Source of the DNA: a virus
Taxonomy: Duplodnaviria; Heunggongvirae; Uroviricota; Caudoviricetes
Length of the DNA: 49,836 nucleotides
Reading direction: 5' to 3' (one strand)
Virus record (IMG/VR): IMGVR_UViG_2563366803_000005
Span: 1-49,836 of that record
In this document: positions 1-49,836 of the stretch, piece by piece
Position numbering within the stretch: position 1 is the first letter of the stretch
How the letters are laid out: the number at the start of each line of letters is the position of its first letter
The notes under the pieces: generated by a model
What the model was told of the DNA's origin: nothing
The model's input: only the letters and a program-made list of their open reading frames with translations
Databases searched by the model: none
Translations under genes and position numbers: made by a program

Positions 1-1119
1 TCAAATAACCAGCTTAACCCATTCCTGACCTCGAGTATCGTTATAGCGATCGGTGGTTGCCTGGACTTTATGTCCTAGTAATGTTTTTGTATCGATACCC
101 TGTGCACGGTACAGCCGTTCTGATAGAGAGCGTTGTTCATGAAATGTTGGCGGAGTTTTTCCTGCTGGTGGAATTATCCCAGCCAGATCCCGTGCTTTGG
201 CAAAGTAGTCGCTCAGGTTGTCTTTACTCATCGGCTTCGGTTGTTTCTGGTGCCGACTATGGATTAGATATGGACTTAATATTCTGTCTCGGCACCCATC
301 AATAACTTCTTTTAACGTTATCCCAATGGCATCACAGCGTAGTGTAAGCGGTAACGCCAGACGCATTCCGGTTTTTCCCTGGGTGATATGCAAGTGTTCG
401 TTCCACACATCTGAAAAACGCATGTGGCAAATGTCATCACGGCGCTGACCAGTAACAATCGCAAGAAGCATTGCGTTACGGATAAAGTGTTTTTCAGGCG
501 TTGCATTGTAAATTTTTTGCCAGTCTTCCATGGTGAGCCTGGCTCTGGTTACTTTAGGGATCGGTTTACGGGTAGCCTCCGGAGGATTCCATCCAGGAGG
601 AACTTCCCCTGCATGCTGTGCTTCTTTATAAATATCAACCCATAATCCACGATTTACTCTCGCTGTGCTGACCATGTCTTTATCCAGCCACTCATCCAGT
701 ATTAATGCAAAGTCTCTTACTTCCAGTTCTTTCAATGGGTGGTTTCCCAGACGGGAAACCAGGTATGCAGCCATTCGAGTTTTTTCTTTGTGAGTTGTAG
801 CTGCAATATCTCCATTTTTCAGTCGCGTGTCCTGTATTTTCAGATATCGATCAACCCATGCCTTTAATCTGATACCCCGACGTTTTGTTGCTGACGGACT
901 TTCATCAATTTTGCGCATGAAATATTCAGCTTCTGCTGCAGCTATTCGCTGATTGGCTGTGGAAGCGATTTTTTCTGCCTTACCTTTGTCTGTTCCGAGT
1001 CCGTGAAATTTTCCAGTCACAGGATTTTTATACTGGTAGTAAACTCTGCCAGTTCTGCGATCAAACTTTTCGTAAAGACCGGCTACGTCAGTGCTGTTTT
1101 TTCGTGGCCTCGGTGACAT
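1..1119 (-). CDS. int: Phage integrase, tyrosine recombinase (lambda Int-like)
   Basis: 372-aa ORF, complete (stop at 1-3). N-terminal arm-binding-like region and C-terminal catalytic region with conserved R/H/Y context (…GHKVQATTDRYND…). First gene of the prophage, overlapped by the xis-like ORF. Confidence 0.85.
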   Translation of the reverse strand: MSPRPRKNSTDVAGLYEKFDRRTGRVYYQYKNPVTGKFHGLGTDKGKAEKIASTANQRIAAAEAEYFMRKIDESPSATKRRGIRLKAWVDRYLKIQDTRLKNGDIAATTHKEKTRMAAYLVSRLGNHPLKELEVRDFALILDEWLDKDMVSTARVNRGLWVDIYKEAQHAGEVPPGWNPPEATRKPIPKVTRARLTMEDWQKIYNATPEKHFIRNAMLLAIVTGQRRDDICHMRFSDVWNEHLHITQGKTGMRLALPLTLRCDAIGITLKEVIDGCRDRILSPYLIHSRHQKQPKPMSKDNLSDYFAKARDLAGIIPPAGKTPPTFHEQRSLSERLYRAQGIDTKTLLGHKVQATTDRYNDTRGQEWVKLVI

Positions 1120-1357
1120 GAGTTAAAATCTCCTTCAGTGCATCATCATCGCCAGTATGAATTTCCGGCGCAATTCCCGTTTCACCAGGCCCAACAAATA
1201 CTGCTCGGCGATCTATCAGCCAACGCCCACGAATTTTTTGTGGTCTTGGAACGATGTATCCTAGTTTTCCGTATTTCACCAGGGTAGTGTTTGTTATTGG
1301 GAGACTGAACCGTTTTGGTTTCCACTCGTCGAGCGTTATCAGGTACTGTTCGCTCAT
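1088..1357 (-). CDS. xis: Excisionase-like small DNA-binding protein
   Basis: About 89 aa starting MSEQYLITLDEW… from ATG at 1357 (GGAG about 9 nt upstream; the track start at 1366 is GTG). Overlaps the int start by about 30 nt, the usual xis-int arrangement. Confidence 0.6.
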   Translation of the reverse strand: MSEQYLITLDEWKPKRFSLPITNTTLVKYGKLGYIVPRPQKIRGRWLIDRRAVFVGPGETGIAPEIHTGDDDALKEILTHVTEATKKQH

Positions 1358-1418
1358 GGCTATCACTCCGGAACGCGCCAGTTGCAGAATATCAACGACA
1401 ACTGGCGACGGTTGAACA

Positions 1419-3857
1419 TTAAAAATCAGCCTGACTCGGGATCAGTTTTTGCCAGATAACTGAAACGTATTTTGCCTGGTAACGGGCGTCATCAAGTGCA
1501 TTATGGCGCTCACCTTCGAATGGAATAGCCGTTCTGGCATCGAAGTCTATGGCTTTCCCCAGCTCAACGATTGTGCGTACATCTCGATCGTTGTAGTAAC
1601 GCCACGGGCAGGGGATCCCCTGCCGTTCGTATGAACGGCGCAAAATCGTGTTGTCGAAGTTGGCTCCATTTCCCCAGACCTGAACAAAAAATTCACCGGA
1701 GTTTTCGTCGATAAATTCCCGCAATTGTAACAGTGCATCATCTAACGGGATTTCATCGGTCATAATGGCAGATTGCGCTTCGCGTGATTGCTTAAGCCAC
1801 CATTTAATGGTGTCCCGATCAATGACCCCGCCAGCAGTTTCCAGATCGATAGTCTTACTAAATTCCGGTCCCATATCTCCGGTTTGCGGATCGAAAAATA
1901 TTGCACCTATTGAGATGATCGGGGCATCAGGATTTTTTCCCATGGTTTCAAGGTCGATCATTAGATGGTCACACGTCCTGCTGGTGGATGTGATAACGTG
2001 ATGACCGTTCACCGTAATTAAGGGATCTGCCGTCTCGCCAGTTTCACTATCGCTGGCGTGATCCTGAGCGCTGCCAGCATTCTCCTTGTGTGGATGTTCA
2101 GCGCCTTCCATTTCCTTCGGATCATTTTCCTGAACTTCAACCTGATTCTCTTCATCGAATGTTTCCTGGTATGTTGCGTCGCCCATCACCGCGCCACAAT
2201 CAGGGCAGTTGCCGCCGCCGGTCTGACCGCAGGCTGTGCAGATCTTTTCCGGTTCCTGTTGCACTACTGGTTCAGGTTGTTTCGTTTCTGGCTCGTTTTG
2301 TAACGCATTTGGGCTGTTTTGTTCCGCTTTCTGGTCGTTCTGTTCCGATTCTTGCTGGTTCTGGTTTACAGAATCGCGGGTTTCAATCCCCTTTACCCAT
2401 TTCGGATCATTCGGGTCGCTAATCCCTGCAACAAATTCTCCGCGAGAGGCAGCAAGCAACTTATCGGCGTCAGGCTGGCTGATATTGGCTGCCTGCATAA
2501 TTTTGTTTACTTCGTCAGCGGTAACTTTTACCTGTGACTTGTCATCCAGCGGCTGCGGGTCCTGATGATGTTCAACTGTATCCGCTGCCATTGTTTCAGC
2601 CGTTGCCTGTTCATCTGCCATTGCGCCAGATGGTTGCGGGTTATCTTCATCATTTTTTTCTTCTTCTGTTTTGCACTCAGCAGCCAGTCCGCCGTTAATT
2701 TCTTCCAGGATATCTTTTTCCGGTGTATGCCGGGCAGCCATGAGCGTTTCAGCTGTGGGATTCTCGTGATCAGTTTCTGTCAGGTTGGCATTGATATACC
2801 CCTGAAGGCGCCCCGGGTAGTGATAAAACTCAGGGTGGGCGCTTCGGATAAGTGCAAAAATAGCTGCGCGGGAATAGTCCAGGATACCAGGGGTTGCGCG
2901 AAGTGCTGCGGACCATTCCCTGAACGGACTTTCTTTTTTCAGGACGATTTCTTTTGCGCGACGATAAACGCTGCCCGGAATTTCATAAATATTAAAATCC
3001 ATCGGAAGTGTGGCTGCTGCAATCTCCACATCCAGCGCATCGAAGGTGTGTACTAAATTCGGATTGCGATCGGTTTTGTTCCCGCCACCGGCATTTGCAC
3101 CGGAAGCCGTACGGGTGATACGCGAAACACGATTTCCTTTCATCCACTCTTTTGTCAGCAGACCCCGATCAGTGTAATCAGCGTCCAGGTATGCCTCGAA
3201 AAAAGCAGTTATCAGTCCCAGGTCTGAATTACCGGGATTAGGGAAAACTTTGTCAGTGTCGCGTACCAGTTTGTGAAGGTCGCGAATCTCCAGCGGGTCG
3301 AGCAGCTTTGTTTTGTGAGAAATGGCCAGGGCAGTAACAGCCGGCAGTTCTTCCGCCCGTGCTATATGTAATGCCTGAAGTTCTTCCCGTGCAACGTGCG
3401 TTACTGGTTTTTCGCTGCTGTGTTGCGCAAGCCAGCGAATGGGCAGCTCCTGACCAGAAACCGGCAGGAGCATATTCTCCTCAATCTCCGTCATGTCTTC
3501 GCCGTTGACGTTGGTATTGTCAGTACTGGCTGGTTTCTCCTGCACGGAGGGAGAGGGCGCGATAAATACCATTGTAATGCCATCTTCCCCGCCTTTTTCG
3601 TATCGGTTGCAGAATTCGGTATCAAACACGCCTTCAGGTGGAAGGTCATTCACAACGGGTAAATGGACGCGAACGGGTTTTTTAAAGTCGTCTTCATCAT
3701 AATCGTTGTCATCCATTGCGGTAATGCAGCGGGAGATGGCAACAGATAATTTTTTTGCTGTAGTCCAGTAAAAACCACCTTTAATTCCCAGACGTTTTCT
3801 GACTTTGTCATTTTTTGCTTCGCAATATAGCGCAAATTCTTCTTTATCAGTGCTCAT
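1419..3857 (-). CDS. Large phage exonuclease with C-terminal DnaQ-like (DEDDh) 3'-5' exonuclease domain
   Basis: 812 aa. C-terminal about 180 aa has DEDDh motifs (…MIDLETMG…, …[13 protein letters not shown]…, …[10 protein letters not shown]…). Middle is an acidic Q/E-rich low-complexity segment with a CxxC-x7-CxxC zinc ribbon ([16 protein letters not shown]). N-terminal domain unassigned. Confidence 0.75.
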
Positions 3858-3949
3858 TGATAAACCTCATTACAGATTTAAGGGTGAACAAATCCCTGCC
3901 ATTGCTGGCATTTTTAATCCGTTGGTATGGTGTTAATATGGCTGGAGGG

Positions 3950-4138
3950 TTATCCAGCCGGTGTTTCGTTATTCAGGTACAGCGATACTTTTTTTACCGG
4001 GAGGCATTCACCAGAAATTTTTTGCTCGTCTCTTGCCTGGAGGCAGGATTCTTTACTGGCATAAATTCCGGTAATCACATTCTGTGATTCACCCGTTATA
4101 AGAAAAACCGTCATCATCAGTGCAAATGCTGAAGTCAT
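3950..4138 (-). CDS. Hypothetical small protein with hydrophobic N-terminus (moron)
   Basis: 62 aa; start overlaps stop of the upstream ORF (ATGA at 4135-4138). N-terminal hydrophobic stretch (TSAFALMMTVFLITG), two Cys. AT-rich region. Confidence 0.35.
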   Translation of the reverse strand: MTSAFALMMTVFLITGESQNVITGIYASKESCLQARDEQKISGECLPVKKVSLYLNNETPAG

Positions 4139-4323
4139 TGACGCTCTCCGAAAATACCAAGTTCAAGAAGAGCAATTCGGGAAAGTATGGAATTATCATT
4201 GAGCAGATAAGGCTCATATTTCCTCATATTAATGGCATCTTCAGTAAACTCCCGGTTACTGAGCAGAACACCAATATCAAAACAACCTTCAGACGTATTA
4301 ACGTTTGGTAATAACGTTTCCAT
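4135..4323 (-). CDS. Hypothetical small protein (moron)
   Basis: 62 aa; GAGG RBS about 9 nt upstream of ATG at 4323; translationally coupled to the next ORF; AT-rich. Confidence 0.4.
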   Translation of the reverse strand: METLLPNVNTSEGCFDIGVLLSNREFTEDAINMRKYEPYLLNDNSILSRIALLELGIFGERQ

Positions 4324-4898
4324 TATCGCGTCCTCAACAATGAATTTTGTGATGCAGTGCCTGGTGCCTCCAGGTGACGTTAACCAGTTAACAATTAACG
4401 CCGGGTTAGTTGATGCTCGTTACGCCAGTAAAAGACCGCCTTACTGCTTTAACTGTTCCGCGTGCGCTCAGCCGCATTCACCGCATCACAAAATTCACTT
4501 TAAAAAGGGCGGCAGAGCAGTCACGGAGTAAAACTGATACCGCCAAACGTCACCAGAAAATTGATAACAGAGGGCGTTGCAGCGGGGTTGTCACTTAAGC
4601 GTATGGTCAACCTGACAACCCGGTGTCCTCAACGGGGGAAGGAATAACCCCGCCATATTTACCGCCGCGCCATTTCGCGGATTGCCACAACCGGAAGCGC
4701 ACGGTCGACGAAAATTTAACGACAGGCTATCTATGAACCAGCTACCTCGCCGTACGCTTTCGCGTTATGGTCTGACTTTTCAGGGAAATATCCTTTCAGT
4801 AAACTGTCAGTGCCGGATTCTTATCCGTGTCCGGCGCACGACCACACGCTGTCACGAGAGGTCTCCATTCTCAACCAGTAACCTCAATGGAGGATAAA

Positions 4899-5093
4899 AT
4901 GTCAGAGCAGGAGTTAAAACTTGGTGCATGTTATTGTGTTCTCAAGGAGCTGGTACACATGCTTCCATCTACTCAGTATCAACAGTTAGTTGGCAATTTA
5001 AATCAGCGAATCGAAGCTATGTTAAAATCTGATGGTTTTAATAACGTAGAAACGCTGATGCTAAAAAGATATCTTGATGGATTAATCAGATAA
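4899..5093 (+). CDS. Hypothetical small protein
   Basis: 64 aa (MSEQELKLGACYCV…). GGAGG RBS 5 nt upstream of ATG 4899. Plus strand, inside an otherwise minus-strand early-left region. Confidence 0.35.
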   Translation: MSEQELKLGACYCVLKELVHMLPSTQYQQLVGNLNQRIEAMLKSDGFNNVETLMLKRYLDGLIR

Positions 5094-5309
5094 CATTTTT
5101 TTACGGCGTTCATATTCGTTAATATTTATGAAGCCTGTTGCCAGAAGCAGTTCGTTAATTTCATGGTTGTTTGGCTGTTTCTGGCTCTTTGAACTGGGAT
5201 CTTCCACTTCTTTTTCTGCAAATTGTTTTGCTGTATCCTCTGTGCCATGGATATTTAAAGCTGTATCTGAAAACAGCCCAGTAAACGCATCGCGCACATT
5301 GCGAGCCAT
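5082..5309 (-). CDS. Hypothetical protein, possibly the 3' part of a frameshifted gene
   Basis: 75-aa ORF. A separate 54-codon ORF (MEFKDLPPSIQEIAAHTLRHRLNELELESVTKK…) starts at 5419 in a frame offset by one; the two meet at an A6 run (plus-strand T6 at about 5322-5327). Confidence 0.3.
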   Translation of the reverse strand: MARNVRDAFTGLFSDTALNIHGTEDTAKQFAEKEVEDPSSKSQKQPNNHEINELLLATGFININEYERRKKMLSD

Positions 5310-5430
5310 ATTATCAGTGTCTTTTTTGTTACCGATTCCAATTCAAGTTCGTTCAGACGATGACGAAGTGTGTGTGCTGCAATCTCCTGGATTGAAGGAG
5401 GTAAATCTTTAAATTCCATCGTCAACCTCA

Positions 5431-5670
5431 TCAGTCAGTGTTTCTTGCTAACCAGCGATGCGCACCAGCTGCGGTTTTAAACGTTTTACTTTTGGTATAC
5501 GTCATCGCGGTGAAGGTGCCGTCCTGGTTAGGGAACACACCGCATACCAGAGATTCGTTGTTGCCAAGATTGAGCGTATCCATGTTGACCTCATTTCCCC
5601 TTAACGCCGGGGTAGCGGAACAAAAAACCTGCTGCGCTGTTATACAAAGTGTTCCCGCCGTCATGTTCAT
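5431..5670 (-). CDS. Hypothetical protein, first ORF downstream of the candidate leftward promoter
   Basis: 79-aa ORF at the position lambda N occupies relative to pL. No arginine-rich motif recognised; coding status uncertain. Confidence 0.25.
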   Translation of the reverse strand: MNMTAGTLCITAQQVFCSATPALRGNEVNMDTLNLGNNESLVCGVFPNQDGTFTAMTYTKSKTFKTAAGAHRWLARNTD

Positions 5671-5761
5671 ACGCCTCGGGCTGGCTACTTAACCCCTGAC
5701 CACTGCCGGGTAACTCGAAGTATTTCCCTGCGTTCTGTGGGGCGGGGTGGGTTGGTATTTT

Positions 5762-5789
5762 AGTTTAATAAACATTAAACTTAAGTCAA
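5762..5789 (-). promoter_or_regulatory. Candidate leftward early promoter (pL-like)
   Basis: On the minus strand: TTGACT (plus 5784-5789), 16-nt spacer, TAAACT (plus 5762-5767). Flanked by CATTAAAC / AACTAAAC motifs resembling the CACTAAAC repeats at 6759-6824. Confidence 0.3.
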
Positions 5790-5873
5790 GTAAAAACTAA
5801 ACCGCGGGGCATAACAAACACAACGCTTTTGATAAAGTCGTTGCGGTTGTTATGTTTCTATTGGTAGTGAAAG

Positions 5874-6152
5874 TTAGGGAAACTGGCGTCTTGCGTGGAT
5901 CACGTTTACTACTTCAACGCTTGATGTTGTTACGCGGTATAGAATTATATAGTTAGGGTGGGCTACAATCTCACGCAAGCCAGGTACTCTGTCGCTTGGT
6001 GGGTATAAATACGGATGTTCGGATAACGGCAGCACACAACCCCTTAATCGCTGCCATAAGCGTTCAGCCGCATCTATGTCGAAACGAGCAATATAACTAG
6101 TTATATCATCTAGGTCGGTATCTGCGCTTTCAAGCCATAACACGGGTAACAT
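5874..6152 (-). CDS. parE: Type II toxin, ParE/RelE family
   Basis: 92 aa from ATG at 6152 (MLPVLWLESADTDLDDITSYIARFDIDAAERLWQ…HPNYIILYRVTTSSVEVVNVIHARRQFP), ParE-like length and C-terminal pattern. Start lies 1 nt after the antitoxin stop. Confidence 0.75.
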   Translation of the reverse strand: MLPVLWLESADTDLDDITSYIARFDIDAAERLWQRLRGCVLPLSEHPYLYPPSDRVPGLREIVAHPNYIILYRVTTSSVEVVNVIHARRQFP

Positions 6153-6153
6153 T

Positions 6154-6345
6154 TTACTGCTTGCTCCGTTCCTTACGCATCTTAGCAAAGCGTTCTGCCA
6201 TTCTGCGCTCAACTTCGTCATGGGGAATTGCTGGGCGCGGATCTGCAAGGCTCGTTGCTACTTTCGCACGCAGCCATTCGTTGTAACTGTTTTCTTGTTC
6301 AATGGTTTCAAATTCAGAAACCATTGGTGAAAGGGCTCTATTCAT
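6154..6345 (-). CDS. paaA: Small antitoxin (PaaA2-like) of a three-gene regulator-antitoxin-toxin operon
   Basis: 63 aa (MNRALSPMVSEFETIEQENSYNEWLRAKVATSLADPRPAIPHDEVERRMAERFAKMRKERSKQ). GGAGG RBS upstream of ATG 6345. Sits directly upstream of the ParE-like gene; size matches the described 63-residue PaaA2. Confidence 0.65.
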   Translation of the reverse strand: MNRALSPMVSEFETIEQENSYNEWLRAKVATSLADPRPAIPHDEVERRMAERFAKMRKERSKQ

Positions 6346-6365
6346 GTTTCCTCCGGTTTTATAAC

Positions 6366-6737
6366 TCAGGCGCGGCGGCATTTTTGCGCCGCAATCCATC
6401 TCGCTATGAGATCTTCCATTGATTCTTTTTTCTGCTTTAACTCGCTGATTATCTGGCGTTGCTCATCCTCAGGGAAGGCTGAAAAAATCTGCAATAATTC
6501 CAGTTGATTAGACGTTAACCCTGCATGTGGTGGAGAAACCCCCGGTTGTTCTGCGTATTCCGCATCCAGATACCCTTCCGGCATCCCGTATGTTTGCTCT
6601 ATTCTTCTGGCAGCCTTTTCTCCAAACGAGGCTCTCCCACTCATTAGTTGAGATAGGTAGCTCTTCTCTTTGGGTGGCAGAGTTTTATCTTTAAACCACT
6701 CCTTGAGACGTAAACGGCGAATTTCTTTTTTTTGCAT
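6366..6737 (-). CDS. paaR: HTH transcriptional repressor (CI/DicA-like; PaaR-like regulator) in the immunity position
   Basis: 123 aa from ATG 6737 (MQKKEIRRLRLKEWFKDK…). N-terminal HTH and DicA-like C-terminus (…LELLQIFSAFPEDEQRQI…). Divergent from the Cro-like gene across a 97-bp repeat-containing region. Confidence 0.75.
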   Translation of the reverse strand: MQKKEIRRLRLKEWFKDKTLPPKEKSYLSQLMSGRASFGEKAARRIEQTYGMPEGYLDAEYAEQPGVSPPHAGLTSNQLELLQIFSAFPEDEQRQIISELKQKKESMEDLIARWIAAQKCRRA

Positions 6738-6834
6738 GTGGTAATTATCTTTAGTAATCACTAAACAAGCAAATACTTGACTTAATGGTTTATTAAACAC
6801 TAAACTCGCAAAAAAACACTAAACCGAGGAAGGT
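6738..6834. promoter_or_regulatory. Divergent operator/promoter region with three CACTAAAC repeats
   Basis: CACTAAAC at 6759-6766, 6798-6805 and 6817-6824. Candidate rightward promoter TTGACT (6777-6782), 18-nt spacer, TAAACT (6801-6806), its -10 overlapped by repeat 2. RBS GAGGAAGG before ATG 6835. Confidence 0.5.
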
Positions 6835-7137
6835 ATGACATTAAAAGAGTTTATTAAATCATTAAGGGTTGGTGATGCTAAGAAATTCGCGGCCAGACTT
6901 GGTGTATCGCCATCTTACTTATCGCAAATGGCGTCTGGACGAACAGCTATATCTCCAACCCGCGCCCTTATGATCGAATCTGCGACGGAAGGCCAAGTAA
7001 GTAGGGCGGAGCTACGACCCCATGATTGGGAGCTTATTTGGCCTGAGTATGCGAGCGGCATTCGTTTGGGGCAAACACATGTAGTTCATGCTGAAGGTGA
7101 TTGTAGTACATGCTTATCTGATGGAGTTGATTCATGA
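6835..7137 (+). CDS. Cro-like HTH regulator (YdaS-like)
   Basis: 100 aa with HTH (…AARLGVSPSYLSQMASGRTAISP…). First rightward gene, divergent from the repressor. Confidence 0.65.
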   Translation: MTLKEFIKSLRVGDAKKFAARLGVSPSYLSQMASGRTAISPTRALMIESATEGQVSRAELRPHDWELIWPEYASGIRLGQTHVVHAEGDCSTCLSDGVDS

Positions 7138-7559
7138 AAATCAAGCATGAACACATCCGCATGGCGATGAATGTCTGGGCGCATCCGGACGGCGAAAAAG
7201 TACCGGCTGCGAAAATTACCAAAGCGTATTTCGAGCTGGGAATGACGTTCCCGGAACTGTATGACGACAGCCATCCGGAAGCCCTGGCCCGTAATACCCA
7301 GAAAATTTTCCGTTGGCTGGATAAAGACACCCCTGATGCTGTTGAAAAAATGCAGGCTCTGTTACCGGCGATCGAAAAGGCGATGCCGCCTTTGCTGGTG
7401 GCCCGTATGCGCAGCCACAGTTCTGAATATTACCGTGAGATCGTCGAACGGAGGGATCGGCTGGTGAAGGATGTCGATGATTTTGTTGCGTCAGCGGTTG
7501 TTTTGTATGACCAGATGAATCGCGGCGGCCCGGCAGGGAATGCTGTGGTGATGCACTAA
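7134..7559 (+). CDS. CII-like / YdaT-family early regulatory protein
   Basis: 141 aa; ATGA overlap with the Cro-like gene; position and size match YdaT-like proteins in Rac-type prophages. Confidence 0.5.
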   Translation: MKIKHEHIRMAMNVWAHPDGEKVPAAKITKAYFELGMTFPELYDDSHPEALARNTQKIFRWLDKDTPDAVEKMQALLPAIEKAMPPLLVARMRSHSSEYYREIVERRDRLVKDVDDFVASAVVLYDQMNRGGPAGNAVVMH

Positions 7560-7581
7560 AAGCACGGTGTTCGGGGGTTTT

Positions 7582-8544
7582 ATGAGCAGCAAGCTTCATG
7601 GTCTTGTCTGGGAAGGGTGCGCCTTCACCGGCATGATCTTATCCAGGGTGGCGGTTATGGCCCGTCTTGCAGACTACAGCAATGACGAGGGTGTGTCATG
7701 GCCTGCCATTGAAACTATCCGGCGTCAGATCGGTGCAAGAAGTGAATCCACAGTGAAATCGGCTATTGCAGAACTGGCGAAAGAGGGCTGGCTGACGAAG
7801 GAAGAGCGTAAGGTCGGTGGGCGTAATGTAAGCAATATCTATCGGCTTAATGTGGAAAAACTCGAAGCAGCTGCGGCGGCGGCGCGTGAGTCATATAAAC
7901 CGAAAAGAAAAATTAGCCCGGCAAAAAATGACCCGTTAACAGTTGACCCGTCAAATATTGACCCCTCAACGGTTGACCCGTCAAATTTTGATGGATCAAC
8001 TGTTGATAAAAAACTGCCGATTAGGGGGGCGATGATTGACCCCGATCCGTCAGTATTAAAACCTGATCCGTCAGATAAAAGATCTTCTTGTCCGGACGCT
8101 TCGCAACCGGACCCGCAGACGGCTGAACAGGATTTTTTAACCCGACACCCTGACGCGGTTGTGTTCAGTGCGAAAAAACGCCAGTGGGGAAGTCAGGAAG
8201 ATTTGGTGTGCGCACAGTGGATCTGGGGACGAATCGTGAGTCTTTACGAGCAGGCGGCCAGCTATGATGGCGAGATCACTAGACCGAAAGAACCCAACTG
8301 GACAGCATGGGCCAATGACGTTCGCACAATGCGGATGCTGGATGGCAGAACTCACAGACAAATTTGTGAAATGTTTGGGCGTCTCCAGCGGGATTCGTTC
8401 TGGGTAAAAAACATCATGAGTCCGGCAAAACTCCGGGAAAAATGGGATGAACTGGTTATCCGCCTGGGGCGTTCGCCTGCGCAGCGTTGCGTGAATCACA
8501 TTTCTGAACCGGACACTGAAATACCGCCGGGATTCAGGGGGTGA
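7582..8544 (+). CDS. Replication initiation protein (lambda O-like) with internal iterons
   Basis: About 320 aa. N-terminal wHTH-like region; the central peptide repeat DPLTVDPSNIDPSTVDPSNFDGSTVD is encoded by DNA iterons; C-terminal domain. Followed by a DnaC-like loader. Confidence 0.7.
   Translation: MSSKLHGLVWEGCAFTGMILSRVAVMARLADYSNDEGVSWPAIETIRRQIGARSESTVKSAIAELAKEGWLTKEERKVGGRNVSNIYRLNVEKLEAAAAAARESYKPKRKISPAKNDPLTVDPSNIDPSTVDPSNFDGSTVDKKLPIRGAMIDPDPSVLKPDPSDKRSSCPDASQPDPQTAEQDFLTRHPDAVVFSAKKRQWGSQEDLVCAQWIWGRIVSLYEQAASYDGEITRPKEPNWTAWANDVRTMRMLDGRTHRQICEMFGRLQRDSFWVKNIMSPAKLREKWDELVIRLGRSPAQRCVNHISEPDTEIPPGFRG
7929..8080. repeat. Putative replication origin: iterons (TTGACCCNTCAA) within the O-like gene
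   Basis: Direct repeats tgacccgttaac (7929-7940), ttgacccgtcaaat (7943-7956), ttgacccctcaac (7958-7970), ttgacccgtcaaat (7973-7986); further gatccgtcag repeats at about 8036-8075. Confidence 0.55.
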
Positions 8545-8550
8545 CGTGTC

Positions 8551-9297
8551 ATGAAAAACATTGCGGCAGTTGGGGTTCTTGAACGTATTCGCAGACTTGC
8601 ACCACAGGGGTCGGTTCCACCGTACCGGACGGTGGAGGAGTGGCGGGAATGGCAACTTGCTGAAGGACGAAAACGCAGCGAGGAGATTAACCGCCAGAAT
8701 CGCCAGTTGCGGGTGGAAAAAATCCTGAATCGTTCGGGCATCCAGCCTCTGCACAGCAAATGCTCGTTTGCAAATTATCAGGTGCAGAACGACGGGCAAA
8801 AATACGCGCTGAGCCAGGCCAAATCCATAGCTGACGAACTGATGACCGGGTGCACGAATTTTGTGTTCAGCGGTAAAACCGGCACCGGGAAAAATCACCT
8901 TGCAGCGGCGATGGGCAACCGGCTGATGGTGAAGGGGCGCAGCGTGATTATCGTCACCGTGTCTGACGTCATGAGCGTGTTGCATGACAGCTACGACAAC
9001 GGCAAATCCGGGGAAAAATTTTTACAGGAGCTTTGCGGGGTTGATTTGCTGGTCCTGGATGAAATAGGCGTTCAGCGGGAGACGAAAAACGAGCAGGTGG
9101 TATTGCACCAGATAATTGATCGCCGGACAGCATCACTGTGCAGTGTCGGGATGTTAACAAACCTGAATCATGCCGCAATGAGTACGCTTCTTGGTGAGAG
9201 GATTATGGACCGCATGACCATGAACGGTGGTCGATGGGTGACGTTTAACTGGGATAGCTGGCGTCCAAATGTCAGCAATATGAGGGTTGTGAAGTAA
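8551..9297 (+). CDS. DnaC-like replicative helicase loader (AAA+ ATPase)
   Basis: 248 aa. Walker A GKTGTGKNHLAAA, Walker B LLVLDEIG. Immediately downstream of the O-like gene. Confidence 0.85.
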   Translation: MKNIAAVGVLERIRRLAPQGSVPPYRTVEEWREWQLAEGRKRSEEINRQNRQLRVEKILNRSGIQPLHSKCSFANYQVQNDGQKYALSQAKSIADELMTGCTNFVFSGKTGTGKNHLAAAMGNRLMVKGRSVIIVTVSDVMSVLHDSYDNGKSGEKFLQELCGVDLLVLDEIGVQRETKNEQVVLHQIIDRRTASLCSVGMLTNLNHAAMSTLLGERIMDRMTMNGGRWVTFNWDSWRPNVSNMRVVK

Positions 9298-9318
9298 TTT
9301 TGTCCGGAGGAAATTTTA

Positions 9319-10089
9319 ATGGAAACCGTATCTGACGCACTGAAAGCACTGAAAAAAGCCTCTTCACATGTGGTGGCAGCTCGCCTTGGAATCAGTCGTG
9401 AAGAGGCTGTCAACGAGCTGTGGGAACTCAAAAGAAAAGGCGTCGTTGATAAAACTGGTCACACCTGGTTTCTAGCTGGCGAAGGTGAATCCCGGGTAAC
9501 CGAAGAGCGGCCAGTAAAATCTGAAGCACAGGATATGCTGACCGGGGAGGTCGAACAAAAAGTTACCGCAGACATGATGATTGAGTTTATCGGTCAGGAT
9601 GGGGCTAAAACGTGTGAGGAACTGGCGGGTAAGTTCGGTGTCAGTACTCGCAAGGTTGCTTCCACGCTGGCGGTGGTAACCGCAACGGGGCGGCTGGCAC
9701 GCGTTAATCAGAACGGTAAATTTCGTTACTGCATGCCGGGCGATAATTTACCAGCAGAGCCGAAAGCCGCTCTGGTAACGGAAAGTGATGGTAAGGCCTT
9801 TCCTCAGCCAGCAGGTGCTGCGTTACCAGTCCGGGAAGCCGCAACACAGGAAGAAATTAAAACAGAAACTGTGGCGGACATTGTGCAGCCGTTGCCATCG
9901 TTTACCGAAACGCAAGCAGATGAGCTGATTTTTCCGTCCCTTCGCAGGGCAAACCTGGCGCTGCGCAGGGCGAAAAGTGATGTTCAGAAGTGGGAGCGAG
10001 TCTGCGCCGCGCTGCGGGAGCTGAACAAGCACCGGGATATTGTTCGACAGATTACTGATTCTTCCCGCCGTGTTGTATCGGAAAAGTGA
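9319..10089 (+). CDS. Hypothetical protein with two winged-helix-like segments
   Basis: 256 aa; RBS GGAGG upstream; function not recognisable from sequence. Confidence 0.5.
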   Translation: METVSDALKALKKASSHVVAARLGISREEAVNELWELKRKGVVDKTGHTWFLAGEGESRVTEERPVKSEAQDMLTGEVEQKVTADMMIEFIGQDGAKTCEELAGKFGVSTRKVASTLAVVTATGRLARVNQNGKFRYCMPGDNLPAEPKAALVTESDGKAFPQPAGAALPVREAATQEEIKTETVADIVQPLPSFTETQADELIFPSLRRANLALRRAKSDVQKWERVCAALRELNKHRDIVRQITDSSRRVVSEK

Positions 10090-10104
10090 TTGCCGGAGGC
10101 GCTT

Positions 10105-10437
10105 ATGGCAAAAGTATTTACACAAGAAGAGCGGGAAAAAATTAAAGGGCAGGTTGTTGAACTTGTACGTCTGAGCGGTCGCGAGACGTTGCGGCAACTG
10201 GAAGCCAAGACAGGTGCGACAAGATATCTGATGAGTGTTCTCGCCAGAGAGCTGGTTGCCAGTGGCGATGTATACAACTCTGGTTACGGGTTATTCCCGT
10301 CTGAACAGGCGCGTAAGGACTGGCAAAACGCCCGCAAAAAACTCTCAAGGGCAAATCTGAAGAAACCATCTGTGGTTGATCCTGACCTTATCTGGTCATT
10401 ACCAGACGGAGAAATACGCCGCTACGACAGGCGTTAA
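10105..10437 (+). CDS. Hypothetical protein
   Basis: 110 aa from ATG 10105 (MAKVFTQEEREKIKG…); CCGGAGG RBS. Confidence 0.5.
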   Translation: MAKVFTQEEREKIKGQVVELVRLSGRETLRQLEAKTGATRYLMSVLARELVASGDVYNSGYGLFPSEQARKDWQNARKKLSRANLKKPSVVDPDLIWSLPDGEIRRYDRR

Positions 10438-10573
10438 AACATAATCTGTAGCGAGTGCCGGAAGAGCGAAGCTATGCAGCGTGTACTGGCTTTCTATCAG
10501 GGTAATTTTCAGAAGGTGCTGTTGTGAGCCAAATTAACAATCGGAACTTCGTGAAGAGAAAGCATAATCCAAA

Positions 10574-10624
10574 TCTGAATAATTAAGTTCAGCACTGTAA
10601 ATAAAATTTAATCCTTAACTGGAG
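10574..10624 (+). repeat. Copy A of a ~50-bp repeated regulatory element (palindrome + RBS)
   Basis: CTGAATAATTAAGTTCAGCACTGTAAATAAAATTTAATCCTTAACTGGAGG; about 85% identical to copy B at 11842-11890. Contains inverted repeat ATTAAgTT…AAtTTAAT; ends in the SD for the ORF at 10633. Confidence 0.55.
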
Positions 10625-10632
10625 GTATATCT

Positions 10633-10845
10633 ATGTCAAATACACAGAAAATTATTAACACTGAAAAATATAACGAGTGGGTGAAAAAATTCTCTGAGCA
10701 GATTTTTAAAATTACTGGCGACGAGAATGTGGCAAAAAATGAATTAGAACCGTGGACACCTGAAGGAAACGCACCAAATTATTGCTGGTGGGAGGTTGAT
10801 CCGGTTGATGCTGCAAATGAAGCCATGAGTTACCACAACGATTAA
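10633..10845 (+). CDS. Hypothetical small acidic protein
   Basis: 70 aa; GGAGG RBS 7 nt upstream; follows repeat copy A. Confidence 0.45.
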   Translation: MSNTQKIINTEKYNEWVKKFSEQIFKITGDENVAKNELEPWTPEGNAPNYCWWEVDPVDAANEAMSYHND

Positions 10846-10854
10846 TGTCGGGAG

Positions 10855-10872
10855 GCCGCCCGAAAGGGCGGT
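10855..10872 (+). promoter_or_regulatory. SD-hairpin-AUG element (CCGCCC-GAAA-GGGCGG stem-loop), copy 1
   Basis: GGGAGG (10850-10855), 6-bp G/C stem with GAAA tetraloop, then ATG at 10878. The same 22-nt element recurs at 11915-11936. Confidence 0.5.
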
Positions 10873-10877
10873 AAGAA

Positions 10878-11096
10878 ATGACTACATTATTGAGAAAAGA
10901 ATATCCGCAAAAAAGTAGGGCAACAGAATTTTTGTTTCTCATTCTGTTTATCGTATTGATGATACCGATATCCCCTCTAATTTTTGTCTGGGCAATCGGG
11001 AAAATAATTGAGCCAGTTACTGAATTGTATACCGACGTTGTATGGGCGTCGTTCAACATACTGCACAATAAAATTAATCCGTATAAGGAAAACTGA
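10878..11096 (+). CDS. Hypothetical small membrane protein
   Basis: 72 aa with a long hydrophobic segment (FLFLILFIVLMIPISPLIFVWAIG); start preceded by the hairpin element. Confidence 0.45.
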   Translation: MTTLLRKEYPQKSRATEFLFLILFIVLMIPISPLIFVWAIGKIIEPVTELYTDVVWASFNILHNKINPYKEN

Positions 11097-11097
11097 T

Positions 11098-11361
11098 ATG
11101 GCAACTTTGACAAAAAAAGAACGGGCATGGTTGAACGAATTACAGGAAGTTCTTGATCGCTGTCCATCACCGAAAAAAATTGGCTTTTACACCATTGGCG
11201 ATAAAAGCATTTACCTGTATGACCTACGCCGCATGGATGAAATCATGGAGGCTCTTGATAATCGTTCGTCGATGGATTGGTGTGTTGCTGTTCATGATAT
11301 GAATGCAGGGTTTGATGAAAAGATTTTGTTCCCCTCATCAGTTGAAAGCACTGCGGGTTAA
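11098..11361 (+). CDS. Hypothetical protein
   Basis: 87 aa from ATG 11098 (MATLTKKERAWLNELQEVL…); AAGGAAA RBS; ATG 1 nt after the upstream stop. Confidence 0.5.
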   Translation: MATLTKKERAWLNELQEVLDRCPSPKKIGFYTIGDKSIYLYDLRRMDEIMEALDNRSSMDWCVAVHDMNAGFDEKILFPSSVESTAG

Positions 11362-11371
11362 GGAGTAACAC

Positions 11372-11515
11372 ATGACCACTATTACCAAAGAACGTATTGA
11401 ATTGTTCATTAAATTTTCAGGAGGCGGTACTGTGAGTGAAATTAGCTATCAGGCTTCAATTACCGCTGGCATTCGCATCAAAGGAGAGGAGCATGGAAAT
11501 AAAACCAGAGGATGA
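11372..11515 (+). CDS. Possible 47-aa micro-ORF
   Basis: Strong RBS AAGGAG 7 nt before ATG 11372 (MTTITKERIELFIKFSGGG…); overlaps the next gene start in another frame. Below the ORF-track length cutoff. Confidence 0.3.
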   Translation: MTTITKERIELFIKFSGGGTVSEISYQASITAGIRIKGEEHGNKTRG

Positions 11516-11849
11516 GTTAAGCAATATCGTTTTATTTCCGGTAAAAGAGGATGACCCTCGTAATCAGGTTAATTTTCTTTATGAGCCATCGGAAAGACCA
11601 TATTGTCATCACGCCTCTGTCCGGGTTGACGAAAAAGAGCGTCAGGTCCGCTGTAAAATCTGCGGTGCAGTTGTGGAGCCATTTGACTGGATGCTCTCTG
11701 TGGCGAAAAGAGAAACCAGACTGGCAGATGATGTAAGGCACTTGCGCCAGGAGGAGCGGGAAAGGCGAAAAAATATAGAAAAGCTAATTCAGATTGAGCG
11801 TAACGCGAAAGCGCGGATACGCAGGGCGACAAAATCCAGAACTGAATAA
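11493..11849 (+). CDS. Hypothetical protein with putative zinc-ribbon (CHH…CKIC)
   Basis: 118 aa from ATG 11493; AAGGAGAGGAG RBS; Cys/His cluster YCHHASVRVDEKERQVRCKICG; basic C-terminus. Confidence 0.5.
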   Translation: MEIKPEDELSNIVLFPVKEDDPRNQVNFLYEPSERPYCHHASVRVDEKERQVRCKICGAVVEPFDWMLSVAKRETRLADDVRHLRQEERERRKNIEKLIQIERNAKARIRRATKSRTE

Positions 11850-11890
11850 TTAAATTTAGCTCTGTTAAAAATTTAATCCTTAACCGGAGG
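11842..11890 (+). repeat. Copy B of the ~50-bp repeated regulatory element
   Basis: CTGAATAATTAAATTTAGCTCTGTTAAAAATTTAATCCTTAACCGGAGG, with perfect inverted repeat ATTAAATTT-N12-AAATTTAAT. Confidence 0.55.
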
Positions 11891-11918
11891 GATTTCTGCA
11901 CCCTCAGAACATCAGGAG

Positions 11919-11936
11919 GCCGCCCGAAAGGGCGGT
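11919..11936 (+). promoter_or_regulatory. SD-hairpin-AUG element, copy 2
   Basis: AGGAGG then CCGCCC-GAAA-GGGCGG, then ATG at 11943. Confidence 0.5.
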
Positions 11937-11942
11937 AGTTAA

Positions 11943-12125
11943 ATGCGAAAGTTTAAAATAATTATTGAAACGGGAATAGCCGGTGGAGATTTCGAGGATG
12001 AATTCGAAGTGGATGATGATGCGACGCCTGATGAAATACATGACGAAGCAAAAGATATTTTCTTTAACTACTGCAATTACTCATATCACGAAATAAAAGA
12101 CGAAGAGGAAGAGCAAAATGGCTGA
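11943..12125 (+). CDS. Hypothetical very acidic 60-aa protein
   Basis: About one third Asp/Glu (…DFEDEFEVDDDATPDEIHDE…EIKDEEEEQNG). Confidence 0.4.
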   Translation: MRKFKIIIETGIAGGDFEDEFEVDDDATPDEIHDEAKDIFFNYCNYSYHEIKDEEEEQNG

Positions 12126-12294
12126 TTTTGGTTCAACTAAATACAACGTCAGTTTTGAAGCATGGCATGAACTGTTAATGGACTATGCAGAGTTACGTGG
12201 TGGCAGTGCTGCTGATGCTGAAGCATGGCGTGATGATTATGAAGCAGGAAAAACTCCGGTCGAAGCATATTGTGATGAGTGGGGCGATGAATGA
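12118..12294 (+). CDS. Hypothetical acidic 58-aa protein
   Basis: MADFGSTKYNVSFEAWHELLMDYAELRGG…; overlaps the upstream stop and downstream start (ATGA at 12291-12294). Below the ORF-track length cutoff; found by reading the DNA. Confidence 0.4.
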   Translation: MADFGSTKYNVSFEAWHELLMDYAELRGGSAADAEAWRDDYEAGKTPVEAYCDEWGDE

Positions 12295-12680
12295 GCGAGA
12301 TTAATTATCAGGAAGGGCATGAAACGGCAGGGCAGGCAAAACCAGTTGCATGGCGATATCGCTACGTGAAAAAAGACGTTACAGACTTTCAGGGGAAGCC
12401 GTGGGCTGGTGACTGGAAATATGTACCGACAAAAGAGGATTGTAACGACAGGCCGAACTATGAAATTCAGGCCTTATTCATCGGCCCGCCAGTCCCGGTG
12501 ACATCAGAAGGACTGGTTAAAGCCGTGCGCTTTTATGAACAGGTAAAGCGTGAGAATCCGCCAGTCGAAACAGGAGCATGGAAGGATGCTGTTGACTGGG
12601 TGCTCAGAGAGGCCTGCTGCGCTGCCATTCTGGGTAAGCCGACAATCCACCAGCATCCGGCAATCAGGTTAGCGAATTAA
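12291..12680 (+). CDS. Hypothetical protein
   Basis: 129 aa; translationally coupled to neighbours; no recognisable motif. Confidence 0.5.
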   Translation: MSEINYQEGHETAGQAKPVAWRYRYVKKDVTDFQGKPWAGDWKYVPTKEDCNDRPNYEIQALFIGPPVPVTSEGLVKAVRFYEQVKRENPPVETGAWKDAVDWVLREACCAAILGKPTIHQHPAIRLAN

Positions 12681-12682
12681 CA

Positions 12683-12805
12683 ATGTGGGTTAAACGACTG
12701 GTCAGTCAACTGAAAAAAGCTCAGCCGGACTGCAAATTACCGGAGAAGGCGATGGATTACCTGAAACGAAATGGACTGATAAGCGTGGAGGATGTTTTAC
12801 GATGA
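12683..12805 (+). CDS. Possible 40-aa micro-ORF
   Basis: ATG 12683 two nt after the upstream stop (MWVKRLVSQLKKAQPDCKLPEKAMDYLKRNGLISVEDVLR). Confidence 0.25.
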   Translation: MWVKRLVSQLKKAQPDCKLPEKAMDYLKRNGLISVEDVLR

Positions 12806-12925
12806 ATATTTAGACTAAAGAGTTTGTAACGCTATGTAAGTGATTTTTTCTGGTTTAGATATTTATATGTCCGGCCAAATTGAGGTGTGTTTAAATGTTA
12901 TTGCACATTGATTGTAGGGGGAATA

Positions 12926-13105
12926 ATGAAAAACGCATTGCAGTTTTTGTTTGTTGCGTTCTGGTTGTTCGCATCATGTATGCCCATCATCTTCACAGCA
13001 AGGTATATGGAAAAAATTGATGTTTTGATATTAATGTTTGGACATATAAATGCCCTTTTTTTAGGGGTGTTCATGGCGGTCATGTGCATTGAATACTGGC
13101 GGTAA
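12926..13105 (+). CDS. Hypothetical small membrane protein
   Basis: 59 aa from ATG 12926 (MKNALQFLFVAFWLFASCMPIIF…); RBS AGGGGGA; two hydrophobic segments; AT-rich. Confidence 0.4.
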   Translation: MKNALQFLFVAFWLFASCMPIIFTARYMEKIDVLILMFGHINALFLGVFMAVMCIEYWR

Positions 13106-13363
13106 ATACAGCGAACGCCATTGGTTTAGTTGGATATTTACTGTGCCGGACAAAAACGGTTTGCGGGGAAATCTTAGTTAAGTAGAATGACTGCGGGTGC
13201 TTGAGGCTATCTGTCTCAGGCATGAACACCAAAAGGCAGATAGAGAAAAGCCCCAGTTAACATTACGCGTCCTGCAAGACGCTTAACATTAATCTGAGGC
13301 CATATCTATGCGACACATAGAGATTAGCCTCTTACGGACCGAAAGGTCAAGGAGAAGCAGGCT

Positions 13364-13519
13364 ATGAAGCAGCAAAAGGCGATGTTAATCGCCCTGATCG
13401 TCATCTGTTTAACCGTCATAATGACGGCACTGGTAACGAGGAAAGACCTCTGCGAGGTACGAATCCGAACCGGCCAGACGGAGGTCACTGTCTTCACAGC
13501 TTACGAACCTGAGGAGTAA
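13364..13519 (+). CDS. hok: Hok/Gef-family type I toxin
   Basis: 51 aa (MKQQKAMLIALIVICLTVIMTALVTRKDLCEVRIRTGQTEVTVFTAYEPEE); Hok pattern with one TM helix and LTRK-x-LCE-x-R motif. A 19-codon upstream ORF (13308-13367) ends in ATGA overlapping the hok start. Confidence 0.8.
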   Translation: MKQQKAMLIALIVICLTVIMTALVTRKDLCEVRIRTGQTEVTVFTAYEPEE

Positions 13520-13586
13520 GAGACCAGGCGGGGGAGAATCCCTCGCCACCTCTGATGTGTCAGGCATCCTCAACGCACCCGCACTT

Positions 13587-13616
13587 AACCCGCTTCGGCG
13601 GGTTTTGTTTTTTCCT
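13587..13616 (+). terminator. Rho-independent terminator after hok
   Basis: CCCGC-TTCG-GCGGG hairpin followed by TTTTGTTTTTT. Confidence 0.6.
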
Positions 13617-13685
13617 GGCATTCTGGTTTACAATTCGCACGCCAGCCTGAACAACTGGCACCTGCTGCGCCAGCAGAGACAACCG

Positions 13686-13964
13686 ATGGCGCACGATACC
13701 AAATTACACAATTCTGATGATTCTGCCGTCTTTGCCAGCAGGCACGGGCGGTGTTCCCGCACTTTCAAATCTGACTGGTTCCAGCATCCCCCATGCACTG
13801 AAGAACAGGCCGAATGGCTGATTCATAACTACCGCAGACACGGATACGAGATTAAGAAAGCCCTCAGCCTCGATTATCGTCACTGGATAATCTCCGTCAG
13901 GCTTCCTTACTCCGAACGCCCACCGCGTCCGTCCCGCACATTCCAGCAACGCATCTGGAGGTAA
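13686..13964 (+). CDS. Hypothetical protein
   Basis: 92 aa from ATG 13686 (MAHDTKLHNSDD…); stop 1 nt before the GTG start of the DUF968-like gene. Confidence 0.45.
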   Translation: MAHDTKLHNSDDSAVFASRHGRCSRTFKSDWFQHPPCTEEQAEWLIHNYRRHGYEIKKALSLDYRHWIISVRLPYSERPPRPSRTFQQRIWR

Positions 13965-13965
13965 C

Positions 13966-15015
13966 GTGCGGGTATTACTTCGATCTGTTCTGGTACCGGA
14001 ACTCGGGCTGGTGATCGTTAAGCCGGGCCGTGAATCCATGCCGGTATTCCACAATACCCGGTTACTGGTGGAGCCGGAACCGAAAAGCATGCGTAATCTG
14101 CCGTCCGGGGTCGTTCCTGGCGCTCGCCAGCCGCTGGTGGAAGACAAAACATTGCTGCCGTTTTTCAGTAACGCACGGGTGATTCGTGCTGCTGGTGGTG
14201 CTGGTGCATTGTCTGACTGGCTGTTGCGCCATATTAAATCCTGCCAGTGGCCACACGGCGATTATCATCACAGCGAAACCGTCATTCACCGTTATGGTAC
14301 CGGCGCAATGGTGTTGTGCTGGCACTGCGACAACCAGCTGCGTGACCAGACATCCGAATCACTCGAGCAACTTGCTCATCAAAACCTGTCAGCATGGATG
14401 ATTGACGTCATCGGTCACGCAATAAGCGGTACGCAGGAGCGTGAATTATCTCTGGCTGAATTATCCTGGTGGGCGGTCCGCAATCAGGTGGCGGACGCGC
14501 TACCGGAAGTGGTATTACGTCGTTCGCTGGGGTTGCGTGCGGAAAAAATCCGCTCAATGTACCGTGAAAGCGACATCGTACCGGGAGAGCAGACCGCCAC
14601 CAGCATACTGAAACAGCGCACAAAAAATATTGCGCCGCTGCCTCACGCCCACCAGCAACAGAACCCACCACAGGAAAAGACGGTGGTCAGCATTGCCGTT
14701 GATCCTGAGTCTCCGGAATCTTTCATGAAACGACCTAAACGTCGCCGCTGGGTTAACGAGAAATACAAACGCTGGGTGAAGACACAGCCGTGTGCGTGTT
14801 GTGGTAAGCCAGCCGACGATCCCCATCACCTGATTGGTCATGGTCAGGGCGGAATGGGGACAAAATCTCACGATATTTTCACGCTACCGCTGTGTCGGGA
14901 GCATCACAACGAGCTTCATGCGGATCCTCTGGCGTTCGAACAAAAGCATGGTTCTCAGGTTGATTTAATTTTTCGTTTTCTTGATCACGCCTTTGCAACT
15001 GGCGTGCTTGGGTAA
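13966..15015 (+). CDS. DUF968-like (YdfU-like) phage protein with C-terminal Cys/His cluster
   Basis: 349 aa, GTG start with GGAGG RBS. C-terminal PCACCGKPADDPHHLIGHGQGG…LPLCREHHNELH is HNH/zinc-finger-like. Upstream of rusA. Confidence 0.7.
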   Translation: MRVLLRSVLVPELGLVIVKPGRESMPVFHNTRLLVEPEPKSMRNLPSGVVPGARQPLVEDKTLLPFFSNARVIRAAGGAGALSDWLLRHIKSCQWPHGDYHHSETVIHRYGTGAMVLCWHCDNQLRDQTSESLEQLAHQNLSAWMIDVIGHAISGTQERELSLAELSWWAVRNQVADALPEVVLRRSLGLRAEKIRSMYRESDIVPGEQTATSILKQRTKNIAPLPHAHQQQNPPQEKTVVSIAVDPESPESFMKRPKRRRWVNEKYKRWVKTQPCACCGKPADDPHHLIGHGQGGMGTKSHDIFTLPLCREHHNELHADPLAFEQKHGSQVDLIFRFLDHAFATGVLG

Positions 15016-15027
15016 AAGAGGTGACTG

Positions 15028-15387
15028 ATGCTCATAGATTTGGTTTTACCTTACCCGCCGACGGTGAACACTTACTGGCGACGCCGTGGCAGCACATATT
15101 TTATCTCGGAGGAGGGAAAGCGTTATCGCCGGGCTGTGGCGCTTATTGTTCGCCAGCAGCGGCTGAAATTAAGCCTGTCCGGAAGGCTGGCGATAAAGGT
15201 GATTGCAGAGCCACCGGATAAGCGTCGTCGCGACCTGGACAATATCCTGAAAGCACCGCTGGATGCGCTGACGCATGCGGGAGTGTTAATGGACGATGAG
15301 CAGTTTGATGAAATCAATATTGTAGGTGGTCAGCCAGTATCTGGTGGACGGCTGGGTGTGAAGATTTACAAAATTGAGAGTGAGTGA
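15028..15387 (+). CDS. rusA: Holliday-junction resolvase RusA
   Basis: 119 aa with RusA signature (…PPDKRRRDLDNILKAPLDALTHAGVLMDD…). Confidence 0.85.
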   Translation: MLIDLVLPYPPTVNTYWRRRGSTYFISEEGKRYRRAVALIVRQQRLKLSLSGRLAIKVIAEPPDKRRRDLDNILKAPLDALTHAGVLMDDEQFDEINIVGGQPVSGGRLGVKIYKIESE

Positions 15388-15950
15388 GCGTAAATATGAT
15401 ATATCCGGAAATTACAGGCAAAAGCGGCGAGCATTTACGTCTAAAAACGCTGGAAGCAGTCTGGATCCAGGGGAAATTACGGATGTGGGGGCGGTGGTCG
15501 TATATTGGCGGCGGTAAGACGGGAAATATGTTCAACCAATTACTGACCTCTAAAAAGCTGACAAAAACGGCAATTAACGAGGCGCTCCGGAGGATGAAAA
15601 AAGCTGGTCTGGACAAACCTGAACTTGAGGCTTTTTTGCGGGATATGATCAACGGCAATCAAAAAAGCTGGCTGGCACATTGTACCGATTCAGAGGCGTT
15701 AATAATCGACAGGGTTATTGGTGAAGTCCTGGCAGGCTATCCCGGGCTGCTCAATGTCCTGAGTCAGCGTTATGTGGGGCGGGGGATGACTAAGCGCAAA
15801 ATGGCTGAACTGCTGAATGATGCACACCCGGAATGGAGTTTAAGAACCTGTGAAAGACGCATTGAGCATTGGCTAAAGGTGGCAGAATTTATTTTGTACA
15901 AACCAATGGTTATGGCTTTTGGTATAGAGAAAAAAGTTATTGCTTTTTGA
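15384..15950 (+). CDS. Putative late-gene antiterminator (Q-like, called by position)
   Basis: 188 aa directly after rusA and followed about 80 bp downstream by a strong terminator; start could be GTG 15384 or ATG 15396. Family not confirmed by motif. Confidence 0.5.
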   Translation: MSVNMIYPEITGKSGEHLRLKTLEAVWIQGKLRMWGRWSYIGGGKTGNMFNQLLTSKKLTKTAINEALRRMKKAGLDKPELEAFLRDMINGNQKSWLAHCTDSEALIIDRVIGEVLAGYPGLLNVLSQRYVGRGMTKRKMAELLNDAHPEWSLRTCERRIEHWLKVAEFILYKPMVMAFGIEKKVIAF

Positions 15951-16026
15951 CGTAAAAACTGCTTCAATTCCGGTACGCTTCGCAAAGCTGTACCACGAGG
16001 CGAATAGCAGACATGGACATTTGAAA

Positions 16027-16052
16027 GAGCCCGCTTTTTGCGGGTTTTTTTA
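16027..16052 (+). terminator. tR'-like rho-independent terminator downstream of the Q-like gene
   Basis: CCCGC-TTTTT-GCGGG hairpin (16030-16044) followed by T7. Confidence 0.6.
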
Positions 16053-16174
16053 TGCCTGAAAAACGGCACAGAACATTAAACGCGCTGGTGGTTGCGAATA
16101 CCGGTCTTTCAGCTTGCTGGCTTTTCCGACAAGAGTTATTGGTATGTTACGTTAACCAGAAAAGGGAAAAAGAC

Positions 16175-16372
16175 ATGCTAAAACAGCAGGATATGACCGA
16201 AACCGCCAGAGTGGTGTTTAATGAGTTAAGCGTCACCGAACCGGCGACAGTCGGGGAGATTGCACAGAATACTTACCTTTCACGCGAACGCTGCCAGTTA
16301 ATACTGACCCAGCTTGTTATGGCGGGTCTGGCAGACTATCAGTTTGGTTGTTACAGACACCTTCAGTCCTGA
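16175..16372 (+). CDS. Hypothetical small protein
   Basis: 65 aa from ATG 16175 (MLKQQDMTETARVVFNELSVTEPATVGEIAQ…); its stop codon lies inside a terminator hairpin. Confidence 0.4.
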   Translation: MLKQQDMTETARVVFNELSVTEPATVGEIAQNTYLSRERCQLILTQLVMAGLADYQFGCYRHLQS

Positions 16373-16385
16373 AGGCTTTTTTATT
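16360..16385 (+). terminator. Rho-independent terminator
   Basis: CCTTCA-GTCC-TGAAGG followed by CTTTTTTATTT. Confidence 0.5.
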
Positions 16386-16756
16386 TGTGGTAAATGGGCG
16401 GCTGGTGGGTGTGGTGGTTGTTGCTTTCCCGTTGCTGAAAAAGAAAACGCCAGACTGTTAGCCGGGTATCAGTTATCTGGAGAAATTTTTAAATACCTCA
16501 CAATTCAGGCGGTTGACTGTTGTCTGGTTTGCGGGGAGTTTGTTAAAAGAAACTGGTATGGTGAATCCCCCTGTGCGGAGGGGCAATCAGCAACTGGTGT
16601 TTTGTCACCGACCCTTATCCTTTCTGTGCGGGTTCAGGTGCTGATACTGAACTCACCGGGAGGCACCCGGCATCATGCAATGGCACATAGCGCCACTCTC
16701 CAGCCCCTCTCCGGAGGGGCTGTTTATATTGATTTTGTCAGATGTGAGTAAACTCC

Positions 16757-17092
16757 TTATGGACTTTGTTGTTTTAGTCCATAAGGACATATTTGCAGAG
16801 TGCAACGGTTATTAAAGCATTCATTCAATACGTTATCTGTATTTGTAGGACATTCCTGGCTGTTTTTGATTAAATTCCAGAATGTTTTATTGAATGGTAC
16901 TACGTTGTAAATGGTTAAAGGTAGCACTTTGTTATTGAGCATGATACCTGTGTGAGTCAGTGTAAATATACTTTCAGGAGGTAAGAAAGCATCCGATTGA
17001 TACCAGATTATTAATTTTATTTTACTCCATATGACTGAAAAAGATATTCCGCATGATGGCTGGATAACTGTATCAATCACAATCCACTTCAT
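16757..17092 (-). CDS. AT-rich antisense moron, hypothetical Cys-containing protein
   Basis: 111 aa; AAGGAAA RBS before ATG 17092. Markedly AT-rich. A perfect 11-bp inverted repeat (16755-16786, CCTTATGGACT…AGTCCATAAGG) spans its stop codon. Confidence 0.45.
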
Positions 17093-17337
17093 TTAGTTTC
17101 CTTGTTTATGTCTTGCTGGTGATGTTCTGAAAAGTATAAATGATATTTTTGAATGTAAACCATAGAGCAGAATTATTTTTCTGATGTTGTTTATTGTTTA
17201 TTTAAATGCAGGGTGGTTTATATCTCGTCTTGTAGTTTATCCATGCATATCTGCTTGATGATGAGGTTTTTATTTAAGGTATGGTTTTGTGTTTTTTCTG
17301 TATTACATGTCAGGTATTTTAAAGAATTATTTTTCAG

Positions 17338-19314
17338 ATGGTGGAAAGAACCATGGCATTTAAACACTATGATGTTGTCAGGGCGGCATCGCCGTCAGAC
17401 CTTGCGAAACGACTGACACAAAAACTGAAGGAGGGGTGGCAGCCATTTGGCAGTCCGGTGGCCATCACGCCTTATACCCTGATGCAGGCCATTGCGGCGG
17501 AAGGTGATGTCACCACACCTGTGGTGGTGAAGCCGTCGGATGGAGAAGGCGCAGTTATCAGCACCACCAGCAACCCGGAGTATTACTTTGTTGTTGCCCT
17601 GGCCGGGCAGTCAAACGGTATGGCGTATGGTGAAGGGCTTCCGCTGCCGGAGACATATGACCGTCCGGACCCGCGTATTAAACAGCTGGCGCGTCGCAGC
17701 ACTGTCACGCCGGGTGGTGCGTCCTGTAACTACAATGACATTATTCCTGCGGACCACTGCCTGCATGATGTTCAGGATTTGAGTAAGTTTTCACACCCGA
17801 AAGCCAGCGCAGCTCAGTATGGATGCGTGGGGCAGGGATTACATATCGCGAAGAAATTGTTGCCGTTTATTCCGGCGAATGCCGGTATTCTTCTGGTTCC
17901 GTGCTGCCGTGGTGGTTCTGCATTTTTGGCGGGCGATGAAGGTACCTTCAGCGAATCCACCGGCGCAAGCGAGACCTCGGCACGCTGGGGTGTTGATAAG
18001 CCACTGTACAAGGACCTGCTTACCCGTACTCAGGCCGCACTGAAGGCCAACCCTAAAAATATTCTGCTTGCAGTGGTCTGGATGCAGGGCGAGTTTGATT
18101 TGAAACAGGGTGCATACGCCACTCAGCCGGGGCTGTTTGATTCCATGGTGGAAAAATATCGTTCTGACCTGTCGGAATTCGGAGGTCAGTGTCTCGGGGG
18201 CTCTCCGTCATCGGTTCCCTGGATTTGTGGCGACACGACCTACTACTGGAAGCAGACTTATTCTTCGCAATACGATGCGGTGTATGGTGCATACAAGACG
18301 AAATCCGCAAAAAAAATCTTCTTTGTGCCGTTTATGACGGATGAAAACGGGCGAAATGTGGGTACCAACGAGCCGTCAGAAGATCCGGATGTTGCGGATG
18401 TTGGGTATTACGGAGCCGGTGGTCGAACGGACGCCAAAACCTGGACGACGGCCGACCGTAAAACGCATTTTGGATCATGGGCACGTCGTGGGATTATTTC
18501 CGACCGTCTGGCAACGGCGATTCTTGTGCATGCCGGGAGAAACGCTGAATTCATTACCGGAAAACAGCCTGATACGGTGAAGCCCACCGGACCTTCCGGT
18601 GAAGGTACGGAGAGAGAGCCGGAAGCCCCGGTCAGTAACCGAACCCTGATGAGTCTGCTGGCGTCCGGCGAAGACCTGGCATCACAGGGCTGGCGCTATT
18701 ATCACAAACCGGCGAGCGGAGACAATGTTAACAAAAACATTGCTGAAGCGGTGGTCAGTGATGCGGGGGCTACGGGAGGTAAGGCCCTGCAACTGAATAA
18801 ACCGGAAAACCACATCTGGTTTCTGGAGCATGATGCAGCCGGACAGGGAGTGGAGTTACTGAAGAAGGGGGGACGTGTGAGCGTACGGTTTAAGTTGCCG
18901 GGTTCACTGGTGCCGAATCAGTTTGCCCTGGGCATTTACTGGCAGTTGTCGTCCCTGCCGGAGGGAGTGACGCTGGCAGAGGAAGGCAACGACATGCTGA
19001 TGTCCTTCTTCCTGCAGACGGATGCGACGAACCTGAACGCGATGCACCACAAGAAGCCGAATGCGAAGCTGGATACGTTCGGGGTCTTTGATAACGGATG
19101 GCACACACTGGCTTTTGAGTTTGCCGGAAACAACAGCATTCAGGTGACGCCGGTACTGGATGAGAAACGGGGGACGCCGTTCACACTGGTGAAATCTCCG
19201 GCATCAGGGGCGGCGGACAAACTGCAACTGACAGGCATATCAAAGGCGGCGACATATACGCTGCTGATTGACAGTGTGAAGGTGGAAGTGAACAACGCGG
19301 ACATCGCGGCATGA
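17338..19314 (+). CDS. nanS: Prophage sialate O-acetylesterase (NanS-p-like, SGNH/SASA domain) with C-terminal extension
   Basis: 658 aa (alternative start ATG 17353). GQSN motif (…VALAGQSNGMAYGEG…); C-terminal about 250 aa is beta-rich. Occupies the position downstream of Q where such esterases sit in Stx-type prophages. Confidence 0.75.
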   Translation: MVERTMAFKHYDVVRAASPSDLAKRLTQKLKEGWQPFGSPVAITPYTLMQAIAAEGDVTTPVVVKPSDGEGAVISTTSNPEYYFVVALAGQSNGMAYGEGLPLPETYDRPDPRIKQLARRSTVTPGGASCNYNDIIPADHCLHDVQDLSKFSHPKASAAQYGCVGQGLHIAKKLLPFIPANAGILLVPCCRGGSAFLAGDEGTFSESTGASETSARWGVDKPLYKDLLTRTQAALKANPKNILLAVVWMQGEFDLKQGAYATQPGLFDSMVEKYRSDLSEFGGQCLGGSPSSVPWICGDTTYYWKQTYSSQYDAVYGAYKTKSAKKIFFVPFMTDENGRNVGTNEPSEDPDVADVGYYGAGGRTDAKTWTTADRKTHFGSWARRGIISDRLATAILVHAGRNAEFITGKQPDTVKPTGPSGEGTEREPEAPVSNRTLMSLLASGEDLASQGWRYYHKPASGDNVNKNIAEAVVSDAGATGGKALQLNKPENHIWFLEHDAAGQGVELLKKGGRVSVRFKLPGSLVPNQFALGIYWQLSSLPEGVTLAEEGNDMLMSFFLQTDATNLNAMHHKKPNAKLDTFGVFDNGWHTLAFEFAGNNSIQVTPVLDEKRGTPFTLVKSPASGAADKLQLTGISKAATYTLLIDSVKVEVNNADIAA

Positions 19315-19670
19315 TAAAAAAAGCCGCCAGCGGTAGGAATGGAAGCTGGCGGAGGTAATCCCAATGGAGAATGTAAAGAAAAGATGCTTTCGACATCAAT
19401 CATTTCTAAATGAAAGCAGTTCTCATTGTCAACCATAACGGTAAGAAATTATGACATTTATTCATCAGGTAATGCTGTACTTCTGTATGGCAGTCTGTGT
19501 TATGTATCTTCTTTCGGGTGGGTACAGGGCAGTGCGCGATTTCTGGCGCAGGCAGATTGATAAAAGGGCCGCTGAGAGAATCAGCGCCAGTCAGTCAGCC
19601 GGAAGCAAACCCGAAGATCCGCTCATTCCGTAGTCACTTTCTTGACAACACCTTTCAACGAGAAAATCCC

Positions 19671-19916
19671 ATGTCAGAAATCACATCCCTGGTCACTGCT
19701 GAGGCAGTGAAGGAAGTCCTGCGCTCTGAAGAAGTCCTGAGCGCACTGAAACAGAAACTCCGCCAGAACCTTGAGTCGCGTCTTGATGCAGAAGTGGATG
19801 CCATTCTGGATGAGCTGCTGGGCGTACCAGCGGTTCCGGAGCCGGAAGGTATCGCGGGTGACGGGAGTGCTTCAGATGGCGGTGAACCCACACCTGACAG
19901 CGACATGATGATGTAA
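19671..19916 (+). CDS. Hypothetical small acidic protein
   Basis: 81 aa from ATG 19671 ([23 protein letters not shown]…); weak RBS. Confidence 0.35.
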
Positions 19917-19992
19917 GCCTGCGCAAGGGACCATCGGTGTGTGCCGGTGGTCTTTATATTGTTGTGAGCTTCCGGATAACGGGAGACGGGGT

Positions 19993-20208
19993 ATGTACCA
20001 GATGGAAAAAATCACAACAGGTGTGTCATACACCACGTCAGCGGTGGGAACGGGCTACTGGTTCCTGCAGTTGCTGGACAGGGTTTCCCCGTCTCAGTGG
20101 GCGGCAATAGGCGTGCTGGGGAGTCTGCTGTTTGGGCTGCTGACGTACCTGACTAACCTGTATTTCAAAATCAAAGAGGACCGGCGTAAGGCGGCGCGGG
20201 GAGAGTAA
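19993..20208 (+). CDS. S: Holin (class I/II phage holin with dual-start motif)
   Basis: 71 aa ([11 protein letters not shown]…), two in-frame Met separated by two codons, hydrophobic segments and charged C-terminus ([13 protein letters not shown]). RBS GGGAGACGGGG. Confidence 0.8.
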
Positions 20209-20212
20209 AGTG

Positions 20213-21103
20213 ATGAATAAAAAATATGAACTGGTTGTTAAGGGGATAAATAATTACGGGGATAAGGTTACTGTTACTGTGAAGCCGGAAGGTGACGGGC
20301 AAGCGTCGCTGTTGTTGCCAGATGTGGCGATTAGTCTTGACCGTACTGAAGGTGCCACGCTGGAGTTTTACGAAGCTGAGGCGAAAAAGCAGGCGAAGCA
20401 GTTTTTCATGGATGTTGCTGCCGGGTTATGTGAATGGAACGAACCGTTGCCGGAAAAGCGCCCCGTAATTTTAGAGGCGCAGGATGTGTTGATAACCTAC
20501 AAAGGAAAGCTACCGGGAAGAATTACTTGTTCTCTGAAGATGCCGCCGTCAACACTGCGGTCAGAAAAAGATGATGTTGAATCACGTATTGAAAAACTGG
20601 AGAGCTACGTCGTTGAGCTGAATAAGAAATGGTCGATATTGGTGCCTTCTGGCGATGAAAAGCAGTTTGCTGCGTTTGACGATTATTGTCGGAAAGTGAT
20701 GAGCAGAAATCTCGCAGAGTGTTTCAGTATTCATAATGATAATTTCAGTGACCCGGAATGGGAGTGTAACCGGCCATCCTTTGTTGTATCCGGTGATGCT
20801 GGGAAAATAACCATCTCAGAAAATGGGAAAGTAACACCTCCATCGCACCAGCACAGTGAGGAGCTCATTGAATTTGCCATTGATTACCTGAAGAACAATA
20901 AAAAGCAGGGGCTGATGAAGCGCGTTGGCCGTTGCATGGGATATCTTCAGGTAGCCGCTGAGATTGAAGCGCTGGCCAGTGGTGCTGATAAGGATGCAAT
21001 TGTGCGGGAGGCTCTTCTTCGTGATTTTAATACTCCACCCTTTAAAAAAGTGCCGGCTTACTGGCTTCATCCGGGGCTGACTTATCTTAAAGTGCGTATT
21101 TAG
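20213..21103 (+). CDS. Uncharacterised 296-aa protein inserted between holin and endolysin
   Basis: ATG 20213 (GTG 20210) five nt after the holin stop; RBS GGGGAGAG. No TM segment or catalytic motif recognised. Confidence 0.6.
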   Translation: MNKKYELVVKGINNYGDKVTVTVKPEGDGQASLLLPDVAISLDRTEGATLEFYEAEAKKQAKQFFMDVAAGLCEWNEPLPEKRPVILEAQDVLITYKGKLPGRITCSLKMPPSTLRSEKDDVESRIEKLESYVVELNKKWSILVPSGDEKQFAAFDDYCRKVMSRNLAECFSIHNDNFSDPEWECNRPSFVVSGDAGKITISENGKVTPPSHQHSEELIEFAIDYLKNNKKQGLMKRVGRCMGYLQVAAEIEALASGADKDAIVREALLRDFNTPPFKKVPAYWLHPGLTYLKVRI

Positions 21104-21139
21104 TGGGCCAGGGACAGCGGCTGAATATTTAATATATCC

Positions 21140-21673
21140 ATGAACACCAAAATCAAATACGGCCTGTCGGCTGCCGTTCTGGCGCTGATTGCCGCTGGTG
21201 CGCCTGCGCCTGACATTCTCGACCAGTTTCTGGATGAAAAGGAAGGCAACCACACCACGGCATACCGTGATGGTGCAGGTATCTGGACCATCTGCCGTGG
21301 TGCCATCATGGTGGATGGCAAACCTGTCGTTCCGGGCATGAAGTTGTCGAAGGAAAAATGCGACCAGGTTAATGCCATTGAACGGGATAAGGCGCTGGCA
21401 TGGGTGGAGCGCAATATTAAAGTTCCACTGACCGAACCACAGAAAGCGGGTATAGCGTCATTCTGTCCCTATAACATTGGTCCCGGTAAGTGTTTCCCGT
21501 CGACGTTTTACAGACGAATTAATGCTGGTGATCGAAAAGGTGCCTGCGAAGCGATTCGCTGGTGGATTAAGGACGGTGGCAGAGACTGCCGTATTCGTTC
21601 AAACAACTGTTACGGTCAGGTATCCCGTCGTGACCAGGAGAGCGCGCTGGCGTGCTGGGGTATCGACAGATAA
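21140..21673 (+). CDS. R: SAR endolysin (T4-lysozyme-like muramidase, GH24)
   Basis: 177 aa. N-terminal signal-anchor-release segment (KYGLSAAVLALIAAGAPAP) and catalytic E-x8-D-x5-T (EGNHTTAYRDGAGIWTICRG). Confidence 0.85.
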   Translation: MNTKIKYGLSAAVLALIAAGAPAPDILDQFLDEKEGNHTTAYRDGAGIWTICRGAIMVDGKPVVPGMKLSKEKCDQVNAIERDKALAWVERNIKVPLTEPQKAGIASFCPYNIGPGKCFPSTFYRRINAGDRKGACEAIRWWIKDGGRDCRIRSNNCYGQVSRRDQESALACWGIDR

Positions 21674-21829
21674 GCAGAATATTTTGCTGAAAAATGAGGA
21701 ATGGCCACGCGGGCGGATAACACGAAATCCTGCGAACTGGCGAAACGTAAGTGAATAAAAGTAAAAACCCCGTTTGTTGGCACCAAGCGAGGTTTTGTGT
21801 TTCTGACCTTGAGTAAGGCAAGGGAGAAC

Positions 21830-22012
21830 ATGGCGAAGTGTAAACGAATTCTGTTGAGGTTGACTATGAAAAATGGCCTTGAACTGAAAGCGCCTGTAAC
21901 TGATGACATCAGCAGAGCACTGGCTTTTGCCATTAAGTGGGTGGCGGTCGGTGTTGCTGTGTCCCCGATGCTGTATGGGCTGGCAAAACTGGTCATTGCG
22001 TTGAAATCGTGA
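21830..22012 (+). CDS. Hypothetical small membrane protein
   Basis: 60 aa from ATG 21830; AAGGGAGAA RBS; C-terminal hydrophobic helix. Confidence 0.35.
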
Positions 22013-22026
22013 AGGGAGGATTAAGC

Positions 22027-22158
22027 ATGTCAGACAAACTCATAACGCTGGCGAAGATCCTCTGTGTAATTGTCGGCATTTCATTTTCACTAATGCTGGT
22101 TGCTCTTTTTCTTTCCATGGCCTGGATGATGTTGTCTTCGTCGGGGTTGCTGGGGTGA
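22027..22158 (+). CDS. Hypothetical 43-aa membrane peptide
   Basis: Strong RBS GAAGGGAGGA before ATG 22027 ([43 protein letters not shown]). Confidence 0.3.
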
Positions 22159-22628
22159 ACATAAACCGAATGCTTTCCGCGTTTATCGTTATTCTGCTGG
22201 TGGCCTGTGGTGCGCTGTGGATGGCAACAGACCATTACCGTGATAACGCGATTACCTACAAAGCGCAGCGCGATAACAAAGCCAGTGAACTGAAGCTGGC
22301 GAACGCAACCATTACTGATATGCAGGTGCGCCAGCGCGATGTTGCTGCGCTCGATGCAAAATACTCGAGGGAATTAGCCGATGCGAGAGCTGAAAATGAA
22401 ACTCTTCGCGCTGACGTTGCCGCTGGTCGTAAGCGCCTGCGGATCAACGCCACCTGTCCAGGCTCCGTGCGTGAAGCCCCCACCACCTCCGGCGTGGATA
22501 ATGCAACCGGCCCCCAACTGGCAGACACCGTTACACGGGATTATTTCACCCTCAGAGAGCGGCTGATGACGATGCACAAGCAACTGGAAGGGGCACAGGA
22601 CTATATCCGCACTCAGTGCCTGAAATAA
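22155..22628 (+). CDS. Rz: i-spanin Rz
   Basis: 157 aa (or 152 from ATG 22170); N-terminal TM then coiled-coil periplasmic domain; contains the embedded Rz1 frame. Confidence 0.8.
22396..22566 (+). CDS. Rz1: o-spanin Rz1 (embedded lipoprotein)
   Basis: 56 aa from ATG 22396 in the +1 frame inside Rz: lipoprotein signal ([15 protein letters not shown]) and proline-rich mature part ([16 protein letters not shown]). Confidence 0.75.
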
Positions 22629-22938
22629 GTTTTGTTGATGCGCCGTATCGTCGCTATATTCCCTCATTAACAGAGACCGCAGCCCGACAGGGAGACTCCT
22701 CTGCGCGAGTGTGCGGGGATAATTAAAAACGATGCACACCGGGTTTTTACCGCGTTAATGATTCGCGGGTTTATCCCGGTGCGATGGTGGAAGAAACAGG
22801 AAGCTGTATTACAGAAAGTGCTACTACTGTATCCCGATGCGATGTATGTAATGTGAGTCAGATAATGGCACAGGATGTGGTGATGTGGCAGTCTGGAACA
22901 CAGGATATATTGTCAGAATAAGACCCGTAGGAATAAAA

Positions 22939-23265
22939 ATGAAAAGACGCCTTTTACTACTTTTTCTGTTATCTGTCCTGGCAGTGGGATGCTCGCAGCA
23001 AAAAGCTGATGAGCCCCGGCAATTAGTGACGGTGTATCCACGATATCCGGAATATGCTGCAGCAAATTATATCAAGGGGCTGGTTGAGGTTAAGTTCGAT
23101 ATTGGTGCTGATGGGACTGTGACACGGATCGTTTTTCTCCGCTCAGAGCCTCATAATTTGTTTCGTGATGAAGTGGTGAAGGCCATGGCGAAATGGCGAT
23201 TTGAAAAGAATCGCCCCTGTCAGGGAGTGAAGAGACAATTTATCTTTACGCCGTCACGTCCTTGA
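22939..23265 (+). CDS. Lipoprotein with TonB C-terminal-like domain
   Basis: 108 aa from ATG 22939: signal peptide plus lipobox (LSVLAVGC); mature part follows the TonB-C pattern (YPxxAxxxxIxGxVxVxFxIxxDGxVxxIxxLxS…AxxWRF). Confidence 0.55.
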   Translation: MKRRLLLLFLLSVLAVGCSQQKADEPRQLVTVYPRYPEYAAANYIKGLVEVKFDIGADGTVTRIVFLRSEPHNLFRDEVVKAMAKWRFEKNRPCQGVKRQFIFTPSRP

Positions 23266-23387
23266 TGCTTCCAGGTAGAGAGGGGCTGGACGCAGGAGAA
23301 AAATGAAAGAGCCAGCGGTTATATTTTTGTCATGGCTGACGAGGAATGATGGAAGAAGGCGTTGTATGCCACACAACGCCTCACTGT

Positions 23388-23567
23388 TCATTTCTTCTTT
23401 TTCTCTGGTGGAACCCGATGAATAAGAGTTGCACTGGTTTCCGATGAGATGGCGATATACTCGGGCAAAGTATGCTGGCAGTTTTCCAACTGGTCAAAAA
23501 TACCTGCTCTCGTCTGTTGCAATGCCTGCAGCATGCGGCGGCAATGCGCCTTGCTTTTACTAACCAT
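23388..23567 (-). CDS. Hypothetical protein
   Basis: 59 aa from ATG 23567 (MVSKSKAHCRRMLQALQQTRAG…); AGGA RBS; lysine-rich C-terminus; minus strand between lysis cassette and cos. Confidence 0.3.
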   Translation of the reverse strand: MVSKSKAHCRRMLQALQQTRAGIFDQLENCQHTLPEYIAISSETSATLIHRVPPEKKKK

Positions 23568-23628
23568 CTTTCCTTCCTCTATCAGTCGCTGCGTGAACTC
23601 ATCATGTAATACCAGGTAAATGCGGATG

Positions 23629-23880
23629 TTATCGGTTTTGGCTACGCAGCATAGTACAAAACGGACAGGTGCATCCCGGGACGGGGGAGGTGTCACATGT
23701 CCCTGTGATGGTTGTTCCGGGTAATGCACTGTGTGGGGCATAAAAATGTCCGATAATTTTACTTTCTACCGCAGTTAGTTGATTCGTTGGTCCTGGTAGC
23801 ACATTGGGCGAGGATTTAAATGCCAGGCAACTGAAGGATGATGTTGCAAGGGAGATAGCGAGAATATTTCTGATTTTCAT
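23629..23880 (-). CDS. Hypothetical secreted protein
   Basis: 83 aa from ATG 23880 with N-terminal signal-like segment (MKIRNILAISLATSSFSCLA); Cys-rich C-terminus. Confidence 0.35.
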   Translation of the reverse strand: MKIRNILAISLATSSFSCLAFKSSPNVLPGPTNQLTAVESKIIGHFYAPHSALPGTTITGTCDTSPVPGCTCPFCTMLRSQNR

Positions 23881-24028
23881 TTGATGATGCCTCTGTGTGA
23901 AATGACGGTAAACGACGCACTTGTGCCGGCACATAATAGCAAGCACCATAATAGATCAGATTCGATTCTTGCTGTAAGTGATAATTATTCTCGTTTTCGG
24001 GTCCTTTCCGTCGATCCAACAGGTTACG

Positions 24029-24040
24029 GGGCGGCGACCT
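24029..24040 (+). other. cosN cohesive-end site (lambda-type)
   Basis: GGGCGGCGACCT followed by CGCGGGTTTTCGCTATTTATGAAAATTTTCCGG, matching the lambda left end as recalled; preceded by …AGGTTACG; cosB-like region continues to about 24200. Confidence 0.8.
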
Positions 24041-24223
24041 CGCGGGTTTTCGCTATTTATGAAAATTTTCCGGGAACCATGTCCGGTTTCTCTTCAAGTT
24101 AACTATATGAAAAATAAAAAAAGAGGTCTTCTGTGAACCGGACATGCACAAAAAATAGACATGTAAGCCGGACATGACCGGTTTTGTTGTGATTGTGAAG
24201 TGAGAGTTTTTGCGAGGTGAGGA

Positions 24224-24733
24224 GTGGCTACGCAGACTGAAGTTGCCAGGCATTTAAGTCTGACCGATCGCCAGCTTCGCAGATTGCAGAAATTGCCGGG
24301 TGCCCCGATATCGAATAAGCGAGGGCAACTGGATCTGGATGCCTGGCGCGATTTTTACATATCGTATCTGAGAAGAAGTAAAAACGATGTGCCTGATGGC
24401 GATAGCGAAGACGACTATGAGGAGAAATTGCTTATTGCCAGATGGGAACTGACAGCAGAACAGGCTGTTACACAGCAGTTAAAAAATGAGGTGTCAAAAG
24501 GAAAACTTATTGATACCGGGTTCTGTATTTTTGCCCTCAGCAAGCTGGCAATGGCGTTATCCAGTACGCTTGATTCCATCCCTTTATCCATGCAGCGACA
24601 GTTTCCTGATTTAACACCGCGCCATCTTGACCATCTGAAAACCCTTATTGCGAAGGGGGCAAATCAGTGTGCGCGGGCGGGGGATAAATTACCGGATTTA
24701 CTCGATGAATATATCAGAGCAACAACTGAATAA
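24224..24733 (+). CDS. nu1: Terminase small subunit (Nu1-like)
   Basis: 169 aa from GTG 24224 (RBS GAGGTGAGGA). N-terminal HTH; C-terminus resembles lambda Nu1 (…FALSKLAMALSSTLDSIPLSMQRQFPDL…). Confidence 0.8.
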   Translation: MATQTEVARHLSLTDRQLRRLQKLPGAPISNKRGQLDLDAWRDFYISYLRRSKNDVPDGDSEDDYEEKLLIARWELTAEQAVTQQLKNEVSKGKLIDTGFCIFALSKLAMALSSTLDSIPLSMQRQFPDLTPRHLDHLKTLIAKGANQCARAGDKLPDLLDEYIRATTE

Positions 24734-26633
24734 TATGATGAGTGCTGTCACAACAGCATTACAGCCCCTGATAAGGGCATTGCCGGTGATGCCAGTTGAA
24801 TGGGCTGATCAAAATTATTATCTGCCTAAAGAATCTTCATATGGTGAGGGAGAATGGAAAACGCTGCCGTTCCAGATCGCCATCATGAACAGCATGGGGA
24901 ATGATCAGATCCGGACTGTTAATCTGATTAAATCTGCCCGTGTTGGCTATACAAAGATGTTGCTGGGGGTGGTCGGGTATTTTATTGAGCATAAATCCCG
25001 AAACAGTCTGCTTTTTCAGCCCACGGATTCTGCCGCTGAAGATTTTATGAAGTCTCACGTGGAGGCGACGATTCGGGATGTGCCATGTCTGAAAGACCTT
25101 TTTCCATGGCTGGGGCGTAAACATCGTGACAATACCCTCACGCTGAAACGCTTTTCATCGGGTGTGGGTTTCTGGTGCCTGGGCGGCGCTGCCGCCAAAA
25201 ACTACCGTGAAAAATCCGTGGACGTGGTCTGCTATGACGAACTTTCCTCGTTCGAACCGGATGTCGAAAAAGAGGGTTCGCCAACCCTGCTTGGGGATAA
25301 ACGTATTGAGGGCTCTGTATGGCCCAAATCCATTCGCGGCTCGACGCCTAAAATCAAAGGCACCTGCCAGATCGAAAAAGCGGCCAACGAGTCGGCGCAT
25401 TTCATGCGTTTTTATGTGCCCTGCCCACACTGTGGGGAGGAGCAGTATCTGAAATTTGGCGATGAATCCACGCCTTTTGGCCTTAAATGGGAGAAGGACA
25501 GCCCCGAAAGCGTTTTCTACCTCTGTGAACATCATGGCTGCGTGATCCATCAGTCTGAGCTTGACCAGAGCAACGGGCGGTGGATCTGTGAAAACACGGG
25601 GATGTGGACCCGTGACGGTCTGACGTTTTTCAGCGCCGCGGATAATGAAATTCCGCCGCCGCGCTCCATCACGTTCCATATCTGGACAGCGTACAGTCCG
25701 TTCACCACCTGGGTACAGATAGTCTATGACTGGCTGGATGCACTGAAAGATCCCAACGGCCTGAAAACCTTTGTGAACACCACGCTGGGCGAGACCTGGG
25801 AAGAGGCCGTGGGCGAAAAACTCGATCACCAGGTGCTGATGGATAAGGTTGTGCGTTACACGGCGGCGGTGCCTGCCCGGGTGGTTTATCTGACGGCGGG
25901 CATTGACTCGCAGCGAAACCGTTTTGAGATGTATGTCTGGGGATGGGCACCGGGAGAGGAAGCTTTTCTGGTGGATAAAATCATCATTATGGGGCGTCCT
26001 GATGAGGAAGAGACGCTGTTACGTGTGGATGCGGCGATCAACAAAAAATACCGCCATGCGGATGGCACCGAAATGACCATTTCCCGTGTCTGCTGGGACA
26101 CCGGGGGGATCGATGGTGAAATCGTCTACCAGAGGTCAAAAAAACACGGTGTTTTCCGTGTGCTGCCGGTAAAAGGCGCGTCTGTCTATGGCAAGCCGGT
26201 GATCACCATGCCGAAAACCCGCAATCAGCGGGGCGTTTATCTGTGTGAAGTGGGGACGGACACCGCAAAAGAAATTCTCTATGCCCGTATGAAAGCCGAG
26301 CCCACGCCTGCGGATGAAGCCACGTCGTATGCCATCCGTTTTCCTGATGATCCGGAGATTTTTTCGCAGACAGAGGCGCAGCAACTGGTCGCGGAAGAGC
26401 TTGTGGAGAAGTGGGAAAAAGGAAAGATGCGTCTGCTGTGGGATAACAAAAAGCGGCGTAACGAAGCGCTGGACTGCCTGGTGTATGCCTACGCGGCATT
26501 ACGTGTGTCCGTGCAACGCTGGCAGCTTGATCTGGCTGTACTGGCAAAATCCCGGGAAGAAGAGACGACCCGGCCAACCCTTAAAGAACTGGCAGCGAAG
26601 CTGTCCGGAGGAGTGAATGGTTACAGTCGCTGA
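24705..26633 (+). CDS. A: Terminase large subunit (lambda gpA-like)
   Basis: 642 aa from ATG 24705; collinear with lambda gpA as recalled (…VEWADQNYYLPKES…, …KSARVGYTKMLLGV…, …CPHCGEEQYLKFGD…, …TAYSPFTTWVQIV…). Confidence 0.95.
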   Translation: MNISEQQLNNMMSAVTTALQPLIRALPVMPVEWADQNYYLPKESSYGEGEWKTLPFQIAIMNSMGNDQIRTVNLIKSARVGYTKMLLGVVGYFIEHKSRNSLLFQPTDSAAEDFMKSHVEATIRDVPCLKDLFPWLGRKHRDNTLTLKRFSSGVGFWCLGGAAAKNYREKSVDVVCYDELSSFEPDVEKEGSPTLLGDKRIEGSVWPKSIRGSTPKIKGTCQIEKAANESAHFMRFYVPCPHCGEEQYLKFGDESTPFGLKWEKDSPESVFYLCEHHGCVIHQSELDQSNGRWICENTGMWTRDGLTFFSAADNEIPPPRSITFHIWTAYSPFTTWVQIVYDWLDALKDPNGLKTFVNTTLGETWEEAVGEKLDHQVLMDKVVRYTAAVPARVVYLTAGIDSQRNRFEMYVWGWAPGEEAFLVDKIIIMGRPDEEETLLRVDAAINKKYRHADGTEMTISRVCWDTGGIDGEIVYQRSKKHGVFRVLPVKGASVYGKPVITMPKTRNQRGVYLCEVGTDTAKEILYARMKAEPTPADEATSYAIRFPDDPEIFSQTEAQQLVAEELVEKWEKGKMRLLWDNKKRRNEALDCLVYAYAALRVSVQRWQLDLAVLAKSREEETTRPTLKELAAKLSGGVNGYSR

Positions 26634-26823
26634 ACTGCAGGCGCTGCGTCAGGCGCGCCTTGATTTATTAACCGGTAAACGGGTGGTGTCTGTCCAGAAA
26701 GATGGACGAAGAATTGAATATACGGCGGCCTCTCTGGATGAGCTTAACCGTGCGATCAATGATGCTGAGTTGGTACTGGGGACAACCCGCCGTCGCCGTC
26801 GTCCGCTGGGAGTGAGGTTATGA
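26617..26823 (+). CDS. W: Head-tail joining protein gpW
   Basis: 68 aa; lambda gpW-like (…LLTGKRVVSVQKDGRRIEYTAAS…). Confidence 0.85.
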   Translation: MVTVAELQALRQARLDLLTGKRVVSVQKDGRRIEYTAASLDELNRAINDAELVLGTTRRRRRPLGVRL

Positions 26824-28412
26824 AACGAACGCCTGTCCTGATTGATGTGAACGGCGTTCCGCTTCGGGAGAGCCTCAGCTACAACGGGGGCGGCGCAGGA
26901 TTTGGCGGGCAAATGGCGGAGTGGTTGCCACCGGCGCAGAGTGCCGATGCGGCCCTGCTGCCCGCGTTGCGTCTGGGGAATGCCCGGGCAGATGATCTGG
27001 TGCGCAATAACGGGATAGCGGCCAATGCGGTGGCCCTGCATAAGGATCACATTGTCGGGCATATGTTTCTTATCAGCTACCGCCCGAACTGGCGCTGGTT
27101 GGGGATGCGGGAGACCGCGACAAAAAGTTTTGTCGATGAGGTGGAGGCGGCCTGGTCAGAATACGCAGAAGGGGTGTTTGGCGAGATCGACGTGGAAGGG
27201 AAACGCACGTTTACAGAATTTATTCGTGAAGGTGTGGGCGTTCATGCGTTTAACGGCGAAATCTTTGTGCAGCCGGTCTGGGATCCGGAGAGCACGCAAC
27301 TGTTTCGTACGCGTTTTAAAGCCGTGAGTCCGAAACGGGTGGACACGCCAGGACATGGTATCGGGAACCGTTTTCTGCGGGCCGGGGTGGAGGTCGATCG
27401 ATATGGTCGTGCCGTTGCGTACCATATCTGTGAGGATGATTTTCCGTTCTCCGGGAGTGGACGATGGGAACGGATCCCGCGTGAACTTCCCACCGGGCGT
27501 CCGGCCATGCTGCATATTTTCGAGCCGGTGGAGGACGGGCAGACCCGTGGAGCCAATCAGTTTTACAGCGTTATGGAACGGCTGAAGATGCTCGATTCCC
27601 TGCAGGCAACACAGCTTCAGTCGGCCATAGTGAAGGCGATGTATGCAGCGACGATTGAAAGTGACCTTGATACCGAAAAGGCCTTTGAATATATCGCCGG
27701 TGCGCCGCAGGGGCAGAAGGATAATCCGCTTATTAATATTCTGGATAAGTTCTCCACCTGGTATGACACGAATAGCGTGACGCTGGGCGGTGTCAAAATT
27801 CCGCACCTTTTCCCCGGTGATGATCTGAAACTTCAGACCGCGCAGGATTCAGACAATGGATTTTCGGCGCTTGAACAGGCGCTGCTGCGGTATATCGCCG
27901 CCGGTCTTGGCGTTTCCTACGAACAGTTGTCCCGTGATTACTCGAAGGTCAGTTATTCAAGTGCCCGCGCATCCGCCAATGAGTCGTGGCGCTATTTTAT
28001 GGGGCGGCGAAAATTTATTGCGTCCCGGCTGGCCACGCAGATGTTTTCCTGCTGGCTGGAAGAGGCACTTCTTCGGGGGATTATTCGTCCGCCACGGGCA
28101 CGTTTTGATTTTTATCAGGCGCGATCAGCCTGGTCACGGGCTGAGTGGATTGGAGCCGGAAGAATGGCCATTGACGGGCTCAAGGAGGTTCAGGAATCAG
28201 TGATGCGCATTGAGGCCGGACTGAGCACGTATGAGAAAGAGCTGGCGCTGATGGGCGAGGATTATCAGGACATTTTCCGCCAGCAGGTCAGGGAATCTGC
28301 AGAGCGGGAAAAAGCCGGACTCTCACGTCCGGTGTGGATAGCGCAGGCGTATCAGCAGCAGATAGCGGAGAGTCGCAGGCCGGAAGAGGAGACAACACCA
28401 CGTGAGACGTAA
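26820..28412 (+). CDS. B: Portal protein (gpB)
   Basis: 530 aa; lambda B-like (…GGGAGFGGQMAEW…, …ARADDLVRNNGIAANAV…); ATGA overlap with W. Confidence 0.9.
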   Translation: MKRTPVLIDVNGVPLRESLSYNGGGAGFGGQMAEWLPPAQSADAALLPALRLGNARADDLVRNNGIAANAVALHKDHIVGHMFLISYRPNWRWLGMRETATKSFVDEVEAAWSEYAEGVFGEIDVEGKRTFTEFIREGVGVHAFNGEIFVQPVWDPESTQLFRTRFKAVSPKRVDTPGHGIGNRFLRAGVEVDRYGRAVAYHICEDDFPFSGSGRWERIPRELPTGRPAMLHIFEPVEDGQTRGANQFYSVMERLKMLDSLQATQLQSAIVKAMYAATIESDLDTEKAFEYIAGAPQGQKDNPLINILDKFSTWYDTNSVTLGGVKIPHLFPGDDLKLQTAQDSDNGFSALEQALLRYIAAGLGVSYEQLSRDYSKVSYSSARASANESWRYFMGRRKFIASRLATQMFSCWLEEALLRGIIRPPRARFDFYQARSAWSRAEWIGAGRMAIDGLKEVQESVMRIEAGLSTYEKELALMGEDYQDIFRQQVRESAEREKAGLSRPVWIAQAYQQQIAESRRPEEETTPRET

Positions 28413-29907
28413 TCTTTCACACATTATTGCCGCAGCATTCAATGAACCGCTGCTTCTGGAGCCCGCCTATGCGCGGGTTTTCTTTTGCGCGCTCGGGCGC
28501 GAGATGGGGGCAGCAAGTCTTTCGGTACCACAACAACAGGTACAGCTTGATGCTCCCGGAATGCTGGCTGAAACGGACGAGTACATGGCCGGAGGTAAAC
28601 GACCGGCCCGTGTTTACCGGGTGGTGAACGGTATTGCTGTACTGCCGGTGACCGGCACGCTGGTGCACCGGCTGGGCGGTATGCGGCCATTTTCCGGAAT
28701 GACAGGCTATGACGGCATTGTCGCCTGTCTTCAGCAGGCAATGGCGGATAGCCAGGTGCGGGGCGTACTGCTGGACATTGACAGTCCGGGCGGGCAGGCC
28801 GCCGGCGCGTTTGACTGCGCTGACATGATTTACCGCCTCCGTCAGCAGAAGCCGGTCTGGGCACTGTGCAATGACACTGCCTGTTCTGCAGCCATGCTGC
28901 TGGCGTCGGCCTGCTCCCGACGGCTGGTTACCCAGACATCCCGTATCGGCTCCATTGGCGTGATGATGAGCCATGTCAGCTATGCCGGTCATCTGGCGCA
29001 GGCCGGTGTGGATATCACGCTGATTTATGCCGGGGCGCACAAGGTGGATGGCAATCAGTTTGAAGCGTTGCCGGCAGAGGTTCGCCAGGACATGCAGCAG
29101 CGGATTGATGCGGCGCACCGGATGTTTGCCGAAAAAGTGGCGATGTATACCGGGTTGTCTGTGGATGCGGTCACGGGAACAGAGGCCGCCGTTTTTGAAG
29201 GTCAGTCCGGCATTGAGGCCGGGCTGGCGGATGAATTAATCAATGCGTCGGATGCCATCAGTGTGATGGCCACGGCGCTGAACAGTAATGTCAGAGGAGG
29301 CACTATGCCGCAATTAACTGCAACGGAAGCCGCCGTGCAGGAGAACCAGCGAGTGATGGGGATCCTGACATGCCAGGAAGCGAAAGGACGTGAACAGCTT
29401 GCCACGATGCTGGCAGGGCAACAGGGCATGAGCGTTGAACAGGCCCGGGCGATTCTGGCCGCGGCGGCACCGCAGCAGCCGGTGGCATCCGCGCAGAGTG
29501 AAGCCGATCGCATTATGGCGTGTGAAGAAGCGAACGGTCGTGAACAACTGGCGGCAACGCTGGCGGCGATGCCGGAGATGACGGTGGAAAAAGCCCGCCC
29601 GATCCTGGCGGCTGCACCACTGGCGGATGCCGGGCCCTCACTTCGTGATCAGATCATGGCCCTGGATGAGGCAAAAGGGGCAGAAGCGCAGGCTGAAAAA
29701 CTGGCGGCCTGCCCGGGAATGACCGTGGAGAACGCCCGGGCTGTGCTGGCTGCGGGATCAGGTAAGGCCGAACCGGTCTCTGCATCCACAACCGCCCTGT
29801 TTGAACATTTCATGGCGAATCATTCACCGGCAGCGGTGCGGGGTGACGTGTCACAGACGTCAGCAGACGGTGATGCGGACGTGAAAATGCTCATGGCCAT
29901 GCCATGA
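28402..29907 (+). CDS. C: Prohead protease / scaffold (gpC with nested Nu3-like region)
   Basis: 501 aa; S49/ClpP-like protease region matches lambda C (…AAFNEPLLLEPAYARVFFCAL…, …SIGVMMSHVSYAG…). C-terminal part contains three tandem copies of an approximately 40-45-aa unit. Confidence 0.85.
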   Translation: MRRNLSHIIAAAFNEPLLLEPAYARVFFCALGREMGAASLSVPQQQVQLDAPGMLAETDEYMAGGKRPARVYRVVNGIAVLPVTGTLVHRLGGMRPFSGMTGYDGIVACLQQAMADSQVRGVLLDIDSPGGQAAGAFDCADMIYRLRQQKPVWALCNDTACSAAMLLASACSRRLVTQTSRIGSIGVMMSHVSYAGHLAQAGVDITLIYAGAHKVDGNQFEALPAEVRQDMQQRIDAAHRMFAEKVAMYTGLSVDAVTGTEAAVFEGQSGIEAGLADELINASDAISVMATALNSNVRGGTMPQLTATEAAVQENQRVMGILTCQEAKGREQLATMLAGQQGMSVEQARAILAAAAPQQPVASAQSEADRIMACEEANGREQLAATLAAMPEMTVEKARPILAAAPLADAGPSLRDQIMALDEAKGAEAQAEKLAACPGMTVENARAVLAAGSGKAEPVSASTTALFEHFMANHSPAAVRGDVSQTSADGDADVKMLMAMP

Positions 29908-29943
29908 AGTCAGTGCTGACCATCAATATGAGGTTTTAACAAA

Positions 29944-30291
29944 ATGGTGACGAAAACCATCACTGAACAGCGTGCGGAAGTACGTATTTTTGCCGGTAAT
30001 GATCCGGCTCATACCGCCACAGGCAGCAGCGGGATTTCTTCTGCAACACCGGCTCTGACGCCCCTGATGCTGGATGAAGCCACCGGGAAACTGGTGGTCT
30101 GGGATGGACAGAAAGCCGGTAGTGCGGTTGGCATACTGGTACTGCCGCTTGAAGGCACAGAGACAGCGCTGACGTATTACAAGTCGGGAACCTTTGCGAC
30201 GGAGGCAATCCACTGGCCTGAAAGTGTGGATGAACACAAAAAGGCAAATGCCTTTGCCGGCACAGCCCTGAGTCACGCGGCTCTGCCGTAA
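29944..30291 (+). CDS. D: Head decoration protein gpD
   Basis: 115 aa; lambda D-like (…NDPAHTATGSSG…TPLMLD…WDG…GILVLP…YYKSGTF…AFAGTA…). Confidence 0.9.
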   Translation: MVTKTITEQRAEVRIFAGNDPAHTATGSSGISSATPALTPLMLDEATGKLVVWDGQKAGSAVGILVLPLEGTETALTYYKSGTFATEAIHWPESVDEHKKANAFAGTALSHAALP

Positions 30292-30348
30292 CACGTTATC
30301 AGGCCACCATGGTGGCCTGACTGATTTCTGAATGAAAGGAACTGATTT

Positions 30349-31377
30349 ATGGGATTGTTTACGACCCGCCAGTTACTCGGTTATACCGAACAAAAAGTTA
30401 AATTCCGTGCGCTATTTCTGGAGCTGTTTTTCCGCCGTACGGTGAATTTCCACACCGAAGAGGTGATGCTGGACAAAATTACCGGAAAAACGCCGGTGGC
30501 GGCCTATGTCTCCCCGATCGTTGAAGGAAAAGTGCTGCGCCATCGTGGTGGTGAAACCCGCGTGTTGCGTCCGGGCTACGTCAAGCCGAAACACGAATTT
30601 AATTACCAGCAGGCGGTTGAGCGCCTTCCTGGTGAAGATCCATCTCAACTGAATGATCCGGCTTACCGCCGTCTGCGTATCATTACCGATAACCTCAAAC
30701 AGGAAGAGCACGCCATTGTCCAGGTGGAAGAAATGCAGGCGGTAAATGCTGTGTTGTATGGCAAATACACCATGGAAGGAGACCAGTTCGAGAAAATTGA
30801 GGTCGATTTTGGCAGGTCGACGAAGAATAACATCACTCAGGGTAGTGGTAAGGAGTGGTCAAAACAGGATCGTGACACGTTCGATCCTACACATGATATT
30901 GACCTCTACTGCGACCAGGCCAGCGGTCTTGTGAATATTGCCATTATGGACGGTACCGGCTGGCGTCTTCTGAATGGTTTTAAGCTGTTCCGCGAAAAAC
31001 TGGATACCCGTCGCGGTTCAAATTCTCAACTCGAAACGGCAGTGAAAGATCTGGGCGCAGTGGTGTCCTTCAAGGGGTATTACGGCGATCTGGCCATTGT
31101 GGTGGCGAAAACGTCTTATATAGCAGAAGACGGTATCGAAAAACGTTATCTTCCAGATGGCATGCTGGTTCTGGGGAATACTGCTGCAGATGGGATCCGT
31201 TGTTACGGTGCCATTCAGGATGCTCAGGCGTTGTCCGAAGGTGTGGTGGCCTCTTCCCGTTATCCGAAACACTGGCTGACGGTAGGGGATCCCGCCCGTG
31301 AATTTACCATGACGCAGTCCGCGCCGCTGATGGTGTTGCCGGACCCGGATGAGTTTGTGGTGGTACAGGTGAAATAA
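30349..31377 (+). CDS. E: Major capsid protein gpE
   Basis: 342 aa; collinear with lambda E (…YVSPIVEG…, …KLDTRRGSNSQLETAVKDLG…, …TGDPAREFTMTQSAPLMVL…). Confidence 0.95.
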   Translation: MGLFTTRQLLGYTEQKVKFRALFLELFFRRTVNFHTEEVMLDKITGKTPVAAYVSPIVEGKVLRHRGGETRVLRPGYVKPKHEFNYQQAVERLPGEDPSQLNDPAYRRLRIITDNLKQEEHAIVQVEEMQAVNAVLYGKYTMEGDQFEKIEVDFGRSTKNNITQGSGKEWSKQDRDTFDPTHDIDLYCDQASGLVNIAIMDGTGWRLLNGFKLFREKLDTRRGSNSQLETAVKDLGAVVSFKGYYGDLAIVVAKTSYIAEDGIEKRYLPDGMLVLGNTAADGIRCYGAIQDAQALSEGVVASSRYPKHWLTVGDPAREFTMTQSAPLMVLPDPDEFVVVQVK

Positions 31378-31385
31378 TCCGTGAG

Positions 31386-31415
31386 CGGGGGCGAAATGCC
31401 CCCGTGTCTTTTTTC
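31386..31415 (+). terminator. Terminator-like hairpin after the major capsid gene
   Basis: CGGGGGC-GAAAT-GCCCCCG followed by TGTCTTTTTT. Confidence 0.5.
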
Positions 31416-31428
31416 ACAGGGGGCTGAT

Positions 31429-31803
31429 ATGGCAACGAAAGAGCAAAATCTGAAACGGCTTGATGAACTGGCCCTGATTCTGGGGCGTGAGCCGGATATA
31501 TCCGGGAGTGCCGCAGAGATAGCGCAGCGGGTGGCAGAATGGGAAGAGGAAATGCAGTCATCCGGCGATGATGTACAGGTTATGAATATGGATATCCGGG
31601 AGCGGGAAACCGCGGCTCATGATGTTCGTGAGGAAACATCCGGCGCGTTAACGCGCATCAGAGTTCTGACCTGCCTCCATCTCTGTGGCGTTGATGGTGA
31701 AACGGGGGAATCCGTTGAGCTTGCGGATGTTGGTCGGGTGATTCTGATTATGTCCTCAGATGCAAAAACACACGTTGATGGTGGAATGGCTGTTTATGCG
31801 TGA
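31429..31803 (+). CDS. FI: DNA packaging / head completion protein FI
   Basis: 124 aa from ATG 31429 (MATKEQNLKRLDELALILG…); lambda FI position and size. Confidence 0.8.
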   Translation: MATKEQNLKRLDELALILGREPDISGSAAEIAQRVAEWEEEMQSSGDDVQVMNMDIRERETAAHDVREETSGALTRIRVLTCLHLCGVDGETGESVELADVGRVILIMSSDAKTHVDGGMAVYA

Positions 31804-32149
31804 TTTTCAGAATGCCTTTGATGCCGCCCTTGCCGGGGTGGACAGTACGATTGTTGAAGTGATGGGGATCCGTGCGCAGTTCACCTCCGGAGCACAACGT
31901 GGCGGCGAAGTTCAGGGGGTTTTTGACGATCCGGAGTCGCTGGGTTTTGCCGGTGGCGGGGTCCGTATTGAAGGAAGCAGCCCGTCATTATTTGTGCGGA
32001 CGGATACGGTGCGTGCCGTGCGGCGTGGTGACACGCTGACCATTAACGGCGAGATGTTCTGGGTGGATCGTGTTTCTCCGGATGACGGGGGAAGCTGTTA
32101 TCTCTGGCTCAACCGTGGGCAACCACCCGCTGTTAACCGGCGACGATAA
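31796..32149 (+). CDS. FII: Head-tail connector protein FII
   Basis: 117 aa; near-collinear with lambda FII (…GVFDDPESLGFAGGGVRIEGSSPSLFVRTD…WVDRVSPDDGGSCYLWL…PPAVNRRR). Confidence 0.9.
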   Translation: MRDFQNAFDAALAGVDSTIVEVMGIRAQFTSGAQRGGEVQGVFDDPESLGFAGGGVRIEGSSPSLFVRTDTVRAVRRGDTLTINGEMFWVDRVSPDDGGSCYLWLNRGQPPAVNRRR

Positions 32150-32164
32150 ACGCAGGGGGAAATT

Positions 32165-32698
32165 ATGGCGATAAAAGGGCTTGATCAGGCGATTGATAAT
32201 CTGAGCCGGGTTCGTAAAAACGCCATTCCGGCGGCTTCAGCAATGACGATTAACCGCGTGGCCACAACGGCGATTAATCAGTCTTCATCACAGGTTGCCC
32301 GGGAGACAAAGGTACGCCGGAAACTGGTTAAGGAACGGTCCAGACTGAAACGGGCGACGGTCAGAAATCCGAACGCAAAAATTATCGTTAACCGCGGTGA
32401 TCTTCCAGTGATTAAGCTGGGGATCAGGATGCTGGGCCGTCGTCCGAACAGCATACTTAAAGCCGGTCAGCATCGGTATCAGCGGGCATTCATTCAGCGA
32501 TTAAAAAACGGTCGCTGGCATGTCATGCAGCGTGTGGCCGGGAAAAACCGTTACCCTATTGATGTGGTGAAAATCCCGATGGCGGCCCCACTGAAACAGG
32601 CGTTTGATGAGAATGTTGACCGTATCCGGCGTGAACGCCTGCCCGGAGAACTGGCATCCGCGCTGAAACAACAACTGAGGATTGCGATAAAACGATGA
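32165..32698 (+). CDS. Z: Tail completion protein gpZ
   Basis: 177 aa at the lambda Z position. Confidence 0.85.
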   Translation: MAIKGLDQAIDNLSRVRKNAIPAASAMTINRVATTAINQSSSQVARETKVRRKLVKERSRLKRATVRNPNAKIIVNRGDLPVIKLGIRMLGRRPNSILKAGQHRYQRAFIQRLKNGRWHVMQRVAGKNRYPIDVVKIPMAAPLKQAFDENVDRIRRERLPGELASALKQQLRIAIKR

Positions 32699-33090
32699 AA
32701 CACACTGATATCCGTGCTGCAGTGCTGGATGCACTCGAGCAGCATGAACACGGGGCGACGCTGTTTGATGGTCGCCCCGTTGTTTTTGACGAAGAGGATT
32801 TTCCTGCGATCGCGGTTTATCTGACGGATGCAGAGTATACCGGTGAAGAGCTGGATGCAGATACCTGGCGGGCCACACTGCATATTGAGGTGTTTTTACC
32901 GGCACAGGTACCGGATTCAGAGCTTGATCAGTGGATGGAAAGCCGGATTTATCCGGCGATGACTGCGATCCCGGCACTGGCAGGACTGATTACCACGATG
33001 GTTACGCAGGGCTATGAGTATCGTCGTGATGACGATATGGCGTTATGGAGCTCTGCGGATCTGACTTATTCCATTACATACGAGATGTGA
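32695..33090 (+). CDS. U: Tail terminator gpU
   Basis: 131 aa, the lambda U size and position. Confidence 0.9.
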
Positions 33091-33097
33091 GGACGAT

Positions 33098-33847
33098 ATG
33101 GCAACACCAAATCCCCTGGAGCCGGTAAAAGGTGCCGGTACCACTCTGTGGGTTTACAACGGCAAGGGTGATGCTTATGCAAACCCGTTGTCAGACGCTG
33201 ACTGGCAGCGACTGGCTAAGGTGAAGGATCTGACGCCGGGCGAGATGACGGCAGAATCCTACGATGATAACTACCTGGATGATGAAGACGCAGACTGGAC
33301 CGCGACCGGGCAGGGGCAGAAATCTGCAGGTGATACCAGTTTTACGCTGGCCTGGAAACCGGGAGAGGAAGGTCAGAAAGGGCTTATAGGCTGGTTTGAA
33401 AGCGGCGATGTCCGGGCCTATAAAATCCGTTTTCCGAATGGCACGGTGGATGTGTTTCGTGGCTGGGTCAGCAGTATCGGTAAGGCCGTGACGGCGAAAG
33501 AAGTGATCACCCGCACGGTGAAAGTCACTAACGTGGGTAAACCTTCTGTAGCGGAAGAACGCAGCAAAATTACGCCGGTCAGTGCGATTAAGGTGACGCC
33601 GACATCCGGTACGGTGGCAAAAGGGAAAACAACCACCCTGACCGTTACTGTGGAACCGGAAAATGCAACGGATAAGACATTCAGGGCGATTTCCGCCGAT
33701 CCATCAAAAGCCACCATTAGCGTGAAAGATATGACGATTACTGTGACGGGGGTTAAGGATGGAAAAGTCAGCATCCCTGTGATTTCCGGTAATGGTCAGT
33801 TTGCTGCGGTGGCTGAAATTACCGTTAATAATGTGCCGGGTGGCTAA
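33098..33847 (+). CDS. V: Major tail tube protein gpV with C-terminal Ig-like domain
   Basis: 249 aa; C-terminal about 90 aa T/V-rich Ig-like segment. Confidence 0.9.
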
Positions 33848-33865
33848 AGAGCTGAGAGATAAGCG

Positions 33866-34297
33866 ATGTTCCTGAAAACAGAACAATTTGAATATAACGG
33901 TGTATCCGTCACGCTTTCTGAGCTGTCTGCGCTGCAGCGTATTGAGCATCTTGCCCTCCTGAAACGGCGGGCAGAAGAGGCTGAAGCCAGCGGCAACCTG
34001 CAGGTGAGTGTGGAAGATCTTGTCAGAACCGGCGCGTTTCTGGTGGCGATGTCCCTGTGGCATAACCATCCACAGAAAACGCAGTCACCGTCAATGAATG
34101 AGGCCGTGATGAAGATAGAGCAGGAAGTGCTCACCACCTGGCCTGCTGATGCCATTGCCCGGGCGGAAGACGTGGTGTTGCGTCTGTCCGGGATGATCGA
34201 AGCTGTTCGTCCGGATACTGATATTACTGAAGTGGCGAAAAATAACACGCTGACTGATGATGATTTTTCTGCGGGAAAGTCTTCGACGGTGAGCTGA
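33866..34297 (+). CDS. G: Tail assembly chaperone gpG
   Basis: 143 aa; ends …DDDFSAGKSSTVS; contains the G GGA AAG slip site. Confidence 0.85.
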   Translation: MFLKTEQFEYNGVSVTLSELSALQRIEHLALLKRRAEEAEASGNLQVSVEDLVRTGAFLVAMSLWHNHPQKTQSPSMNEAVMKIEQEVLTTWPADAIARAEDVVLRLSGMIEAVRPDTDITEVAKNNTLTDDDFSAGKSSTVS

Positions 34298-34737
34298 ACT
34301 TTGCCCTCAGACTGGCGCGTGAGATGGGGAGACCCGACTGGCGCGCCATGCTTGCCGGGATGACATCCACCGAATATGCCGACTGGCACCGTTTTTACCG
34401 CACGCATTATTTTCAGGATACCCAGCTGGATATGCATTTTTCCGGGCTGACGTACGCTGTACTCAGCCTGTTTTTTTGCGATCCGGATATGCATCCCTCT
34501 GATTTCAGTCTGCTTGTCCCCCGGCATGAGGAAGAGCAGGTGGAGAGGCCGGATGAGGACAAAATGCTGATGCAGAAAGCGGCAGGACTTGCCGGAGGCG
34601 TCCGGTTCGGTGGGGACGGAGGGGGCGATATTTTATCGTCTGCGGATGTGGCGGATGTCATGGTGGATGATGCCGCATTAATGATGGCTTCAGCGGGGAT
34701 TCCGGGAGGTGTGAGATATGTCCCAGCCGGTTGGTGA
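33866..34737 (+). CDS. T: Tail assembly chaperone G-T fusion (programmed -1 ribosomal frameshift)
   Basis: Slippery heptamer G GGA AAG at 34273-34279 in the G frame. The -1 frame continues GKVFDGELNFALRLAREMGRPDWRAML… into the T reading frame, which ends at 34737. Confidence 0.75.
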
Positions 34738-37279
34738 TCTTGTTATTGACCTGAGTCTGGATGCGGTCCGTTTCGATGAGCAGATGAGCCGGGTAAGGCG
34801 TCATTTTTCAGGTCTGGATACTGACGCCAGAAAAACCGCAACTGTCGTTGAGCAGGGGCTGAGCCGCCAGGCGCTGGCTGCACAAAAAGCAGGGATTTCC
34901 GTCGGGCAGTATAAAGCGGCCATGCGAACCCTGCCCGCACAGTTTACGGATATCGCCACGCAGCTTGCCGGTGGTCAGAATCCCTGGCTGATCCTGCTGC
35001 AACAGGGCGGTCAGGTGAAGGACTCCTTCGGCGGGATGATCCCCATGTTCAGGGGGCTTGCCGGTGCGATCACCCTGCCGATGGTCGGGGTCACCTCGCT
35101 GGCGGTGGCGACAGGTGCGCTGGTGTACGCCTGGTACCAGGGAGATTCCACGCTTTCAGCGTTTAATAAAACCCTGGTTCTTTCCGGTAATCAGTCCGGA
35201 CTGACTGCCGATCGCATGCTGACGCTCTCCAGAGCCGGACAGGCCGCAGGGCTGACGTTTAACCAGGCGAGTGAGTCACTGGCAGCCATGGTGAATGCCG
35301 GTGTGCGTGGTGGTGAACAGTTTGATGCCATCAACCAGAGTGTCGCGCGTTTTGCGTCTGCATCCGGTGTGGAGGTGGACAAGGTTGCAGAGGCTTTCGG
35401 AAAACTGACCACTGACCCGACGTCGGGGCTGATTGCGATGGCGAAGCAGTTCCATAACGTGACGGCGGAGCAGATTGCGTATGTTGCTCAGTTGCAGCGT
35501 TCCGGCGATGAAACCGGGGCATTGCAGGCGGCGAACGAGGCCGCAACGAAAGGGTTTGATGACCAGACCCGCCGCCTGAAAGAGAACATGGGCACGCTGG
35601 AGACCTGGGCAGACAGGACAGCGCGGGCATTCAAATCCATGTGGGATGCGGTGCTGGATATTGGTCGTCCTGATACCGCGCAGGAGATGCTGATTAAGGC
35701 AGAGGCTGCGTTTAAGAAAGCAGACGACATCTGGAATCTGCGCAAGGATGATTATTTTGTTAACGATGAAGCGCGGGCGCGTTACTGGGATGATCGTGAA
35801 AAGGCCCGTCTTGCGCTTGAAGCCGCCCGAAAGAAGGCTGAGCAGCAGACTCAACAGGACAAAAATGCGCAGCAGCAGAGCGATACCGAAGCGTCACGGC
35901 TGAAATATACCGAAGAGGCGCAGAAGGCTTACGAACGGCTGCAGACGCCGCTGGAGAAATATACCGCCCGTCAGGAAGAACTGAACAAGGCACTGAAAGA
36001 CGGGAAAATCCTGCAGGCGGATTACAACACGCTGATGGCGGCGGCGAAAAAGGATTATGAAGCGACGCTGAAAAAGCCGAAACAGTCCGGCGTGAAGGTG
36101 TCTGCGGGCGATCGTCAGGAAGACAGTGCTCATGCTGCCCTGCTGACGCTTCAGGCAGAACTCCGGACGCTGGAGAAGCATGCCGGAGCGAATGAGAAAA
36201 TCAGCCAGCAGCGCCGGGATTTGTGGAAGGCGGAGAGTCAGTTCGCGGTACTGGAGGAGGCGGCGCAACGTCGCCAGCTGTCTGCACAGGAGAAATCCCT
36301 GCTGGCGCATAAAGATGAGACGCTGGAGTACAAACGCCAGCTGGCTGCACTTGGCGACAAGGTTACGTATCAGGAGCGCCTGAACGCGCTGGCGCAGCAG
36401 GCGGATAAATTCGCACAGCAGCAACGGGCAAAACGGGCCGCCATTGATGCGAAAAGCCGGGGGCTGACTGACCGGCAGGCAGAACGGGAAGCCACGGAAC
36501 AGCGCCTGAAGGAACAGTATGGCGATAATCCACTGGCGCTGAATAACGTCATGTCAGAGCAGAAAAAGACCTGGGCGGCTGAAGACCTGCTTCGCGGGAA
36601 CTGGATGGCAGGCCTCAGGTCCGGCTGGAGTGAGTGGGAAGAGAGTGCCACGGACAGTATGTCGCAGGTAAAAAGTGCTGCCACGCAGACCTTTGATGGT
36701 ATTGCACAGAATATGGCGGCGATGCTGACCGGCAGTGAGCAGAACTGGCGCAGCTTCACCCGCTCCGTGCTGTCCATGATGACAGAAATTCTGCTTAAGC
36801 AGGCAATGGTGGGGATTGTCGGGAGTATCGGCAGCGCTATTGGCGGGGCTGTTGGTGGTGGCGCATCCGCGTCAGGCGGTACAGCCATTCAGGCAGCTGC
36901 GGCGAAATTCCATTTTGCGACCGGAGGATTTACGGGAACCGGCGGCAAATATGAGCCAGCGGGGATTGTCCACCGCGGGGAGTTTGTCTTCACGAAGGAG
37001 GCAACCAGCCGGATTGGTGTCGGGAACCTGTACCGCCTGATGCGGGGCTATGCGGAAGGGGGGTATGTGGGTGCTGCCGGAAGTCCGGCGCAGATGCGGC
37101 GGGCCGAAGGCATTAATTTTAATCAGAACAATCACGTGGTGATTCAGAACGACGGTATCAACGGACAGGCCGGGCCGCAGCTGATGAAAGCGGTGTATGA
37201 GATGGCCCGTAAAGGTGCGCAGGATGAGCTCCGGCTGCAGTTGCGTGATGGCGGTCTGTTATCGGGGAGCGGGCGATGA
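34718..37279 (+). CDS. H: Tail tape-measure protein gpH
   Basis: 853 aa, the same length as lambda H; coiled-coil-rich, Gly-rich C-terminal region. Confidence 0.9.
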   Translation: MSQPVGDLVIDLSLDAVRFDEQMSRVRRHFSGLDTDARKTATVVEQGLSRQALAAQKAGISVGQYKAAMRTLPAQFTDIATQLAGGQNPWLILLQQGGQVKDSFGGMIPMFRGLAGAITLPMVGVTSLAVATGALVYAWYQGDSTLSAFNKTLVLSGNQSGLTADRMLTLSRAGQAAGLTFNQASESLAAMVNAGVRGGEQFDAINQSVARFASASGVEVDKVAEAFGKLTTDPTSGLIAMAKQFHNVTAEQIAYVAQLQRSGDETGALQAANEAATKGFDDQTRRLKENMGTLETWADRTARAFKSMWDAVLDIGRPDTAQEMLIKAEAAFKKADDIWNLRKDDYFVNDEARARYWDDREKARLALEAARKKAEQQTQQDKNAQQQSDTEASRLKYTEEAQKAYERLQTPLEKYTARQEELNKALKDGKILQADYNTLMAAAKKDYEATLKKPKQSGVKVSAGDRQEDSAHAALLTLQAELRTLEKHAGANEKISQQRRDLWKAESQFAVLEEAAQRRQLSAQEKSLLAHKDETLEYKRQLAALGDKVTYQERLNALAQQADKFAQQQRAKRAAIDAKSRGLTDRQAEREATEQRLKEQYGDNPLALNNVMSEQKKTWAAEDLLRGNWMAGLRSGWSEWEESATDSMSQVKSAATQTFDGIAQNMAAMLTGSEQNWRSFTRSVLSMMTEILLKQAMVGIVGSIGSAIGGAVGGGASASGGTAIQAAAAKFHFATGGFTGTGGKYEPAGIVHRGEFVFTKEATSRIGVGNLYRLMRGYAEGGYVGAAGSPAQMRRAEGINFNQNNHVVIQNDGINGQAGPQLMKAVYEMARKGAQDELRLQLRDGGLLSGSGR

Positions 37280-37605
37280 AAACATTTCGCTGGAAAGTGA
37301 AGCCGGATATGGAGGTGAACTCGCAGCCATCGGTGCGTGAAGTGCGTTTTGGTGACGGGTACTCACAGCGTATGGCGGCAGGGCTGAATGCTGACCTGAA
37401 AACATACAGGGTGACGCTTTCCGTGACCCGGGAGGAGGCCCGGCATCTGGAAGCGTTCCTGGCAGAGCACGGTGGCTGGAAGGCATTTTTGTGGAAGCCA
37501 CCCTATGCATACCGGCAGATAAAGGTGACCTGTGCCGGGTGGTCTGCGCGGGTCGGGATGTTGCGCGTTGAGTTCAGCGCGGAGTTTAAGCAGGTGGTGA
37601 ACTGA
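37276..37605 (+). CDS. M: Minor tail protein gpM
   Basis: 109 aa, the lambda M size and position. Confidence 0.9.
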   Translation: MKTFRWKVKPDMEVNSQPSVREVRFGDGYSQRMAAGLNADLKTYRVTLSVTREEARHLEAFLAEHGGWKAFLWKPPYAYRQIKVTCAGWSARVGMLRVEFSAEFKQVVN

Positions 37606-38303
37606 TGCAGGATATTCGCGAAGAAAGTCTGAACGAGTCGGTTAAGTCAGAGCAGTCACCGCGGGTGGTACTCTGGGAAATCGACCTGACGGTACAGGGC
37701 GGTGAGCGGTATTTTTTCTGTAATGAGCTGAATGAAAAAGGGGAGCCGGTCACCTGGCAGGGGCGGCAATATCAGGCATACCCGATTGACGGCAGCGGTT
37801 TTGAGATGAGCGGGAAGGGCAGCAGTGCCAGACCGTCGCTGACGGTGTCCAATCTGTTCGGTCTGGTCACCGGGATGGCGGAAGACCTGCAGAGTCTGGT
37901 GGGGGCCACGGTGGTCCGCCGCCGGGTGTATGCCCGTTTTCTGGATGCGGTGAATTTCGTTGCGGGCAATCCGGCGGCGGACCCGGAGCAGGAGCTGAGT
38001 GACCGCTGGGTGGTGGAGCAGATGTCGCAGCTGACAGCCATGACGGCCTCGTTTGTGCTGGCCACACCGACCGAGACGGACGGGGCGCTGTTTCCCGGTC
38101 GTATCATGCTGGCGAACACCTGTATGTGGACCTACCGCTCTGATGAGTGTGGTTACACGGGCGGGGCTGTGGCGGATGAGTTCGATAAACCCACCACGGA
38201 TATCCGTAAGGACAGATGCAGCAAGTGCATGCGCGGGTGTGAACTGCGCAGGAATGTCGGCAATTTTGGCGGTTTCCTTTCCATTAATAAACTTTCGCAG
38301 TAA
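37605..38303 (+). CDS. L: Minor tail protein gpL
   Basis: 232 aa, the lambda L size; Cys cluster near C-terminus (CSKCMRGCELRRN). Confidence 0.9.
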   Translation: MQDIREESLNESVKSEQSPRVVLWEIDLTVQGGERYFFCNELNEKGEPVTWQGRQYQAYPIDGSGFEMSGKGSSARPSLTVSNLFGLVTGMAEDLQSLVGATVVRRRVYARFLDAVNFVAGNPAADPEQELSDRWVVEQMSQLTAMTASFVLATPTETDGALFPGRIMLANTCMWTYRSDECGYTGGAVADEFDKPTTDIRKDRCSKCMRGCELRRNVGNFGGFLSINKLSQ

Positions 38304-38313
38304 ATCCCGGTTT

Positions 38314-39057
38314 ATGACACAGACTGAATCAGCGATTCTGGCGCATGCCCGGCGGTGTGCGCCTGCGGAGGCGTGCGGCTTCGTGATAAGCACGCCGGAG
38401 GGGGAGTGGTATATCCCTTGTGTGAATATTTCTGCAGAGCCGGAGGCGTATTTTCGTATCGCACCGGAAGACTGGCTGCGGGCAGAGATGCAGGGGGAGA
38501 TTGTGGCACTGGTCCACAGTCATCCCGGTGGGCTGCCCTGGCTGAGCGAGGCTGACCGGCGGCTGCAGATAAAAAGCGCACTGCCCTGGTGGCTGGTCTG
38601 CCGGGGTGACATTCACAAATTCCGCTGTGTGCCACATCTGACAGGGCGGCGCTTTGAGCACGGGGTGACGGACTGTTACACGCTGTTCCGGGATGCTTAT
38701 CATCTGGCGGGGACTGAAATGCCGGATTTTCATCGCGAGGATGACTGGTGGCGCAACGGCCAGAACCTGTACCTGGACAATATGGCGGTCACCGGCTTTT
38801 ACCGGGTGCCCCTGTCCTCTGCACAGCCGGGCGATATCCTGCTGTGCTGCTTCGGCGCATCGGTGGCTAATCATGCCGCCATTTACTGCGGCAACGGTGA
38901 ACTGCTTCACCATATTCCTGAACAACTGAGTAAACGGGAGAGGTATTCCGAAAAATGGCAACGACGAACGCATTCTGTCTGGCGTCACCGCCACTGGCAC
39001 GCATCTGCCTTCACGGGGATTTGCAACGATTTGGCCGCCGCCTCAGCCTGTATGTGA
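38314..39057 (+). CDS. K: Tail assembly protein gpK (JAB/MPN plus NlpC/P60-like)
   Basis: 247 aa from ATG 38314 (MTQTESAILAHARRC…); HSHPGG metal-binding motif and Cys/His context. Confidence 0.85.
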   Translation: MTQTESAILAHARRCAPAEACGFVISTPEGEWYIPCVNISAEPEAYFRIAPEDWLRAEMQGEIVALVHSHPGGLPWLSEADRRLQIKSALPWWLVCRGDIHKFRCVPHLTGRRFEHGVTDCYTLFRDAYHLAGTEMPDFHREDDWWRNGQNLYLDNMAVTGFYRVPLSSAQPGDILLCCFGASVANHAAIYCGNGELLHHIPEQLSKRERYSEKWQRRTHSVWRHRHWHASAFTGICNDLAAASACM

Positions 39058-39635
39058 ACACGGCAGCGGAAGCCATTCGCGCCCTGTCGATGCAGATGCC
39101 GGGCTTTCGCCGTCAGATGAACGAAGGCTGGTACCAGATACGTATTGCCGGTGATGACACGGCACCGGAGGCGGTGTATGCCCGTCTTCACGAACAGCTG
39201 GGTGAGGGAACGGTCATCCACATTGTGCCGCGACTGGCCGGGGCCGGAAAGGGTGGACTGCAGATTGTGCTGGGGGCGGCAGCCATCGTGGGCTCTTTCT
39301 TCACGGCCGGAGGCTCGATGGCGTTATGGGGTACAGCCCTGAGTGCCGGTGGTTTTTCTGCCACCACGATGCTGTTTTCACTGGGTGCCAGCATGATACT
39401 GGGCGGAGTGGCCCAGATGCTGGCCCCGAAGGCAAAAACACCGGATTACCGCGCAACGGATAACGGCAGACAGAACACGTACTTTTCCTCGCTGGATAAC
39501 ATGATTGCCCAGGGGAACCCGATGCCGGTGCCTTACGGGGAAATGCTGGTTGGCTCCCGCCGTATATCCCAGGACATCAGCACCCGTGATGAAGGCGGGG
39601 GCGGAAAGGTCGTGGTTATCGGGCGGCAGGGGTAA
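38955..39635 (+). CDS. I: Tail assembly protein gpI
   Basis: 226 aa; collinear with lambda I (…ARICLHGDLQRFGRR…, …KGGLQIVLGAAAIVGSFFTAG…, …NTYFSSLDNMIAQGNPMPVPYGEM…). Confidence 0.85.
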   Translation: MATTNAFCLASPPLARICLHGDLQRFGRRLSLYVNTAAEAIRALSMQMPGFRRQMNEGWYQIRIAGDDTAPEAVYARLHEQLGEGTVIHIVPRLAGAGKGGLQIVLGAAAIVGSFFTAGGSMALWGTALSAGGFSATTMLFSLGASMILGGVAQMLAPKAKTPDYRATDNGRQNTYFSSLDNMIAQGNPMPVPYGEMLVGSRRISQDISTRDEGGGGKVVVIGRQG

Positions 39636-39978
39636 AAAGAATAAAAAAATCCCGCAGTGATCGCGGACAGGAACTGCGGGAGAGTTACGAAGATTAAGTG
39701 TAAGGAATTATTCTTATATCACGACAAAAAAATTAACGCAGAGAAATTATACGCGCCACAGTCAGTTTGTGAAAATGTGAAGATATTCAGAATTTTTATG
39801 CCATTACCGGTTTTAACCAACAGGATTATCGGTGGGCATGAAAGAAAACCCCGGTATCTGCTGATACCGGGGTTTCTCTTTAGCATGGCAGAAATGTGTT
39901 TCATGCTTTTCGGGCGAAGGATATCCGACTTCTGTACGGAATGGCAAGTGGCGGTTAATTTATTCAGGGGAAGGCTGT

Positions 39979-42900
39979 ATGGGAAAAGGTGGCGGTAAGG
40001 CACACACGCCTCGTGAGGCGAAGGATAATCTCAAATCCACGCAGATGATGAGCGTGATTGATGCGATTGGTGAGGGACCGATAGAAGGTCCGGTGAAGGG
40101 ACTGCAGAGTATCCTGGTGAACAAAACCCCGCTGACTGACACGGACGGTAATCCCGTGATACACGGTGTGACGGCGGTCTGGCGCGCCGGGGAGCAGGAG
40201 CAGACACCACCGGAAGGCTTTGAGTCCTCCGGTGCTGAAACCGGACTGGGCGTGGAAGTGACGAAGGCAAAACCGGTGACGCGCACCATTACGTCCGCGA
40301 ACATTGACCGCCTGCGGGTTACCTTCGGGGGGCAGTCACTGGTGGAGACCACCTCAAAGGGTGACCGTAACCCGGCATCCGTCCGCCTGCTGATTCAGTT
40401 ACAGCGTAACGGTAACTGGGTGACAGAAAAGGACGTCACCATTAACGGCAAGACCACCTCACAGTTCCTGGCCTCGGTGATTCTGGATAATCTGCCTCCC
40501 CGGCCCTTTAACATCCGGATGGTCAGGGAGACGGCGGACAGCACCACGGACCAGCTGCAGAATAAGACGCTGTGGTCGTCATACACCGAAATCATCGATG
40601 TGAAACAGTGCTACCCGAACACGGCCATTGTGGGGCTGCAGGTGGATGCGGAGCAGTTCGGCGGCCAGCAGATGACGGTGAACTACCATATCCGCGGTCG
40701 CATCATCCAGGTGCCGTCAAACTATGACCCGGAAAAACGCACGTACAGTGGTATCTGGGACGGCAGTCTGAAACCGGCATACAGCAACAATCCGGCCTGG
40801 TGTCTGTGGGACATGCTGACTCACCCGCGCTACGGCATGGGAAAACGTCTGGGGGCGGCGGATGTGGACAAGTGGGCGCTGTATGCCATCGGGCAGTACT
40901 GCGACCAGATGGTGCCGGATGGCTTCGGGGGCACCGAGCCGCGGATGACCTTCAATGCGTACCTGGCACAACAGCGTAAGGCGTGGGATGTTCTCAGTGA
41001 TTTCTGCTCGGCGATGCGCTGTATGCCGGTATGGAACGGCCAGATGCTGACGTTCGTTCAGGACCGCCTGTCGGATGTGGTGTGGCCGTACACCAACAGC
41101 GATGTGGTGGTGGATGATAACGGCGTGGGGTTCCGCTACAGCTTCAGTGCCCTGAAGGACCGGCACACGGCGGTGGAGGTGAATTACACCGACCCGCAGA
41201 ACGGCTGGCAGACCTCCACGGAACTGGTGGAAGACCCGGAAGCCATACTGCGCTACGGGCGCAATCTGCTGAAGATGGACGCGTTCGGCTGTACCAGCCG
41301 CGGTCAGGCCCACCGTGCCGGACTGTGGGTGATAAAGACCGAACTGCTGGAAACGCAGACGGTGGACTTCACGCTCGGGTCTCAGGGGCTGCGGCACACA
41401 CCCGGTGACATTATTGAAATCTGTGATAATGACTATGCCGGGACCCTGACCGGCGGACGTGTCCTGTCCATTGATGCTGCCACCCGCACCCTGACGCTGG
41501 ACCGTGAGGTTACCCTGCCGGAGACAGGTACATCGGCGGTGAACCTGATTAACGGCAGCGGTAAGCCGGTGAGTGTGGACATCACCGCACACCCCGCGCC
41601 GGACCGGATACAGGTCAGTACCCTGCCTGATGGTGTGGAGACATACGGGGTGTGGGGACTCTCCCTGCCGTCACTGCGCCGTCGCCTGTTCCGCTGTGTC
41701 TCCGTCCGGGAAAACACGGACGGCACCTTTGCCATCACGGCGGTGCAGCACGTACCGGAAAAAGAAGCCATCGTGGATAACGGTGCCCGCTTTGAGCCGC
41801 AGTCAGGTTCCCTGAACAGCGTCATCCCACCGGCAGTGCAGCACCTGACGGTGGAGGTGAGCGCAGCTGACGGCCAGTATCTGGCGCAGGCGAAATGGGA
41901 CACGCCGCGGGTGGTGAAGGGTGTGCGCTTCAGTCTGCGTCTGACCAGCGGAAGCGGAGAAGACAGCCGTCTGGTGAGCACCGCCAGCACCGCAGACACG
42001 GAGCACCGTTTCAGCGGCCTGCCACTGGGGGAATACACCCTGACGGTCAGGGCGATTAACAGTTATGGCCAGCAGGGCGAACCGGCCACCACCACGTTCA
42101 GGATTAACGCACCTGCAAAACCCGCCACCATTGAGCTGACGCCGGGGTATTTTCAGATAACGGCGGTCCCGCGTCTTGCGGTGTATGACCCGACGGTACA
42201 GTTTGAATTCTGGTTCTCAGAAAAACGCATCACGAACACAGCACAGGTGGAAAAATCTGCCCGTTATCTGGGGACCGGCAGTCAGTGGACTGTCCATGGG
42301 AGCCGGATTAAGCCGGGGACGGATTTCTGGTTTTACGTGCGAAGCGTCAACCTGGTGGGAAAATCTGCTTTTGTGGAAGCCAGCGGGCAGCCCAGCAATG
42401 ATGGTGAAGGGTATCTGGAAATTTTCCGGGGGCTGATAGATGAGACGCTTCTGGGCCAGGCACTGAAAGAGCGCATTGATGCTTCAGCGCTGCGTACGGA
42501 GGTCACGCAACTGGAAGAAGACATCCGTCAGCGGATGGACACGGATATCGCAGAAGTGACCCGGAAAATCGGGAAGGCGGAAAACAGCCTCACGCAGCTG
42601 GTTGCGAAAAAGAATGAGGACCAGACACTGGCCATCGCGCAGGTGAGCCAGAAAGTGGACCGGGTGAGCAGTGAAATCTCACAGACTGTCAGCCAGGGGC
42701 AGTCAGAAAACGCCCGACAGATAGCACAGGTCCGCCAGTACGTGGATAAAAAAGGGAGTGAAATTACCTCGACCACGGATAAAAAGCTGGGTGACCAGGC
42801 CGTGACCATACAGCAAATCCAGCGGGTTCAGTCAGACACGCGCAATGAGCTGAATGCCATGTATATGCTGAAGGTGCAGAAAACAAAAAACGGTATTCCC

Positions 42901-43671
42901 TATGTGGCCGGGATTGGCGCGGGGATTGAGGATGTTGATGGTCAGACGCTGAGCAGTATTCTGCTGCAGGCGGACCGTATCGCGATGATTACCCCGGAGA
43001 ACGGCAACACCACGCCGCTGTTTGTGGCGCAGGGGAATCAGCTGTTCATGAACGACGTGTTCCTGAAGCGACTGTTTGCGGTGAGCATCACGTCATCCGG
43101 CAATCCTCCTACGTTTTCCCTGACGCCGGATGGCAGGCTGACAGCCCGCAATGCGGATATCAGTGGAGCCATCACGGCGAATACCGGCACGCTCAATAAT
43201 GTCACCATTAACGAGAACTGTGTCATCAGAGGGAAACTGTCTGCAAACCAGATTGAAGGCGATCTCGTTAAAACAGTGGGTAAGGTTTTCCCCCGTGACT
43301 CCCGTGCACCGGAGCGTTGGCCATCAGGAACCATTACCGTCAGGGTTTATGACGATCAGCCGTTTAACCGGCAGATTGTTATTCCGGCGGTGGCTTTCAG
43401 CGGTGCCAGACATGAGCGGGAGAACAGCGATACTTATTCGTCATGCCGCCTGATAGTACGGAAAAACGGTGCTGAAATTTATAACCGTACCGCGCTGGAT
43501 AATACGCTGATTTACAGTGGTGTTATTGATATGCCTGCTGGTCGCGGCCACATGACGCTGGAGTTTTCTGTATCAGCATGGTGGGTAAATGGCTGGTATC
43601 CCACAGCAAGTATCAGCGATTTGCTGGTTGTTGTGATGAAGAAAGCCACTGCAGGCATCACGATTAGCTGA
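39979..43671 (+). CDS. J: Tail tip / host-specificity protein gpJ
   Basis: 1230 aa; N-terminal about 900 aa collinear with lambda J ([22 protein letters not shown]…); carries an extra coiled-coil segment (about aa 830-960) relative to lambda J. Confidence 0.95.
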
Positions 43672-43738
43672 ATTTTATAACCCCAATACGGGCGCCAGAA
43701 ATGGCGCCTTTTTTATTGCAGAAAAGCGAGAGGTAATT

Positions 43739-44338
43739 ATGCGTAAAGTTTGTGCAGCCATTTTGTCCGCAGCCATCTGTCTGTCCGTATCCGGTGCGCC
43801 TGCATGGGCGTCTGAACATCAGTCCACACTGAGCGCGGGGTATCTTCATGCCCGTACGAACGCTCCCGGCAGCGATAATCTGAACGGGATTAACGTGAAA
43901 TACCGTTATGAGTTTACGGACGCGCTGGGGCTGATTACGTCCTTCAGTTATGCCAATGCTGAGGATGAGCAAAAAACGCACTACAGCGATACCCGCTGGC
44001 ATGAAGATTCCGAGCGTAACCGCTGGTTCAGCGTGATGGCAGGGCCGTCTGTACGCGTGAATGAATGGTTCAGCGCGTATGCGATGGCGGGTGTGGCTTA
44101 CAGCCGTGTGTCGACTTTCTCCGGGGATTATCTCCGCGTAACTGACAACAAGGGGAAAACGCACGATGTGCTGACCGGAAGTGATGACGGTCGCCACAGC
44201 AACACGTCTCTGGCGTGGGGGGCTGGCGTGCAGTTTAACCCGACCGAATCCGTAACCATTGACCTTGCTTATGAAGGTTCCGGTAGTGGCGACTGGCGAA
44301 CGGATGCATTTATTGTTGGTATCGGATACCGTTTCTGA
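43739..44338 (+). CDS. lom: Outer-membrane protein Lom (Ail/PagC/Lom family)
   Basis: 199 aa; signal peptide and beta-barrel pattern ending …IVGIGYRF. Confidence 0.85.
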   Translation: MRKVCAAILSAAICLSVSGAPAWASEHQSTLSAGYLHARTNAPGSDNLNGINVKYRYEFTDALGLITSFSYANAEDEQKTHYSDTRWHEDSERNRWFSVMAGPSVRVNEWFSAYAMAGVAYSRVSTFSGDYLRVTDNKGKTHDVLTGSDDGRHSNTSLAWGAGVQFNPTESVTIDLAYEGSGSGDWRTDAFIVGIGYRF

Positions 44339-44442
44339 CAACAGACGCCGATTTATCTTCTGTAAATATTGTTATGATACGCAGGTTCATCCACCTTATG
44401 GGGTGAACTGCGTTTGAGGAAACGTAAAGTTACACTGTCCTG

Positions 44443-44476
44443 AAGCCCGTGGCGTCACTGCTGCGGGCTTTTTTGT
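44443..44476 (+). terminator. Rho-independent terminator after lom
   Basis: AGCCCG-loop-CGGGCT followed by T6. Confidence 0.55.
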
Positions 44477-44477
44477 G

Positions 44478-45185
44478 CACAGAAAACCCCCAGCTAGGCT
44501 GGGGGTTCCGGAAAGCTTTCAGCTTTAAGCCAGTTATTAAAACCCCTTTTGATTTGTTAAAACACCTTGCGGTCTGGCAACTGCAAGTGTCAAACAAGAA
44601 ATCAAAAGGGGGTCCCAATGGGGAACGAAAAGAGCTTAGCGCACACCCGATGGAACTGTAAATATCACATAGTTTTTGCGCCAAAATACCGAAGACAGGT
44701 GTTCTACAGAGAGAAGCGTAGAGCAATAGGCAGTATTTTGAGAAAGCTGTGTGAGTGGAAAAGTGTACGGATTCTGGAAGCTGAATGCTGTGCAGATCAT
44801 ATCCATATGCTTGTGGAGATCCCGCCCAAAATGAGCGTATCCGGCTTTATGGGATATCTGAAAGGGAAAAGCAGTCTGATGCTTTACGAGCAGTTTGGTG
44901 ATTTGAAATTCAAATACAGGAACAGGGAGTTCTGGTGCAGAGGGTACTACGTCGATACGGTGGGTAAGAACACGGCGAAGATACAGGATTACATAAAGCA
45001 CCAGCTTGAAGAGGATAAAATGGGAGAGCAGTTATCGATTCCCTATCCGGGCAGCCCGTTTACGGGCCGTAAGTAACGAAGTTGGATGCAAATGTCAGAT
45101 CGTGTGCGCCTGTTAGGGCGCGGCTGGTAAGAGAGCCTTATAGGCGCATTTGAAAAACCTCCGGCTATGCCGGAGGATATTTATT
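44478..45185 (+). mobile_element. IS200-family insertion sequence (about 0.7 kb, boundaries approximate)
   Basis: Single tnpA gene flanked by terminal hairpins: left CCCCCAGC-TAG-GCTGGGGG (44487-44505), right CCTCCGG-CTATG-CCGGAGG (45158-45176). Lies between lom and stf. Confidence 0.6.
44618..45076 (+). CDS. tnpA: IS200/IS605-family transposase TnpA (Y1 HUH)
   Basis: 152 aa (MGNEKSLAHTRWNCKYHIVFAPKYRR…HIHMLVEIPP…RNREFWCRGYYVDTVG…); HxH and catalytic Tyr motifs. Confidence 0.85.
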   Translation: MGNEKSLAHTRWNCKYHIVFAPKYRRQVFYREKRRAIGSILRKLCEWKSVRILEAECCADHIHMLVEIPPKMSVSGFMGYLKGKSSLMLYEQFGDLKFKYRNREFWCRGYYVDTVGKNTAKIQDYIKHQLEEDKMGEQLSIPYPGSPFTGRK

Positions 45186-45200
45186 TATTGGTGGAAAAGT

Positions 45201-48200
45201 ATGACAGTAAAAATTTCTGGCGTGCTTAAAGATGGCACAGGAAAACCAGTACAGAACTGCACCATTGTGCTGAAGGCCAGACGAACCAGCAGCACGGTGG
45301 TGGTGAACACGGTGGCCTCTGAAAATCCGGATGAAGCCGGACGTTACAGCATGGATGTTGAGCATGGCCAGTACAGCGTCACCCTGCTGGTTGAAGGTTT
45401 TCCGCCTTCACATGCCGGGACCATTACCGTCTATGAAGGTTCCAGACCAGGTACGCTGAATGATTTTCTCGGTGCCATGACGGAGGATGATGTCCGACCG
45501 GAGGCACTGCGCCGCTTTGAGCAGATGGTGGAAGAGGTGTCACGTAACGCCTCCGCGGTTGCACAGAATACGGCAGCCGCGAAAAAATCAGCCAGCGAGG
45601 CGGCAACTCATGCAACCGATGCTGCAGCCTCAGCACGTGCCGCCAGCACGTCAGCCGGACAGGCCGCGTCGTCGGCTCAGTCAGCGTCTTCCAGCGCAGG
45701 AACGGCATCGACAAAGGCCCGTGAAGCAGCAAAAAGTGCTGCTGCTGCAGAGTCATCAAAAAGCGCGGCAGCTACCAGCGCCAGTGCCGCGAAAACGTCA
45801 GAAACGAATGCCGCAGCATCACAAAAATCGGCAGCCACTTCTGCATCCACAGCGACCACGAAGGCGTCAGAAGCTGCCACCTCGGCACGGGGTGCGGCGG
45901 CCTCAAAAGAGGCAGCGAAATCTTCAGAAACGAATGCATCATCAAGTGCCAGTAGTGCAGCTTCCTCGGCAACGGCGGCAGGAAATTCCGCGAAGGCGGC
46001 AAAAACGTCCGAGACGAACGCTAAGTCTTCTGAAACAGCAGCGGGACAGAGCGCCTCAGCTGCGGCAGGTTCAAAAACAGCGGCTGCATTATCTGCCAGT
46101 GCCGCGTCAACAAGTGCCGGGCAGGCCTCAGCCAGTGCCACCGCCGCCGGAAAATCGGCAGAAAGCGCCGCATCATCCGCTTCAACAGCCACAACGAAAG
46201 CTGGCAAAGCCACTGAGCAAGCCACTGCAGCAGCGAGGTCTGCTTCTGCAGCAAAAACCTCTGAAACAAATGCAAAGACTTCAGCAGACAATGCTGCTTC
46301 CTCTAAGGCGGCAGCCGCATCGTCAGCCAGTTCAGCGGCGTCATCGGCATCATCTGCGTCTGCTTCAAAAGATGAGGCGACCAGACAAGCGTCAGCAGCG
46401 AAAGGTAGTGCCACGACAGCAACAACGAAAGCATCAGAGGCGGCAGGCAGTGCGACGGCTGCATCTCAGAGCAAAGTTGCTGCTGAATCCGCGGCAACGC
46501 GCGCCGAGACAGCAGCAAAACGGGCAGAGGATATTGCATCCGCCGTGGCGCTGGAGGATGCGAGCACGACGAAAAAGGGGATAGTACAGCTCAGCAGTGC
46601 AACAAACAGCACCAGTGAAAAGCTGGCGGCAACGCCAAAGGCAGTTAAAACTGTTAAAGATAGTTCAGTTCAAAAAACTGGCGACACAATGGGAGGGCAG
46701 TTAAAAATCAGCACGATAAATGCTCTTCGAATATTCAACCAAGCCTTTGGCCTTATTTTTAGGCGTTCCGAAGATCATCTTCATCTTATTCCGACTAATG
46801 AAGGGGAGGGGGAAAATGGAGACATCGGTTCATTAAGACCATTCTCTATAAACTTAAGATCAGGGTTGGTGTCCATCGGTAATGGACTAAAAGTTGGTGG
46901 TAGTGTTACTGGTAATTTGACCGGAAACGCAGATACTGCGACCAAGATCAAGACAGCACGTAAGATTGGGGGCGTGGCATTTGATGGATCGGCAGATATC
47001 AACTTGCCTGGAGTCAACGCTACCGGTAATCAAAACACTACAGGTAATGCTGCGACCGCCACGAAACTTCAGGCAGCCAGAACGATTAACGGTGTGTCAT
47101 TTGATGGTAGTGCAAATATCACATTGACCCCTTCAAATATTGGGGCATTGGCATTAACTGGAGGGACTCTTTCAGGTGGTTTAACTGCTGCTGGTGAGGT
47201 TATTTCAAGGTCAGCAAATGGTCTGCGTATTGCCTATGGCAACTATGGATTCTTTATCCGAAATGATGGATCAAACACATATTTTATGTTGACAGATTCG
47301 GGTAACAGTCTTGGTACGCACAATAGCTTAAGGCCGTTTATAATTAGTAACCATACTGGCAATGTTACAATTGCAACTAAATTAAACGCGAGTGGTGGTA
47401 TCACTGGATCTTTATCGGGTAATGCAAGCACAGCAACCAAATTGCAAACTGCAAGGACAATTAACGGCGTAAAATTTGACGGCTCGGCAAATATTGAAGC
47501 GTTTCCGCCAGGTGTTCCGCTGCCGTGGCCATCAGATACACCACCTGCAGGTTATGCGATCATGCAGGGGCAGACGTTTGATAAGGCAGCATATCCGAAA
47601 CTGGCTATTGCCTATCCTTCAGGTGTTATTCCAGATATGCGCGGCTGGACAATCAAGGGCAAACCCGCTAGTGGCCGGGCCGTATTGTCTCAGGAACAGG
47701 ACGGCATAAAATCGCACACCCACAGCGCCAGCGCATCCAGTACGGATTTGGGGACGAAAACCACATCGTCGTTTGATTACGGCACTAAATCCACGAATAA
47801 CACCGGGGCGCATACGCACAGTCTGAGTGGCTCTACGGGGTCTGCCGGTGTTCATACTCATGGTAATGGTATTCGTTGGCCAGGAGGCGGCGGTTCTGCG
47901 TTAGCATTTTATGATGGCGGTGGGTTCACTTATGTCCAGAATTCACAGTATCAAGTAAGCCCGGAGACTTCTTCCTATAGATCGTATTATCAACGTATTC
48001 AGACACAGTCAGCAGGTGCTCATACCCACTCGCTGTCTGGTACTGCAGCAAGTTCTGGCGCACATGCACATACTGTAGGTATTGGTGCGCATACGCACTC
48101 CGTTGCGATTGGTTCACATGGACACACCATCACCGTTAACGCTGCGGGTAACGCGGAAAACACCGTCAAAAACATCGCATTTAACTATATTGTGAGGCTT

Positions 48201-48206
48201 GCATAA
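45201..48206 (+). CDS. stf: Side tail fibre protein (lambda Stf-like)
   Basis: 1001 aa from ATG 45201 ([26 protein letters not shown]…). Long Ala/Ser/Thr-rich repeat region (…AAKTSETNA…) and C-terminal GAHTHS-type repeats ending …[11 protein letters not shown]. Confidence 0.85.
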
Positions 48207-48790
48207 TGGCATTCAGAATGAGTGAACAAGCACGGACCATAAAAATTTATAATCTGCTGGCCGGAACTAATGAATTTATTGGTGAAGGTGACGCATATAT
48301 TCCGCCTCATACAGGTCTGCCAGCAAACAGTACCGATATTGCACCACCAGATATTCCTGCTGGCTTTGTGGCTGTTTTCAACAGTGATGAGGCATCGTGG
48401 CATCTCGTTGAAGACCATCGGGGTAAAACGGTTTATGACGTAGCGTCAGGGGACGAGTTATTTATTTCTGAACTCGGTCCGTTACCGGAAAATGTTACCT
48501 GGTTATCGCCGGAAGGGGAGTTTCAGAAGTGGAACGGCACAGCCTGGGTGAAGGATACGGAAGCAGAAAAACTGTTCCGGATCCGGGAGGCGGAAGAAAC
48601 AAAAAACAACCTGATGCAGGTAGCCAGTGAGCATATTGCGCCGCTTCAGGATGCTGCAGATCTGGAAATTGCAACGGAGGAAGAAACCTCATTGCTGGAA
48701 GCCTGGAAAAAGTATCGGGTGTTGCTGAACCGTGTTGATACATCAACTGCACCTGATATTGAGTGGCCTACGAACCCTGTCAGGGAGTAA
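48206..48790 (+). CDS. tfa: Tail fibre assembly protein (Tfa)
   Basis: 194 aa; ATG overlaps the stf stop; Tfa-like C-terminus (…[45 protein letters not shown]…). Confidence 0.85.
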
Positions 48791-48844
48791 TCATTGGGAT
48801 TATGCCGCAGCACGTCTTAAGCAAGAACGTGCTGCGGTTGGATG

Positions 48845-49513
48845 CTATTTTTTCCCTGAAGCGGAAAACATTACTACAGTACCTTGAACCTTGGTTTTAA
48901 CATTCTCGAAATGCTCTGAGAGTATATGTGTTAAGCCTTCTTCGGAATCTTTTGTGTTTGAAAAGATGCCTTTCTGATTGTAAATGCGCATCAGTTTTTG
49001 ACCGAAGCTATTGTGCACAACTCCATCGCCAAGAATTGTGGCTCCGTATAGAGTTCCATCGTCAGTTAAGGCCTGCGCCGCATTGCGTATTACACAGCTT
49101 TTTGTAGATATATTTCCAGGCAGGCAGTGAAGAAGGTAAAACATGGAAATGGAATCAAATTGACCATGTAACGCCGCGGGATAAGGTTCAAAAACATCAT
49201 GGCTAATTTTATGTTTAATTTTTGATTCCCCAGCCCTTGTAGATGCCGCGTTCAGGCTAGCTTCGTTCAAATCCATTAAAGATATCAGACTACTCTCAGG
49301 TACGTGAGTAAGGTAAAACCCAGTTCCAACACCAATATCCAGATGGTTGTTACCTACATGTTCCAGAAAGTGTGGAAGAAGGTGTTCCTTTGTAGGACAT
49401 CCCCATGCAAGCCGATTTGATACTCCCAAAACCCACCAGTCATAAAGCTTTAGGGTAAGTGGTGTGTAAATTTTAGCCCCATCATCTGTGTTTTTTTTCA
49501 TTGATTTCACCAT
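48845..49513 (-). CDS. Class I SAM-dependent methyltransferase (cargo gene)
   Basis: 222 aa (or start at MKKNTDD, 49501). Motif I LDIGVGTGFY, post-I acidic residue (…ISLMDLNEASL), motif II-like DSISMFYLLHCLP. AT-rich; opposite strand to the tail genes. Confidence 0.65.
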   Translation of the reverse strand: MVKSMKKNTDDGAKIYTPLTLKLYDWWVLGVSNRLAWGCPTKEHLLPHFLEHVGNNHLDIGVGTGFYLTHVPESSLISLMDLNEASLNAASTRAGESKIKHKISHDVFEPYPAALHGQFDSISMFYLLHCLPGNISTKSCVIRNAAQALTDDGTLYGATILGDGVVHNSFGQKLMRIYNQKGIFSNTKDSEEGLTHILSEHFENVKTKVQGTVVMFSASGKK

Positions 49514-49569
49514 GTTATAGTTTTATTTGTGAATTAAATCAATTATGGCGATGAATTACAAGGGGTTAA

Positions 49570-49836
49570 ATGCTGCCGCAGCATAGCGATATTGAAATAG
49601 CCTGGTATGCTTCGATACAGCAGGAGCCGAATGACTGGAAGACCGTCACCACACAGTTCCACATCCAGGAATTCAGTGAATATATTGCGCCACTGCAGGA
49701 TGCTGTAGATCTGGAAATCGCAACGGCGGAAGAAAGATCGTTGCTGGAGGCATGGAATAAATATCGGGTATTGTTGAATCGTGTTGATACATCAACTGCA
49801 CCTGATATTGAGTGGCCGACTTCACCTGCAGAGTAA
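49570..49836 (+). CDS. Tfa C-terminal-domain paralogue (truncated tail-fibre assembly gene)
   Basis: 88 aa with its own RBS (ACAAGGGG); C-terminal about 50 aa roughly 85% identical to the Tfa C-terminus at 48206-48790. Confidence 0.45.
49685..49836 (+). repeat. ~150-bp direct repeat of the tfa 3' end (partner of 48640-48790)
   Basis: GCC(G/A)CT(T/G)CAGGATGCTG…GTTGATACATCAACTGCACCTGATATTGAGTGGCC…; flanks the methyltransferase gene. Confidence 0.6.

Follow-up and report, generated by a model that had tools for sequence, protein, structure and literature searches.

To our knowledge, the N-terminal two-thirds of RecE, the exonuclease VIII of the Rac prophage of E. coli K-12, has gone for decades without an assigned function. 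Within this region, a 102-aa segment, E121-T222, raises homology-directed repair to the same extent as full-length RecE (PMC12825301). Chi sites are abundant in lambdoid phages with neither a Rec module nor a RecBCD inhibitor, and also in the Gifsy-1 class, which carries RecE and a SAP (Table 1, PMC12315714); phage LLS grows better with RecBCD (PMC12315714). The same study distinguished a 'Tritos' class of lambdoid phages with a nuclease only, phage Tritos being its prototype, and reported sporadic DnaQ-type nuclease genes near int, outside any recognisable Rec module, that were not counted as Rec-module genes (Zheng et al. 2025, PMC12315714). In the host, the 3'-5' exonuclease ExoI stimulates Chi/RecBCD recombination and the formation of repair forks (PMC8386832).

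The stretch of DNA analysed here (the window) comprises 49,836 nucleotides of a Caudoviricetes record in IMG/VR. An exonuclease gene was present at 1419..3857 on the minus strand, with an ATG start and 812 codons for amino acids, exactly as described in the initial annotation. The ORF list and domain searches showed a RecE-type N-terminal region followed by a DEDDh 3'-5' exonuclease domain, and the gene, which lies in the early-left operon of a lambdoid prophage of E. coli, codes for a modular RecE-family protein. The protein has a RefSeq entry (WP_000102132.1, 'exonuclease'), and the identical 812-aa sequence was found in at least 1000 public contigs under the names exonuclease, 3'-5' exoribonuclease and exodeoxyribonuclease VIII. 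The gene is already annotated and extremely common, and the nuclease-only class to which it relates is already published (Zheng et al. 2025, PMC12315714). A biochemical or genetic test of the 812-aa protein was not found in the searchable literature.

The N-terminal domain had been left unassigned in the initial annotation, and the protein had been set apart from RecE/RecT modules. Neither statement held when the N-terminus was searched with Pfam, NCBIfam and BLASTP. Residues 57-189 (3291-3689, minus strand) matched Pfam PF06630, Exonuc_VIII (E 2.7e-33; 116 bits, cut-off 25). The NCBIfam model for exodeoxyribonuclease VIII, NF007259, aligned aa 1-615 with profile positions 1-603 of 877, at a score of 907, below the equivalog cut-off of 1269. 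By BLASTP, aa 58-615 (2013..3686, minus strand) were 58% identical to residues 50-592 of Rac RecE, the linker and zinc ribbon included. The most conserved core was located at approximately aa 225-345 (2823-3185, minus strand) and includes the motif GNRVS..RT.SG.NAGGG..TDR, the columns of which are kept in homologues from Citrobacter, Atlantibacter and Salmonella. The RecE segment E121-T222 corresponds in the BLASTP alignment to approximately aa 132-233, a nearly identical stretch. Outside the homologous region, the first ~57 aa, which belong to a small alpha/beta domain at aa 1-100 (3558..3857, minus strand), are unlike K-12 RecE.

Similarity to RecE ended before its nuclease. BLASTP gave none past RecE residue 592 for the PD-(D/E)XK nuclease domain (~600-866), and tblastn with this domain found no match in the whole window. 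With approximately 560 RecE-homologous residues and the map position that recE has in Rac, the protein differs from a RecE/RecT module in the exchange of the C-terminal nuclease and the loss of recT: the 5'-3' PD-(D/E)XK core of RecE is replaced by a DEDDh 3'-5' exonuclease, and recT is absent.

The acidic Q/E-rich low-complexity linker that had been noted, at aa 376-624 (1986..2732, minus strand), was borne out by its composition of 22% D+E and 9% Q with a net charge of -38; Q reaches 23% in aa 496-539. Such a linker is also found in RecE, and in the AF2 model its pLDDT was below 50. The zinc-ribbon motif CxxC-x7-CxxC within it (aa 540-554; 2196..2240, minus strand), likewise noted beforehand, has all four cysteines in place (C540-x2-C543-x7-C551-x2-C554) and is kept in Rac RecE (CNACGQTGGDNCPDC) and in Tritos gp27. 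The same motif occurs in just six of 57 long family representatives and is absent from the Citrobacter and Atlantibacter forms. The ribbon remains putative, with a model confidence that is low (pLDDT 54-60).

The C-terminal domain, aa 631-802 (1452..1967, minus strand), is a DEDDh (DnaQ-fold) 3'-5' exonuclease domain of the Rv2179c-like/T4 DexA type. It matched PF16473 (Rv2179c-like) over profile positions 2-177 of 177, with an E-value of 1.3e-67 and 227.4 bits against a cut-off of 27, and phrog_255, the PHROG of T4 DexA, with an E-value of 1.5e-78. The closest solved sequence relative was T4 DexA itself (PDB 8kel, E 6e-8). The catalytic residues are D635 and E637 in DLETMG, D735 in NFD, and H785 and D790 in HNALDD, which align with DexA D7, E9, D119, H186 and D191, respectively. 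These five positions are conserved in 72 to 74 of the 74 family representatives, so that the Pfam match, the alignment and the family conservation all agree with the initial annotation of a C-terminal exonuclease and show its catalytic residues to be intact. A Foldseek search with a model of aa 530-812 (mean pLDDT 57.9, and 55-88 by 10-residue block inside the exonuclease domain) returned 52 solved DEDDh enzymes at E<=1e-3, RNase T being the top match (1.1e-6).

Directly downstream of the exonuclease gene is the excisionase gene (1088..1366, minus strand; PF07825 Exc, RefSeq 'excisionase'), followed by a tyrosine integrase gene at the prophage end (1..1119, minus strand; RefSeq), an arrangement that matches the position of recE in Rac, just upstream of xis-int. 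No recT was found beside the exonuclease gene, xis coming directly after it. The order exonuclease-xis-int was kept in relatives, with the integrase match starting 250-450 bp past the stop codon of the exonuclease gene in almost every one of 84 related loci. Upstream, in the window's early-left region, are a ydfD-like gene (DUF1482; 3950-4138) and dicB (4135-4323), both identified by Pfam, and the DicF sRNA (4507-4558; Rfam, 76.7 bits), all on the minus strand. A DUF1482-like ORF was present upstream of the exonuclease gene in 47 of 65 related loci. A Rrf2-like ORF of ~112 aa lay directly upstream in 56 of the 65 and is absent from the window.

An annealing partner was sought at several levels. 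The small early-left ORFs were all shorter than 145 aa, and those at 3950-6800 were assigned to DUF1482/YdfD, DicB, DUF1391, a ParE-type toxin, a PaaA2-type antitoxin and a repressor-like protein; PHROGs assigned the early-right genes to O-like, DnaC-like, Ren-like, HNH and RusA proteins only. Domain searches thus gave no cryptic SSAP among the small early-left ORFs, including those adjacent to the exonuclease gene, or the early-right genes. By tblastn, RecT, Bet, Erf, Sak4, lambda Exo, Gam, Abc2 and the HK620 SSB had no match in the whole window. The corresponding search with RecT, Bet, Erf, Sak4, lambda Exo, Gam, Abc2 and SSB gave none in the 84 related loci, with a positive result for the Rac control. 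Four prophage contexts annotated with Pfam consisted of cI, small ORFs, exonuclease, xis and int, with no SSAP, SSB or Gam family. The claim that the exonuclease has no Bet/RecT/Erf-type partner was therefore upheld by Pfam, tblastn and PHROGs.

The DEDDh segment was detected in 4049 of 5426 complete E. coli genomes (75%) and is far commoner than recET, which was found in 1730. A search with the full-length protein returned near-identical E. coli copies only, and the diversity of the family was recovered by a representative search and a profile of distant fusions. The same N-terminal modules joined to a DEDDh domain formed at least 17 clusters at 50% identity, the N-terminal module of these fusions falling to 25-30% identity, and homologues occur in Citrobacter, Atlantibacter and Salmonella. 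Judged by this spread of sequences, the fusion of the N-terminal module to the DEDDh domain is maintained and not accidental. A decaying pseudogene was ruled out by the intact ORF, the conserved catalytic residues and an architecture kept across genera.

Chi sites (GCTGGTGG) were then counted in the window. Fourteen were found against 2.32 expected, a number reached in none of 100 shuffles. All 14 lie within 164..22203, ten on the plus strand and four on the minus strand, with none in 22204-49836; one is inside the exonuclease gene (1980-1987, plus strand). Across 80 related loci (1.02 Mb), which are not phylogenetically independent, Chi occurred once per 2.06 kb and ranked first among 168 octamers of the same composition, with 394 sites in the orientation active in lambda against 102 the other way round (3.9:1). 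The window, with no SAP, SSB, Gam or Abc2, ten top-strand Chi sites and a DEDDh half in common with Tritos gp27, fits the nuclease-only, Chi-rich class of lambdoid phages. With no annealase, no RecBCD inhibitor and an enrichment of correctly oriented Chi sites, the phage probably relies on host RecBCD/RecA. Chi enrichment tracks the lack of a RecBCD inhibitor in general, and therefore shows dependence on RecBCD and not cooperation by the exonuclease.

The context favours a DNA role for the exonuclease tied to the host RecBCD pathway. By analogy with the host enzyme, we tentatively propose ExoI-like trimming of DNA 3' ends in support of RecBCD/RecA recombination during lytic growth, a reading to which we give somewhat less than an even chance. 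The exonuclease would be expressed from the early-left operon upon induction and would act on DNA 3' ends, and so would not generate the 3' tails that an annealing protein needs. Recombination by host RecBCD/RecA would feed concatemer formation. An ExoI-like accessory activity may trim unpaired or overhanging 3' strands so that the ends become RecBCD substrates; alternatively, trimming may leave invaded strands able to prime repair and replication forks. The RecE-type N-terminal region might deliver the nuclease to DNA ends or regulate it there. A structural search with this region gave no informative match, so its delivery role is conjecture.

The homology of the exonuclease domain to T4 DexA also brings in exclusion or defence, in which a DexA-like exonuclease of the prophage would break down the modified (5hmC-type) DNA of T-even phages on entry, in the way suggested for EcD ('HREX'). 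According to Kang et al. 2025 (PMC12153337), EcD, an E. coli DexA homologue possibly related to the 812-aa protein, digests T4 DNA and protects cells, and Escherichia contributes the largest share of bacterial DexA homologues; the presence of the DEDDh segment in three-quarters of complete E. coli genomes points the same way. Such a role would leave the fusion to 600 residues of RecE N-terminus unexplained, and the gene sits in a repressed early-left operon beside xis-int, as recE does, and not in a moron-like position. No family of PADLOC-DB 2.0, a database of known anti-phage defence systems, was matched at E<=0.01. The equivalent of DexA D90, a tetramer residue, is kept as D707, although loss of D90 defines the proposed defence form. 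At the positions proposed for 5hmC recognition, W152 and D169, the pairwise alignment gave Tyr and Asp, respectively, but the family alignment places neither position reliably. A defence function is considered unlikely. The top Pfam match is to the Rv2179c-like family, whose name comes from an exoribonuclease; RNA is thus a conceivable substrate, and the enzyme might serve host takeover or anti-defence as a 3'-5' exoribonuclease or as a degrader of oligonucleotides or signal nucleotides. RNase T, Orn, REXO2 and the CBASS-associated exonuclease Cap18 are among its structural neighbours in Foldseek. Since RNase T trims DNA as well, fold neighbours do not discriminate a DNA role from an RNA role. 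T4 DexA, the closest solved sequence relative and a member of the same PHROG, is a deoxyribonuclease, and in fusion partner and map position the enzyme matches a DNA recombination protein; a role directed at RNA or nucleotides is accordingly judged very unlikely.

Recombination of the annealing (RecET-like) type would call for a partner that has escaped recognition, such as a small SSAP of a new kind, the Rrf2-like ORF next to the gene in relatives, or RecT/Bet supplied in trans from another prophage. In favour are the many E. coli genomes (1730) that also carry recET, the Rrf2-like ORF directly upstream in 56 of 65 loci, and the retained RecE N-terminal region, through which full-length RecE gains in linear-linear recombination (review PMC11611040). 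Yet the Rrf2-like ORF is missing from the window, and a recognisable SSAP was found in none of the 84 loci or the Pfam-annotated contexts. The 3' tails on which annealases act are taken away by a 3'-5' exonuclease, and deletion of ExoI improves annealing-type assembly by RecET and Red (PMC13048471), which fits a mutual exclusion of 3'-5' exonuclease and SSAP. By analogy with lambda Exo and Red-beta, the part of RecE that contacts RecT would be expected in the missing nuclease portion. We hold annealing with a hidden partner to be the least probable of the readings. Finally, the nuclease might not promote phage recombination at all, but degrade 3' ssDNA tails or host DNA, and so suppress RecA loading, SOS or branched DNA, or recycle nucleotides. 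Lambdoid phages are not known to degrade host DNA, which speaks against such a role. T4 DexA does take part in host DNA scavenging (PMC12153337), and inhibition of recombination is the usual effect of DnaQ-like exonucleases (Lovett 2011, cited in PMC12315714). That several minimal operons keep the gene as their sole large early-left member points to a core lytic function and weighs against an anti-recombination nuclease, while being compatible with that explanation too. An anti-recombination or scavenging role is thought as improbable as one on RNA.

A broader form of the proposed ExoI-like role would make the RecE N-terminal region a portable platform for interchangeable nucleases (PD-(D/E)XK, DEDDh or none), with the DEDDh form as a phage ExoI-like factor dedicated to Chi-RecBCD-RecA recombination-dependent replication. 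We regard this generalisation as doubtful. If it were true, the 'Rec-less' Chi-rich lambdoid phages would not be passive users of the host pathway and would tune it with a 3'-end-trimming enzyme of their own. The RecE N-terminal region is here attached to a nuclease predicted to have the opposite polarity, and in every case an annealase is missing, which argues that its function does not depend on the exonuclease-annealase mechanism of RecE/RecT. Among E. coli prophages the DEDDh form is in the majority, and it tracks the Chi-rich lambdoid class that apparently relies on host RecBCD, and it is therefore a concrete and easily deleted candidate for managing recombination-dependent growth.

Compared with known systems, the C-terminus of the 812-aa protein belongs to the same Pfam family as Mycobacterium tuberculosis Rv2179c, which gave PF16473 its name and was not retrieved in the PDB sequence search with the 812-aa protein. 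Unlike the fused phage protein, Rv2179c is a stand-alone chromosomal exoribonuclease. E. coli ExoI, ExoX and RNase T have the polarity predicted for the 812-aa protein, and ExoX and RNase T also share its DnaQ/DEDDh fold; these host enzymes show no close sequence kinship to it and are without an N-terminal region of the RecE type. ExoI carries further domains, SH3-like and C-terminal. T4 DexA (exonuclease A; PDB 8kel/8ken) is a DEDDh 3'-5' exonuclease of the same PHROG, 255; the domains are 31% identical, and the five catalytic residues all align. It differs in being a stand-alone protein of 227 aa with extra loops, from a lytic phage with modified DNA, whereas the 812-aa protein is a prophage fusion. 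Of the host nucleases, ExoI is the documented accessory nuclease of Chi/RecBCD recombination (PMC8386832).

RecE resembles the 812-aa protein in its Exonuc_VIII domain, acidic linker and CxxC-x7-CxxC ribbon, and both genes are early-left and close to xis-int. In contrast, RecE has a PD-(D/E)XK 5'-3' core, structured from about residue 606, where the 812-aa protein has DEDDh; RecE has a recT partner, whereas no recT follows the 812-aa gene, and the first ~57 residues differ. Tritos gp27 is nearly identical in its C-terminal half, from about aa 446, and 100% identical in the DEDDh domain. Its first ~245 residues have no BLASTP similarity to the 812-aa protein, and the next ~90 are weakly similar. 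Gp27 is the intact form of the K-12 Qin pseudogene ydfE; K-12 YdfE consists of the Tritos form's first 256 aa, truncated by IS2. YdfE, with this Tritos-type N-terminus, had no similarity to the N-terminus of the 812-aa protein and was therefore rejected as the closest relative for that part. The Tritos genome has the same dicB-ydfD-exonuclease-xis-int order as the window, and is Chi-rich with no SAP and no anti-RecBCD gene (PMC12315714).

The 812-aa ORF at 1419-3857 (-) was confirmed; the DNA is a lambdoid E. coli prophage, and no gene in its leftward early region is larger. On the minus strand the window is ordered as cI-like repressor, ParE/PaaA2-type toxin-antitoxin pair, DUF1391 (ydfA-like), DicF sRNA, dicB, DUF1482 (ydfD-like), the 812-aa gene, xis and int. 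A Qin-type dic region lies directly upstream of the exonuclease gene, comprising the ydfD-like DUF1482 lysis-protein gene (3950-4138, -), dicB (4135-4323, -) and the DicF sRNA (4507-4558, -; Rfam, 76.7 bits). The ParE/RelE-type toxin (PF05016) and PaaA2-type antitoxin (PF21217) genes at 5874-6399 (-) are inserted between the dic genes and the repressor-like gene. Rfam matches over the gathering score were also found at 13195-13366, 16527-16731, 44485-44608 and 48549-48747 (all +), and the RNAs named in the window were sok antitoxin RNA, STnc100, STnc490 and IS009, the sok RNA representing a hok/sok-type locus of the nin region. A 100% identical gene is present in strain FDAARGOS_536 (NZ_CP033762.1, 618802-668726; loci L001 and L003), whose prophage interrupts the potABCD operon between potC and potB and has a nin region that differs from that of the window.

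The N-terminus, left unassigned in the initial annotation, was found to be RecE-like. Pfam placed PF06630 (Exonuc_VIII) at aa 57-189, and the NCBIfam exodeoxyribonuclease VIII model aligned aa 1-615 with model positions 1-603 of 877. Since the final third of that model stays unmatched, its score (907) falls short of the 1269 equivalog cut-off. By BLASTP, residues 50-592 of K-12 Rac RecE matched aa 58-615 with 58% identity in long near-identical blocks, and past RecE residue 592 there was no similarity. The aligned part takes in the acidic linker (aa 376-624; net charge -38, D+E 22%, Q 9%) and the zinc-ribbon motif, the RecE version of which is CNACGQTGGDNCPDC. The RecE-like N-terminus and the loss of similarity beyond RecE residue 592 show that the protein is a RecE with an exchanged nuclease core. 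The best-conserved stretch of the N-terminal region is aa ~225-345. The zinc ribbon was present in 6 of 57 long representatives, confined to the E. coli-type central module, and was absent from the Citrobacter and Atlantibacter forms. These forms (P0126, P0280, P0299 and similar) carry an additional inserted Exonuc_VIII-like segment without the zinc-ribbon module (alignment A3, columns ~150-290); for P0126, PF06630 is listed twice.

The C-terminal part matched PF16473 (Rv2179c-like) at aa 631-802 (Pfam, E 1.3e-67). Its sole solved sequence relatives were PDB 8kel/8ken, phage T4 DexA (E 6e-8), and phrog_255, the PHROG of DexA, matched with E 1.5e-78. The DexA catalytic residues aligned with D635, E637, D735, H785 and D790, which are kept in 72-74 of 74 family representatives (50% clustering). 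Despite its modest quality (mean pLDDT 57.9), the AF2 model for aa 530-812 retrieved 52 DEDDh enzymes at E<=1e-3, including RNase T, Cap18, the Cas2-DnaQ domain, Orn, REXO2 and ERI1. The PF16473/DexA relationship, the intact catalytic residues and the DEDDh fold matches together predict that the protein is very probably an active 3'-5' exonuclease. In P0001, an E. coli variant of 905 aa, a portion of the DEDDh domain is repeated internally in tandem; this could reflect either a real duplication or an error of assembly.

The reported lack of an annealing partner (SSAP) was upheld. All window ORFs from the 812-aa gene to the repressor are <145 aa and belong to other families or none, and the early-right genes are O-like, DnaC-like, Ren-like, HNH (DUF968) and RusA. 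Seeds for RecT, Bet, lambda Exo, Gam, Erf, Abc2, Sak4 and HK620 SSB gave no tblastn match in the window; the Rac control was positive. Four Pfam-annotated prophage contexts, from Atlantibacter, Citrobacter freundii, C. koseri and a food metagenome, in which the homologues have 45-60% identity, share the order cI, 1-3 small ORFs, exonuclease, (xis), int, and none of the four contains an SSAP, SSB or Gam family. Together with 80 viral-contig loci, none of the 84 related loci, which are non-independent, matched any seed up to 10 kb upstream of the exonuclease, a search by seed-based tblastn that a novel annealase could escape. The integrase match begins 250-450 bp past the exonuclease stop in nearly all 84. 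An Rrf2-like winged-helix ORF of ~112 aa, possibly encoding a regulator or else a partner that binds DNA, adjoins the exonuclease upstream in 56 of 65 related loci and is absent from the window; it ends ~140 bp ahead of the exonuclease start in L015 and most of L015-L094 (e.g. L006, 8522-8860). A DUF1482-like ORF occurs in 47 of 65, the window among them. The initial annotation stood as an observation apart from the N-terminus, and its interpretation, which set the gene apart from RecE/RecT modules, was partly supported.

A total of 11,738 matches at E<=1e-3 were found among 1.84 billion representatives. Across the best 150 of these, at least 17 clusters combined the N-terminal modules (aa 58-260 and 260-395) with a DEDDh domain, about 14 combined them with a RecE-type nuclease, and many others had them with neither; this last group could consist of fragments or correspond to the 'RecE-2' proteins of Zheng et al. 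The DEDDh domain also stood alone in about 50 proteins (180-300 aa), with 42-56% identity to the C-terminal domain. The sole locus departing from simple fusion was viral contig L078 (10145-12247, 15320-15871), where a RecE-N-type protein precedes a segment weakly resembling the RecE nuclease and the DEDDh domain lies apart, ~3 kb downstream. Among 5426 complete E. coli genomes, the 812-aa gene was present at >=80% length in 1230 and the DEDDh segment in 4049 (8062 places, up to 7 copies per genome), compared with 1730 for the nuclease segment of canonical RecE; the non-canonical form predominates. At least 1000 public contigs encode the identical protein, which is variously named exonuclease, 3'-5' exoribonuclease and exodeoxyribonuclease VIII.

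The window contains 14 Chi sites against 2.32 expected, a number reached in 0 of 100 shuffles. The + strand carries ten, in the orientation that by the lambda convention is active when RecBCD enters from the right cos end, and the - strand carries four. All 14 fall in 164-22203, the int-to-lysis part, the distribution described for 'Rec-less' lambdoid phages; the remaining 27.6 kb (22204-49836) has none and, by analogy with the annotated FDAARGOS_536 prophage, holds the structural genes. In the 80 related loci (1.02 Mb), Chi ranked first among 168 same-composition octamers (runner-up, 114), with 394 sites in the lambda-active orientation and 102 opposite, or one per 2.06 kb; the E. coli K-12 density is one per 4.6 kb (Zheng et al., PMC12315714). 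This enrichment speaks for phage dependence on RecBCD and not for direct cooperation by the exonuclease, since the Gifsy-1 class, with RecE and SAP and no RecBCD inhibitor, is likewise enriched (PMC12315714).

A 3'-5' exonuclease would destroy the 3' tails needed by annealases, which would account for the constant absence of an SSAP beside the DEDDh form. Linear assembly by RecET and Red works markedly better when host ExoI is deleted (PMC13048471). In the RecBCD pathway, ExoI has an accessory, stimulatory part: Chi-stimulated recombination is lowered by mutations in xonA and recJ, and ExoI promotes repair-fork formation, probably via trimming of unpaired 3' ssDNA after pairing (PMC8386832). 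The RecE N-terminal region has a nuclease-independent, recombination-related activity. Full-length RecE improves linear-linear recombination, and the 102-aa segment E121-T222 enhanced homology-directed repair in human cells equally to full-length RecE (PMC12825301); its counterpart, about aa 132-233 in the BLASTP alignment, is nearly identical. Given these roles and the incompatibility with annealases, the favoured model is that the protein would act as an ExoI-like enzyme trimming DNA 3' ends, to which the RecE-type N-terminus would bring the nuclease. While the phage, which lacks its own recombinase, grows lytically, the enzyme would aid recombination by host RecBCD/RecA. The architecture, intact active site, conserved context and Chi enrichment are established, and the DNA substrate, the RecBCD link and the N-terminal role are inferred from them and from the literature.

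The protein might instead act on RNA or a nucleotide, and its sequence does not discriminate between DNA and RNA as substrate. A hidden annealing partner might exist, or the role might be limited to degradation or to counteracting recombination. The protein might also be an anti-T4 defence nuclease specific for 5hmC DNA, as proposed for EcD, the E. coli DexA homologue (Kang et al., NAR 2025, PMC12153337). Against this, the gene sits in a repressed early operon, no PADLOC model matches the protein, and the equivalent of DexA D90, whose loss marks the proposed defence form, is kept. The proposed recognition residues map without confidence. The ExoI-like model is preferred over these alternatives.

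An analysis of 325 lambdoid phages (Zheng, Casjens, Davidson, Amundsen, Smith, Genome Res 2025, PMC12315714) found those without a Rec module or RecBCD inhibitor to be Chi-rich, with better growth of phage LLS in the presence of RecBCD. That study did not count as Rec-module genes the sporadic genes for DnaQ-type nucleases that lie close to int and do not belong to a recognisable Rec module. Its Table 1 includes a class of four phages, with Tritos as prototype, that have a nuclease and lack SAP, SSB and anti-RecBCD, with Chi counts (top/bottom strand) of 21/6 to 7/2. The first ~245 residues of the Tritos nuclease, gp27, have no similarity to the 812-aa protein. The IS2-interrupted K-12 Qin pseudogene ydfE corresponds to the first 256 aa of the Tritos form and likewise has no similarity to the N-terminus of the 812-aa protein. 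The C-terminal half of gp27 is shared from about aa 446, and the DEDDh domains are 100% identical. The window is a further member of the Tritos class; neither the 812-aa gene nor that class is new, and both are very common.

What the first reader, a model, noticed from the sequence alone, without database searches (positions are those of the whole stretch)
5874..6737. Immunity repressor co-operonic with a PaaA2/ParE-like toxin-antitoxin pair
The CI/DicA-like repressor (6737-6366) is followed on the same strand by a 63-aa antitoxin and a 92-aa ParE-family toxin (1-nt intergenic gap), divergent from the Cro-like gene. This matches the three-component paaR-paaA-parE arrangement described in E. 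coli O157 prophages and occupies the position where lambda carries rexAB in the cI operon. The regulator may double as the prophage repressor, coupling lysogeny to an addiction or abortive-infection module.
Basis: partly seen in the sequence, partly recalled or inferred. Interest (0 to 1): 0.55.

Follow-up and report, generated by a model that had tools for sequence, protein, structure and literature searches.

The report
Known PaaR2-PaaA2-ParE2 prophage immunity module

Summary
Three minus-strand genes lie head to tail: a 123-aa regulator (6737-6366), a 63-aa antitoxin (6345-6154) and a 92-aa toxin (6152-5874, 1-nt gap). They diverge from a Cro-like gene across a 97-bp spacer.

They are not merely PaaR/PaaA/ParE-like. 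ParE2 and PaaA2 are 100% identical to the crystallised E. coli O157:H7 proteins (PDB 5CW7, 3ZBE). PaaR2 matches Sakai Sp12 at 122/123 residues. The neighbouring YdaT and YdaS are 100% and 99% identical to PDB 8BT1 and 8C7K. From 5758 to 7600 the DNA differs from Sp12 at 4 bases.

- a repressor doubling as the CI analogue;
- the toxin-antitoxin pair in the rexAB position;
- an addiction role.

Those papers report leaderless paaR2, EMSA and DNase footprints on the 97-bp region, PL/OL, bistability and plasmid stabilisation.

The cassette is intact in 595 of 5426 complete E. coli genomes and in the isolated phage Evi. An abortive-infection or exclusion role is not addressed in that paper.

Verdict: real, correctly read, already known, low interest.

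The parts
5874..6152 (-). parE2, 92-aa ParE-family toxin
   Evidence: 100% identical over 92 aa to PDB 5cw7_B/5cze. Pfam ParE_toxin PF05016, 1.9e-16.
6154..6345 (-). paaA2, 63-aa antitoxin without a DNA-binding domain
   Evidence: Residues 2-63 are 100% identical to PDB 3zbe/5cw7 'PAAA2'. Pfam PaaA2 PF21217, 1e-19. One base separates it from parE2.
6366..6737 (-). paaR2, 123-aa repressor and CI analogue, leaderless
   Evidence: Residues 1-66 are identical to PDB 7nkv/8c3k/8c3l 'Phage repressor protein CI'. It is 122/123 identical to Sakai ECs_2279, with V67 here and G67 there. No Pfam hit and no S24 peptidase domain. The N-terminus MQKKE was confirmed by protein sequencing in PMC8630535.
6738..6834 (.). 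97-bp OR region carrying the divergent PRM and PR promoters and the repeated operators
   Evidence: PR is TTGACT-18-TAAACT at 6777-6806 (+). CACTAAAC occurs three times, at 6759, 6798 and 6817. Direct and inverted repeats D1 and I2 lie here. I read PRM by eye as TTGCTT (6772-6767), a 17-nt spacer and GATAAT (6749-6744), which places +1 at the A of the ATG at 6737. The region is identical to Sakai Sp12. EMSA and footprints are reported in PMC8630535.
6835..7137 (+). ydaS, 100-aa Cro analogue
   Evidence: 99/100 identical to PDB 8c7k 'Phage antirepressor protein Cro', with T92 here and A92 there. Pfam YdaS_toxin and HTH_3.
7134..7559 (+). ydaT, 141-aa CII analogue
   Evidence: Residues 2-141 are 100% identical to PDB 8bt1. 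Pfam YdaT_toxin.
7127..7144 (.). YdaT operator OM (TTGATTCATGAAAATCAA) at the ydaS/ydaT junction, in the PRE region
   Evidence: This is the only exact match to TTGATTN6AATCAA in the window. The motif and its position are described in PMC9986795.
5759..5807 (-). PL promoter and OL operators downstream of parE2
   Evidence: PL is TTGACT-16-TAAACT at 5789-5762 (-), with the same hexamers as PR. Inverted repeats I1 and I4 pair 5763-5792 with 6774-6798, and direct repeat D2 pairs 5787-5807 with 6809-6829. PL933P and OL1-3 are reported as repressed by PaaR2 and YdaS in PMC8630535.
5810..5854 (-). Hairpin between the parE2 stop and PL, a probable terminator of the paaR2-paaA2-parE2 transcript (by analogy with lambda t_imm; inferred)
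   Evidence: Inverted repeat I3 has 21-nt arms and a 3-nt loop. The RNA fold gives -21.3 kcal/mol, z = -3.8, and 0 of 200 shuffles fold as well; the stem is followed by GGUUUAGUUUUU. The terminator scan did not call it. The word 'terminator' does not occur in PMC8630535.

Best explanation
This is the immunity region of a CP-933P/Sp12-type lambdoid prophage.

PaaR2 is the CI analogue. It has an N-terminal HTH, forms octamers, and lacks a RecA-cleavable peptidase domain. It is made from a leaderless PRM transcript that also carries paaA2 and parE2. PaaR2 binds the repeated operators in the 97-bp OR region and a matching OL/PL site about 1 kb away, just beyond parE2. In doing so it represses the rightward ydaS-ydaT operon (Cro and CII analogues) and the leftward PL operon, which here leads to DicF and dicB. 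At low levels it stimulates its own promoter. YdaS competes for the same operators, which gives a bistable switch. YdaT activates a PRE-like promoter at the ydaS/ydaT junction.

PaaA2 has no DNA-binding domain. It is protease-labile (ClpAP/ClpXP) and neutralises the ParE2 toxin in a tight complex. Because the pair depends on the prophage repressor's promoter, losing or replacing the immunity cassette frees ParE2 and kills the cell. This is addiction, or stabilisation of the immunity region.

What is shown here: gene order, sequence identities, operators and promoters.
What is shown in the literature for the same sequence: DNA binding, repression, bistability, toxicity and plasmid stabilisation.
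What is inferred: that PaaR2 maintains lysogeny of this particular, apparently intact prophage; that PL drives DicF and dicB; and that the hairpin at 5810-5854 is a terminator.
For: - Protein identity to the characterised O157:H7 proteins: ParE2 100%, PaaA2 100%, PaaR2 122/123, YdaT 100%, YdaS 99/100.
- DNA from 5758 to 7600 differs from Sakai Sp12 at only 4 positions, and the 97-bp operator region is identical.
- PR and PL have identical hexamers. The OL and OR repeats are found. The YdaT operator matches exactly.
- Published experiments on this sequence cover the leaderless start, EMSA and footprints, reporter repression of PRM, PR and PL, YdaT activation of PRE, bistability and mini-F stabilisation (PMC8630535). 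The YdaT operator and the statement that the pair replaces rexAB are in PMC9986795.
- Sakai's own annotation names the genes 'phage repressor protein CI' and 'phage antirepressor protein Cro'.
- The cassette is intact in 595 of 5426 complete E. coli genomes, 579 of them at 99% identity or more.
- It is also present in the isolated coliphage Evi, with all three ORFs intact.
Against: - PaaR2 has no S24 peptidase domain and no Pfam hit. The way a prophage with this repressor is induced is unknown.
- All regulatory experiments used a cryptic prophage's region on plasmids. Maintenance of lysogeny or superinfection immunity by PaaR2 has not been shown with a live phage.
- The paper found no ParE2 activity (SOS response) in either transcriptional state. 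The toxin-antitoxin pair therefore seems uncoupled from the switch itself.
- The molecular target of ParE2 is not established.
Confidence: 0.93

Rival explanations
1. Rex-like defence. Like lambda rexAB, which sits in the same position, the lysogen-expressed PaaA2-ParE2 pair acts as an abortive-infection or exclusion system. Infection by another phage would shut off host or prophage transcription or trigger proteolysis, the labile PaaA2 would decay, and ParE2 would kill the cell before the invader replicates.
For: - The pair occupies the rexAB position and is co-transcribed with the repressor.
- PaaA2 is degraded by ClpAP and ClpXP.
- The cassette is very widespread and conserved, in 595 of 5426 genomes.
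- It is carried by a plaque-forming phage, Evi.
- From general knowledge, several type II and III toxin-antitoxin systems act in abortive infection.
Against: - None of the five proteins matches a PADLOC defence model, apart from a marginal HTH hit for YdaS.
- PMC8630535 reports no phage-challenge data; the words 'abortive', 'superinfection' and 'exclusion' do not occur in it.
- My literature search found no report of ParE2-mediated defence.
- The only demonstrated phenotype is post-segregational killing.
Confidence: 0.12
2. Split antitoxin. PaaR2 is only the detached DNA-binding half of a conventional three-part toxin-antitoxin module that inserted next to a Cro-like gene. It is not the prophage's repressor.
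For: - The system was first described as a three-component toxin-antitoxin module (Hallez 2010, cited).
- PaaA2 lacks a DNA-binding domain, and the authors discuss the split-antitoxin idea.
- PGAP annotates PaaR2 only as 'hypothetical protein'.
Against: - PaaR2 primarily represses ydaS-ydaT (PR) and a distant PL with matching operators, and it is leaderless like cI.
- No other CI-like repressor gene appears in the PGAP annotation of the near-identical prophage.
- Related phages have a conventional cI in this slot, next to a related cII/ydaT (H19 and H20).
Confidence: 0.04

Closest known systems
paaR2-paaA2-parE2 (RAE2) with ydaS-ydaT, the immunity region of E. coli O157:H7 cryptic prophage CP-933P (EDL933) / Sp12 (Sakai)
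   Same: Gene order, spacing, operators and promoters are the same. ParE2, PaaA2 and YdaT are identical; PaaR2 is 122/123 and YdaS 99/100 identical. There are 4 nucleotide differences over 5758-7600.
   Different: - The prophage backbone differs. Here the element sits beside potC with an intact 372-aa integrase and an apparently complete set of lambda-like structural genes. Sp12 sits beside ynfA with a pseudogenised integrase.
- Similarity to Sp12 falls to 75-85% in the P-like gene from about 8800, and is patchy left of 5594.
- There are two amino-acid polymorphisms: PaaR2 V67 (G in Sakai) and YdaS T92 (A in Sakai).
Bacteriophage lambda immunity region (cI-rexA-rexB, OR/OL, cro, cII)
   Same: - A leaderless repressor gene is transcribed leftward from PRM with two passenger genes.
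- PR drives cro-like and cII-like genes divergently.
- Multiple operators lie at OR, and a second set lies at PL about 1 kb away.
- The repressor forms octamers, and a hairpin lies between the last passenger gene and PL.

   Different: - There is no sequence homology between PaaR2, YdaS, YdaT and CI, Cro, CII.
- PaaR2 lacks the S24 autocleavage domain.
- There are four 18-bp inverted repeats rather than three operators.
- The passengers are a ParE-type toxin-antitoxin pair, not RexAB.
Qin (dicA-dicC, dicF, dicB) and Rac (racR-ydaS-ydaT) immunity regions of E. coli K-12
   Same: A small non-cleavable repressor diverges from a YdaS/DicC-type Cro analogue. YdaT follows YdaS as in Rac. The leftward operon carries DicF RNA and dicB as in Qin.
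   Different: Per the paper, YdaS and YdaT are only 26% and 31% identical to the Rac proteins. As far as I recall, neither K-12 region carries a toxin-antitoxin pair behind the repressor.
Canonical parDE type II toxin-antitoxin systems (RK2 ParDE, Vibrio cholerae ParDE2, Caulobacter ParDE1)
   Same: The toxin has the ParE fold, with weak sequence hits to 3kxe, 6x0a and 5ceg. A labile antitoxin wraps the toxin, and the system gives plasmid stabilisation.
   Different: The antitoxin has no DNA-binding domain. Autoregulation is handed to a separate regulator, which is the prophage repressor. The ParE2 target is not shown to be gyrase.

Membership tests
PaaR-PaaA-ParE three-component toxin-antitoxin system (Hallez 2010) | Three co-oriented genes in the order regulator, antitoxin, toxin, with minimal spacing | tested here: met
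   6737-6366, 6345-6154 and 6152-5874 on the minus strand, with gaps of 20 nt and 1 nt.
PaaR-PaaA-ParE three-component toxin-antitoxin system (Hallez 2010) | Toxin of the ParE family and fold | tested here: met
   92/92 identical to the crystallised ParE2 (5cw7_B). Pfam PF05016, 60.9 bits against a cut-off of 23.
PaaR-PaaA-ParE three-component toxin-antitoxin system (Hallez 2010) | PaaA-type antitoxin without a DNA-binding domain | tested here: met
   Identical to PaaA2 in 3zbe/5cw7. Pfam PF21217, 70.7 bits against a cut-off of 27, with no HTH, RHH or AbrB hit.
PaaR-PaaA-ParE three-component toxin-antitoxin system (Hallez 2010) | PaaR regulator encoded first in the operon | tested here: met
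   122/123 identical to Sakai ECs_2279. Residues 1-66 are identical to 7nkv/8c3k.
PaaR-PaaA-ParE three-component toxin-antitoxin system (Hallez 2010) | Toxicity of ParE2, neutralisation by PaaA2, and repression by PaaR2 | not testable with these tools
   Reported for the identical proteins in Hallez 2010 and PMC8630535.
Lambdoid immunity switch (functional class: CI/Cro/CII with OR and OL) | Divergent PRM/PR with shared repeated operators, plus a second operator set at PL | tested here: met
   PR at 6777-6806 and PL at 5789-5762 share TTGACT and TAAACT. OR and OL repeats are found. The sequence is identical to the footprinted CP-933P region.
Lambda CI / LexA-type repressor family (sequence family) | C-terminal S24 peptidase domain allowing RecA-stimulated autocleavage | tested here: not met
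   The 123-aa protein has no Pfam family at E <= 0.01. The authors also state that it lacks the peptidase motif. It works like CI but is not a member of the CI family.
RexAB-type prophage abortive-infection system | Homology to RexA/RexB or a demonstrated exclusion phenotype | tested here: not met
   The proteins belong to the ParE and PaaA2 families and have no PADLOC hit. Only the genomic position is shared. The phenotype is not testable here.

The most novel reading that the evidence does not exclude
Here, unlike in the cryptic CP-933P, the module sits in an apparently complete prophage with an intact integrase, and it also occurs in the plaque-forming phage Evi. The pair might therefore do more than addiction in a live temperate phage. 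It could act as a Rex-like exclusion or abortive-infection system. Alternatively it could act as a checkpoint that punishes replacement of the immunity cassette by heteroimmune recombinants. The sharp block of about 99.5-100% identity (5758 to about 8600) shared between unrelated prophage backbones would fit a cassette that spreads and is protected as a unit.
Probability: 0.15. Interest if true: 0.5.

Novelty: already known. Interest (0 to 1): 0.08.

Why it matters
As a discovery it matters little. The locus, its regulation, four of its five proteins' structures (for PaaR2 only the N-terminal domain matched a PDB entry) and the 'repressor plus toxin-antitoxin in the rexAB slot' idea are all published for essentially the same sequence.

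Its practical value is modest. The characterised immunity cassette also occurs in apparently intact prophages of B2/ST131-type E. coli, and in about 11% of complete E. coli genomes. It also occurs in an isolated phage. These give natural systems for questions the cryptic CP-933P could not answer. The open questions are true immunity, the induction route of a non-cleavable repressor, and any exclusion phenotype.

Tried and rejected
- I looked for an SOS-controlled antirepressor that could explain induction of a non-cleavable repressor. CTGTN8ACAG gives 3 sites against 0.56 expected, and 3 of 100 shuffles reach that count. The site at 5261-5276 lies inside small leftward ORFs, and no antirepressor-like gene is annotated in the near-identical prophage. 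I treat it as probably chance and did not pursue it.
- The PADLOC scan of the five immunity proteins gave no defence-system match.
- A literature search for ParE2 or ParE-type defence in prophages found nothing specific to this system.
- The simple terminator scan does not call the hairpin at 5810-5854. Only folding supports it, so I label it as inferred.
- I did not use the large protein or metagenome searches or structure prediction. Identity to solved structures made them unnecessary.

Full report
**Observation**

The ORF list and raw sequence show three consecutive minus-strand genes, exactly as described.
- A 123-aa protein from the ATG at 6737 to the stop at 6366-6368.
- A 63-aa protein at 6345-6154, preceded by GGAGG.
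- A 92-aa protein at 6152-5874, whose ATG lies one base after the previous stop codon.

A 100-aa HTH protein (6835-7137) is transcribed divergently across a 97-bp spacer (6738-6834). A 141-aa ORF (7134-7559) overlaps its end.

**Identity**

Sequence searches against the PDB settle what these genes are.
- The 92-aa protein is 92/92 identical to ParE2 of E. coli O157:H7 (5cw7_B, 5cze).
- The 63-aa protein is identical to PaaA2 (3zbe, 5cw7).
- The first 66 residues of the regulator are identical to the deposited N-terminal domain called 'Phage repressor protein CI' (7nkv, 8c3k, 8c3l).
- The full regulator is 122/123 identical to Sakai ECs_2279, with V67 here and G67 there.
- The divergent genes encode YdaS (99/100 to 8c7k) and YdaT (100% to 8bt1).
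- Pfam agrees: PaaA2 PF21217, ParE_toxin PF05016, YdaS_toxin/HTH_3 and YdaT_toxin. The regulator has no Pfam hit and no S24 peptidase domain.

At the DNA level, window 5758-7600 differs from prophage Sp12 of O157:H7 Sakai at four positions: 5809, 6175, 6538 and 7108. The 97-bp intergenic region is identical. Sakai annotates these genes as 'phage repressor protein CI' and 'phage antirepressor protein Cro' inside 'prophage Sp12, lambda-like phage'.

**Regulatory anatomy seen here**

- The promoter scan finds PR (TTGACT-18-TAAACT, 6777-6806, +). It also finds a leftward promoter with the same hexamers just beyond parE2 (TTGACT-16-TAAACT, 5789-5762, -).
- The repeat search pairs 5763-5792 with 6774-6798, and 5787-5807 with 6809-6829. 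This is an OL/PL copy of OR/PR about 1 kb away.
- CACTAAAC occurs only three times in the window, all inside the 97-bp spacer.
- Reading the minus strand by eye, PRM is TTGCTT, a 17-nt spacer and GATAAT (6772-6744). This places +1 on the A of the paaR2 ATG and fits a leaderless mRNA.
- The published YdaT operator TTGATTN6AATCAA occurs once exactly, at 7127-7144 on the ydaS/ydaT junction.
- A strong hairpin lies between the parE2 stop and PL (5810-5854; -21.3 kcal/mol, z = -3.8). It is followed by a U-rich stretch. I infer that it terminates the operon as t_imm does in lambda. The simple terminator scan did not call it, and the mBio paper does not mention a terminator.

**What is already known**

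Jurenas et al. 2021 (PMC8630535) studied this region from CP-933P, which the paper describes as identical to Sp12. They report the following.
- paaR2 is leaderless. This rests on 5' RACE, the N-terminal sequence MQKKE and the intact mass.
- PaaR2 and YdaS both bind the 97-bp spacer, shown by EMSA and by DNase I footprints of about 78 and 65 bp.
- The spacer holds four 18-bp inverted repeats (consensus GTTTAGTAA) and three pseudo-symmetric operators.
- Both regulators repress PRM, PR and a PL933P promoter with OL1-3 beyond parE2. Low PaaR2 levels stimulate PRM.
- YdaT activates a PRE-like promoter.
- The locus is bistable.
- The whole region stabilises a mini-F plasmid as well as ccdAB does.
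- No SOS induction accompanies either transcriptional state.

[quoted passage not shown] Prolic-Kalinsek et al. 2023 (PMC9986795) define the YdaT operator. [quoted passage not shown]

The original three-component description, the toxicity and the ClpAP/ClpXP lability of PaaA2 are attributed to Hallez et al. 2010.

**Context in this window**

The window is a lambdoid prophage of about 50 kb. It starts with a 372-aa integrase ORF (1-1119, -).
- The early region carries excisionase, a RecE-like exonuclease, dicB, DicF RNA, the immunity region, O-like and DnaC-like replication genes and a Q-type antiterminator.
- The late region carries lysis genes and a complete-looking lambda-like head and tail set, running to J, lom and tail fibres.

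It is 99.7% identical to a prophage beside potC in E. coli C7, and is present in ST131 and Ecol_745 strains. Sp12, by contrast, lies beside ynfA and has a pseudogenised integrase. Identity to Sp12 is about 99.5-100% from 5758 to about 8600. It falls to 75-85% in the P-like gene and is patchy to the left. The immunity and O block is thus a mosaic module shared between different backbones.

The 864-bp cassette is intact in 595 of 5426 complete E. coli genomes, 579 of them at 99% identity or more. Another 38 genomes have a partial or more distant match; the three listed cover only the toxin-antitoxin part. The coliphage Evi (LR597642) was isolated from infant stool. It carries the cassette with all three ORFs intact. 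Other phages keep the flanks and a related cII/ydaT but have a different cI in the slot.

**Mechanism and rivals**

The best-supported account is the published one: a CI-like switch in which the repressor's transcript also carries a labile-antitoxin, stable-toxin pair, giving addiction to the immunity cassette (confidence about 0.93).

The Rex-like abortive-infection reading is not excluded, but nothing here or in the literature I could search supports it. The proteins have no PADLOC hit. The key paper has no phage-challenge data. A targeted literature search found nothing specific.

The 'mere split antitoxin' reading is disfavoured for three reasons. PaaR2 controls PR and PL. It is leaderless like cI. 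It is the only repressor-like gene in the slot.

Open points are how a repressor without an autocleavage domain is inactivated, and what ParE2 targets.

**Verdict**

The feature is real, precisely located and correctly interpreted, but it is an already characterised system. Novelty is 'already known' and interest is low.

Noticed in passing
window 44475-45180: An IS200-family element sits between lom (43739-44338) and the tail-fibre gene. The ORF at 44567-45076 hits Y1_Tnp at 5e-38, and Rfam STnc490 matches 44485-44608. The insertion is absent from the otherwise 99.7% identical prophage of strain C7.
   Followed up: partly
window 4507-4558 (-) and 4135-4323 (-): DicF sRNA (Rfam, 76.7 bits) and dicB lie downstream of the PaaR2/YdaS-controlled PL promoter. 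The PL operon, described in the mBio paper as having no assignable ORFs just downstream, probably leads to these cell-division inhibitors, as in Qin.
   Followed up: partly
window 5810-5854 (-): A stable hairpin (-21.3 kcal/mol, z = -3.8) with a U-rich tail lies between the parE2 stop and PL. It is a likely t_imm-like terminator of the paaR2-paaA2-parE2 transcript and is not mentioned in the key paper.
   Followed up: partly
window 6538 and 7108: There are two amino-acid polymorphisms relative to O157:H7 Sakai. PaaR2 has V67 (G in Sakai), after the last residue matching the crystallised N-terminal domain. YdaS has T92 (A in Sakai), in the C-terminal tail.
   Followed up: yes
window 5758 to about 8600 versus L004 (Sakai Sp12): A block of about 99.5-100% identity (OL to the O-like gene) is shared between two different prophage backbones. 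Identity falls to 75-85% at 8800-9500, and homology to the left of 5594 is patchy. The immunity and O module behaves as a mosaic unit.
   Followed up: partly
window 13195-13520: A hok/sok type I toxin-antitoxin locus is present. Rfam sok matches 13195-13366. hokD is annotated in the near-identical C7 prophage at the position corresponding to window 13365-13520.
   Followed up: no
window 16527-17092: STnc100 sRNA (Rfam, 131.7 bits, +) lies next to a 111-aa minus-strand ORF. That ORF is annotated as anti-adapter IraM in the near-identical prophage.
   Followed up: no
window 48549-48747 (+): Rfam family IS009 matches at 225 bits, within the tail-fibre assembly gene region (48206-48790).
   Followed up: no
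window 5261-5276: A LexA-box-like CTGTATCTGAAAACAG lies inside the small leftward ORFs downstream of PL. The window has 3 such sites against 0.56 expected (3 of 100 shuffles reach that count), so this is probably chance. It would matter if an SOS-controlled antirepressor existed here.
   Followed up: partly
window 17338-19314 and 48845-49513 (-): Two cargo-type genes are present. One is a 658-aa SASA-family carbohydrate esterase with DUF1737 and DUF6645 domains, upstream of the lysis genes. The other is a class I SAM-dependent methyltransferase after the tail-fibre genes.
   Followed up: no

What the first reader, a model, noticed from the sequence alone, without database searches (positions are those of the whole stretch)
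9319..13105. Dense array of about 12 small early ORFs, including very acidic proteins
Between the replication genes and the nin-like region lie about 12 short ORFs (40-256 aa), many translationally coupled (ATGA overlaps at 12291-12294; overlapping stop/start at 12118-12125). They include two consecutive very acidic proteins (11943-12125 and 12118-12294, about 26-33% Asp/Glu), a zinc-ribbon-like protein and small membrane proteins. Strongly acidic small early proteins are the typical profile of DNA-mimic anti-restriction or anti-defence factors (Ocr/ArdA-type); that assignment is inference only.
Basis: partly seen in the sequence, partly recalled or inferred. Interest (0 to 1): 0.6.

Follow-up and report, generated by a model that had tools for sequence, protein, structure and literature searches.

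The report
Mosaic accessory genes of lambdoid prophage
This stretch is the ordinary, highly variable accessory-gene segment of a Rac/Qin-type E. coli prophage; its two very acidic mini-proteins are real, conserved phage proteins of unknown function that do not resemble the Ocr or ArdA anti-restriction proteins.

The parts
9319..10089 (+). DUF1627 / YdaW-like protein, 256 aa, with weak winged-helix-type matches. It is the first gene after the DnaC-like replication gene.
   Evidence: Pfam DUF1627 E 9.8e-99 and phrog_630 E 9e-133. PGAP CDS WP_000450998.1. K-12 ydaW was an overexpression 'blocker' of the retron-Sen2 toxin in a screen.
10105..10527 (+). LygF / DUF977 (Ren-like exclusion family) pseudogene, with an in-frame TAA at 10435-10437.
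   Evidence: Pfam DUF977 E 1.8e-18 and phrog_142 for residues 1-110. The 29 codons after the stop match phrog_142 positions 88-114. PGAP notes 'internal stop'. Intact relatives have CTA at that codon.
10605..10625 (+). Junction repeat AATTTAATCCTTAACYGGAGG, copy 1. It carries the Shine-Dalgarno sequence of the 10633 ORF.
   Evidence: Two copies in the window, none expected by chance.
10633..10845 (+). 70-aa mildly acidic protein (pI 4.5), phrog_4659. First gene of module A.
   Evidence: phrog_4659 E 4.8e-51. No PDB relative. Module behaviour.
10851..10873 (+). GGAGG plus GC hairpin (GCCGCCC-GAAA-GGGCGGU), copy 1, ending 4 nt before the ATG at 10878.
   Evidence: Exact repeat, none expected by chance. 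Stable fold, z -3.6. Found in at least 119 IMG/VR contigs in front of several gene families.
10878..11096 (+). DUF4014 small membrane protein, 72 aa. Module A.
   Evidence: Pfam DUF4014 E 1.9e-26 and phrog_1832 E 2.5e-44.
11098..11361 (+). 87-aa protein, phrog_1714. Module A.
   Evidence: phrog_1714 E 9.5e-51. PGAP CDS. No PDB relative.
11372..11515 (+). 47-aa protein, phrog_19884. Module B.
   Evidence: phrog_19884 E 2.4e-36. PGAP CDS.
11493..11849 (+). 118-aa protein with a possible zinc ribbon and a basic C-terminal helix, phrog_1621. Module B.
   Evidence: phrog_1621 E 2e-56. The Pfam Zn_Ribbon_TF hit is below threshold. No PDB relative.
11870..11890 (+). Junction repeat AATTTAATCCTTAACYGGAGG, copy 2. 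No ORF follows it directly.
   Evidence: and the sequence.
11915..11937 (+). GGAGG plus GC hairpin, copy 2, ending 5 nt before the ATG at 11943.
   Evidence: Also conserved upstream of DUF7167 in phages PhiR42_1, 640R1 and ArgO145.
11943..12125 (+). DUF7167 protein, 60 aa, 33% D/E. Predicted beta-beta-alpha mini-domain with an acidic tail. First gene of module C.
12118..12294 (+). 58-aa acidic three-helix protein (26% D/E), matching the C-terminal part of phrog_519. Module C.
12291..12805 (+). One phrog_660 gene (171 aa when intact), broken here by a 1-nt deletion near 12635 into ORFs of 129 aa and 40 aa. Module C.
   Evidence: The two ORFs match phrog_660 positions 34-144 and 154-193. The intact ORF in L087 and 11 other contigs, aligned to the window, shows the missing A.
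12887..13105 (+). Hydrophobic ORF of uncertain status (72 aa from GTG, 59 aa from ATG 12926). This DNA travels with module C.
   Evidence: No Pfam or PHROG match. Not called by PGAP. Opposite strand annotated in two phage records. 7 non-synonymous to 1 synonymous site. Some sources call it 'membrane protein'.
13195..13519 (+). hok/sok type I toxin-antitoxin locus, the right-hand boundary of the variable segment.
   Evidence: Rfam sok 106.7 bits. Pfam HOK_GEF E 3.5e-22. PGAP hokD.

Best explanation
Shown: the span is the hypervariable accessory segment of the rightward early operon of a Rac/Qin-type lambdoid prophage. It lies between the replication genes (O-like, DnaC-like) and the hok/sok, DUF968 and RusA genes upstream of the late genes. 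It is a concatenation of three modules that are independently gained and lost:
- module A: the 70-aa gene, DUF4014 and the 87-aa gene;
- module B: the 47-aa gene and the Zn-ribbon gene;
- module C: DUF7167, the 58-aa gene, the 171-aa gene and the adjoining downstream DNA.
The modules are joined by short conserved junction sequences. In this prophage two genes have decayed.

Shown: the two acidic ORFs are genuine, conserved, single-domain phage proteins (DUF7167 and a PHROG-519-type three-helix domain). They are not members of the Ocr or ArdA families.

Inferred: after induction or infection they are co-transcribed and translationally coupled with their neighbours. Each probably acts stoichiometrically, using its conserved negative surface to bind a basic, probably nucleic-acid-binding, surface on a host or rival-element protein. 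That would make them host-takeover or counter-defence binders rather than enzymes or virion parts.

The confidence of 0.5 blends about 0.9 for the shown parts with about 0.35 for the inferred mechanism.
For: - Identity and annotation: 99.9% identical to the ATCC 25922 prophage next to potC.
- Family membership of each ORF.
- Mosaicism: 4747 of 5426 E. coli genomes match some part, but only 60 match at least 80% of the span. Related contigs show LygF>B>C>hokD, LygF>A, LygF>C and LygF>hokD with no cassette at all.
- Most of the same genes (the Zn-ribbon gene, the 70-aa gene, DUF7167, the 58-aa gene and DUF4014, with a non-homologous Ea22-like gene in place of the 171-aa gene) sit between exo/ssb and int in Stx phage ArgO145.
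- Junction repeats.
- G+C is 43-44% in this stretch against 50-54% in the flanks.
- No excess of promoter-like or terminator-like sites inside the span.
- Both acidic families keep their charge. DUF7167 has 25-36% D/E and net charge -7 to -16 in 49 homologues down to 45% identity, with 14 columns at least 70% acidic. The 58-aa family has 11 such columns.
- Both fold confidently as tiny globular domains too small for catalysis.
- Both occur only in phages and prophages of widely different hosts, with no constant neighbour.
Against: - No experiment or homology links either acidic protein to any target.
- The only published statement found is a machine-learning anti-CRISPR score for PHROG 519.
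- The 58-aa family sits directly after the major capsid gene in phage Vi01, which is not an early context.
- The whole cassette is absent from many close relatives, and two neighbouring genes are broken here. Selection on it in this lysogen may therefore be weak.
- Acidic composition alone is a weak predictor of function.
Confidence: 0.5

Rival explanations
1. The two acidic proteins are DNA-mimic anti-restriction proteins of the Ocr/ArdA kind. [quoted passage not shown]
For: Very high and conserved negative charge. Small size. Restricted to phages. Known DNA mimics have unrelated folds (established knowledge), so lack of fold similarity cannot exclude mimicry.
Confidence: 0.07
2. They are modulators of the phage's own development (replication, recombination or the lysis-lysogeny decision). 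The small ORFs of the lambda/Stx exo-xis region (orf60a, orf61, orf63, orf73, Ea22, Ea8.5) are the model here. They would act on phage or host replication or transcription factors, not on defence systems.
For: In ArgO145 the cassette occupies the region between the recombination genes and int that corresponds to exo-xis. DUF7167 is embedded in replication or recombination gene neighbourhoods in Klebsiella Guernseyvirinae, in Klebsiella and Serratia prophages and in this window. The role of exo-xis ORFs in development is established knowledge from my own memory, not checked here.
Against: No homology to any exo-xis ORF: DUF7167 found no lambda record among its 35 tblastn hits. No constant partner gene. 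DUF7167 also occurs in virulent Enterococcus and Klebsiella phages, and the 58-aa family in Kuttervirus phages; these have no lysogeny decision.
Confidence: 0.25
3. They are anti-CRISPR proteins.
For: PHROG 519 members of Kuttervirus phages received positive PaCRISPR/AcRanker scores in one preprint. The proteins are small and acidic, like several known anti-CRISPRs.
Confidence: 0.05
4. They have no selected function in this lysogen. They would be passenger or decaying genes of a degenerating prophage.
For: Two neighbouring genes carry inactivating mutations. The cassette is dispensable in many relatives.
Against: Both ORFs are intact. Both families are conserved down to 30-45% identity across genera, with invariant core residues and conserved charge. 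That requires purifying selection at the family level.
Confidence: 0.1

Closest known systems
nin / ren region of phage lambda and the ea / exo-xis regions of lambdoid and Stx phages (non-essential accessory segments of the early operons)
   Same: Same kind of place: after the replication genes and before the Q-type late regulator, or in the leftward arm in ArgO145. Densely packed, translationally coupled small ORFs. Mosaic presence and absence between relatives. Contains a Ren-like (LygF) gene.
   Different: Apart from the Ren-like gene, the individual genes here match no characterised nin or exo-xis protein family. The only annotated resemblance is a PGAP 'ead/Ea22-like' label on the non-homologous ArgO145 gene at the position of the 171-aa gene.
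Ocr (T7 gp0.3) and ArdA DNA-mimic anti-restriction proteins
   Same: Strongly negative net charge, small size and carriage on a mobile element.
   Different: No sequence, profile or fold similarity. Half or less of their length. Not placed at the first-expressed end of the genome.
Pfam DUF7167 (PF23768) and PHROG 1997
   Same: ORF 11943-12125 is a full-length member: 55.1 bits against a cutoff of 24.4, covering the whole 60-position model.
   Different: Nothing differs. The family itself has no known function, and no paper in the library mentions it.
PHROG 519 (261-member family of unknown function, common in Kuttervirus phages)
   Same: ORF 12118-12294 matches with E 2e-22. Related proteins lie after the capsid gene of Vi01.
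   Different: Only profile positions 76-137 of 143 are covered. Most relatives found here are likewise stand-alone proteins of 50-65 aa.
Promoter-early stem-loop (PeSL) cassettes that flank small ORFs in hyperplastic regions of T4-type phages, and the hairpin-bridged ribosome-binding sites of T4 genes 38 and 25 (recalled from memory, not checked)
   Same: A conserved GGAGG plus hairpin element sits 4-5 nt before the start codon of two unrelated genes here. It occurs in front of at least four gene families in at least 119 viral contigs.
   Different: No promoter consensus accompanies it. A role in recombination or translation is untested. In 27 contigs it is followed only by a 4-codon ORF.

Membership tests
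Ocr (T7 gp0.3) family | Sequence homology to Ocr | tested here: not met
   No Ocr hit in Pfam at E<=0.1. No PDB chain of Ocr found by phmmer or by family profiles at E<=10.
Ocr (T7 gp0.3) family | Elongated all-helical fold whose dimer imitates about 24 bp of bent DNA | tested here: not met
Ocr (T7 gp0.3) family | Very high negative charge | tested here: met
   33% and 26% D/E, net charge -15 and -11. Conserved across homologues.
Ocr (T7 gp0.3) family | Expressed first from the leading end of the entering genome | tested here: not met
   The genes lie downstream of the O-like and DnaC-like replication genes, or deep in the leftward operon in ArgO145. Timing is inferred from position only.
Ocr (T7 gp0.3) family | Inhibits type I restriction-modification or BREX enzymes | not testable with these tools
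   Needs plating or binding assays.
ArdA family | Sequence homology to ArdA and its three-domain fold of about 165 aa | tested here: not met
Pfam DUF7167 | Score above the curated gathering threshold over the full model | tested here: met
   ORF 11943-12125 scores 55.1 bits against a cutoff of 24.4, model positions 1-60 of 60.
PHROG 519 | Significant match to the family profile | tested here: met
   ORF 12118-12294: E 2e-22, profile positions 76-137 of 143, which is the C-terminal part only.
Anti-CRISPR loci | Small protein followed by an Aca-type HTH regulator, or similarity to a known anti-CRISPR | tested here: not met
DNA-mimic proteins (a functional class, not a homologous family) | Surface carboxylates spaced like DNA phosphates, and competitive binding to a DNA-binding protein | not testable with these tools
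Only the conserved charge could be shown.
Lambdoid accessory (nin / ea type) region | Non-essential, mosaic block of small co-oriented ORFs within an early operon | tested here: met
   Position. Modules present or absent in relatives, including complete absence. Relocation to the leftward arm in ArgO145.

The most novel reading that the evidence does not exclude
DUF7167 and the PHROG-519-type three-helix protein are two new families of very small acidic phage inhibitors, possibly nucleic-acid mimics. They would neutralise a host defence or DNA-handling protein that is conserved from Firmicutes to Proteobacteria. That would explain their spread across temperate and virulent phages of Escherichia, Klebsiella, Serratia, Pseudomonas, Salmonella and Enterococcus.
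Probability: 0.25. Interest if true: 0.55.

Novelty: already known. Interest (0 to 1): 0.22.

Why it matters
As it stands, the finding matters little. The sequence is already in RefSeq and is annotated gene by gene, and the region is a textbook kind of mosaic accessory block.

Its limited value lies in two points. First, it singles out two catalogued but uncharacterised mini-protein families whose conserved negative charge and wide phage distribution make them reasonable candidates for counter-defence screens. Second, it shows that the Ocr/ArdA label should not be transferred to them.

The corrections also matter for anyone counting or cloning these ORFs: one nonsense pseudogene, one frameshift-split gene and one unsupported ORF.

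Tried and rejected
- PADLOC and NCBIfam scans of all ten ORFs gave only noise.
- PDB sequence searches found nothing significant. This covers single sequences of the two acidic proteins, the 70-aa, 87-aa and 118-aa proteins and the intact 171-aa protein, plus family profiles of the two acidic proteins.
- Foldseek of the DUF7167 model against BFVD found only uncharacterised phage proteins.
- Literature searches for DUF7167, the RefSeq protein accessions and the PHROG numbers returned nothing functional. Searches for LygF/DUF977/DUF1627/DUF4014 and for DNA mimics in lambdoid prophages gave no direct information on these genes.
- I considered a link between DUF7167 and exonuclease genes, because phage records annotate an adjacent 'exonuclease'. 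I rejected it. The neighbours are unrelated proteins, the Enterococcus one looks like an ASCH/DUF3850-type domain, and other contexts lack any nuclease.
- I considered ArgO145 gp13 as the intact form of the 12291 gene and rejected it. Only the first 49 nt align. The true intact form came from IMG/VR contigs.
- Codon-position analysis of 12887-13105 was inconclusive because there are too few variable sites.
- The genome-contig scan for DUF7167 gave only 3 loci. The viral-contig scan returned 80 identical E. coli copies and added no diversity.
- Rfam found no RNA family inside the span other than sok at its edge.


Full report
**What the window is.** The span 9319-13105 is 99.9% identical over its full length to about 54 complete E. 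coli genomes, among them ATCC 25922 and several ST131 strains. In ATCC 25922 it lies in a prophage inserted next to potC. The gene order there is integrase, excisionase, RecE-like exonuclease, dicB, relBE, repressor and Cro-like regulators, YdaT, an O-like HTH protein and a DnaC-like ATPase. The finding's span follows, then hokD, DUF968 (YdfU), RusA, DUF1133 and the lysis genes. This is a Rac/Qin-type lambdoid prophage. G+C falls to 43-44% at 10-13 kb, against 50-54% on both sides. Promoter-like and terminator-like sites inside the span are no more frequent than in shuffled sequence. A promoter-like site at 6777-6806 precedes the Cro-like gene. Co-transcription with the replication genes is therefore the simplest reading, but it is an inference.

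**Checking the observation.** All 12 ORFs exist at the given coordinates. The two acidic ORFs have 33% and 26% Asp+Glu, pI about 4.05, and net charge -15 and -11. They are the two most acidic of 37 annotated CDS in the matching 24-kb stretch of the ATCC 25922 prophage and its flank. The junctions ATGGCTGA (12118-12125) and ATGA (12291-12294) are as described. There are further tight junctions at 11096/11098 and 11493-11515. Ten of the 12 ORFs match PHROG families with E-values from 1e-21 to 1e-133. Four also match Pfam families: DUF1627, DUF977, DUF4014 and DUF7167.

Three corrections are needed:
- The second ORF is a LygF/DUF977 ('Ren-like exclusion') gene with an in-frame TAA at 10435-10437. 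The 29 codons after the stop still match the end of the family profile, intact relatives have CTA there, and PGAP marks it as a pseudogene.
- ORFs 12291-12680 and 12683-12805 match PHROG 660 at profile positions 34-144 and 154-193. Twelve IMG/VR contigs carry a single 171-aa ORF. Alignment shows that the window has lost one A from GGGTAAAGC near 12635.
- ORF 12887-13105 has no family match and is not called by PGAP. In two phage records the opposite strand is annotated instead. Across 13 variants it shows 7 non-synonymous and 1 synonymous site, with a substitution density like that of the flanks. Some sources label a 59-aa version 'membrane protein'. Its status is open.

The array is therefore 10 genes, two of them broken, plus one doubtful ORF.

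**Architecture.** The span is strongly mosaic. 4747 of 5426 E. coli genomes match some part of it, but only 60 match at least 80%. I mapped the window's proteins onto about 120 related viral contigs. The segment between LygF and hokD turned out to be assembled from three blocks that occur independently:
- A: the 70-aa gene, DUF4014 and the 87-aa gene;
- B: the 47-aa gene and the Zn-ribbon gene;
- C: DUF7167, the 58-aa gene, the 171-aa gene and the DNA containing the doubtful ORF.

Observed combinations include LygF-B-C-hokD, LygF-A, LygF-C, the window's A-B-C, and LygF directly followed by hokD with no cassette at all. In the inducible Stx2a phage ArgO145 most of the same genes (the Zn-ribbon gene, the 70-aa gene, DUF7167, the 58-aa gene and DUF4014) lie in a different order in the leftward arm, between exo/ssb and int. 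The Ea22-like gene that follows them there is not homologous to the window's 171-aa gene.

Two short junction sequences are repeated inside the span:
- AATTTAATCCTTAACYGGAGG, at 10605 and 11870.
- GGAGGCCGCCCGAAAGGGCGGTA, at 10851 and 11915.

Neither is expected by chance. The second is a GGAG(G) followed by a stable 7-bp GAAA-tetraloop hairpin, ending 4-5 nt before the start codons of DUF4014 and DUF7167. It occurs in at least 119 IMG/VR contigs in front of at least four unrelated gene families. These look like module-boundary sequences. Whether they also act in translation is untested.

**The two acidic proteins.** ORF 11943-12125 is a full-length member of Pfam DUF7167 and PHROG 1997. A profile search extended the family to Klebsiella, Citrobacter, Serratia, Yersinia and Pseudomonas. 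tblastn found it in Klebsiella Guernseyvirinae and in Enterococcus Herelleviridae. A structure search found look-alikes in phAPEC8 and in Streptomyces and Lactococcus phages, all uncharacterised. The conserved motif is F-x-V-[ED]-D-D-A-T-x-[ED]-[ED]-I...A..I/V-F..N.C-N-Y. Its neighbours differ in every context examined, so there is no constant partner. Within E. coli lambdoid phages it is nearly always followed by the 58-aa gene: 43 of 46 contigs. In distant taxa the two occur apart. One contig has lost DUF7167 while keeping the 58-aa gene.

ORF 12118-12294 matches the C-terminal part of PHROG 519. An exhaustive profile search found 74 cluster representatives at E<=1e-3, mostly stand-alone proteins of 50-65 aa. 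Relatives occur in 198 phage records, mainly Kuttervirus/Vi01-like Salmonella, Klebsiella and Escherichia phages. In Vi01 the gene lies directly after the major capsid gene.

In both families the negative charge is conserved. DUF7167 has 25-36% D/E in all 49 homologues, with 14 columns at least 70% acidic. The 58-aa family has 11 such columns.

DNA mimics are structurally diverse, so mimicry as a mechanism cannot be excluded. No tool here could test it. The only published functional statement I found is a machine-learning anti-CRISPR score for PHROG 519.

**Most likely mechanism.** The region-level description is shown by the data. For the acidic proteins I commit to the following inference. 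They are delayed-early, translationally coupled accessory proteins. They are too small for catalysis and act by stoichiometric binding through a conserved acidic surface to a basic, probably nucleic-acid-binding, site on a host or competitor protein. I give about 0.25-0.35 to counter-defence in the broad sense, about 0.25 to modulation of the phage's own development, under 0.1 to Ocr/ArdA-style anti-restriction, about 0.05 to anti-CRISPR, and about 0.1 to no selected function in this lysogen.

**Novelty and verdict.** The sequence, the gene calls and the families are all already catalogued, and the region is a familiar kind of lambdoid accessory block. The useful outcomes are the corrected gene count, the module structure, the exclusion of Ocr/ArdA membership, and two reasonably motivated candidates for counter-defence screening. 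Interest is low.

Noticed in passing
window 10851-10873 and 11915-11937: Exact 23-nt repeat GGAGGCCGCCCGAAAGGGCGGTA: a Shine-Dalgarno-like GGAG(G) followed by a 7-bp GAAA-tetraloop hairpin, ending 4-5 nt before the ATG of two unrelated genes (DUF4014 and DUF7167). If the hairpin folds, the GGAG sits about 6-7 nt from the ATG, like the hairpin-bridged ribosome-binding sites of T4 genes 38 and 25 (recalled from memory). It is present in at least 119 IMG/VR contigs in front of at least four gene families. In 27 contigs only a 4-codon ORF follows it.
   Followed up: partly
window 10605-10625 and 11870-11890: Second intergenic repeat, AATTTAATCCTTAACYGGAGG. Copy 1 provides the ribosome-binding site of the 70-aa gene. 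Copy 2 has no ORF behind it, as if a gene had been lost or replaced at that module boundary.
   Followed up: no
window 12291-12805 (deletion near 12635): A 171-aa phrog_660 gene is split by a single-base deletion. RefSeq PGAP annotates the 129-aa piece as an ordinary hypothetical protein without flagging it as a pseudogene.
   Followed up: yes
window 10435-10437: Nonsense codon in the LygF/DUF977 (Ren-like) gene. Together with the frameshift above, it shows that this prophage is accumulating inactivating mutations in its accessory region.
   Followed up: yes
window 9319-10089: The DUF1627 gene is a full-length relative of K-12 ydaW. ydaW was reported as an overexpression 'blocker' of the retron-Sen2 toxin RcaT in a genome-wide screen (bioRxiv 10.1101/2020.06.22.160242). 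This is the only gene family in the array with any published link to a defence system.
   Followed up: partly
window 13195-13519: A hok/sok type I toxin-antitoxin locus (Rfam sok 106.7 bits; hokD) directly bounds the variable segment. It is the constant right-hand anchor in related contigs.
   Followed up: partly
an IMG/VR contig among L012-L130 (protein MRKFRKNKMADFGSTKYNV...): A natural deletion variant: the first four codons of DUF7167 are fused to the 58-aa gene, so DUF7167 is lost and its neighbour kept. The pair is therefore not obligatorily linked.
   Followed up: no
L131 (Salmonella phage Vi01) 2501-2695: The Kuttervirus homologue of the 58-aa acidic protein lies immediately downstream of the major capsid protein gene, in a late-gene setting. 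This is unlike its early-operon position in lambdoid prophages.
   Followed up: no
GenBank PP818812.1 (hits H4, H101, H131): A record named 'Actinobacillus phage vB_Apl-pPE4' carries this E. coli lambdoid cassette at 83-93% identity. The host attribution looks doubtful.
   Followed up: no
L001 (ATCC 25922 prophage) 4815-7027 and 17439-17774: The same prophage also carries dicB, a relBE toxin-antitoxin pair and the anti-adaptor gene iraM. It is rich in host-modulating cargo outside the finding's span.
   Followed up: no

What the first reader, a model, noticed from the sequence alone, without database searches (positions are those of the whole stretch)
10574..11890. ~50-bp repeated palindrome-containing element upstream of two early ORFs
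CTGAATAATTAA(G/A)TT(C/T)AGC(A/T)CTGT…AAATTTAATCCTTAAC(T/C)GGAGG occurs at 10574-10624 and 11842-11890 (about 85% identity). Copy B contains a perfect inverted repeat ATTAAATTT-N12-AAATTTAAT. Each copy ends in an SD and precedes a small ORF, suggesting a shared operator or sRNA-like regulatory module, or a recombination hotspot for module exchange.
Basis: seen in the sequence. Interest (0 to 1): 0.5.

Follow-up and report, generated by a model that had tools for sequence, protein, structure and literature searches.

The report
Shared gene-junction spacer in coliphage prophages
The repeat is real, but it is the front half of a roughly 95-base spacer between genes that recurs between many different small accessory genes in E. 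coli prophages; it most likely supplies ribosome-binding sites and a short patch of homology where phages swap genes, and it is not a repressor operator or a small RNA.

Summary
The two copies exist: 10575-10625 and 11842-11890 are 86% identical, and the wider 10563-10632 and 11830-11897 are 83% identical. None is expected by chance.

They are the 5' half of a larger intercistronic module:
- a stop-codon cluster, CTGAATAATTAA
- an AT-rich leader
- a first Shine-Dalgarno site (SD1), GGAGG
- either a 24-nt spacer or the 70-codon ORF70
- a second GGAGG (SD2) fused to a GC hairpin with a GNRA loop
- 5-8 nt, then the next gene's ATG

Copy B (11842-11936) is the intact module. Copy A is split by ORF70, into 10575-10632 and 10846-10877.

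The host is a lambda-like E. coli prophage. The module occurs in 2,687 of 5,426 complete E. coli genomes, up to 9 times per genome. It sits between at least 5 upstream and 9 downstream protein families in more than 40 combinations, and homology breaks sharply at its edges. Variant sites within the 50-nt element occur in every combination, so crossovers fall inside it.

There is no promoter, terminator or Rfam match, and no covariation. The inverted repeat decays without compensating changes. This prophage's operator-like repeats are unrelated CACTAAAC motifs.

Verdict: this is an ordinary but well-populated mosaic boundary sequence that also serves as a translation-initiation region. It is a new member of a known kind, of low to moderate interest.

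The parts
10563..10574 (+). Left extension of copy A (CATAATCCAAAT). It is homologous to the last codons of ORF119 at 11830-11841. Here it lies in a 20-codon remnant ORF (GTG at 10524 to TAA at 10586).
   Evidence: The remnant's frame is not conserved in related loci.
10575..10632 (+). Copy A, the 5' half of the module. It holds the stop cluster CTGAATAATTAA, the AT-rich leader, the first Shine-Dalgarno site (SD1) GGAGG at 10621-10625, and a 7-nt spacer. It is the translation-initiation region of ORF70.
   Evidence: The same segment precedes ORF70 in 78 of 78 loci chosen by ORF70 alone.
10633..10845 (+). ORF70 (phrog_4659, function unknown). It is the only insert seen between the two halves of the module.
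   Evidence: The distance from the 5' half to the hairpin is always 44-47 nt or 240-247 nt.
10846..10877 (+). Copy A, the 3' half of the module. It holds the second Shine-Dalgarno site (SD2) GGAGG at 10851-10855, the hairpin GCCGCCC-GAAA-GGGCGGT at 10855-10872, and then 5 nt before the ATG of the DUF4014 gene at 10878.
   Evidence: The fold is -18.8 kcal/mol with z = -4.2.
11830..11841 (+). Left extension of copy B. It is the last codons of ORF119 (11493-11849).
11842..11890 (+). Copy B, the 5' half of the module. It holds the stop cluster (the ORF119 stop TAA is at 11847-11849), the AT-rich leader with the 9-bp AT-only inverted repeat at 11849-11877, and an orphan SD1 at 11886-11890.
11891..11914 (+). 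The 24-nt spacer GATTTCTGCACCCTCAGAACATCA, which takes the place of ORF70 in the compact form. Its CCCTC can pair with SD1.
   Evidence: Helix 2 is 98.8% paired but shows no covariation.
11915..11942 (+). Copy B, the 3' half of the module. It holds SD2 GGAGG at 11915-11919, the hairpin at 11919-11936, and then 6 nt before the ATG of the DUF7167 gene at 11943.
10504..10542 (+). A second junction repeat, first copy: the 3' end of the DUF977 gene plus an SD and a GTG start reading MSQINN. It is 77% identical to 11412-11450.
11412..11450 (+). The second junction repeat, second copy, lying inside ORF47 just upstream of ORF119.

Best explanation
The two copies are two instances of one conserved intercistronic junction module. 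The module belongs to the arrays of small accessory genes (ea/nin-type) found in lambda-like and Rac-like prophages of E. coli.

**Shown**
- The unit runs from the stop codon of one gene to the start codon of the next, about 95 nt in its compact form.
- It consists of a stop-codon cluster, an AT-rich leader and a first Shine-Dalgarno site (SD1); then either a 24-nt spacer or ORF70; then a second Shine-Dalgarno site (SD2) fused to a GC hairpin with a GNRA loop.
- The flanking genes differ from place to place. Homology ends at the module's edges.
- Variants inside the element are reassorted.

**Inferred**
1. At the RNA level the 5' half is the ordinary ribosome-binding region of ORF70: an AU-rich leader, GGAGG, 7 nt, then AUG.
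2. The 3' half is a split ribosome-binding site. The hairpin folds away 18 of the 22-23 nt between GGAGG and AUG, which brings the effective spacing to 5-6 nt. Whatever gene sits downstream is therefore translated after a long untranslated gap.
3. At the DNA level the module is a 50-100 bp patch of 83-100% homology. Phage Rad52-like recombinases (or RecA) can cross over in it. This reassorts the cassettes on either side and deletes or duplicates the 1.27 kb between two copies in one genome.

Whether the module is maintained because it promotes exchange, or only because its translation signals are needed, is not resolved.
For: **One unit, not two**
- In 1.24 Mb of IMG/VR loci every hairpin lies 44-47 or 246-247 nt after the 5' half.
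- The same holds for 49 of 49 further loci found through the hairpin alone, and for 78 of 78 loci found through ORF70 alone.

**Variable flanks**
- There are 15 upstream and 21 downstream nucleotide clusters, in more than 40 combinations.
- There are at least 5 upstream and 9 downstream protein families.
- Among representatives with unrelated flanks, mean pairwise identity is about 0.25 outside the module and 0.8-1.0 inside. It changes within about 25 nt on the left and about 8 nt on the right.

**Exchange inside the element**
- All combinations of left tail (A or B type), the AAATA/TTA indel, and the downstream form (ORF70 or spacer) are found.
- Arrangements that match the predicted recombination products exist. 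One is DUF977 - ORF137 - module - DUF7167 in phage 640R1. Another is the A-type tail followed by the compact module and DUF7167 in L018.

**Spread**
- 5,005 places in 2,687 of 5,426 complete E. coli genomes, up to 9 per genome.
- In a scan with one genome per species, the exact 22-mer is found only in E. coli and Shigella flexneri, plus one contig of a Collinsella MAG.

**Translation role**
- SD1 lies 7 nt before the ATG of ORF70.
- The hairpin is stable: -18.8 kcal/mol, z = -4.2.
- The start codons of at least 8 unrelated downstream gene families lie 5-10 nt after it, 86 of 102 at 5-8 nt.
- In T4 genes 38 and 25 an intervening hairpin likewise reduces a 22-nt or 27-nt SD-AUG gap to 5 or 11 nt (PMC3014915).

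**Plausibility of recombination**
- Rad52-like phage recombinases, RecT of Rac among them, recombine short and diverged homologies. About 30 bp is quoted as the minimum for Red-beta (PMC3945230).
- Short conserved boundary sequences are an established proposal for lambdoid mosaicism (Clark et al. 2001 and Susskind & Botstein 1978, as cited in PMC3029335).

**Constraint**
- Nucleotide diversity in the module (0.018) equals that of codon positions 1+2 of the neighbouring ORF119 (0.018). It is below that of position 3 (0.056).
Against: - No helix shows covariation beyond the controls. There is one compensatory cell in 936. The RNA roles therefore rest on thermodynamics and spacing, not on evolutionary proof.
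- All sequences come from one recombining gene pool, E. coli and Shigella prophages. Sharing of the module could reflect recent spread rather than selection.
- The diversity comparison is biased, because 22 nt of the module were fixed by the search pattern.
- The stop cluster is absent from a diverged variant of the 5' half. Real upstream genes use only one of its three frames clearly.
- In the compact form SD1 has no start codon.
- The 3' arm of the hairpin (GGGCGG) could itself act as a weak SD when the hairpin is melted. That would be an alternative to the split-site reading.
- No experiment on recombination or translation was possible.
Confidence: 0.7

Rival explanations
1. Passive relic. 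The element is just the 5' untranslated leader of ORF70, and the hairpin is the 3' trailer. Where ORF70 has been deleted, the fused leftovers persist without function. They look shared only because this block spread recently among E. coli prophages.
For: - ORF70 is always embedded in the module, and it is the only insert ever seen there.
- SD1 in the compact form has no start codon.
- There is no covariation.
- The taxonomic range is narrow.
Against: - The compact form is the commoner one and is well conserved, with diversity like codon positions 1+2.
- It is joined to at least 5 upstream and 9 downstream gene families, so it does not simply travel with ORF70.
- The start codons of unrelated genes keep a 5-10 nt distance from the hairpin.
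- The 24-nt spacer shows no clear similarity to the ends of ORF70 (read directly).
Confidence: 0.18
2. A cis-acting regulatory RNA or a small RNA. The roughly 95-nt transcript segment, with three possible hairpins, would bind a protein or an sRNA, or would be processed, to control the downstream genes or transcript stability.
For: - The 113-nt region folds somewhat better than shuffles (z = -2.2), and the GC hairpin much better (z = -4.2).
- The loops are GNRA tetraloops, GAAA or GGCA.
- SD1 can pair either with upstream AAUCCUU or with downstream CCCUC.
Against: - No Rfam family matches, even at E <= 10.
- There is no promoter or terminator, so it is not an independent transcript.
- Covariation does not exceed the shuffles.
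- The AT-rich helices lose pairs without compensation.
Confidence: 0.08
3. An operator or promoter module. The AT-rich inverted repeat would bind the prophage repressor or a Cro-like protein, or another DNA-binding protein, to control the two downstream ORFs.
For: - Copy B holds a perfect 9-bp inverted repeat, which never occurs in shuffles.
- The half-site ATTAAATTT is enriched in the window: 4 occurrences against 0.6 expected, all of them in this gene array.
Against: - There is no sigma-70-like promoter within or beside either copy.
- Copy A has only 7 of 9 complementary positions, and a 13-nt spacer rather than 11 nt.
- In samples chosen without reference to the element, the arms mutate without compensation. 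Examples are AAATCTAAT, AAATAGAAT, AAATTCAAT and a diverged TTTATTAAAT variant.
- The operator-like repeats in the immunity region are CACTAAAC x3, which are unrelated.
- Both copies lie inside a co-directional gene array downstream of the replication genes.
Confidence: 0.04

Closest known systems
Short conserved boundary (linker) sequences at mosaic joints of lambdoid phages (Susskind & Botstein 1978; Clark et al. 2001 on HK620; cited in PMC3029335)
   Same: - It is a short conserved sequence placed exactly between genes.
- It is flanked by unrelated sequence in different phages.
- It is a plausible substrate for homologous recombination that reassorts modules.
- Crossovers inside it are detectable.
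   Different: - This particular sequence is not in the searchable literature.
- It is unusually long for a linker (about 95 nt) and unusually abundant (5,005 copies in complete E. coli genomes).
- It carries recognisable translation signals, and it can host a whole small gene (ORF70) in its middle.
Split ribosome-binding sites of phage T4 genes 38 and 25 (Nivinskas et al. 1999; Malys & Nivinskas 2009; reviewed in PMC3014915)
   Same: - The gap from the Shine-Dalgarno sequence to AUG is 22-23 nt, too long to work as a linear site.
- A stable hairpin spans the gap and leaves 5-6 nt of effective spacing. T4 gene 38 goes from 22 nt to 5 nt.
   Different: - It is unrelated in sequence and in host phage.
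- Here the same hairpin serves at least 8 unrelated downstream genes rather than one gene.
- No mutational or structure-probing evidence exists for it.
Lambdoid immunity operators (OR/OL-type dyads bound by CI and Cro)
   Same: It contains an inverted repeat, and it is repeated within one prophage.
   Different: - It is not beside a promoter.
- The dyad and its spacing are not conserved.
- It is unrelated to the CACTAAAC repeats in this prophage's own immunity region.
- It lies deep inside an operon.
Integron gene cassettes with attC sites
   Same: Small promoterless ORFs lie in a co-directional array, separated by a recurring structured element.
   Different: - There are only two module copies in the array; the other junctions are tight overlaps.
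- No integron integrase is present.
- Nothing resembles the imperfect palindrome of an attC site spanning a cassette end.
- The exchange pattern fits homologous rather than site-specific recombination, because the crossovers are spread along the element.

Membership tests
Mosaic boundary / linker sequence of lambdoid phages | A short conserved sequence located at a gene boundary | tested here: met
   The module runs from the stop codon of the upstream gene to the start codon of the downstream gene.
Mosaic boundary / linker sequence of lambdoid phages | Flanked by non-homologous sequence on either side in different genomes | tested here: met
   There are 15 upstream and 21 downstream clusters in more than 40 combinations. 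Identity falls to about 0.25 outside the module.
Mosaic boundary / linker sequence of lambdoid phages | Recombination occurs within the conserved sequence | tested here: met
   All combinations of three linked variant sites inside about 70 nt are present. This is an inference from the pattern of variants; no crossover was observed directly.
Mosaic boundary / linker sequence of lambdoid phages | Raises the exchange frequency in phage crosses | not testable with these tools
   This needs marked phage crosses with and without the module.
Split ribosome-binding site (T4 gene 38/25 type) | SD-to-AUG distance too long for a linear site | tested here: met
   There are 22 nt between GGAGG (10851-10855) and the ATG at 10878, and 23 nt between GGAGG (11915-11919) and the ATG at 11943.
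Split ribosome-binding site (T4 gene 38/25 type) | A stable hairpin between the SD and AUG that restores a working distance | tested here: met
   The 7-bp GC stem with a GAAA loop folds at -18.8 kcal/mol, z = -4.2. It leaves 5-6 nt in the window and 5-10 nt across at least 8 downstream gene families.
Split ribosome-binding site (T4 gene 38/25 type) | The structure is supported by compensatory changes or by mutagenesis | tested here: inconclusive
   The stem is 95.3% paired. Most changes are G-C to G-U. There is only one double change, which is no better than the shuffles.
Repressor operator | A conserved dyad with fixed spacing, next to a promoter, resembling the phage's other operators | tested here: not met
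   There is no promoter. The dyad decays without compensation and its spacing varies. The immunity-region repeats are CACTAAAC.
Known RNA family or independent small RNA | A match to a curated family, or its own promoter and terminator together with covariation | tested here: not met
   There is no Rfam match at E <= 10 in 10000-12600. No promoter or terminator was found. Covariation is not above the controls.
N-utilisation (nut) site: boxA plus boxB | A conserved boxA followed within about 10 nt by a hairpin with a 5-nt loop, close to an early promoter | tested here: not met
   GCTCTGTTAA in copy B looks like boxA (a resemblance recalled from memory). However, it varies across copies as GCACTGT, GTGTTGT, GTTCTGT and GCGCTGT. 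The GC hairpin is 50 nt away, has a 4-nt loop, and occurs twice within 1.3 kb in the middle of an operon.

The most novel reading that the evidence does not exclude
The roughly 95-nt module may be a selectively maintained plug-and-play adaptor for accessory genes. It would end translation of whatever lies upstream. Through the split ribosome-binding hairpin it would guarantee translation of whatever lies downstream. It would also give phage recombinases a standard homology patch. On this reading half of all E. coli genomes share a common socket through which prophages trade small genes.
Probability: 0.2. Interest if true: 0.55.

Novelty: new member of a known kind. Interest (0 to 1): 0.3.

Why it matters
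Conserved boundary sequences were proposed decades ago as the sites where lambdoid phages exchange modules. They cannot be found at most mosaic joints, so their importance is disputed (PMC3029335).

This module is a clear and very abundant example. It has sharply defined edges, dozens of flank combinations and internal reassortment. That makes it a convenient natural substrate for measuring how much short homology patches contribute to prophage mosaicism.

It also suggests that a single structured ribosome-binding unit is reused by many unrelated accessory genes.

It does not change how prophage regulation is understood.

Tried and rejected
- **Promoter and terminator scan of 9000-13500:** nothing in or beside the element.
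- **Rfam at a permissive threshold:** only chance-level hits, none on the element.
not above the shuffles.
- **Operator comparison with the immunity region:** the repeats there are unrelated.
- **nut-site reading (boxA plus boxB):** the boxA-like string is variable, the hairpin is 50 nt away, and its loop has 4 nt.
- **Leader-peptide reading of the 24-nt spacer:** the only candidate starts are ATT and CTG. Indels (G-run length) and the differing 3' ends after the hairpin break every frame.
- **Compact form as a simple ORF70 deletion:** beyond TCAGGAGGCC, the spacer shows no clear similarity to the 3' end of ORF70, so the direction of change is undecided.
- **Three-frame stop cluster as a designed feature:**
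  - The sequence does carry TGA, TAA and TAA in the three frames.
  - Real upstream genes use mainly one frame.
  - A diverged variant of the module lacks the cluster.
- **BLAST of a synthetic copy A x copy B recombinant against E. coli genomes:**
  - The top hits were two-piece matches to the DUF977 - ORF137 - module arrangement, so this search was not decisive.
  - The A-type tail followed by the compact module was instead seen directly in IMG/VR loci.
- **Integron-like cassette reading:** rejected; see the closest-known comparison.
- **Literature search for the three core strings:** no paper contains them.
Full report
**1. Context**

The window is a complete lambda-like prophage of E. coli. 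It is 99.9% identical to a prophage of ATCC 25922 and of ST131 strains, lying next to potB.

The gene order is:
- integrase, excisionase, exonuclease, dicB
- an immunity region of YdaS/YdaT type
- replication genes
- an array of small co-directional ORFs
- hokD, DUF968, RusA
- lysis, head and tail genes

The finding lies in the small-ORF array:

| Feature | Coordinates |
|---|---|
| DUF977 pseudogene | 10105-10527 |
| ORF70 (phrog_4659) | 10633-10845 |
| DUF4014 | 10878-11096 |
| ORF87 | 11098-11361 |
| ORF47 | 11372-11515 |
| ORF119 (phrog_1621) | 11493-11849 |
| DUF7167 | 11943-12125 |

**2. The observation**

About zero matches are expected from shuffles. Identity is 44/51 (86%) for 10575-10625 against 11842-11890, with a 2-nt indel. 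Over the extended repeat, 10563-10632 against 11830-11897, it is 58/70 (83%).

The perfect inverted repeat in copy B is ATTAAATTT-N11-AAATTTAAT at 11849-11877. Copy A has 7 of 9 complementary positions and a 13-nt spacer.

Copy A is followed by ORF70 at a normal distance: GGAGG, 7 nt, ATG. Copy B is not. The next ATG is 52 nt downstream.

**3.

A second repeat, GGAGGCCGCCCGAAAGGGCGGTA, lies at 10851-10873 and 11915-11937. It directly precedes the next gene in each case.

Comparison with other phages shows how the two repeats relate:
- In ArgO145 the order is ORF119 - element - ORF70 - hairpin - DUF7167.
- In phage 640R1 it is DUF977 - ORF137 - element - hairpin - DUF7167.

Three database samples show that the two repeats are halves of one unit:
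- In 1.24 Mb of IMG/VR loci recovered with the right-half pattern, the hairpin always lies 44-47 nt or 246-247 nt after the element.
- In 49 further loci recovered through the hairpin alone, the element is always 46, 240 or 247 nt upstream.
- In 78 loci recovered through the ORF70 protein alone, the element always precedes ORF70 and the hairpin always follows it.

So there is one module in two forms. In the compact form the halves are separated by a 24-nt spacer; this is window copy B, 11842-11936. In the split form ORF70 sits between the halves; this is window copy A, 10575-10632 plus 10846-10877.

**4. The module is a junction between variable genes**

Clustering 300-400 nt on each side of 131 instances gave 15 upstream and 21 downstream clusters, in more than 40 combinations. 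At the protein level there are at least 5 upstream families. These include ORF119, two Ea22-like proteins and short remnants. There are at least 9 downstream families, including DUF7167, DUF4014 and several Ea22-like proteins.

Among representatives with unrelated flanks, mean pairwise identity is about 0.25 outside the module and 0.8-1.0 inside. The change takes place within about 25 nt on the left and about 8 nt after the hairpin on the right. A diverged variant keeps only AATCCTTAACCGGAGG onward, so there are nested left joints.

Three linked variant sites occur in every combination: the left tail of A or B type, the AAATA/TTA indel, and ORF70 versus spacer. This indicates crossovers inside the roughly 70-nt element.

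A third repeat pair, 10504-10542 and 11412-11450, is another such junction. It consists of the 3' end of DUF977 plus a start reading MS(E/Q)I(N/S)YQ. That start string occurs three times in the window.

**5. Spread**

The 105-nt module matches 5,005 places in 2,687 of 5,426 complete E. coli genomes, up to 9 per genome. Only 20 of 50,697 deposited phage genomes carry the 5' half; most of these are Escherichia and Stx2a-converting phages, and two are Rac records. In a scan with one genome per species, the exact 22-mer is found only in E. coli and Shigella flexneri, plus one contig of a Collinsella MAG. None of three core strings of the module appears in the searchable literature.

**6. Regulatory readings tested**

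- No sigma-70-like promoter and no intrinsic terminator lies in or beside either copy.
- Rfam gives nothing on the element, even at E <= 10.
- I counted pairs for three candidate helices on 52 distinct compact-form sequences. The helices were CUGAAU/AUUYAG around the stop codons, GGAGGG/CCCUC, and the GC hairpin. They were 95-99% paired, but covariation was no better than the shuffles, with only one double change.
In samples not selected on it, the right arm also mutates without compensation: AAATCTAAT, AAATAGAAT and AAATTCAAT, and it is replaced in the diverged variant.
- The operator-like repeats in this prophage's immunity region are three CACTAAAC motifs at 6757-6825, which are unrelated to the element.

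The operator and sRNA readings are therefore not supported.

**7. How it most likely works**

Shown: the module is the complete intercistronic region, and it is shared among unrelated gene pairs.

Inferred for the 5' half: it is the ribosome-binding region of ORF70. In the compact form its GGAGG has no start codon, and it can pair with flanking sequence.

Inferred for the 3' half:
- Its GGAGG lies 22-23 nt before the ATG, too far for a linear site.
- The intervening 18 nt form a stable hairpin with a GNRA loop (-18.8 kcal/mol, z = -4.2). This leaves 5-6 nt of effective spacing.
- Across at least 8 unrelated downstream gene families the start codon sits 5-10 nt after the hairpin, and at 5-8 nt in 86 of 102 cases.
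- This matches the split ribosome-binding sites of T4 genes 38 and 25, where the gap goes from 22 nt to 5 nt and from 27 nt to 11 nt (PMC3014915).
- Most loci chosen by the downstream gene alone carry the module: 77 of 80 for DUF7167 and 58 of 61 for DUF4014. Three DUF4014 genes instead use an ordinary site.

Inferred at the DNA level: a 50-100 bp patch of 83-100% identity is enough for Rad52-like phage recombinases. These tolerate short and diverged homology, and about 30 bp is quoted as the minimum for Red-beta. RecT of Rac was among the recombinases tested (PMC3945230).

Nucleotide diversity in the module (0.018) equals that of codon positions 1+2 of ORF119. It is a third of that at position 3 (0.056). 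This hints at constraint, but 22 nt were fixed by the search pattern.

**8. Comparison with known kinds**

The module fits the short conserved boundary sequences proposed for lambdoid mosaicism (Susskind & Botstein 1978; Clark et al. 2001; cited in PMC3029335). It meets the three features that can be tested by computation.

It works like a T4-type split ribosome-binding site, but that rests on anatomy only. It fails the tests for an operator, a curated RNA family, a nut site and an integron attC site.

**9. Verdict**

The feature is a new, very abundant member of a known kind. It has low to moderate interest (0.3). Its main value is as a clean natural test case for the linker model of phage mosaicism.

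Noticed in passing
window 10851-10873 and 11915-11937: A second exact repeat, GGAGGCCGCCCGAAAGGGCGGTA. It is a Shine-Dalgarno sequence fused to a 7-bp GC hairpin with a GAAA loop, ending 5-6 nt before the ATG of DUF4014 and of DUF7167. It looks like a split ribosome-binding site of the T4 gene 38 type.
   Followed up: yes
window 10504-10542 and 11412-11450: A third repeat pair, 77% identical. It is the 3' end of the DUF977 gene, with an internal AGGAGG-like site and an overlapping GTGA stop/start. It is another shared gene junction. In phage 640R1 (L002) the 908 nt between the two copies are absent.
   Followed up: partly
window 10525-10544, 11433-11452, 12292-12311: The string TGAG(C/T)..A.AT.A...A.C.G, encoding an N-terminus of the form MS(E/Q)I(N/S)YQ, occurs three times (0.01 expected). 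Only the copy at 12291 heads an intact gene. The other two look like 5' remnants of Ea22-like genes left at mosaic joints.
   Followed up: partly
window 10105-10527: RefSeq annotates the DUF977 (LygF-like) gene as a pseudogene with an internal stop (TAA at 10435-10437). The 20-codon ORF that follows it (10524-10586) is not conserved in frame in related loci.
   Followed up: no
window 6757-6825: Three copies of (A/T)CACTAAAC lie between the divergent immunity genes, around a TTGACT -35-like hexamer. They are probably the operators of this prophage. They are unrelated to the element under study.
   Followed up: partly
window 7908-7982: Four head-to-tail 15-nt units containing TTGACCC lie inside the replication-initiator gene (7567-8544). 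They look like origin iterons, as in lambda O.
   Followed up: no
window 13195-13366; 4507-4558 (-); 16527-16731; 44485-44608; 48549-48747: Rfam matches at gathering threshold: sok (next to hokD), DicF, STnc100, STnc490 and IS009.
   Followed up: no
L071, L064 and related IMG/VR loci (module spacer): In some copies the spacer after the first GGAGG is replaced by a G run of variable length (GGAGGGGGGGGCTGCACC with 7 or 8 extra G). It may be a slippage-prone tract.
   Followed up: no
IMG/VR loci L210-L258: A diverged form of the 5' half, ACTGAAGATTTAAATCAGAAACGATTTTTATTAAATCC, follows a different upstream gene. It lacks CTGAATAATTAA. It joins the common sequence at AATCCTTAACCGGAGG, which is the most invariant core of the element.
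   Followed up: partly
IMG/VR loci among L259-L338 (3 of 80): Upstream of three DUF7167 genes the hairpin is cut in its 5' arm (..GGGGATCCCTCAGGCCCGAAAGGGCGGTAGTGAAATG). This is a mosaic joint inside the hairpin itself.
   Followed up: no
window 48614-48771 and 49663-49820; 45576-46280: A 158-nt direct repeat (86% identical) lies near the tail-fibre end of the prophage, overlapping the IS009 RNA match. Five loosely similar 33-nt units lie in the tail-fibre gene.
   Followed up: no

What the first reader, a model, noticed from the sequence alone, without database searches (positions are those of the whole stretch)
10850..11945. Twice-repeated SD-hairpin-AUG element (CCGCCC-GAAA-GGGCGG) before small ORFs
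The 22-nt sequence AGGAGGCCGCCCGAAAGGGCGGTA occurs at 10850-10873 and 11914-11937, each placing a G/C stem with a GAAA tetraloop between a Shine-Dalgarno sequence and the ATG (10878 and 11943). SD-to-AUG spacing is about 22-27 nt, too long unless the hairpin folds and brings them together, as in the phage T4 gene 38 initiation region. This suggests structure-dependent or protein-regulated translation of two small genes.
Basis: seen in the sequence. Interest (0 to 1): 0.55.

Follow-up and report, generated by a model that had tools for sequence, protein, structure and literature searches.

The report
Portable hairpin-bridged ribosome-binding site in prophages
Two small prophage genes are preceded by an identical strong ribosome-binding sequence followed by a very stable RNA hairpin. 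This unit most likely folds to bring the binding sequence next to the start codon, and it is part of a conserved junction shared by unrelated genes in about half of complete E. coli genomes.

Summary
GGAGG-CCGCCC-GAAA-GGGCGG-TA occurs at 10851-10873 and 11915-11937, 6 and 7 nt before the annotated ATGs of a DUF4014 gene and a DUF7167 gene.

The hairpin (-12.4 kcal/mol) forms with probability about 1. It reduces an SD-to-AUG gap of 22-23 nt to 6-7 nt, the geometry proven for phage T4 genes 38 and 25.

Comparative evidence supports that reading:
- No other SD lies before either gene.
- Homologues without the hairpin carry an ordinary SD 4-9 nt from the start.
- The hairpin always follows AGGAG[G/A] directly.
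- An ORF starts 6-11 nt after the stem in 88 of 103 distinct contexts.
- Common stem polymorphisms are C-to-U changes in the 5' arm only, which keep pairing as U.G in plus-strand RNA.

It is the 3' end of a roughly 70-nt conserved intergenic junction of Rac/Qin-type lambdoid prophages. That junction is present in 2604 of 5426 complete E. coli genomes, is never annotated, and is joined to at least 7 unrelated downstream gene families.

Nothing supports protein regulation. Covariation is not statistically significant, and no experiment exists. Verdict: a probable new, portable member of a known mechanism, of moderate interest.

The parts
10563..10632 (+). Junction module, copy 1 (the form without a hairpin). 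It holds CTGAATAATTAA (10575-10586, with stop codons in all three frames), AATCCTTAAC (10610-10619) and SD1 GGAGG (10621-10625), which lies 7 nt before ATG 10633.
   Evidence: Direct repeats D1 and D4 match 11830-11897. The same linker is seen in many loci.
10633..10845 (+). 70-aa ORF (phrog_4659, function unknown). It sits between SD1 of the module and the SD-hairpin unit.
   Evidence: PGAP CDS; PHROG match; 13 of its 14 distinct upstream contexts have GGAGG or GGGGG 7 nt before the ATG.
10845..10874 (+). 9-codon mini-ORF MSGGRPKGR. It starts in the TAATG overlap with the 70-aa ORF stop, runs through the SD and the hairpin, and stops at a TAA 3 nt before ATG 10878. It exists at site 1 only.
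   Evidence: No equivalent start codon exists at site 2.
10851..10855 (+). Distal Shine-Dalgarno GGAGG of site 1, 22 nt before ATG 10878.
   Evidence: Duplex energy with the anti-SD is -9.3 kcal/mol.
10856..10871 (+). Hairpin 1: CCGCCC (10856-10861), GAAA loop (10862-10865), GGGCGG (10866-10871).
   Evidence: pair probabilities 0.98-1.0; -12.4 kcal/mol.
10872..10877 (+). A-rich spacer TAAGAA, 6 nt, with no SD.
10878..11096 (+). DUF4014 gene (72 aa, predicted membrane protein; phrog_1832).
11830..11913 (+). Junction module, copy 2, contiguous with its hairpin. It holds CTGAATAATTAA (11842-11853; the 118-aa ORF stops at TAA 11847-11849), AATCCTTAAC (11875-11884), an unused SD1-like GGAGGG (11886-11891), the anti-SD-like CCCTC (11901-11905) and the spacer AGAACATC.
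   Evidence: In context A the conserved block spans -48 to +23 relative to GGAGG.
11914..11919 (+). Distal Shine-Dalgarno AGGAGG of site 2, 23 nt before ATG 11943.
11920..11935 (+). Hairpin 2: CCGCCC-GAAA-GGGCGG.
11936..11942 (+). Spacer TAGTTAA, 7 nt, with no SD.
11943..12125 (+). DUF7167 gene (60 aa, acidic; phrog_1997).

Best explanation
The unit AGGAG[G/A]-CCGCCC-GAAA-GGGCGG-TA(A/G) is a hairpin-bridged ('split') translation-initiation region on the rightward early mRNA of a Rac/Qin-type lambdoid prophage.

Shown here:
- The 6-bp G/C stem with a GNRA tetraloop forms essentially always.
- The only strong SD for each of the two genes lies immediately 5' of the stem, 22-23 nt from the AUG.
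- With the stem folded, the single-stranded path from SD to AUG is 6-7 nt. Across the whole family it is 6-11 nt.
- The unit is the 3' end of a roughly 70-nt conserved intergenic junction. The junction also carries a 12-nt motif with stops in all three frames, and it is joined to many unrelated upstream and downstream genes.

Inferred:
- The 30S subunit binds the distal SD while the hairpin loops out, so the AUG reaches the P site, as demonstrated for T4 genes 38 and 25.
- Because the unit is nearly identical everywhere, it also serves as a homology patch. Phage recombinases (RecET/Red type) could use it to swap gene cassettes while each incoming gene receives a ready-made ribosome-binding site.
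For: Anatomy and chance.

Folding. The stem alone is -12.4 kcal/mol, or -14.4 with a seventh pair that uses the last SD base. Pair probability is 0.98-1.0 in short and long contexts. Local z-scores are -3.8 and -3.3.

No alternative SD. Among the 67 annotated CDS of this prophage, the median best canonical SD is -5.8 kcal/mol. These two genes have only GGCGGU there, locked in the stem, plus a -9.3 kcal/mol SD at a gap of 21-22 nt. Only one other CDS has a strong distal SD.

Natural controls:
- DUF4014 homologues without the hairpin (13 contexts) have AAAGGAGAGTGAT-ATG or GGGAGTGAT-ATG.
- Ead-like homologues without it have TAAGGAAAACTGAA-ATG.
- The 70-aa ORF has GGAGG 7 nt before its ATG.
- Hairpin-bearing contexts of DUF7167, DUF4014, Ead-like and MQEIK genes have no GGAG, GAGG or AGGA between stem and ATG.

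Tight coupling to the start codon. In 103 distinct contexts, 88 have an ORF of at least 30 aa starting 6, 7, 9, 10 or 11 nt after the stem. Most of the rest are frameshifted copies. In the fetched loci the hairpin is never without the SD.

RNA-level constraint. In 73 contigs ascertained only on an upstream anchor, C-to-U in the 5' arm is seen 18 times in 365 C sites. G-to-A in the 3' arm is seen 0 times in 365 G sites, although G-to-A is common at nearby unpaired G positions. The last SD base varies G/A opposite a U. Loop variants GGAA and GGCA keep the GNRA form. One G-C to A-U double change exists, in L422. All variants still fold.

Portability. The exact 21-mer is in at least 119 viral contigs. 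The 69-nt module is in 2604 of 5426 E. coli genomes, at 4108 places. At least 7 downstream gene families follow it. Identity drops sharply on both sides of the module.

Precedent: T4 gene 38 (22 nt reduced to 5) and gene 25 (27 nt reduced to 11), PMC3014915.
Against: There is no experimental readout of translation.

Covariation statistics do not exceed shuffles, because variation is low and mostly one-sided.

Nearly all sequences come from E. coli-type prophages. The extreme conservation could therefore partly reflect recent spread by recombination rather than selection.

One downstream family (Q-like, DUF1133 type) has its own GGAG 6-7 nt before the ATG, after the hairpin. Five contexts have no ATG after the stem. 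The unit is thus sometimes present without being needed as an RBS.

The hairpin sequence itself is generic. It occurs in many unrelated viral contigs, mostly as terminator stems.

At site 2, long-context folds pair the SD with upstream UCCU or CCUC (unpaired probability 0.03-0.29), so the SD may not be freely accessible.
Confidence: 0.6

Rival explanations
1. Recombination linker only. The roughly 70-nt module, hairpin included, is a conserved boundary sequence that persists because homologous recombination between prophages keeps copying it. The hairpin has no role in translation, and the genes initiate weakly on the A-rich spacer without an SD.
For: The module is flanked by unrelated sequence on both sides. 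It joins many gene families. Breakpoints lie exactly at or inside the stem in L208, L075/L167/L350 and L387/L407. The 21-mer is invariant in 104 of 116 distinct contexts. The concept of boundary sequences is established.
Against: This reading does not explain several observations:
- An SD always abuts the stem.
- The stem-to-ATG distance stays within 6-11 nt.
- Hairpin-less homologues carry a proximal SD, while hairpin-bearing ones carry none.
- Stem polymorphism is strand-asymmetric and compatible with wobble pairing.

The linker role is also compatible with the best explanation rather than exclusive of it.
Confidence: 0.15
2. mRNA stability or processing element. The stable hairpin would act as a 3'-exonuclease barrier for the upstream cistron, or as a protective 5' stem for the downstream cistron after RNase E cleavage in the AU-rich spacer.
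For: The hairpin is very stable and intercistronic. At site 1 it lies 10 nt after a stop codon. Five contexts have no downstream ATG.
Against: Its position is fixed relative to the downstream start (6-11 nt) but variable relative to the upstream stop (10 nt in context B, about 70 nt in context A). A barrier function does not require an abutting SD. The stem is too short for RNase III, which needs about 20 bp (established knowledge).
Confidence: 0.1
3. Operator for an RNA-binding protein. A phage or host protein would recognise the GNRA hairpin, as lambda N recognises boxB or as a translational repressor recognises its operator, and would co-regulate all genes that carry it.
For: The sequence, not just the structure, is nearly invariant across unrelated genes, loop included. 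There are several copies per operon and up to 6 per genome. The hairpin resembles lambda boxB, GCCCU-GAAAA-AGGGC (my own knowledge).
Against: No boxA-like CGCTCTT lies upstream. The copies sit next to start codons inside the operon, not once just after a promoter. No candidate binding protein was identified. Variants with U.G pairs and with GGCA or GGAA loops are tolerated at appreciable frequency.
Confidence: 0.07
4. Coupling through an upstream mini-ORF (site 1 only). Ribosomes ending the 70-aa ORF would restart at the overlapping ATG 10845, translate MSGGRPKGR through the hairpin, stop 3 nt before ATG 10878 and reinitiate there.
For: The TAATG overlap and the in-frame TAA right after the stem. 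This arrangement is kept in all 18 distinct context-B sequences.
Against: Site 2 and all context-A copies have no start codon for such an ORF. It therefore cannot explain the shared unit.
Confidence: 0.05
5. Intrinsic transcription terminator or attenuator.
For: The same hairpin sequence serves as a terminator stem followed by T-runs in unrelated viral contigs.
Against: Here the stem is followed by TAAGAAATG or TAGTTAAATG, with no U-tract on either strand. The terminator scan does not call it. The genes downstream belong to the same operon.
Confidence: 0.02

Closest known systems
Split (hairpin-bridged) translation-initiation regions of phage T4 genes 38 and 25 (Nivinskas et al. 1999; Malys and Nivinskas 2009; reviewed in PMC3014915)
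   Same: The SD lies at a non-functional linear distance: 22 nt for gene 38 and 27 nt for gene 25, against 22-23 nt here. A stable stem-loop lies wholly between the SD and the AUG. The effective spacing after folding is 5-11 nt in T4 and 6-7 nt here (6-11 nt across the family). The structure is conserved among relatives.
   Different: The T4 structures are specific to one gene junction each. Here one near-identical cassette precedes at least 7 unrelated gene families, occurs several times per genome, and sits at mosaic boundaries. It is in a temperate lambdoid prophage, not a T-even phage. Function is proven in T4 and only inferred here.
Short conserved boundary ('linker') sequences at mosaic junctions of lambdoid phages (the Susskind-Botstein modular model; HK620 analysis of Clark et al. 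2001, from my own knowledge; the concept is cited in PMC3029335)
   Same: A short, highly conserved intergenic sequence lies between non-homologous genes at gene borders, with an abrupt loss of similarity on both sides.
   Different: This one has a defined internal anatomy: a three-frame stop motif, two SD sequences and a tetraloop hairpin. It also has a plausible expression function. I found no description of this particular sequence.
Lambda boxB / nut sites
   Same: A short G/C stem capped by a GNRA-type loop on an early phage transcript.
   Different: The loop is a tetraloop rather than a pentaloop. There is no boxA. The position is next to start codons, several times per operon. No N-like protein was identified.
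Intercistronic stabiliser hairpins and REP elements
   Same: A stable hairpin in an intercistronic region of a polycistronic mRNA, repeated in the genome.
   Different: It is fixed to the downstream start codon and to an abutting SD. It is confined to prophages. It is a single 16-nt stem-loop rather than a REP-type imperfect palindrome.

Membership tests
Hairpin-bridged (split) SD initiation region, T4 gene 38/25 type | Strong SD at a linear distance too long for direct use (more than about 15 nt from the start codon) | tested here: met
   GGAGG ends 22 nt (site 1) and 23 nt (site 2) before the ATG. Duplex energy is -9.3 kcal/mol at a gap of 21-22 nt.
Hairpin-bridged (split) SD initiation region, T4 gene 38/25 type | Stable local stem-loop lying entirely between the SD and the start codon | tested here: met
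   -12.4 kcal/mol, pair probability 0.98-1.0 in all contexts.
Hairpin-bridged (split) SD initiation region, T4 gene 38/25 type | Effective SD-AUG spacing of about 5-11 nt once the stem is folded | tested here: met
   6 and 7 nt in the window. Across 88 contexts the spacings are 6, 7, 9, 10 and 11 nt.
Hairpin-bridged (split) SD initiation region, T4 gene 38/25 type | No alternative accessible SD at canonical distance | tested here: met
   Only GGCGGU is found there, and it lies inside the stem. No GGAG, GAGG or AGGA lies between stem and ATG in four of the five hairpin-bearing families tested; the Q-like family is the exception.
Hairpin-bridged (split) SD initiation region, T4 gene 38/25 type | Structure conserved in relatives, with changes that preserve pairing | tested here: inconclusive
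   Common polymorphisms are wobble-only and confined to the 5' arm, and there is one compensatory change. Covariation does not exceed shuffles.
Hairpin-bridged (split) SD initiation region, T4 gene 38/25 type | Stem-destabilising mutations lower translation and compensatory mutations restore it | not testable with these tools
   Requires reporter fusions or toeprinting.
Conserved boundary (linker) sequence at lambdoid mosaic junctions | Short conserved sequence at a gene border, flanked by non-homologous genes in different phages | tested here: met
   The conserved block runs from -48 to +23, with majority identity falling to about 40-60% on both sides. At least 7 downstream families and several upstream 3' ends are joined to it.
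Conserved boundary (linker) sequence at lambdoid mosaic junctions | Recombination actually takes place within it | tested here: inconclusive
   Junctions lie at or inside the stem in L208, L075, L167, L350, L387 and L407. The mechanism and its frequency are not shown.
Lambda-type nut site (boxA + boxB) | boxA (CGCTCTT-like) a few nt upstream of the hairpin | tested here: not met
   Upstream is CTGCACCCTCAGAACATCA in context A or ACGATTAATGTC in context B.
Lambda-type nut site (boxA + boxB) | A single site just downstream of an early promoter | tested here: not met
   Two copies lie about 4 kb and about 5 kb into the operon, each next to a start codon.
Intrinsic terminator | U-tract immediately 3' of a G/C-rich stem | tested here: not met
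   The stem is followed by TAAGAAATG or TAGTTAAATG, and the scan does not call it.
Any curated RNA family (Rfam 15) | Match to a covariance model | tested here: not met
   No match at either site, even at E-values up to 5.

The most novel reading that the evidence does not exclude
The junction module may be a natural 'cassette adaptor'. It combines a three-frame stop, an insulated spacer and a self-contained hairpin-bridged RBS. This would let RecET/Red-type recombinases shuffle accessory genes among lambdoid prophages while guaranteeing termination of the upstream gene and expression of the incoming one. That would be an integron-like cassette system without an integrase. The invariant GNRA hairpin might in addition be a common operator that co-regulates all cassettes.
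Probability: 0.15. Interest if true: 0.7.

Novelty: new member of a known kind. Interest (0 to 1): 0.45.

Why it matters
Only two natural hairpin-bridged ribosome-binding sites, both in phage T4, are established textbook cases. If this one is confirmed, it would be a third, and the first that is portable.

The same 23-nt cassette serves at least seven unrelated gene families and is present, unannotated, in about half of complete E. coli genomes, including EDL933 and ST131 strains. That has four consequences:
- It would show that the mechanism is used by temperate phages as a general-purpose expression module.
- It would give start-site and RBS predictors a concrete class of 'SD-less' genes to correct.
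- It would provide a compact natural part for synthetic biology, namely an RBS insulated from upstream context by a stable stem.
- It would offer a defined sequence at which to test the long-standing 'boundary sequence' model of phage mosaicism.

Tried and rejected

2. The exact 21-mer in L039 looked like use of the element in a P2-like phage. It actually lies inside a gpM-like coding region, in frame as QEAARKGG, and is unrelated.

3. A putative diverged variant, CGGCTTGATAAAGGCTG, is an artefact inside a coding region of the opposite strand.

4. I considered a second upstream helix (GAGGG 11887-11891 with CCCUC 11901-05) and an alternative pairing of CCUC with the SD. The substitution pattern does not support either: 3 wobble changes against 6 breaks. 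A change in L060 that looked compensatory turned out to be a U-U mismatch.

5. Rfam gave no match. The terminator and promoter scans found nothing at the element.

6. Literature searches for the sequence, for 'split Shine-Dalgarno', and for lambdoid linker or stem-loop RBS found no description of this element.

7. I asked whether different upstream genes use different frames of CTGAATAATTAA. Only the xCT-GAA-TAA frame is clearly used, by several unrelated 3' ends. The second frame rests on unannotated short open stretches, so I do not claim it.
Full report
**Observation.** The sequence is as described, with small corrections.

- CCGCCC-GAAA-GGGCGG occurs exactly twice in the 49.8-kb window, at 10856-10871 and 11920-11935. 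Dinucleotide shuffles predict 0.02 occurrences.
- The repeat extends to 26 nt at 25/26 identity, TC[G/A]GGAGGCCGCCCGAAAGGGCGGTA (D5).
- GGAGG abuts the stem at both sites.
- The ATGs at 10878 and 11943 follow the stem by 6 and 7 nt, so the linear SD-to-AUG gap is 22 and 23 nt.
- Both ATGs are the PGAP-annotated starts of a DUF4014 protein (72 aa) and a DUF7167 protein (60 aa) in identical E. coli genomes.
- The Pfam and PHROG profiles align from residue 1-2 of each protein.
- An in-frame TAA lies just upstream of each ATG (two codons before ATG 10878, immediately before ATG 11943).
- A permissive scan of both strands for 'SD, stem of at least 5 bp, then the start of an ORF of at least 40 aa within 3-12 nt' finds only these two sites.

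**Context.** The window is a complete lambdoid prophage, running from integrase to tail fibres and lying next to potB. Its early region is of the Rac/Qin type (dicB, RelBE, YdaT, hokD/sok, RusA, a DUF1133 Q-like gene) and its structural genes are lambda-like. Both sites lie in the rightward early operon. They come after the replication genes, within a run of small genes of unknown function.

**Folding.**
- The stem alone is worth -12.4 kcal/mol. It reaches -14.4 kcal/mol if the last SD base pairs with the U after the stem.
- All six pairs have probability 0.98-1.0 in 61-nt, 100-nt and roughly 150-nt contexts.
- The local folds have z-scores of -3.8 and -3.3.
- At site 1 the first four SD bases are mostly unpaired (0.79-1.0).
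- At site 2, long contexts pair the SD with upstream UCCU or CCUC (unpaired probability 0.03-0.29). The substitution pattern does not support these weak helices.

**The element is not a local duplication.**
- The exact 21-mer GGAGGCCGCCCGAAAGGGCGG is in at least 119 IMG/VR contigs.
- A 69-nt module ending in the hairpin is present in 2604 of 5426 complete E. coli genomes, at 4108 places and up to 6 per genome. No feature is annotated under it.
- The module is also in 21 deposited phage genomes: Rac-type phages, ArgO145-type Stx2a phages and mEp460.
- In the commonest context (A), the conserved block runs from about -48 to +23 relative to GGAGG: AAATTTAATCCTTAACCGGAGGGATTTCTGCACCCTCAGAACATCA-GGAGG-hairpin-TA. 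Identity falls abruptly on both sides.
- Further upstream the module usually begins with CTGAATAATTAA, which has stop codons in all three frames. Several unrelated upstream genes end in it as xCT-GAA-TAA.

**How the window carries the module.** It carries it twice.
- At 11830-11937 the module is contiguous.
- At site 1 it is split. The left part (10563-10632) ends in SD1, GGAGG, 7 nt before the ATG of a 70-aa ORF. The SD-hairpin unit follows that ORF's stop.

**Downstream genes.**
- At least seven unrelated families follow the unit: DUF7167; DUF4014 (several subtypes); Ead/Ea22-like; an MQEIKENIRQ family; a Q-like DUF1133-type protein; an MAELTKEW family; and an MLTLKHFID family.
- Among 103 distinct contexts, 88 have an ORF of at least 30 aa starting 6, 7, 9, 10 or 11 nt after the stem (34, 27, 21, 1 and 5 cases).
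- About ten more are frameshifted copies of the same genes.
- Five contexts diverge right at the 3' edge of the stem and have no ATG.
- In all fetched loci the hairpin of this module is never found without AGGAG[G/A/T] directly 5' of it, and the context-A linker is never found without the hairpin.

**Tests of the split-SD reading.**

1. *Other genes in the prophage.* Among the 67 annotated CDS, the median best anti-SD duplex at canonical distance is -5.8 kcal/mol. The two hairpin genes have only GGCGGU there, which is part of the stem. They also have a top-class SD (-9.3 kcal/mol) at a gap of 21-22 nt. Only one other CDS has a strong distal SD-like sequence.

2. *Natural controls.* DUF4014 homologues that lack the unit (13 distinct contexts) have AAAGGAGAGTGAT-ATG/GTG or AATGGGAGTGAT-ATG. 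Ead-like homologues without it have TAAGGAAAACTGAA-ATG. Of the 14 distinct contexts of the 70-aa ORF, 13 lack the hairpin and have GGAGG (GGGGG in one) 7 nt before the ATG. The hairpin-bearing contexts of DUF7167, DUF4014, Ead-like and MQEIK genes have no GGAG, GAGG or AGGA between stem and ATG. Homology between the two classes breaks at the start codon.

3. *Geometry.* With the stem folded, the spacing is 6-7 nt here and 6-11 nt across the family. In T4 the values are 5 nt for gene 38 and 11 nt for gene 25. There, mutational, reporter and probing work established that an intervening hairpin makes a distant SD functional (PMC3014915).

**Selection on structure.**
- The first sample was biased towards the exact 21-mer, so I took a second sample anchored only on the upstream motif TCCTTAACCGGAGGGATT.
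- In 73 such contigs the polymorphisms above 10% are three linker positions and the last SD base (G to A, 14%, opposite the U after the stem); C-to-U changes are also common at two positions of the 5' arm (15% and 8%).
- C-to-U in the 5' arm totals 18 of 365 sites. G-to-A in the 3' arm totals 0 of 365, although G-to-A is frequent at unpaired G positions nearby.
- C-to-U keeps pairing as U.G only in the plus-strand RNA. A DNA palindrome or a minus-strand RNA would show the opposite pattern or none.
- Across 37 haplotypes, 93.8% of cells are paired.
- Loop variants GGAA and GGCA keep the GNRA form, while UAAA and AAAA are rare. AAAA occurs in the contexts that lack a downstream ATG.
- There is one compensatory change, G-C to A-U, in L422, within a lineage that otherwise has the A.C intermediate.
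- All variants still fold over the same span, at -3.3 to -12.4 kcal/mol.
- The formal covariation measures do not exceed shuffled controls, and the sequences are related. This evidence is suggestive, not decisive.

**Evidence that tempers the reading.**
- The Q-like family has its own GGAG 6-7 nt before the ATG, downstream of the hairpin.
- Five contexts have no start codon after the stem.
- The bare hairpin sequence is common in unrelated viral contigs, mostly as a terminator stem with a T-run. The specific entity is therefore SD plus hairpin plus TA(A/G) inside the module, not the stem alone.
- At site 1 only, a 9-codon ORF (ATG 10845 to TAA 10874, MSGGRPKGR) overlaps the preceding stop as TAATG and ends 3 nt before ATG 10878. 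It could add translational coupling there, but it cannot explain the shared unit.

**Rival explanations.**
- *Pure recombination linker.* This explains the distribution. It does not explain the SD-stem-ATG geometry, the complementarity with proximal SDs, or the strand-asymmetric polymorphism.
- *Stability element.* This is not tied to the downstream start by any known logic.
- *Protein operator or boxB-like site.* There is no boxA, the position and copy number are wrong for a nut site, and no binding protein is known.
- *Terminator.* Excluded by the absence of a U-tract.
- No Rfam family matches.
- I found no paper describing this element.

**Conclusion.** The most likely function is a hairpin-bridged ribosome-binding site of the T4 gene 38/25 kind (confidence about 0.6). 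It is embedded in a portable junction module that marks mosaic boundaries in Rac/Qin-type lambdoid prophages, and it probably also serves as a homology patch for cassette exchange (inferred). It is a new and unusually portable member of a known mechanism. It is worth a simple reporter test, but it is not a new kind of system.

Noticed in passing
window 10575-10586 and 11842-11853: The motif CTGAATAATTAA at the left edge of the junction module carries stop codons in all three frames (TGA, TAA, TAA). It lies within an AT-rich inverted repeat (CTGAAT..ATTYAG) whose arms vary between loci (CTGAAT/ATTCAG, CTGAAT/ATTTAG, CTGA/TCAG).
   Followed up: partly
window 11875-11919: The module contains two anti-SD-like stretches, UCCU in AAUCCUUAAC and CCCUC. 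They lie between an unused SD-like GGAGGG (11886-11891) and the functional AGGAGG. Folds pair them with either SD, but substitutions do not support these helices.
   Followed up: yes
window 10845-10874: A 9-codon mini-ORF MSGGRPKGR overlaps the stop of the 70-aa ORF (TAATG), spans the SD and the hairpin, and ends 3 nt before the DUF4014 ATG. It is present only in this context.
   Followed up: partly
window 10621-10632 compared with 11886-11913: The 70-aa ORF cassette occupies exactly the place of the 24-nt spacer GATTTCTGCACCCTCAGAACATCA between SD1 and the SD-hairpin unit. The ORF therefore behaves like a cassette inserted into, or deleted from, the module.
   Followed up: no
window 13195-13519: A hokD/sok type I toxin-antitoxin locus: Rfam sok at 106.7 bits (13195-13366) and the hokD CDS at 13364-13519. 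A terminator-like hairpin lies at 13587-13604.
   Followed up: no
window 10504-10542 and 11412-11450: A 39-nt direct repeat (77% identity) links the 3' end region of the DUF977 pseudogene to the 47-aa ORF at 11372-11515. This suggests a further duplicated or recombined segment.
   Followed up: no
window 10105-10527: The DUF977 (YdaW/LygF-like) gene is annotated as a pseudogene with an internal stop in the identical genomes. About 105 nt of apparently non-coding sequence follows before the next gene.
   Followed up: no
L124 (Xanthomonas pisi contig, 427 nt); phage record PP818812.1 (Actinobacillus phage vB_Apl-pPE4): E. coli-type prophage sequence appears in records assigned to unrelated hosts: a DUF4014 gene at 90% identity, and the 69-nt module at 100% identity. 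The likely causes are contamination or misassignment.
   Followed up: no
L208 (3 loci), L075/L167/L350, L387/L407: Rearrangement junctions fall inside the hairpin or exactly at its 3' edge. In L208 the 5' arm is replaced, leaving GCCC-GAAA-GGGC. This hints that the stem is a preferred breakpoint.
   Followed up: partly
L451 compared with the window: Strain C7 (NZ_CP059279.1) is identical to the window over 10400-12400. Over the full 49.8 kb it is out of register by small indels elsewhere, so the window comes from a closely related but not identical prophage.
   Followed up: no
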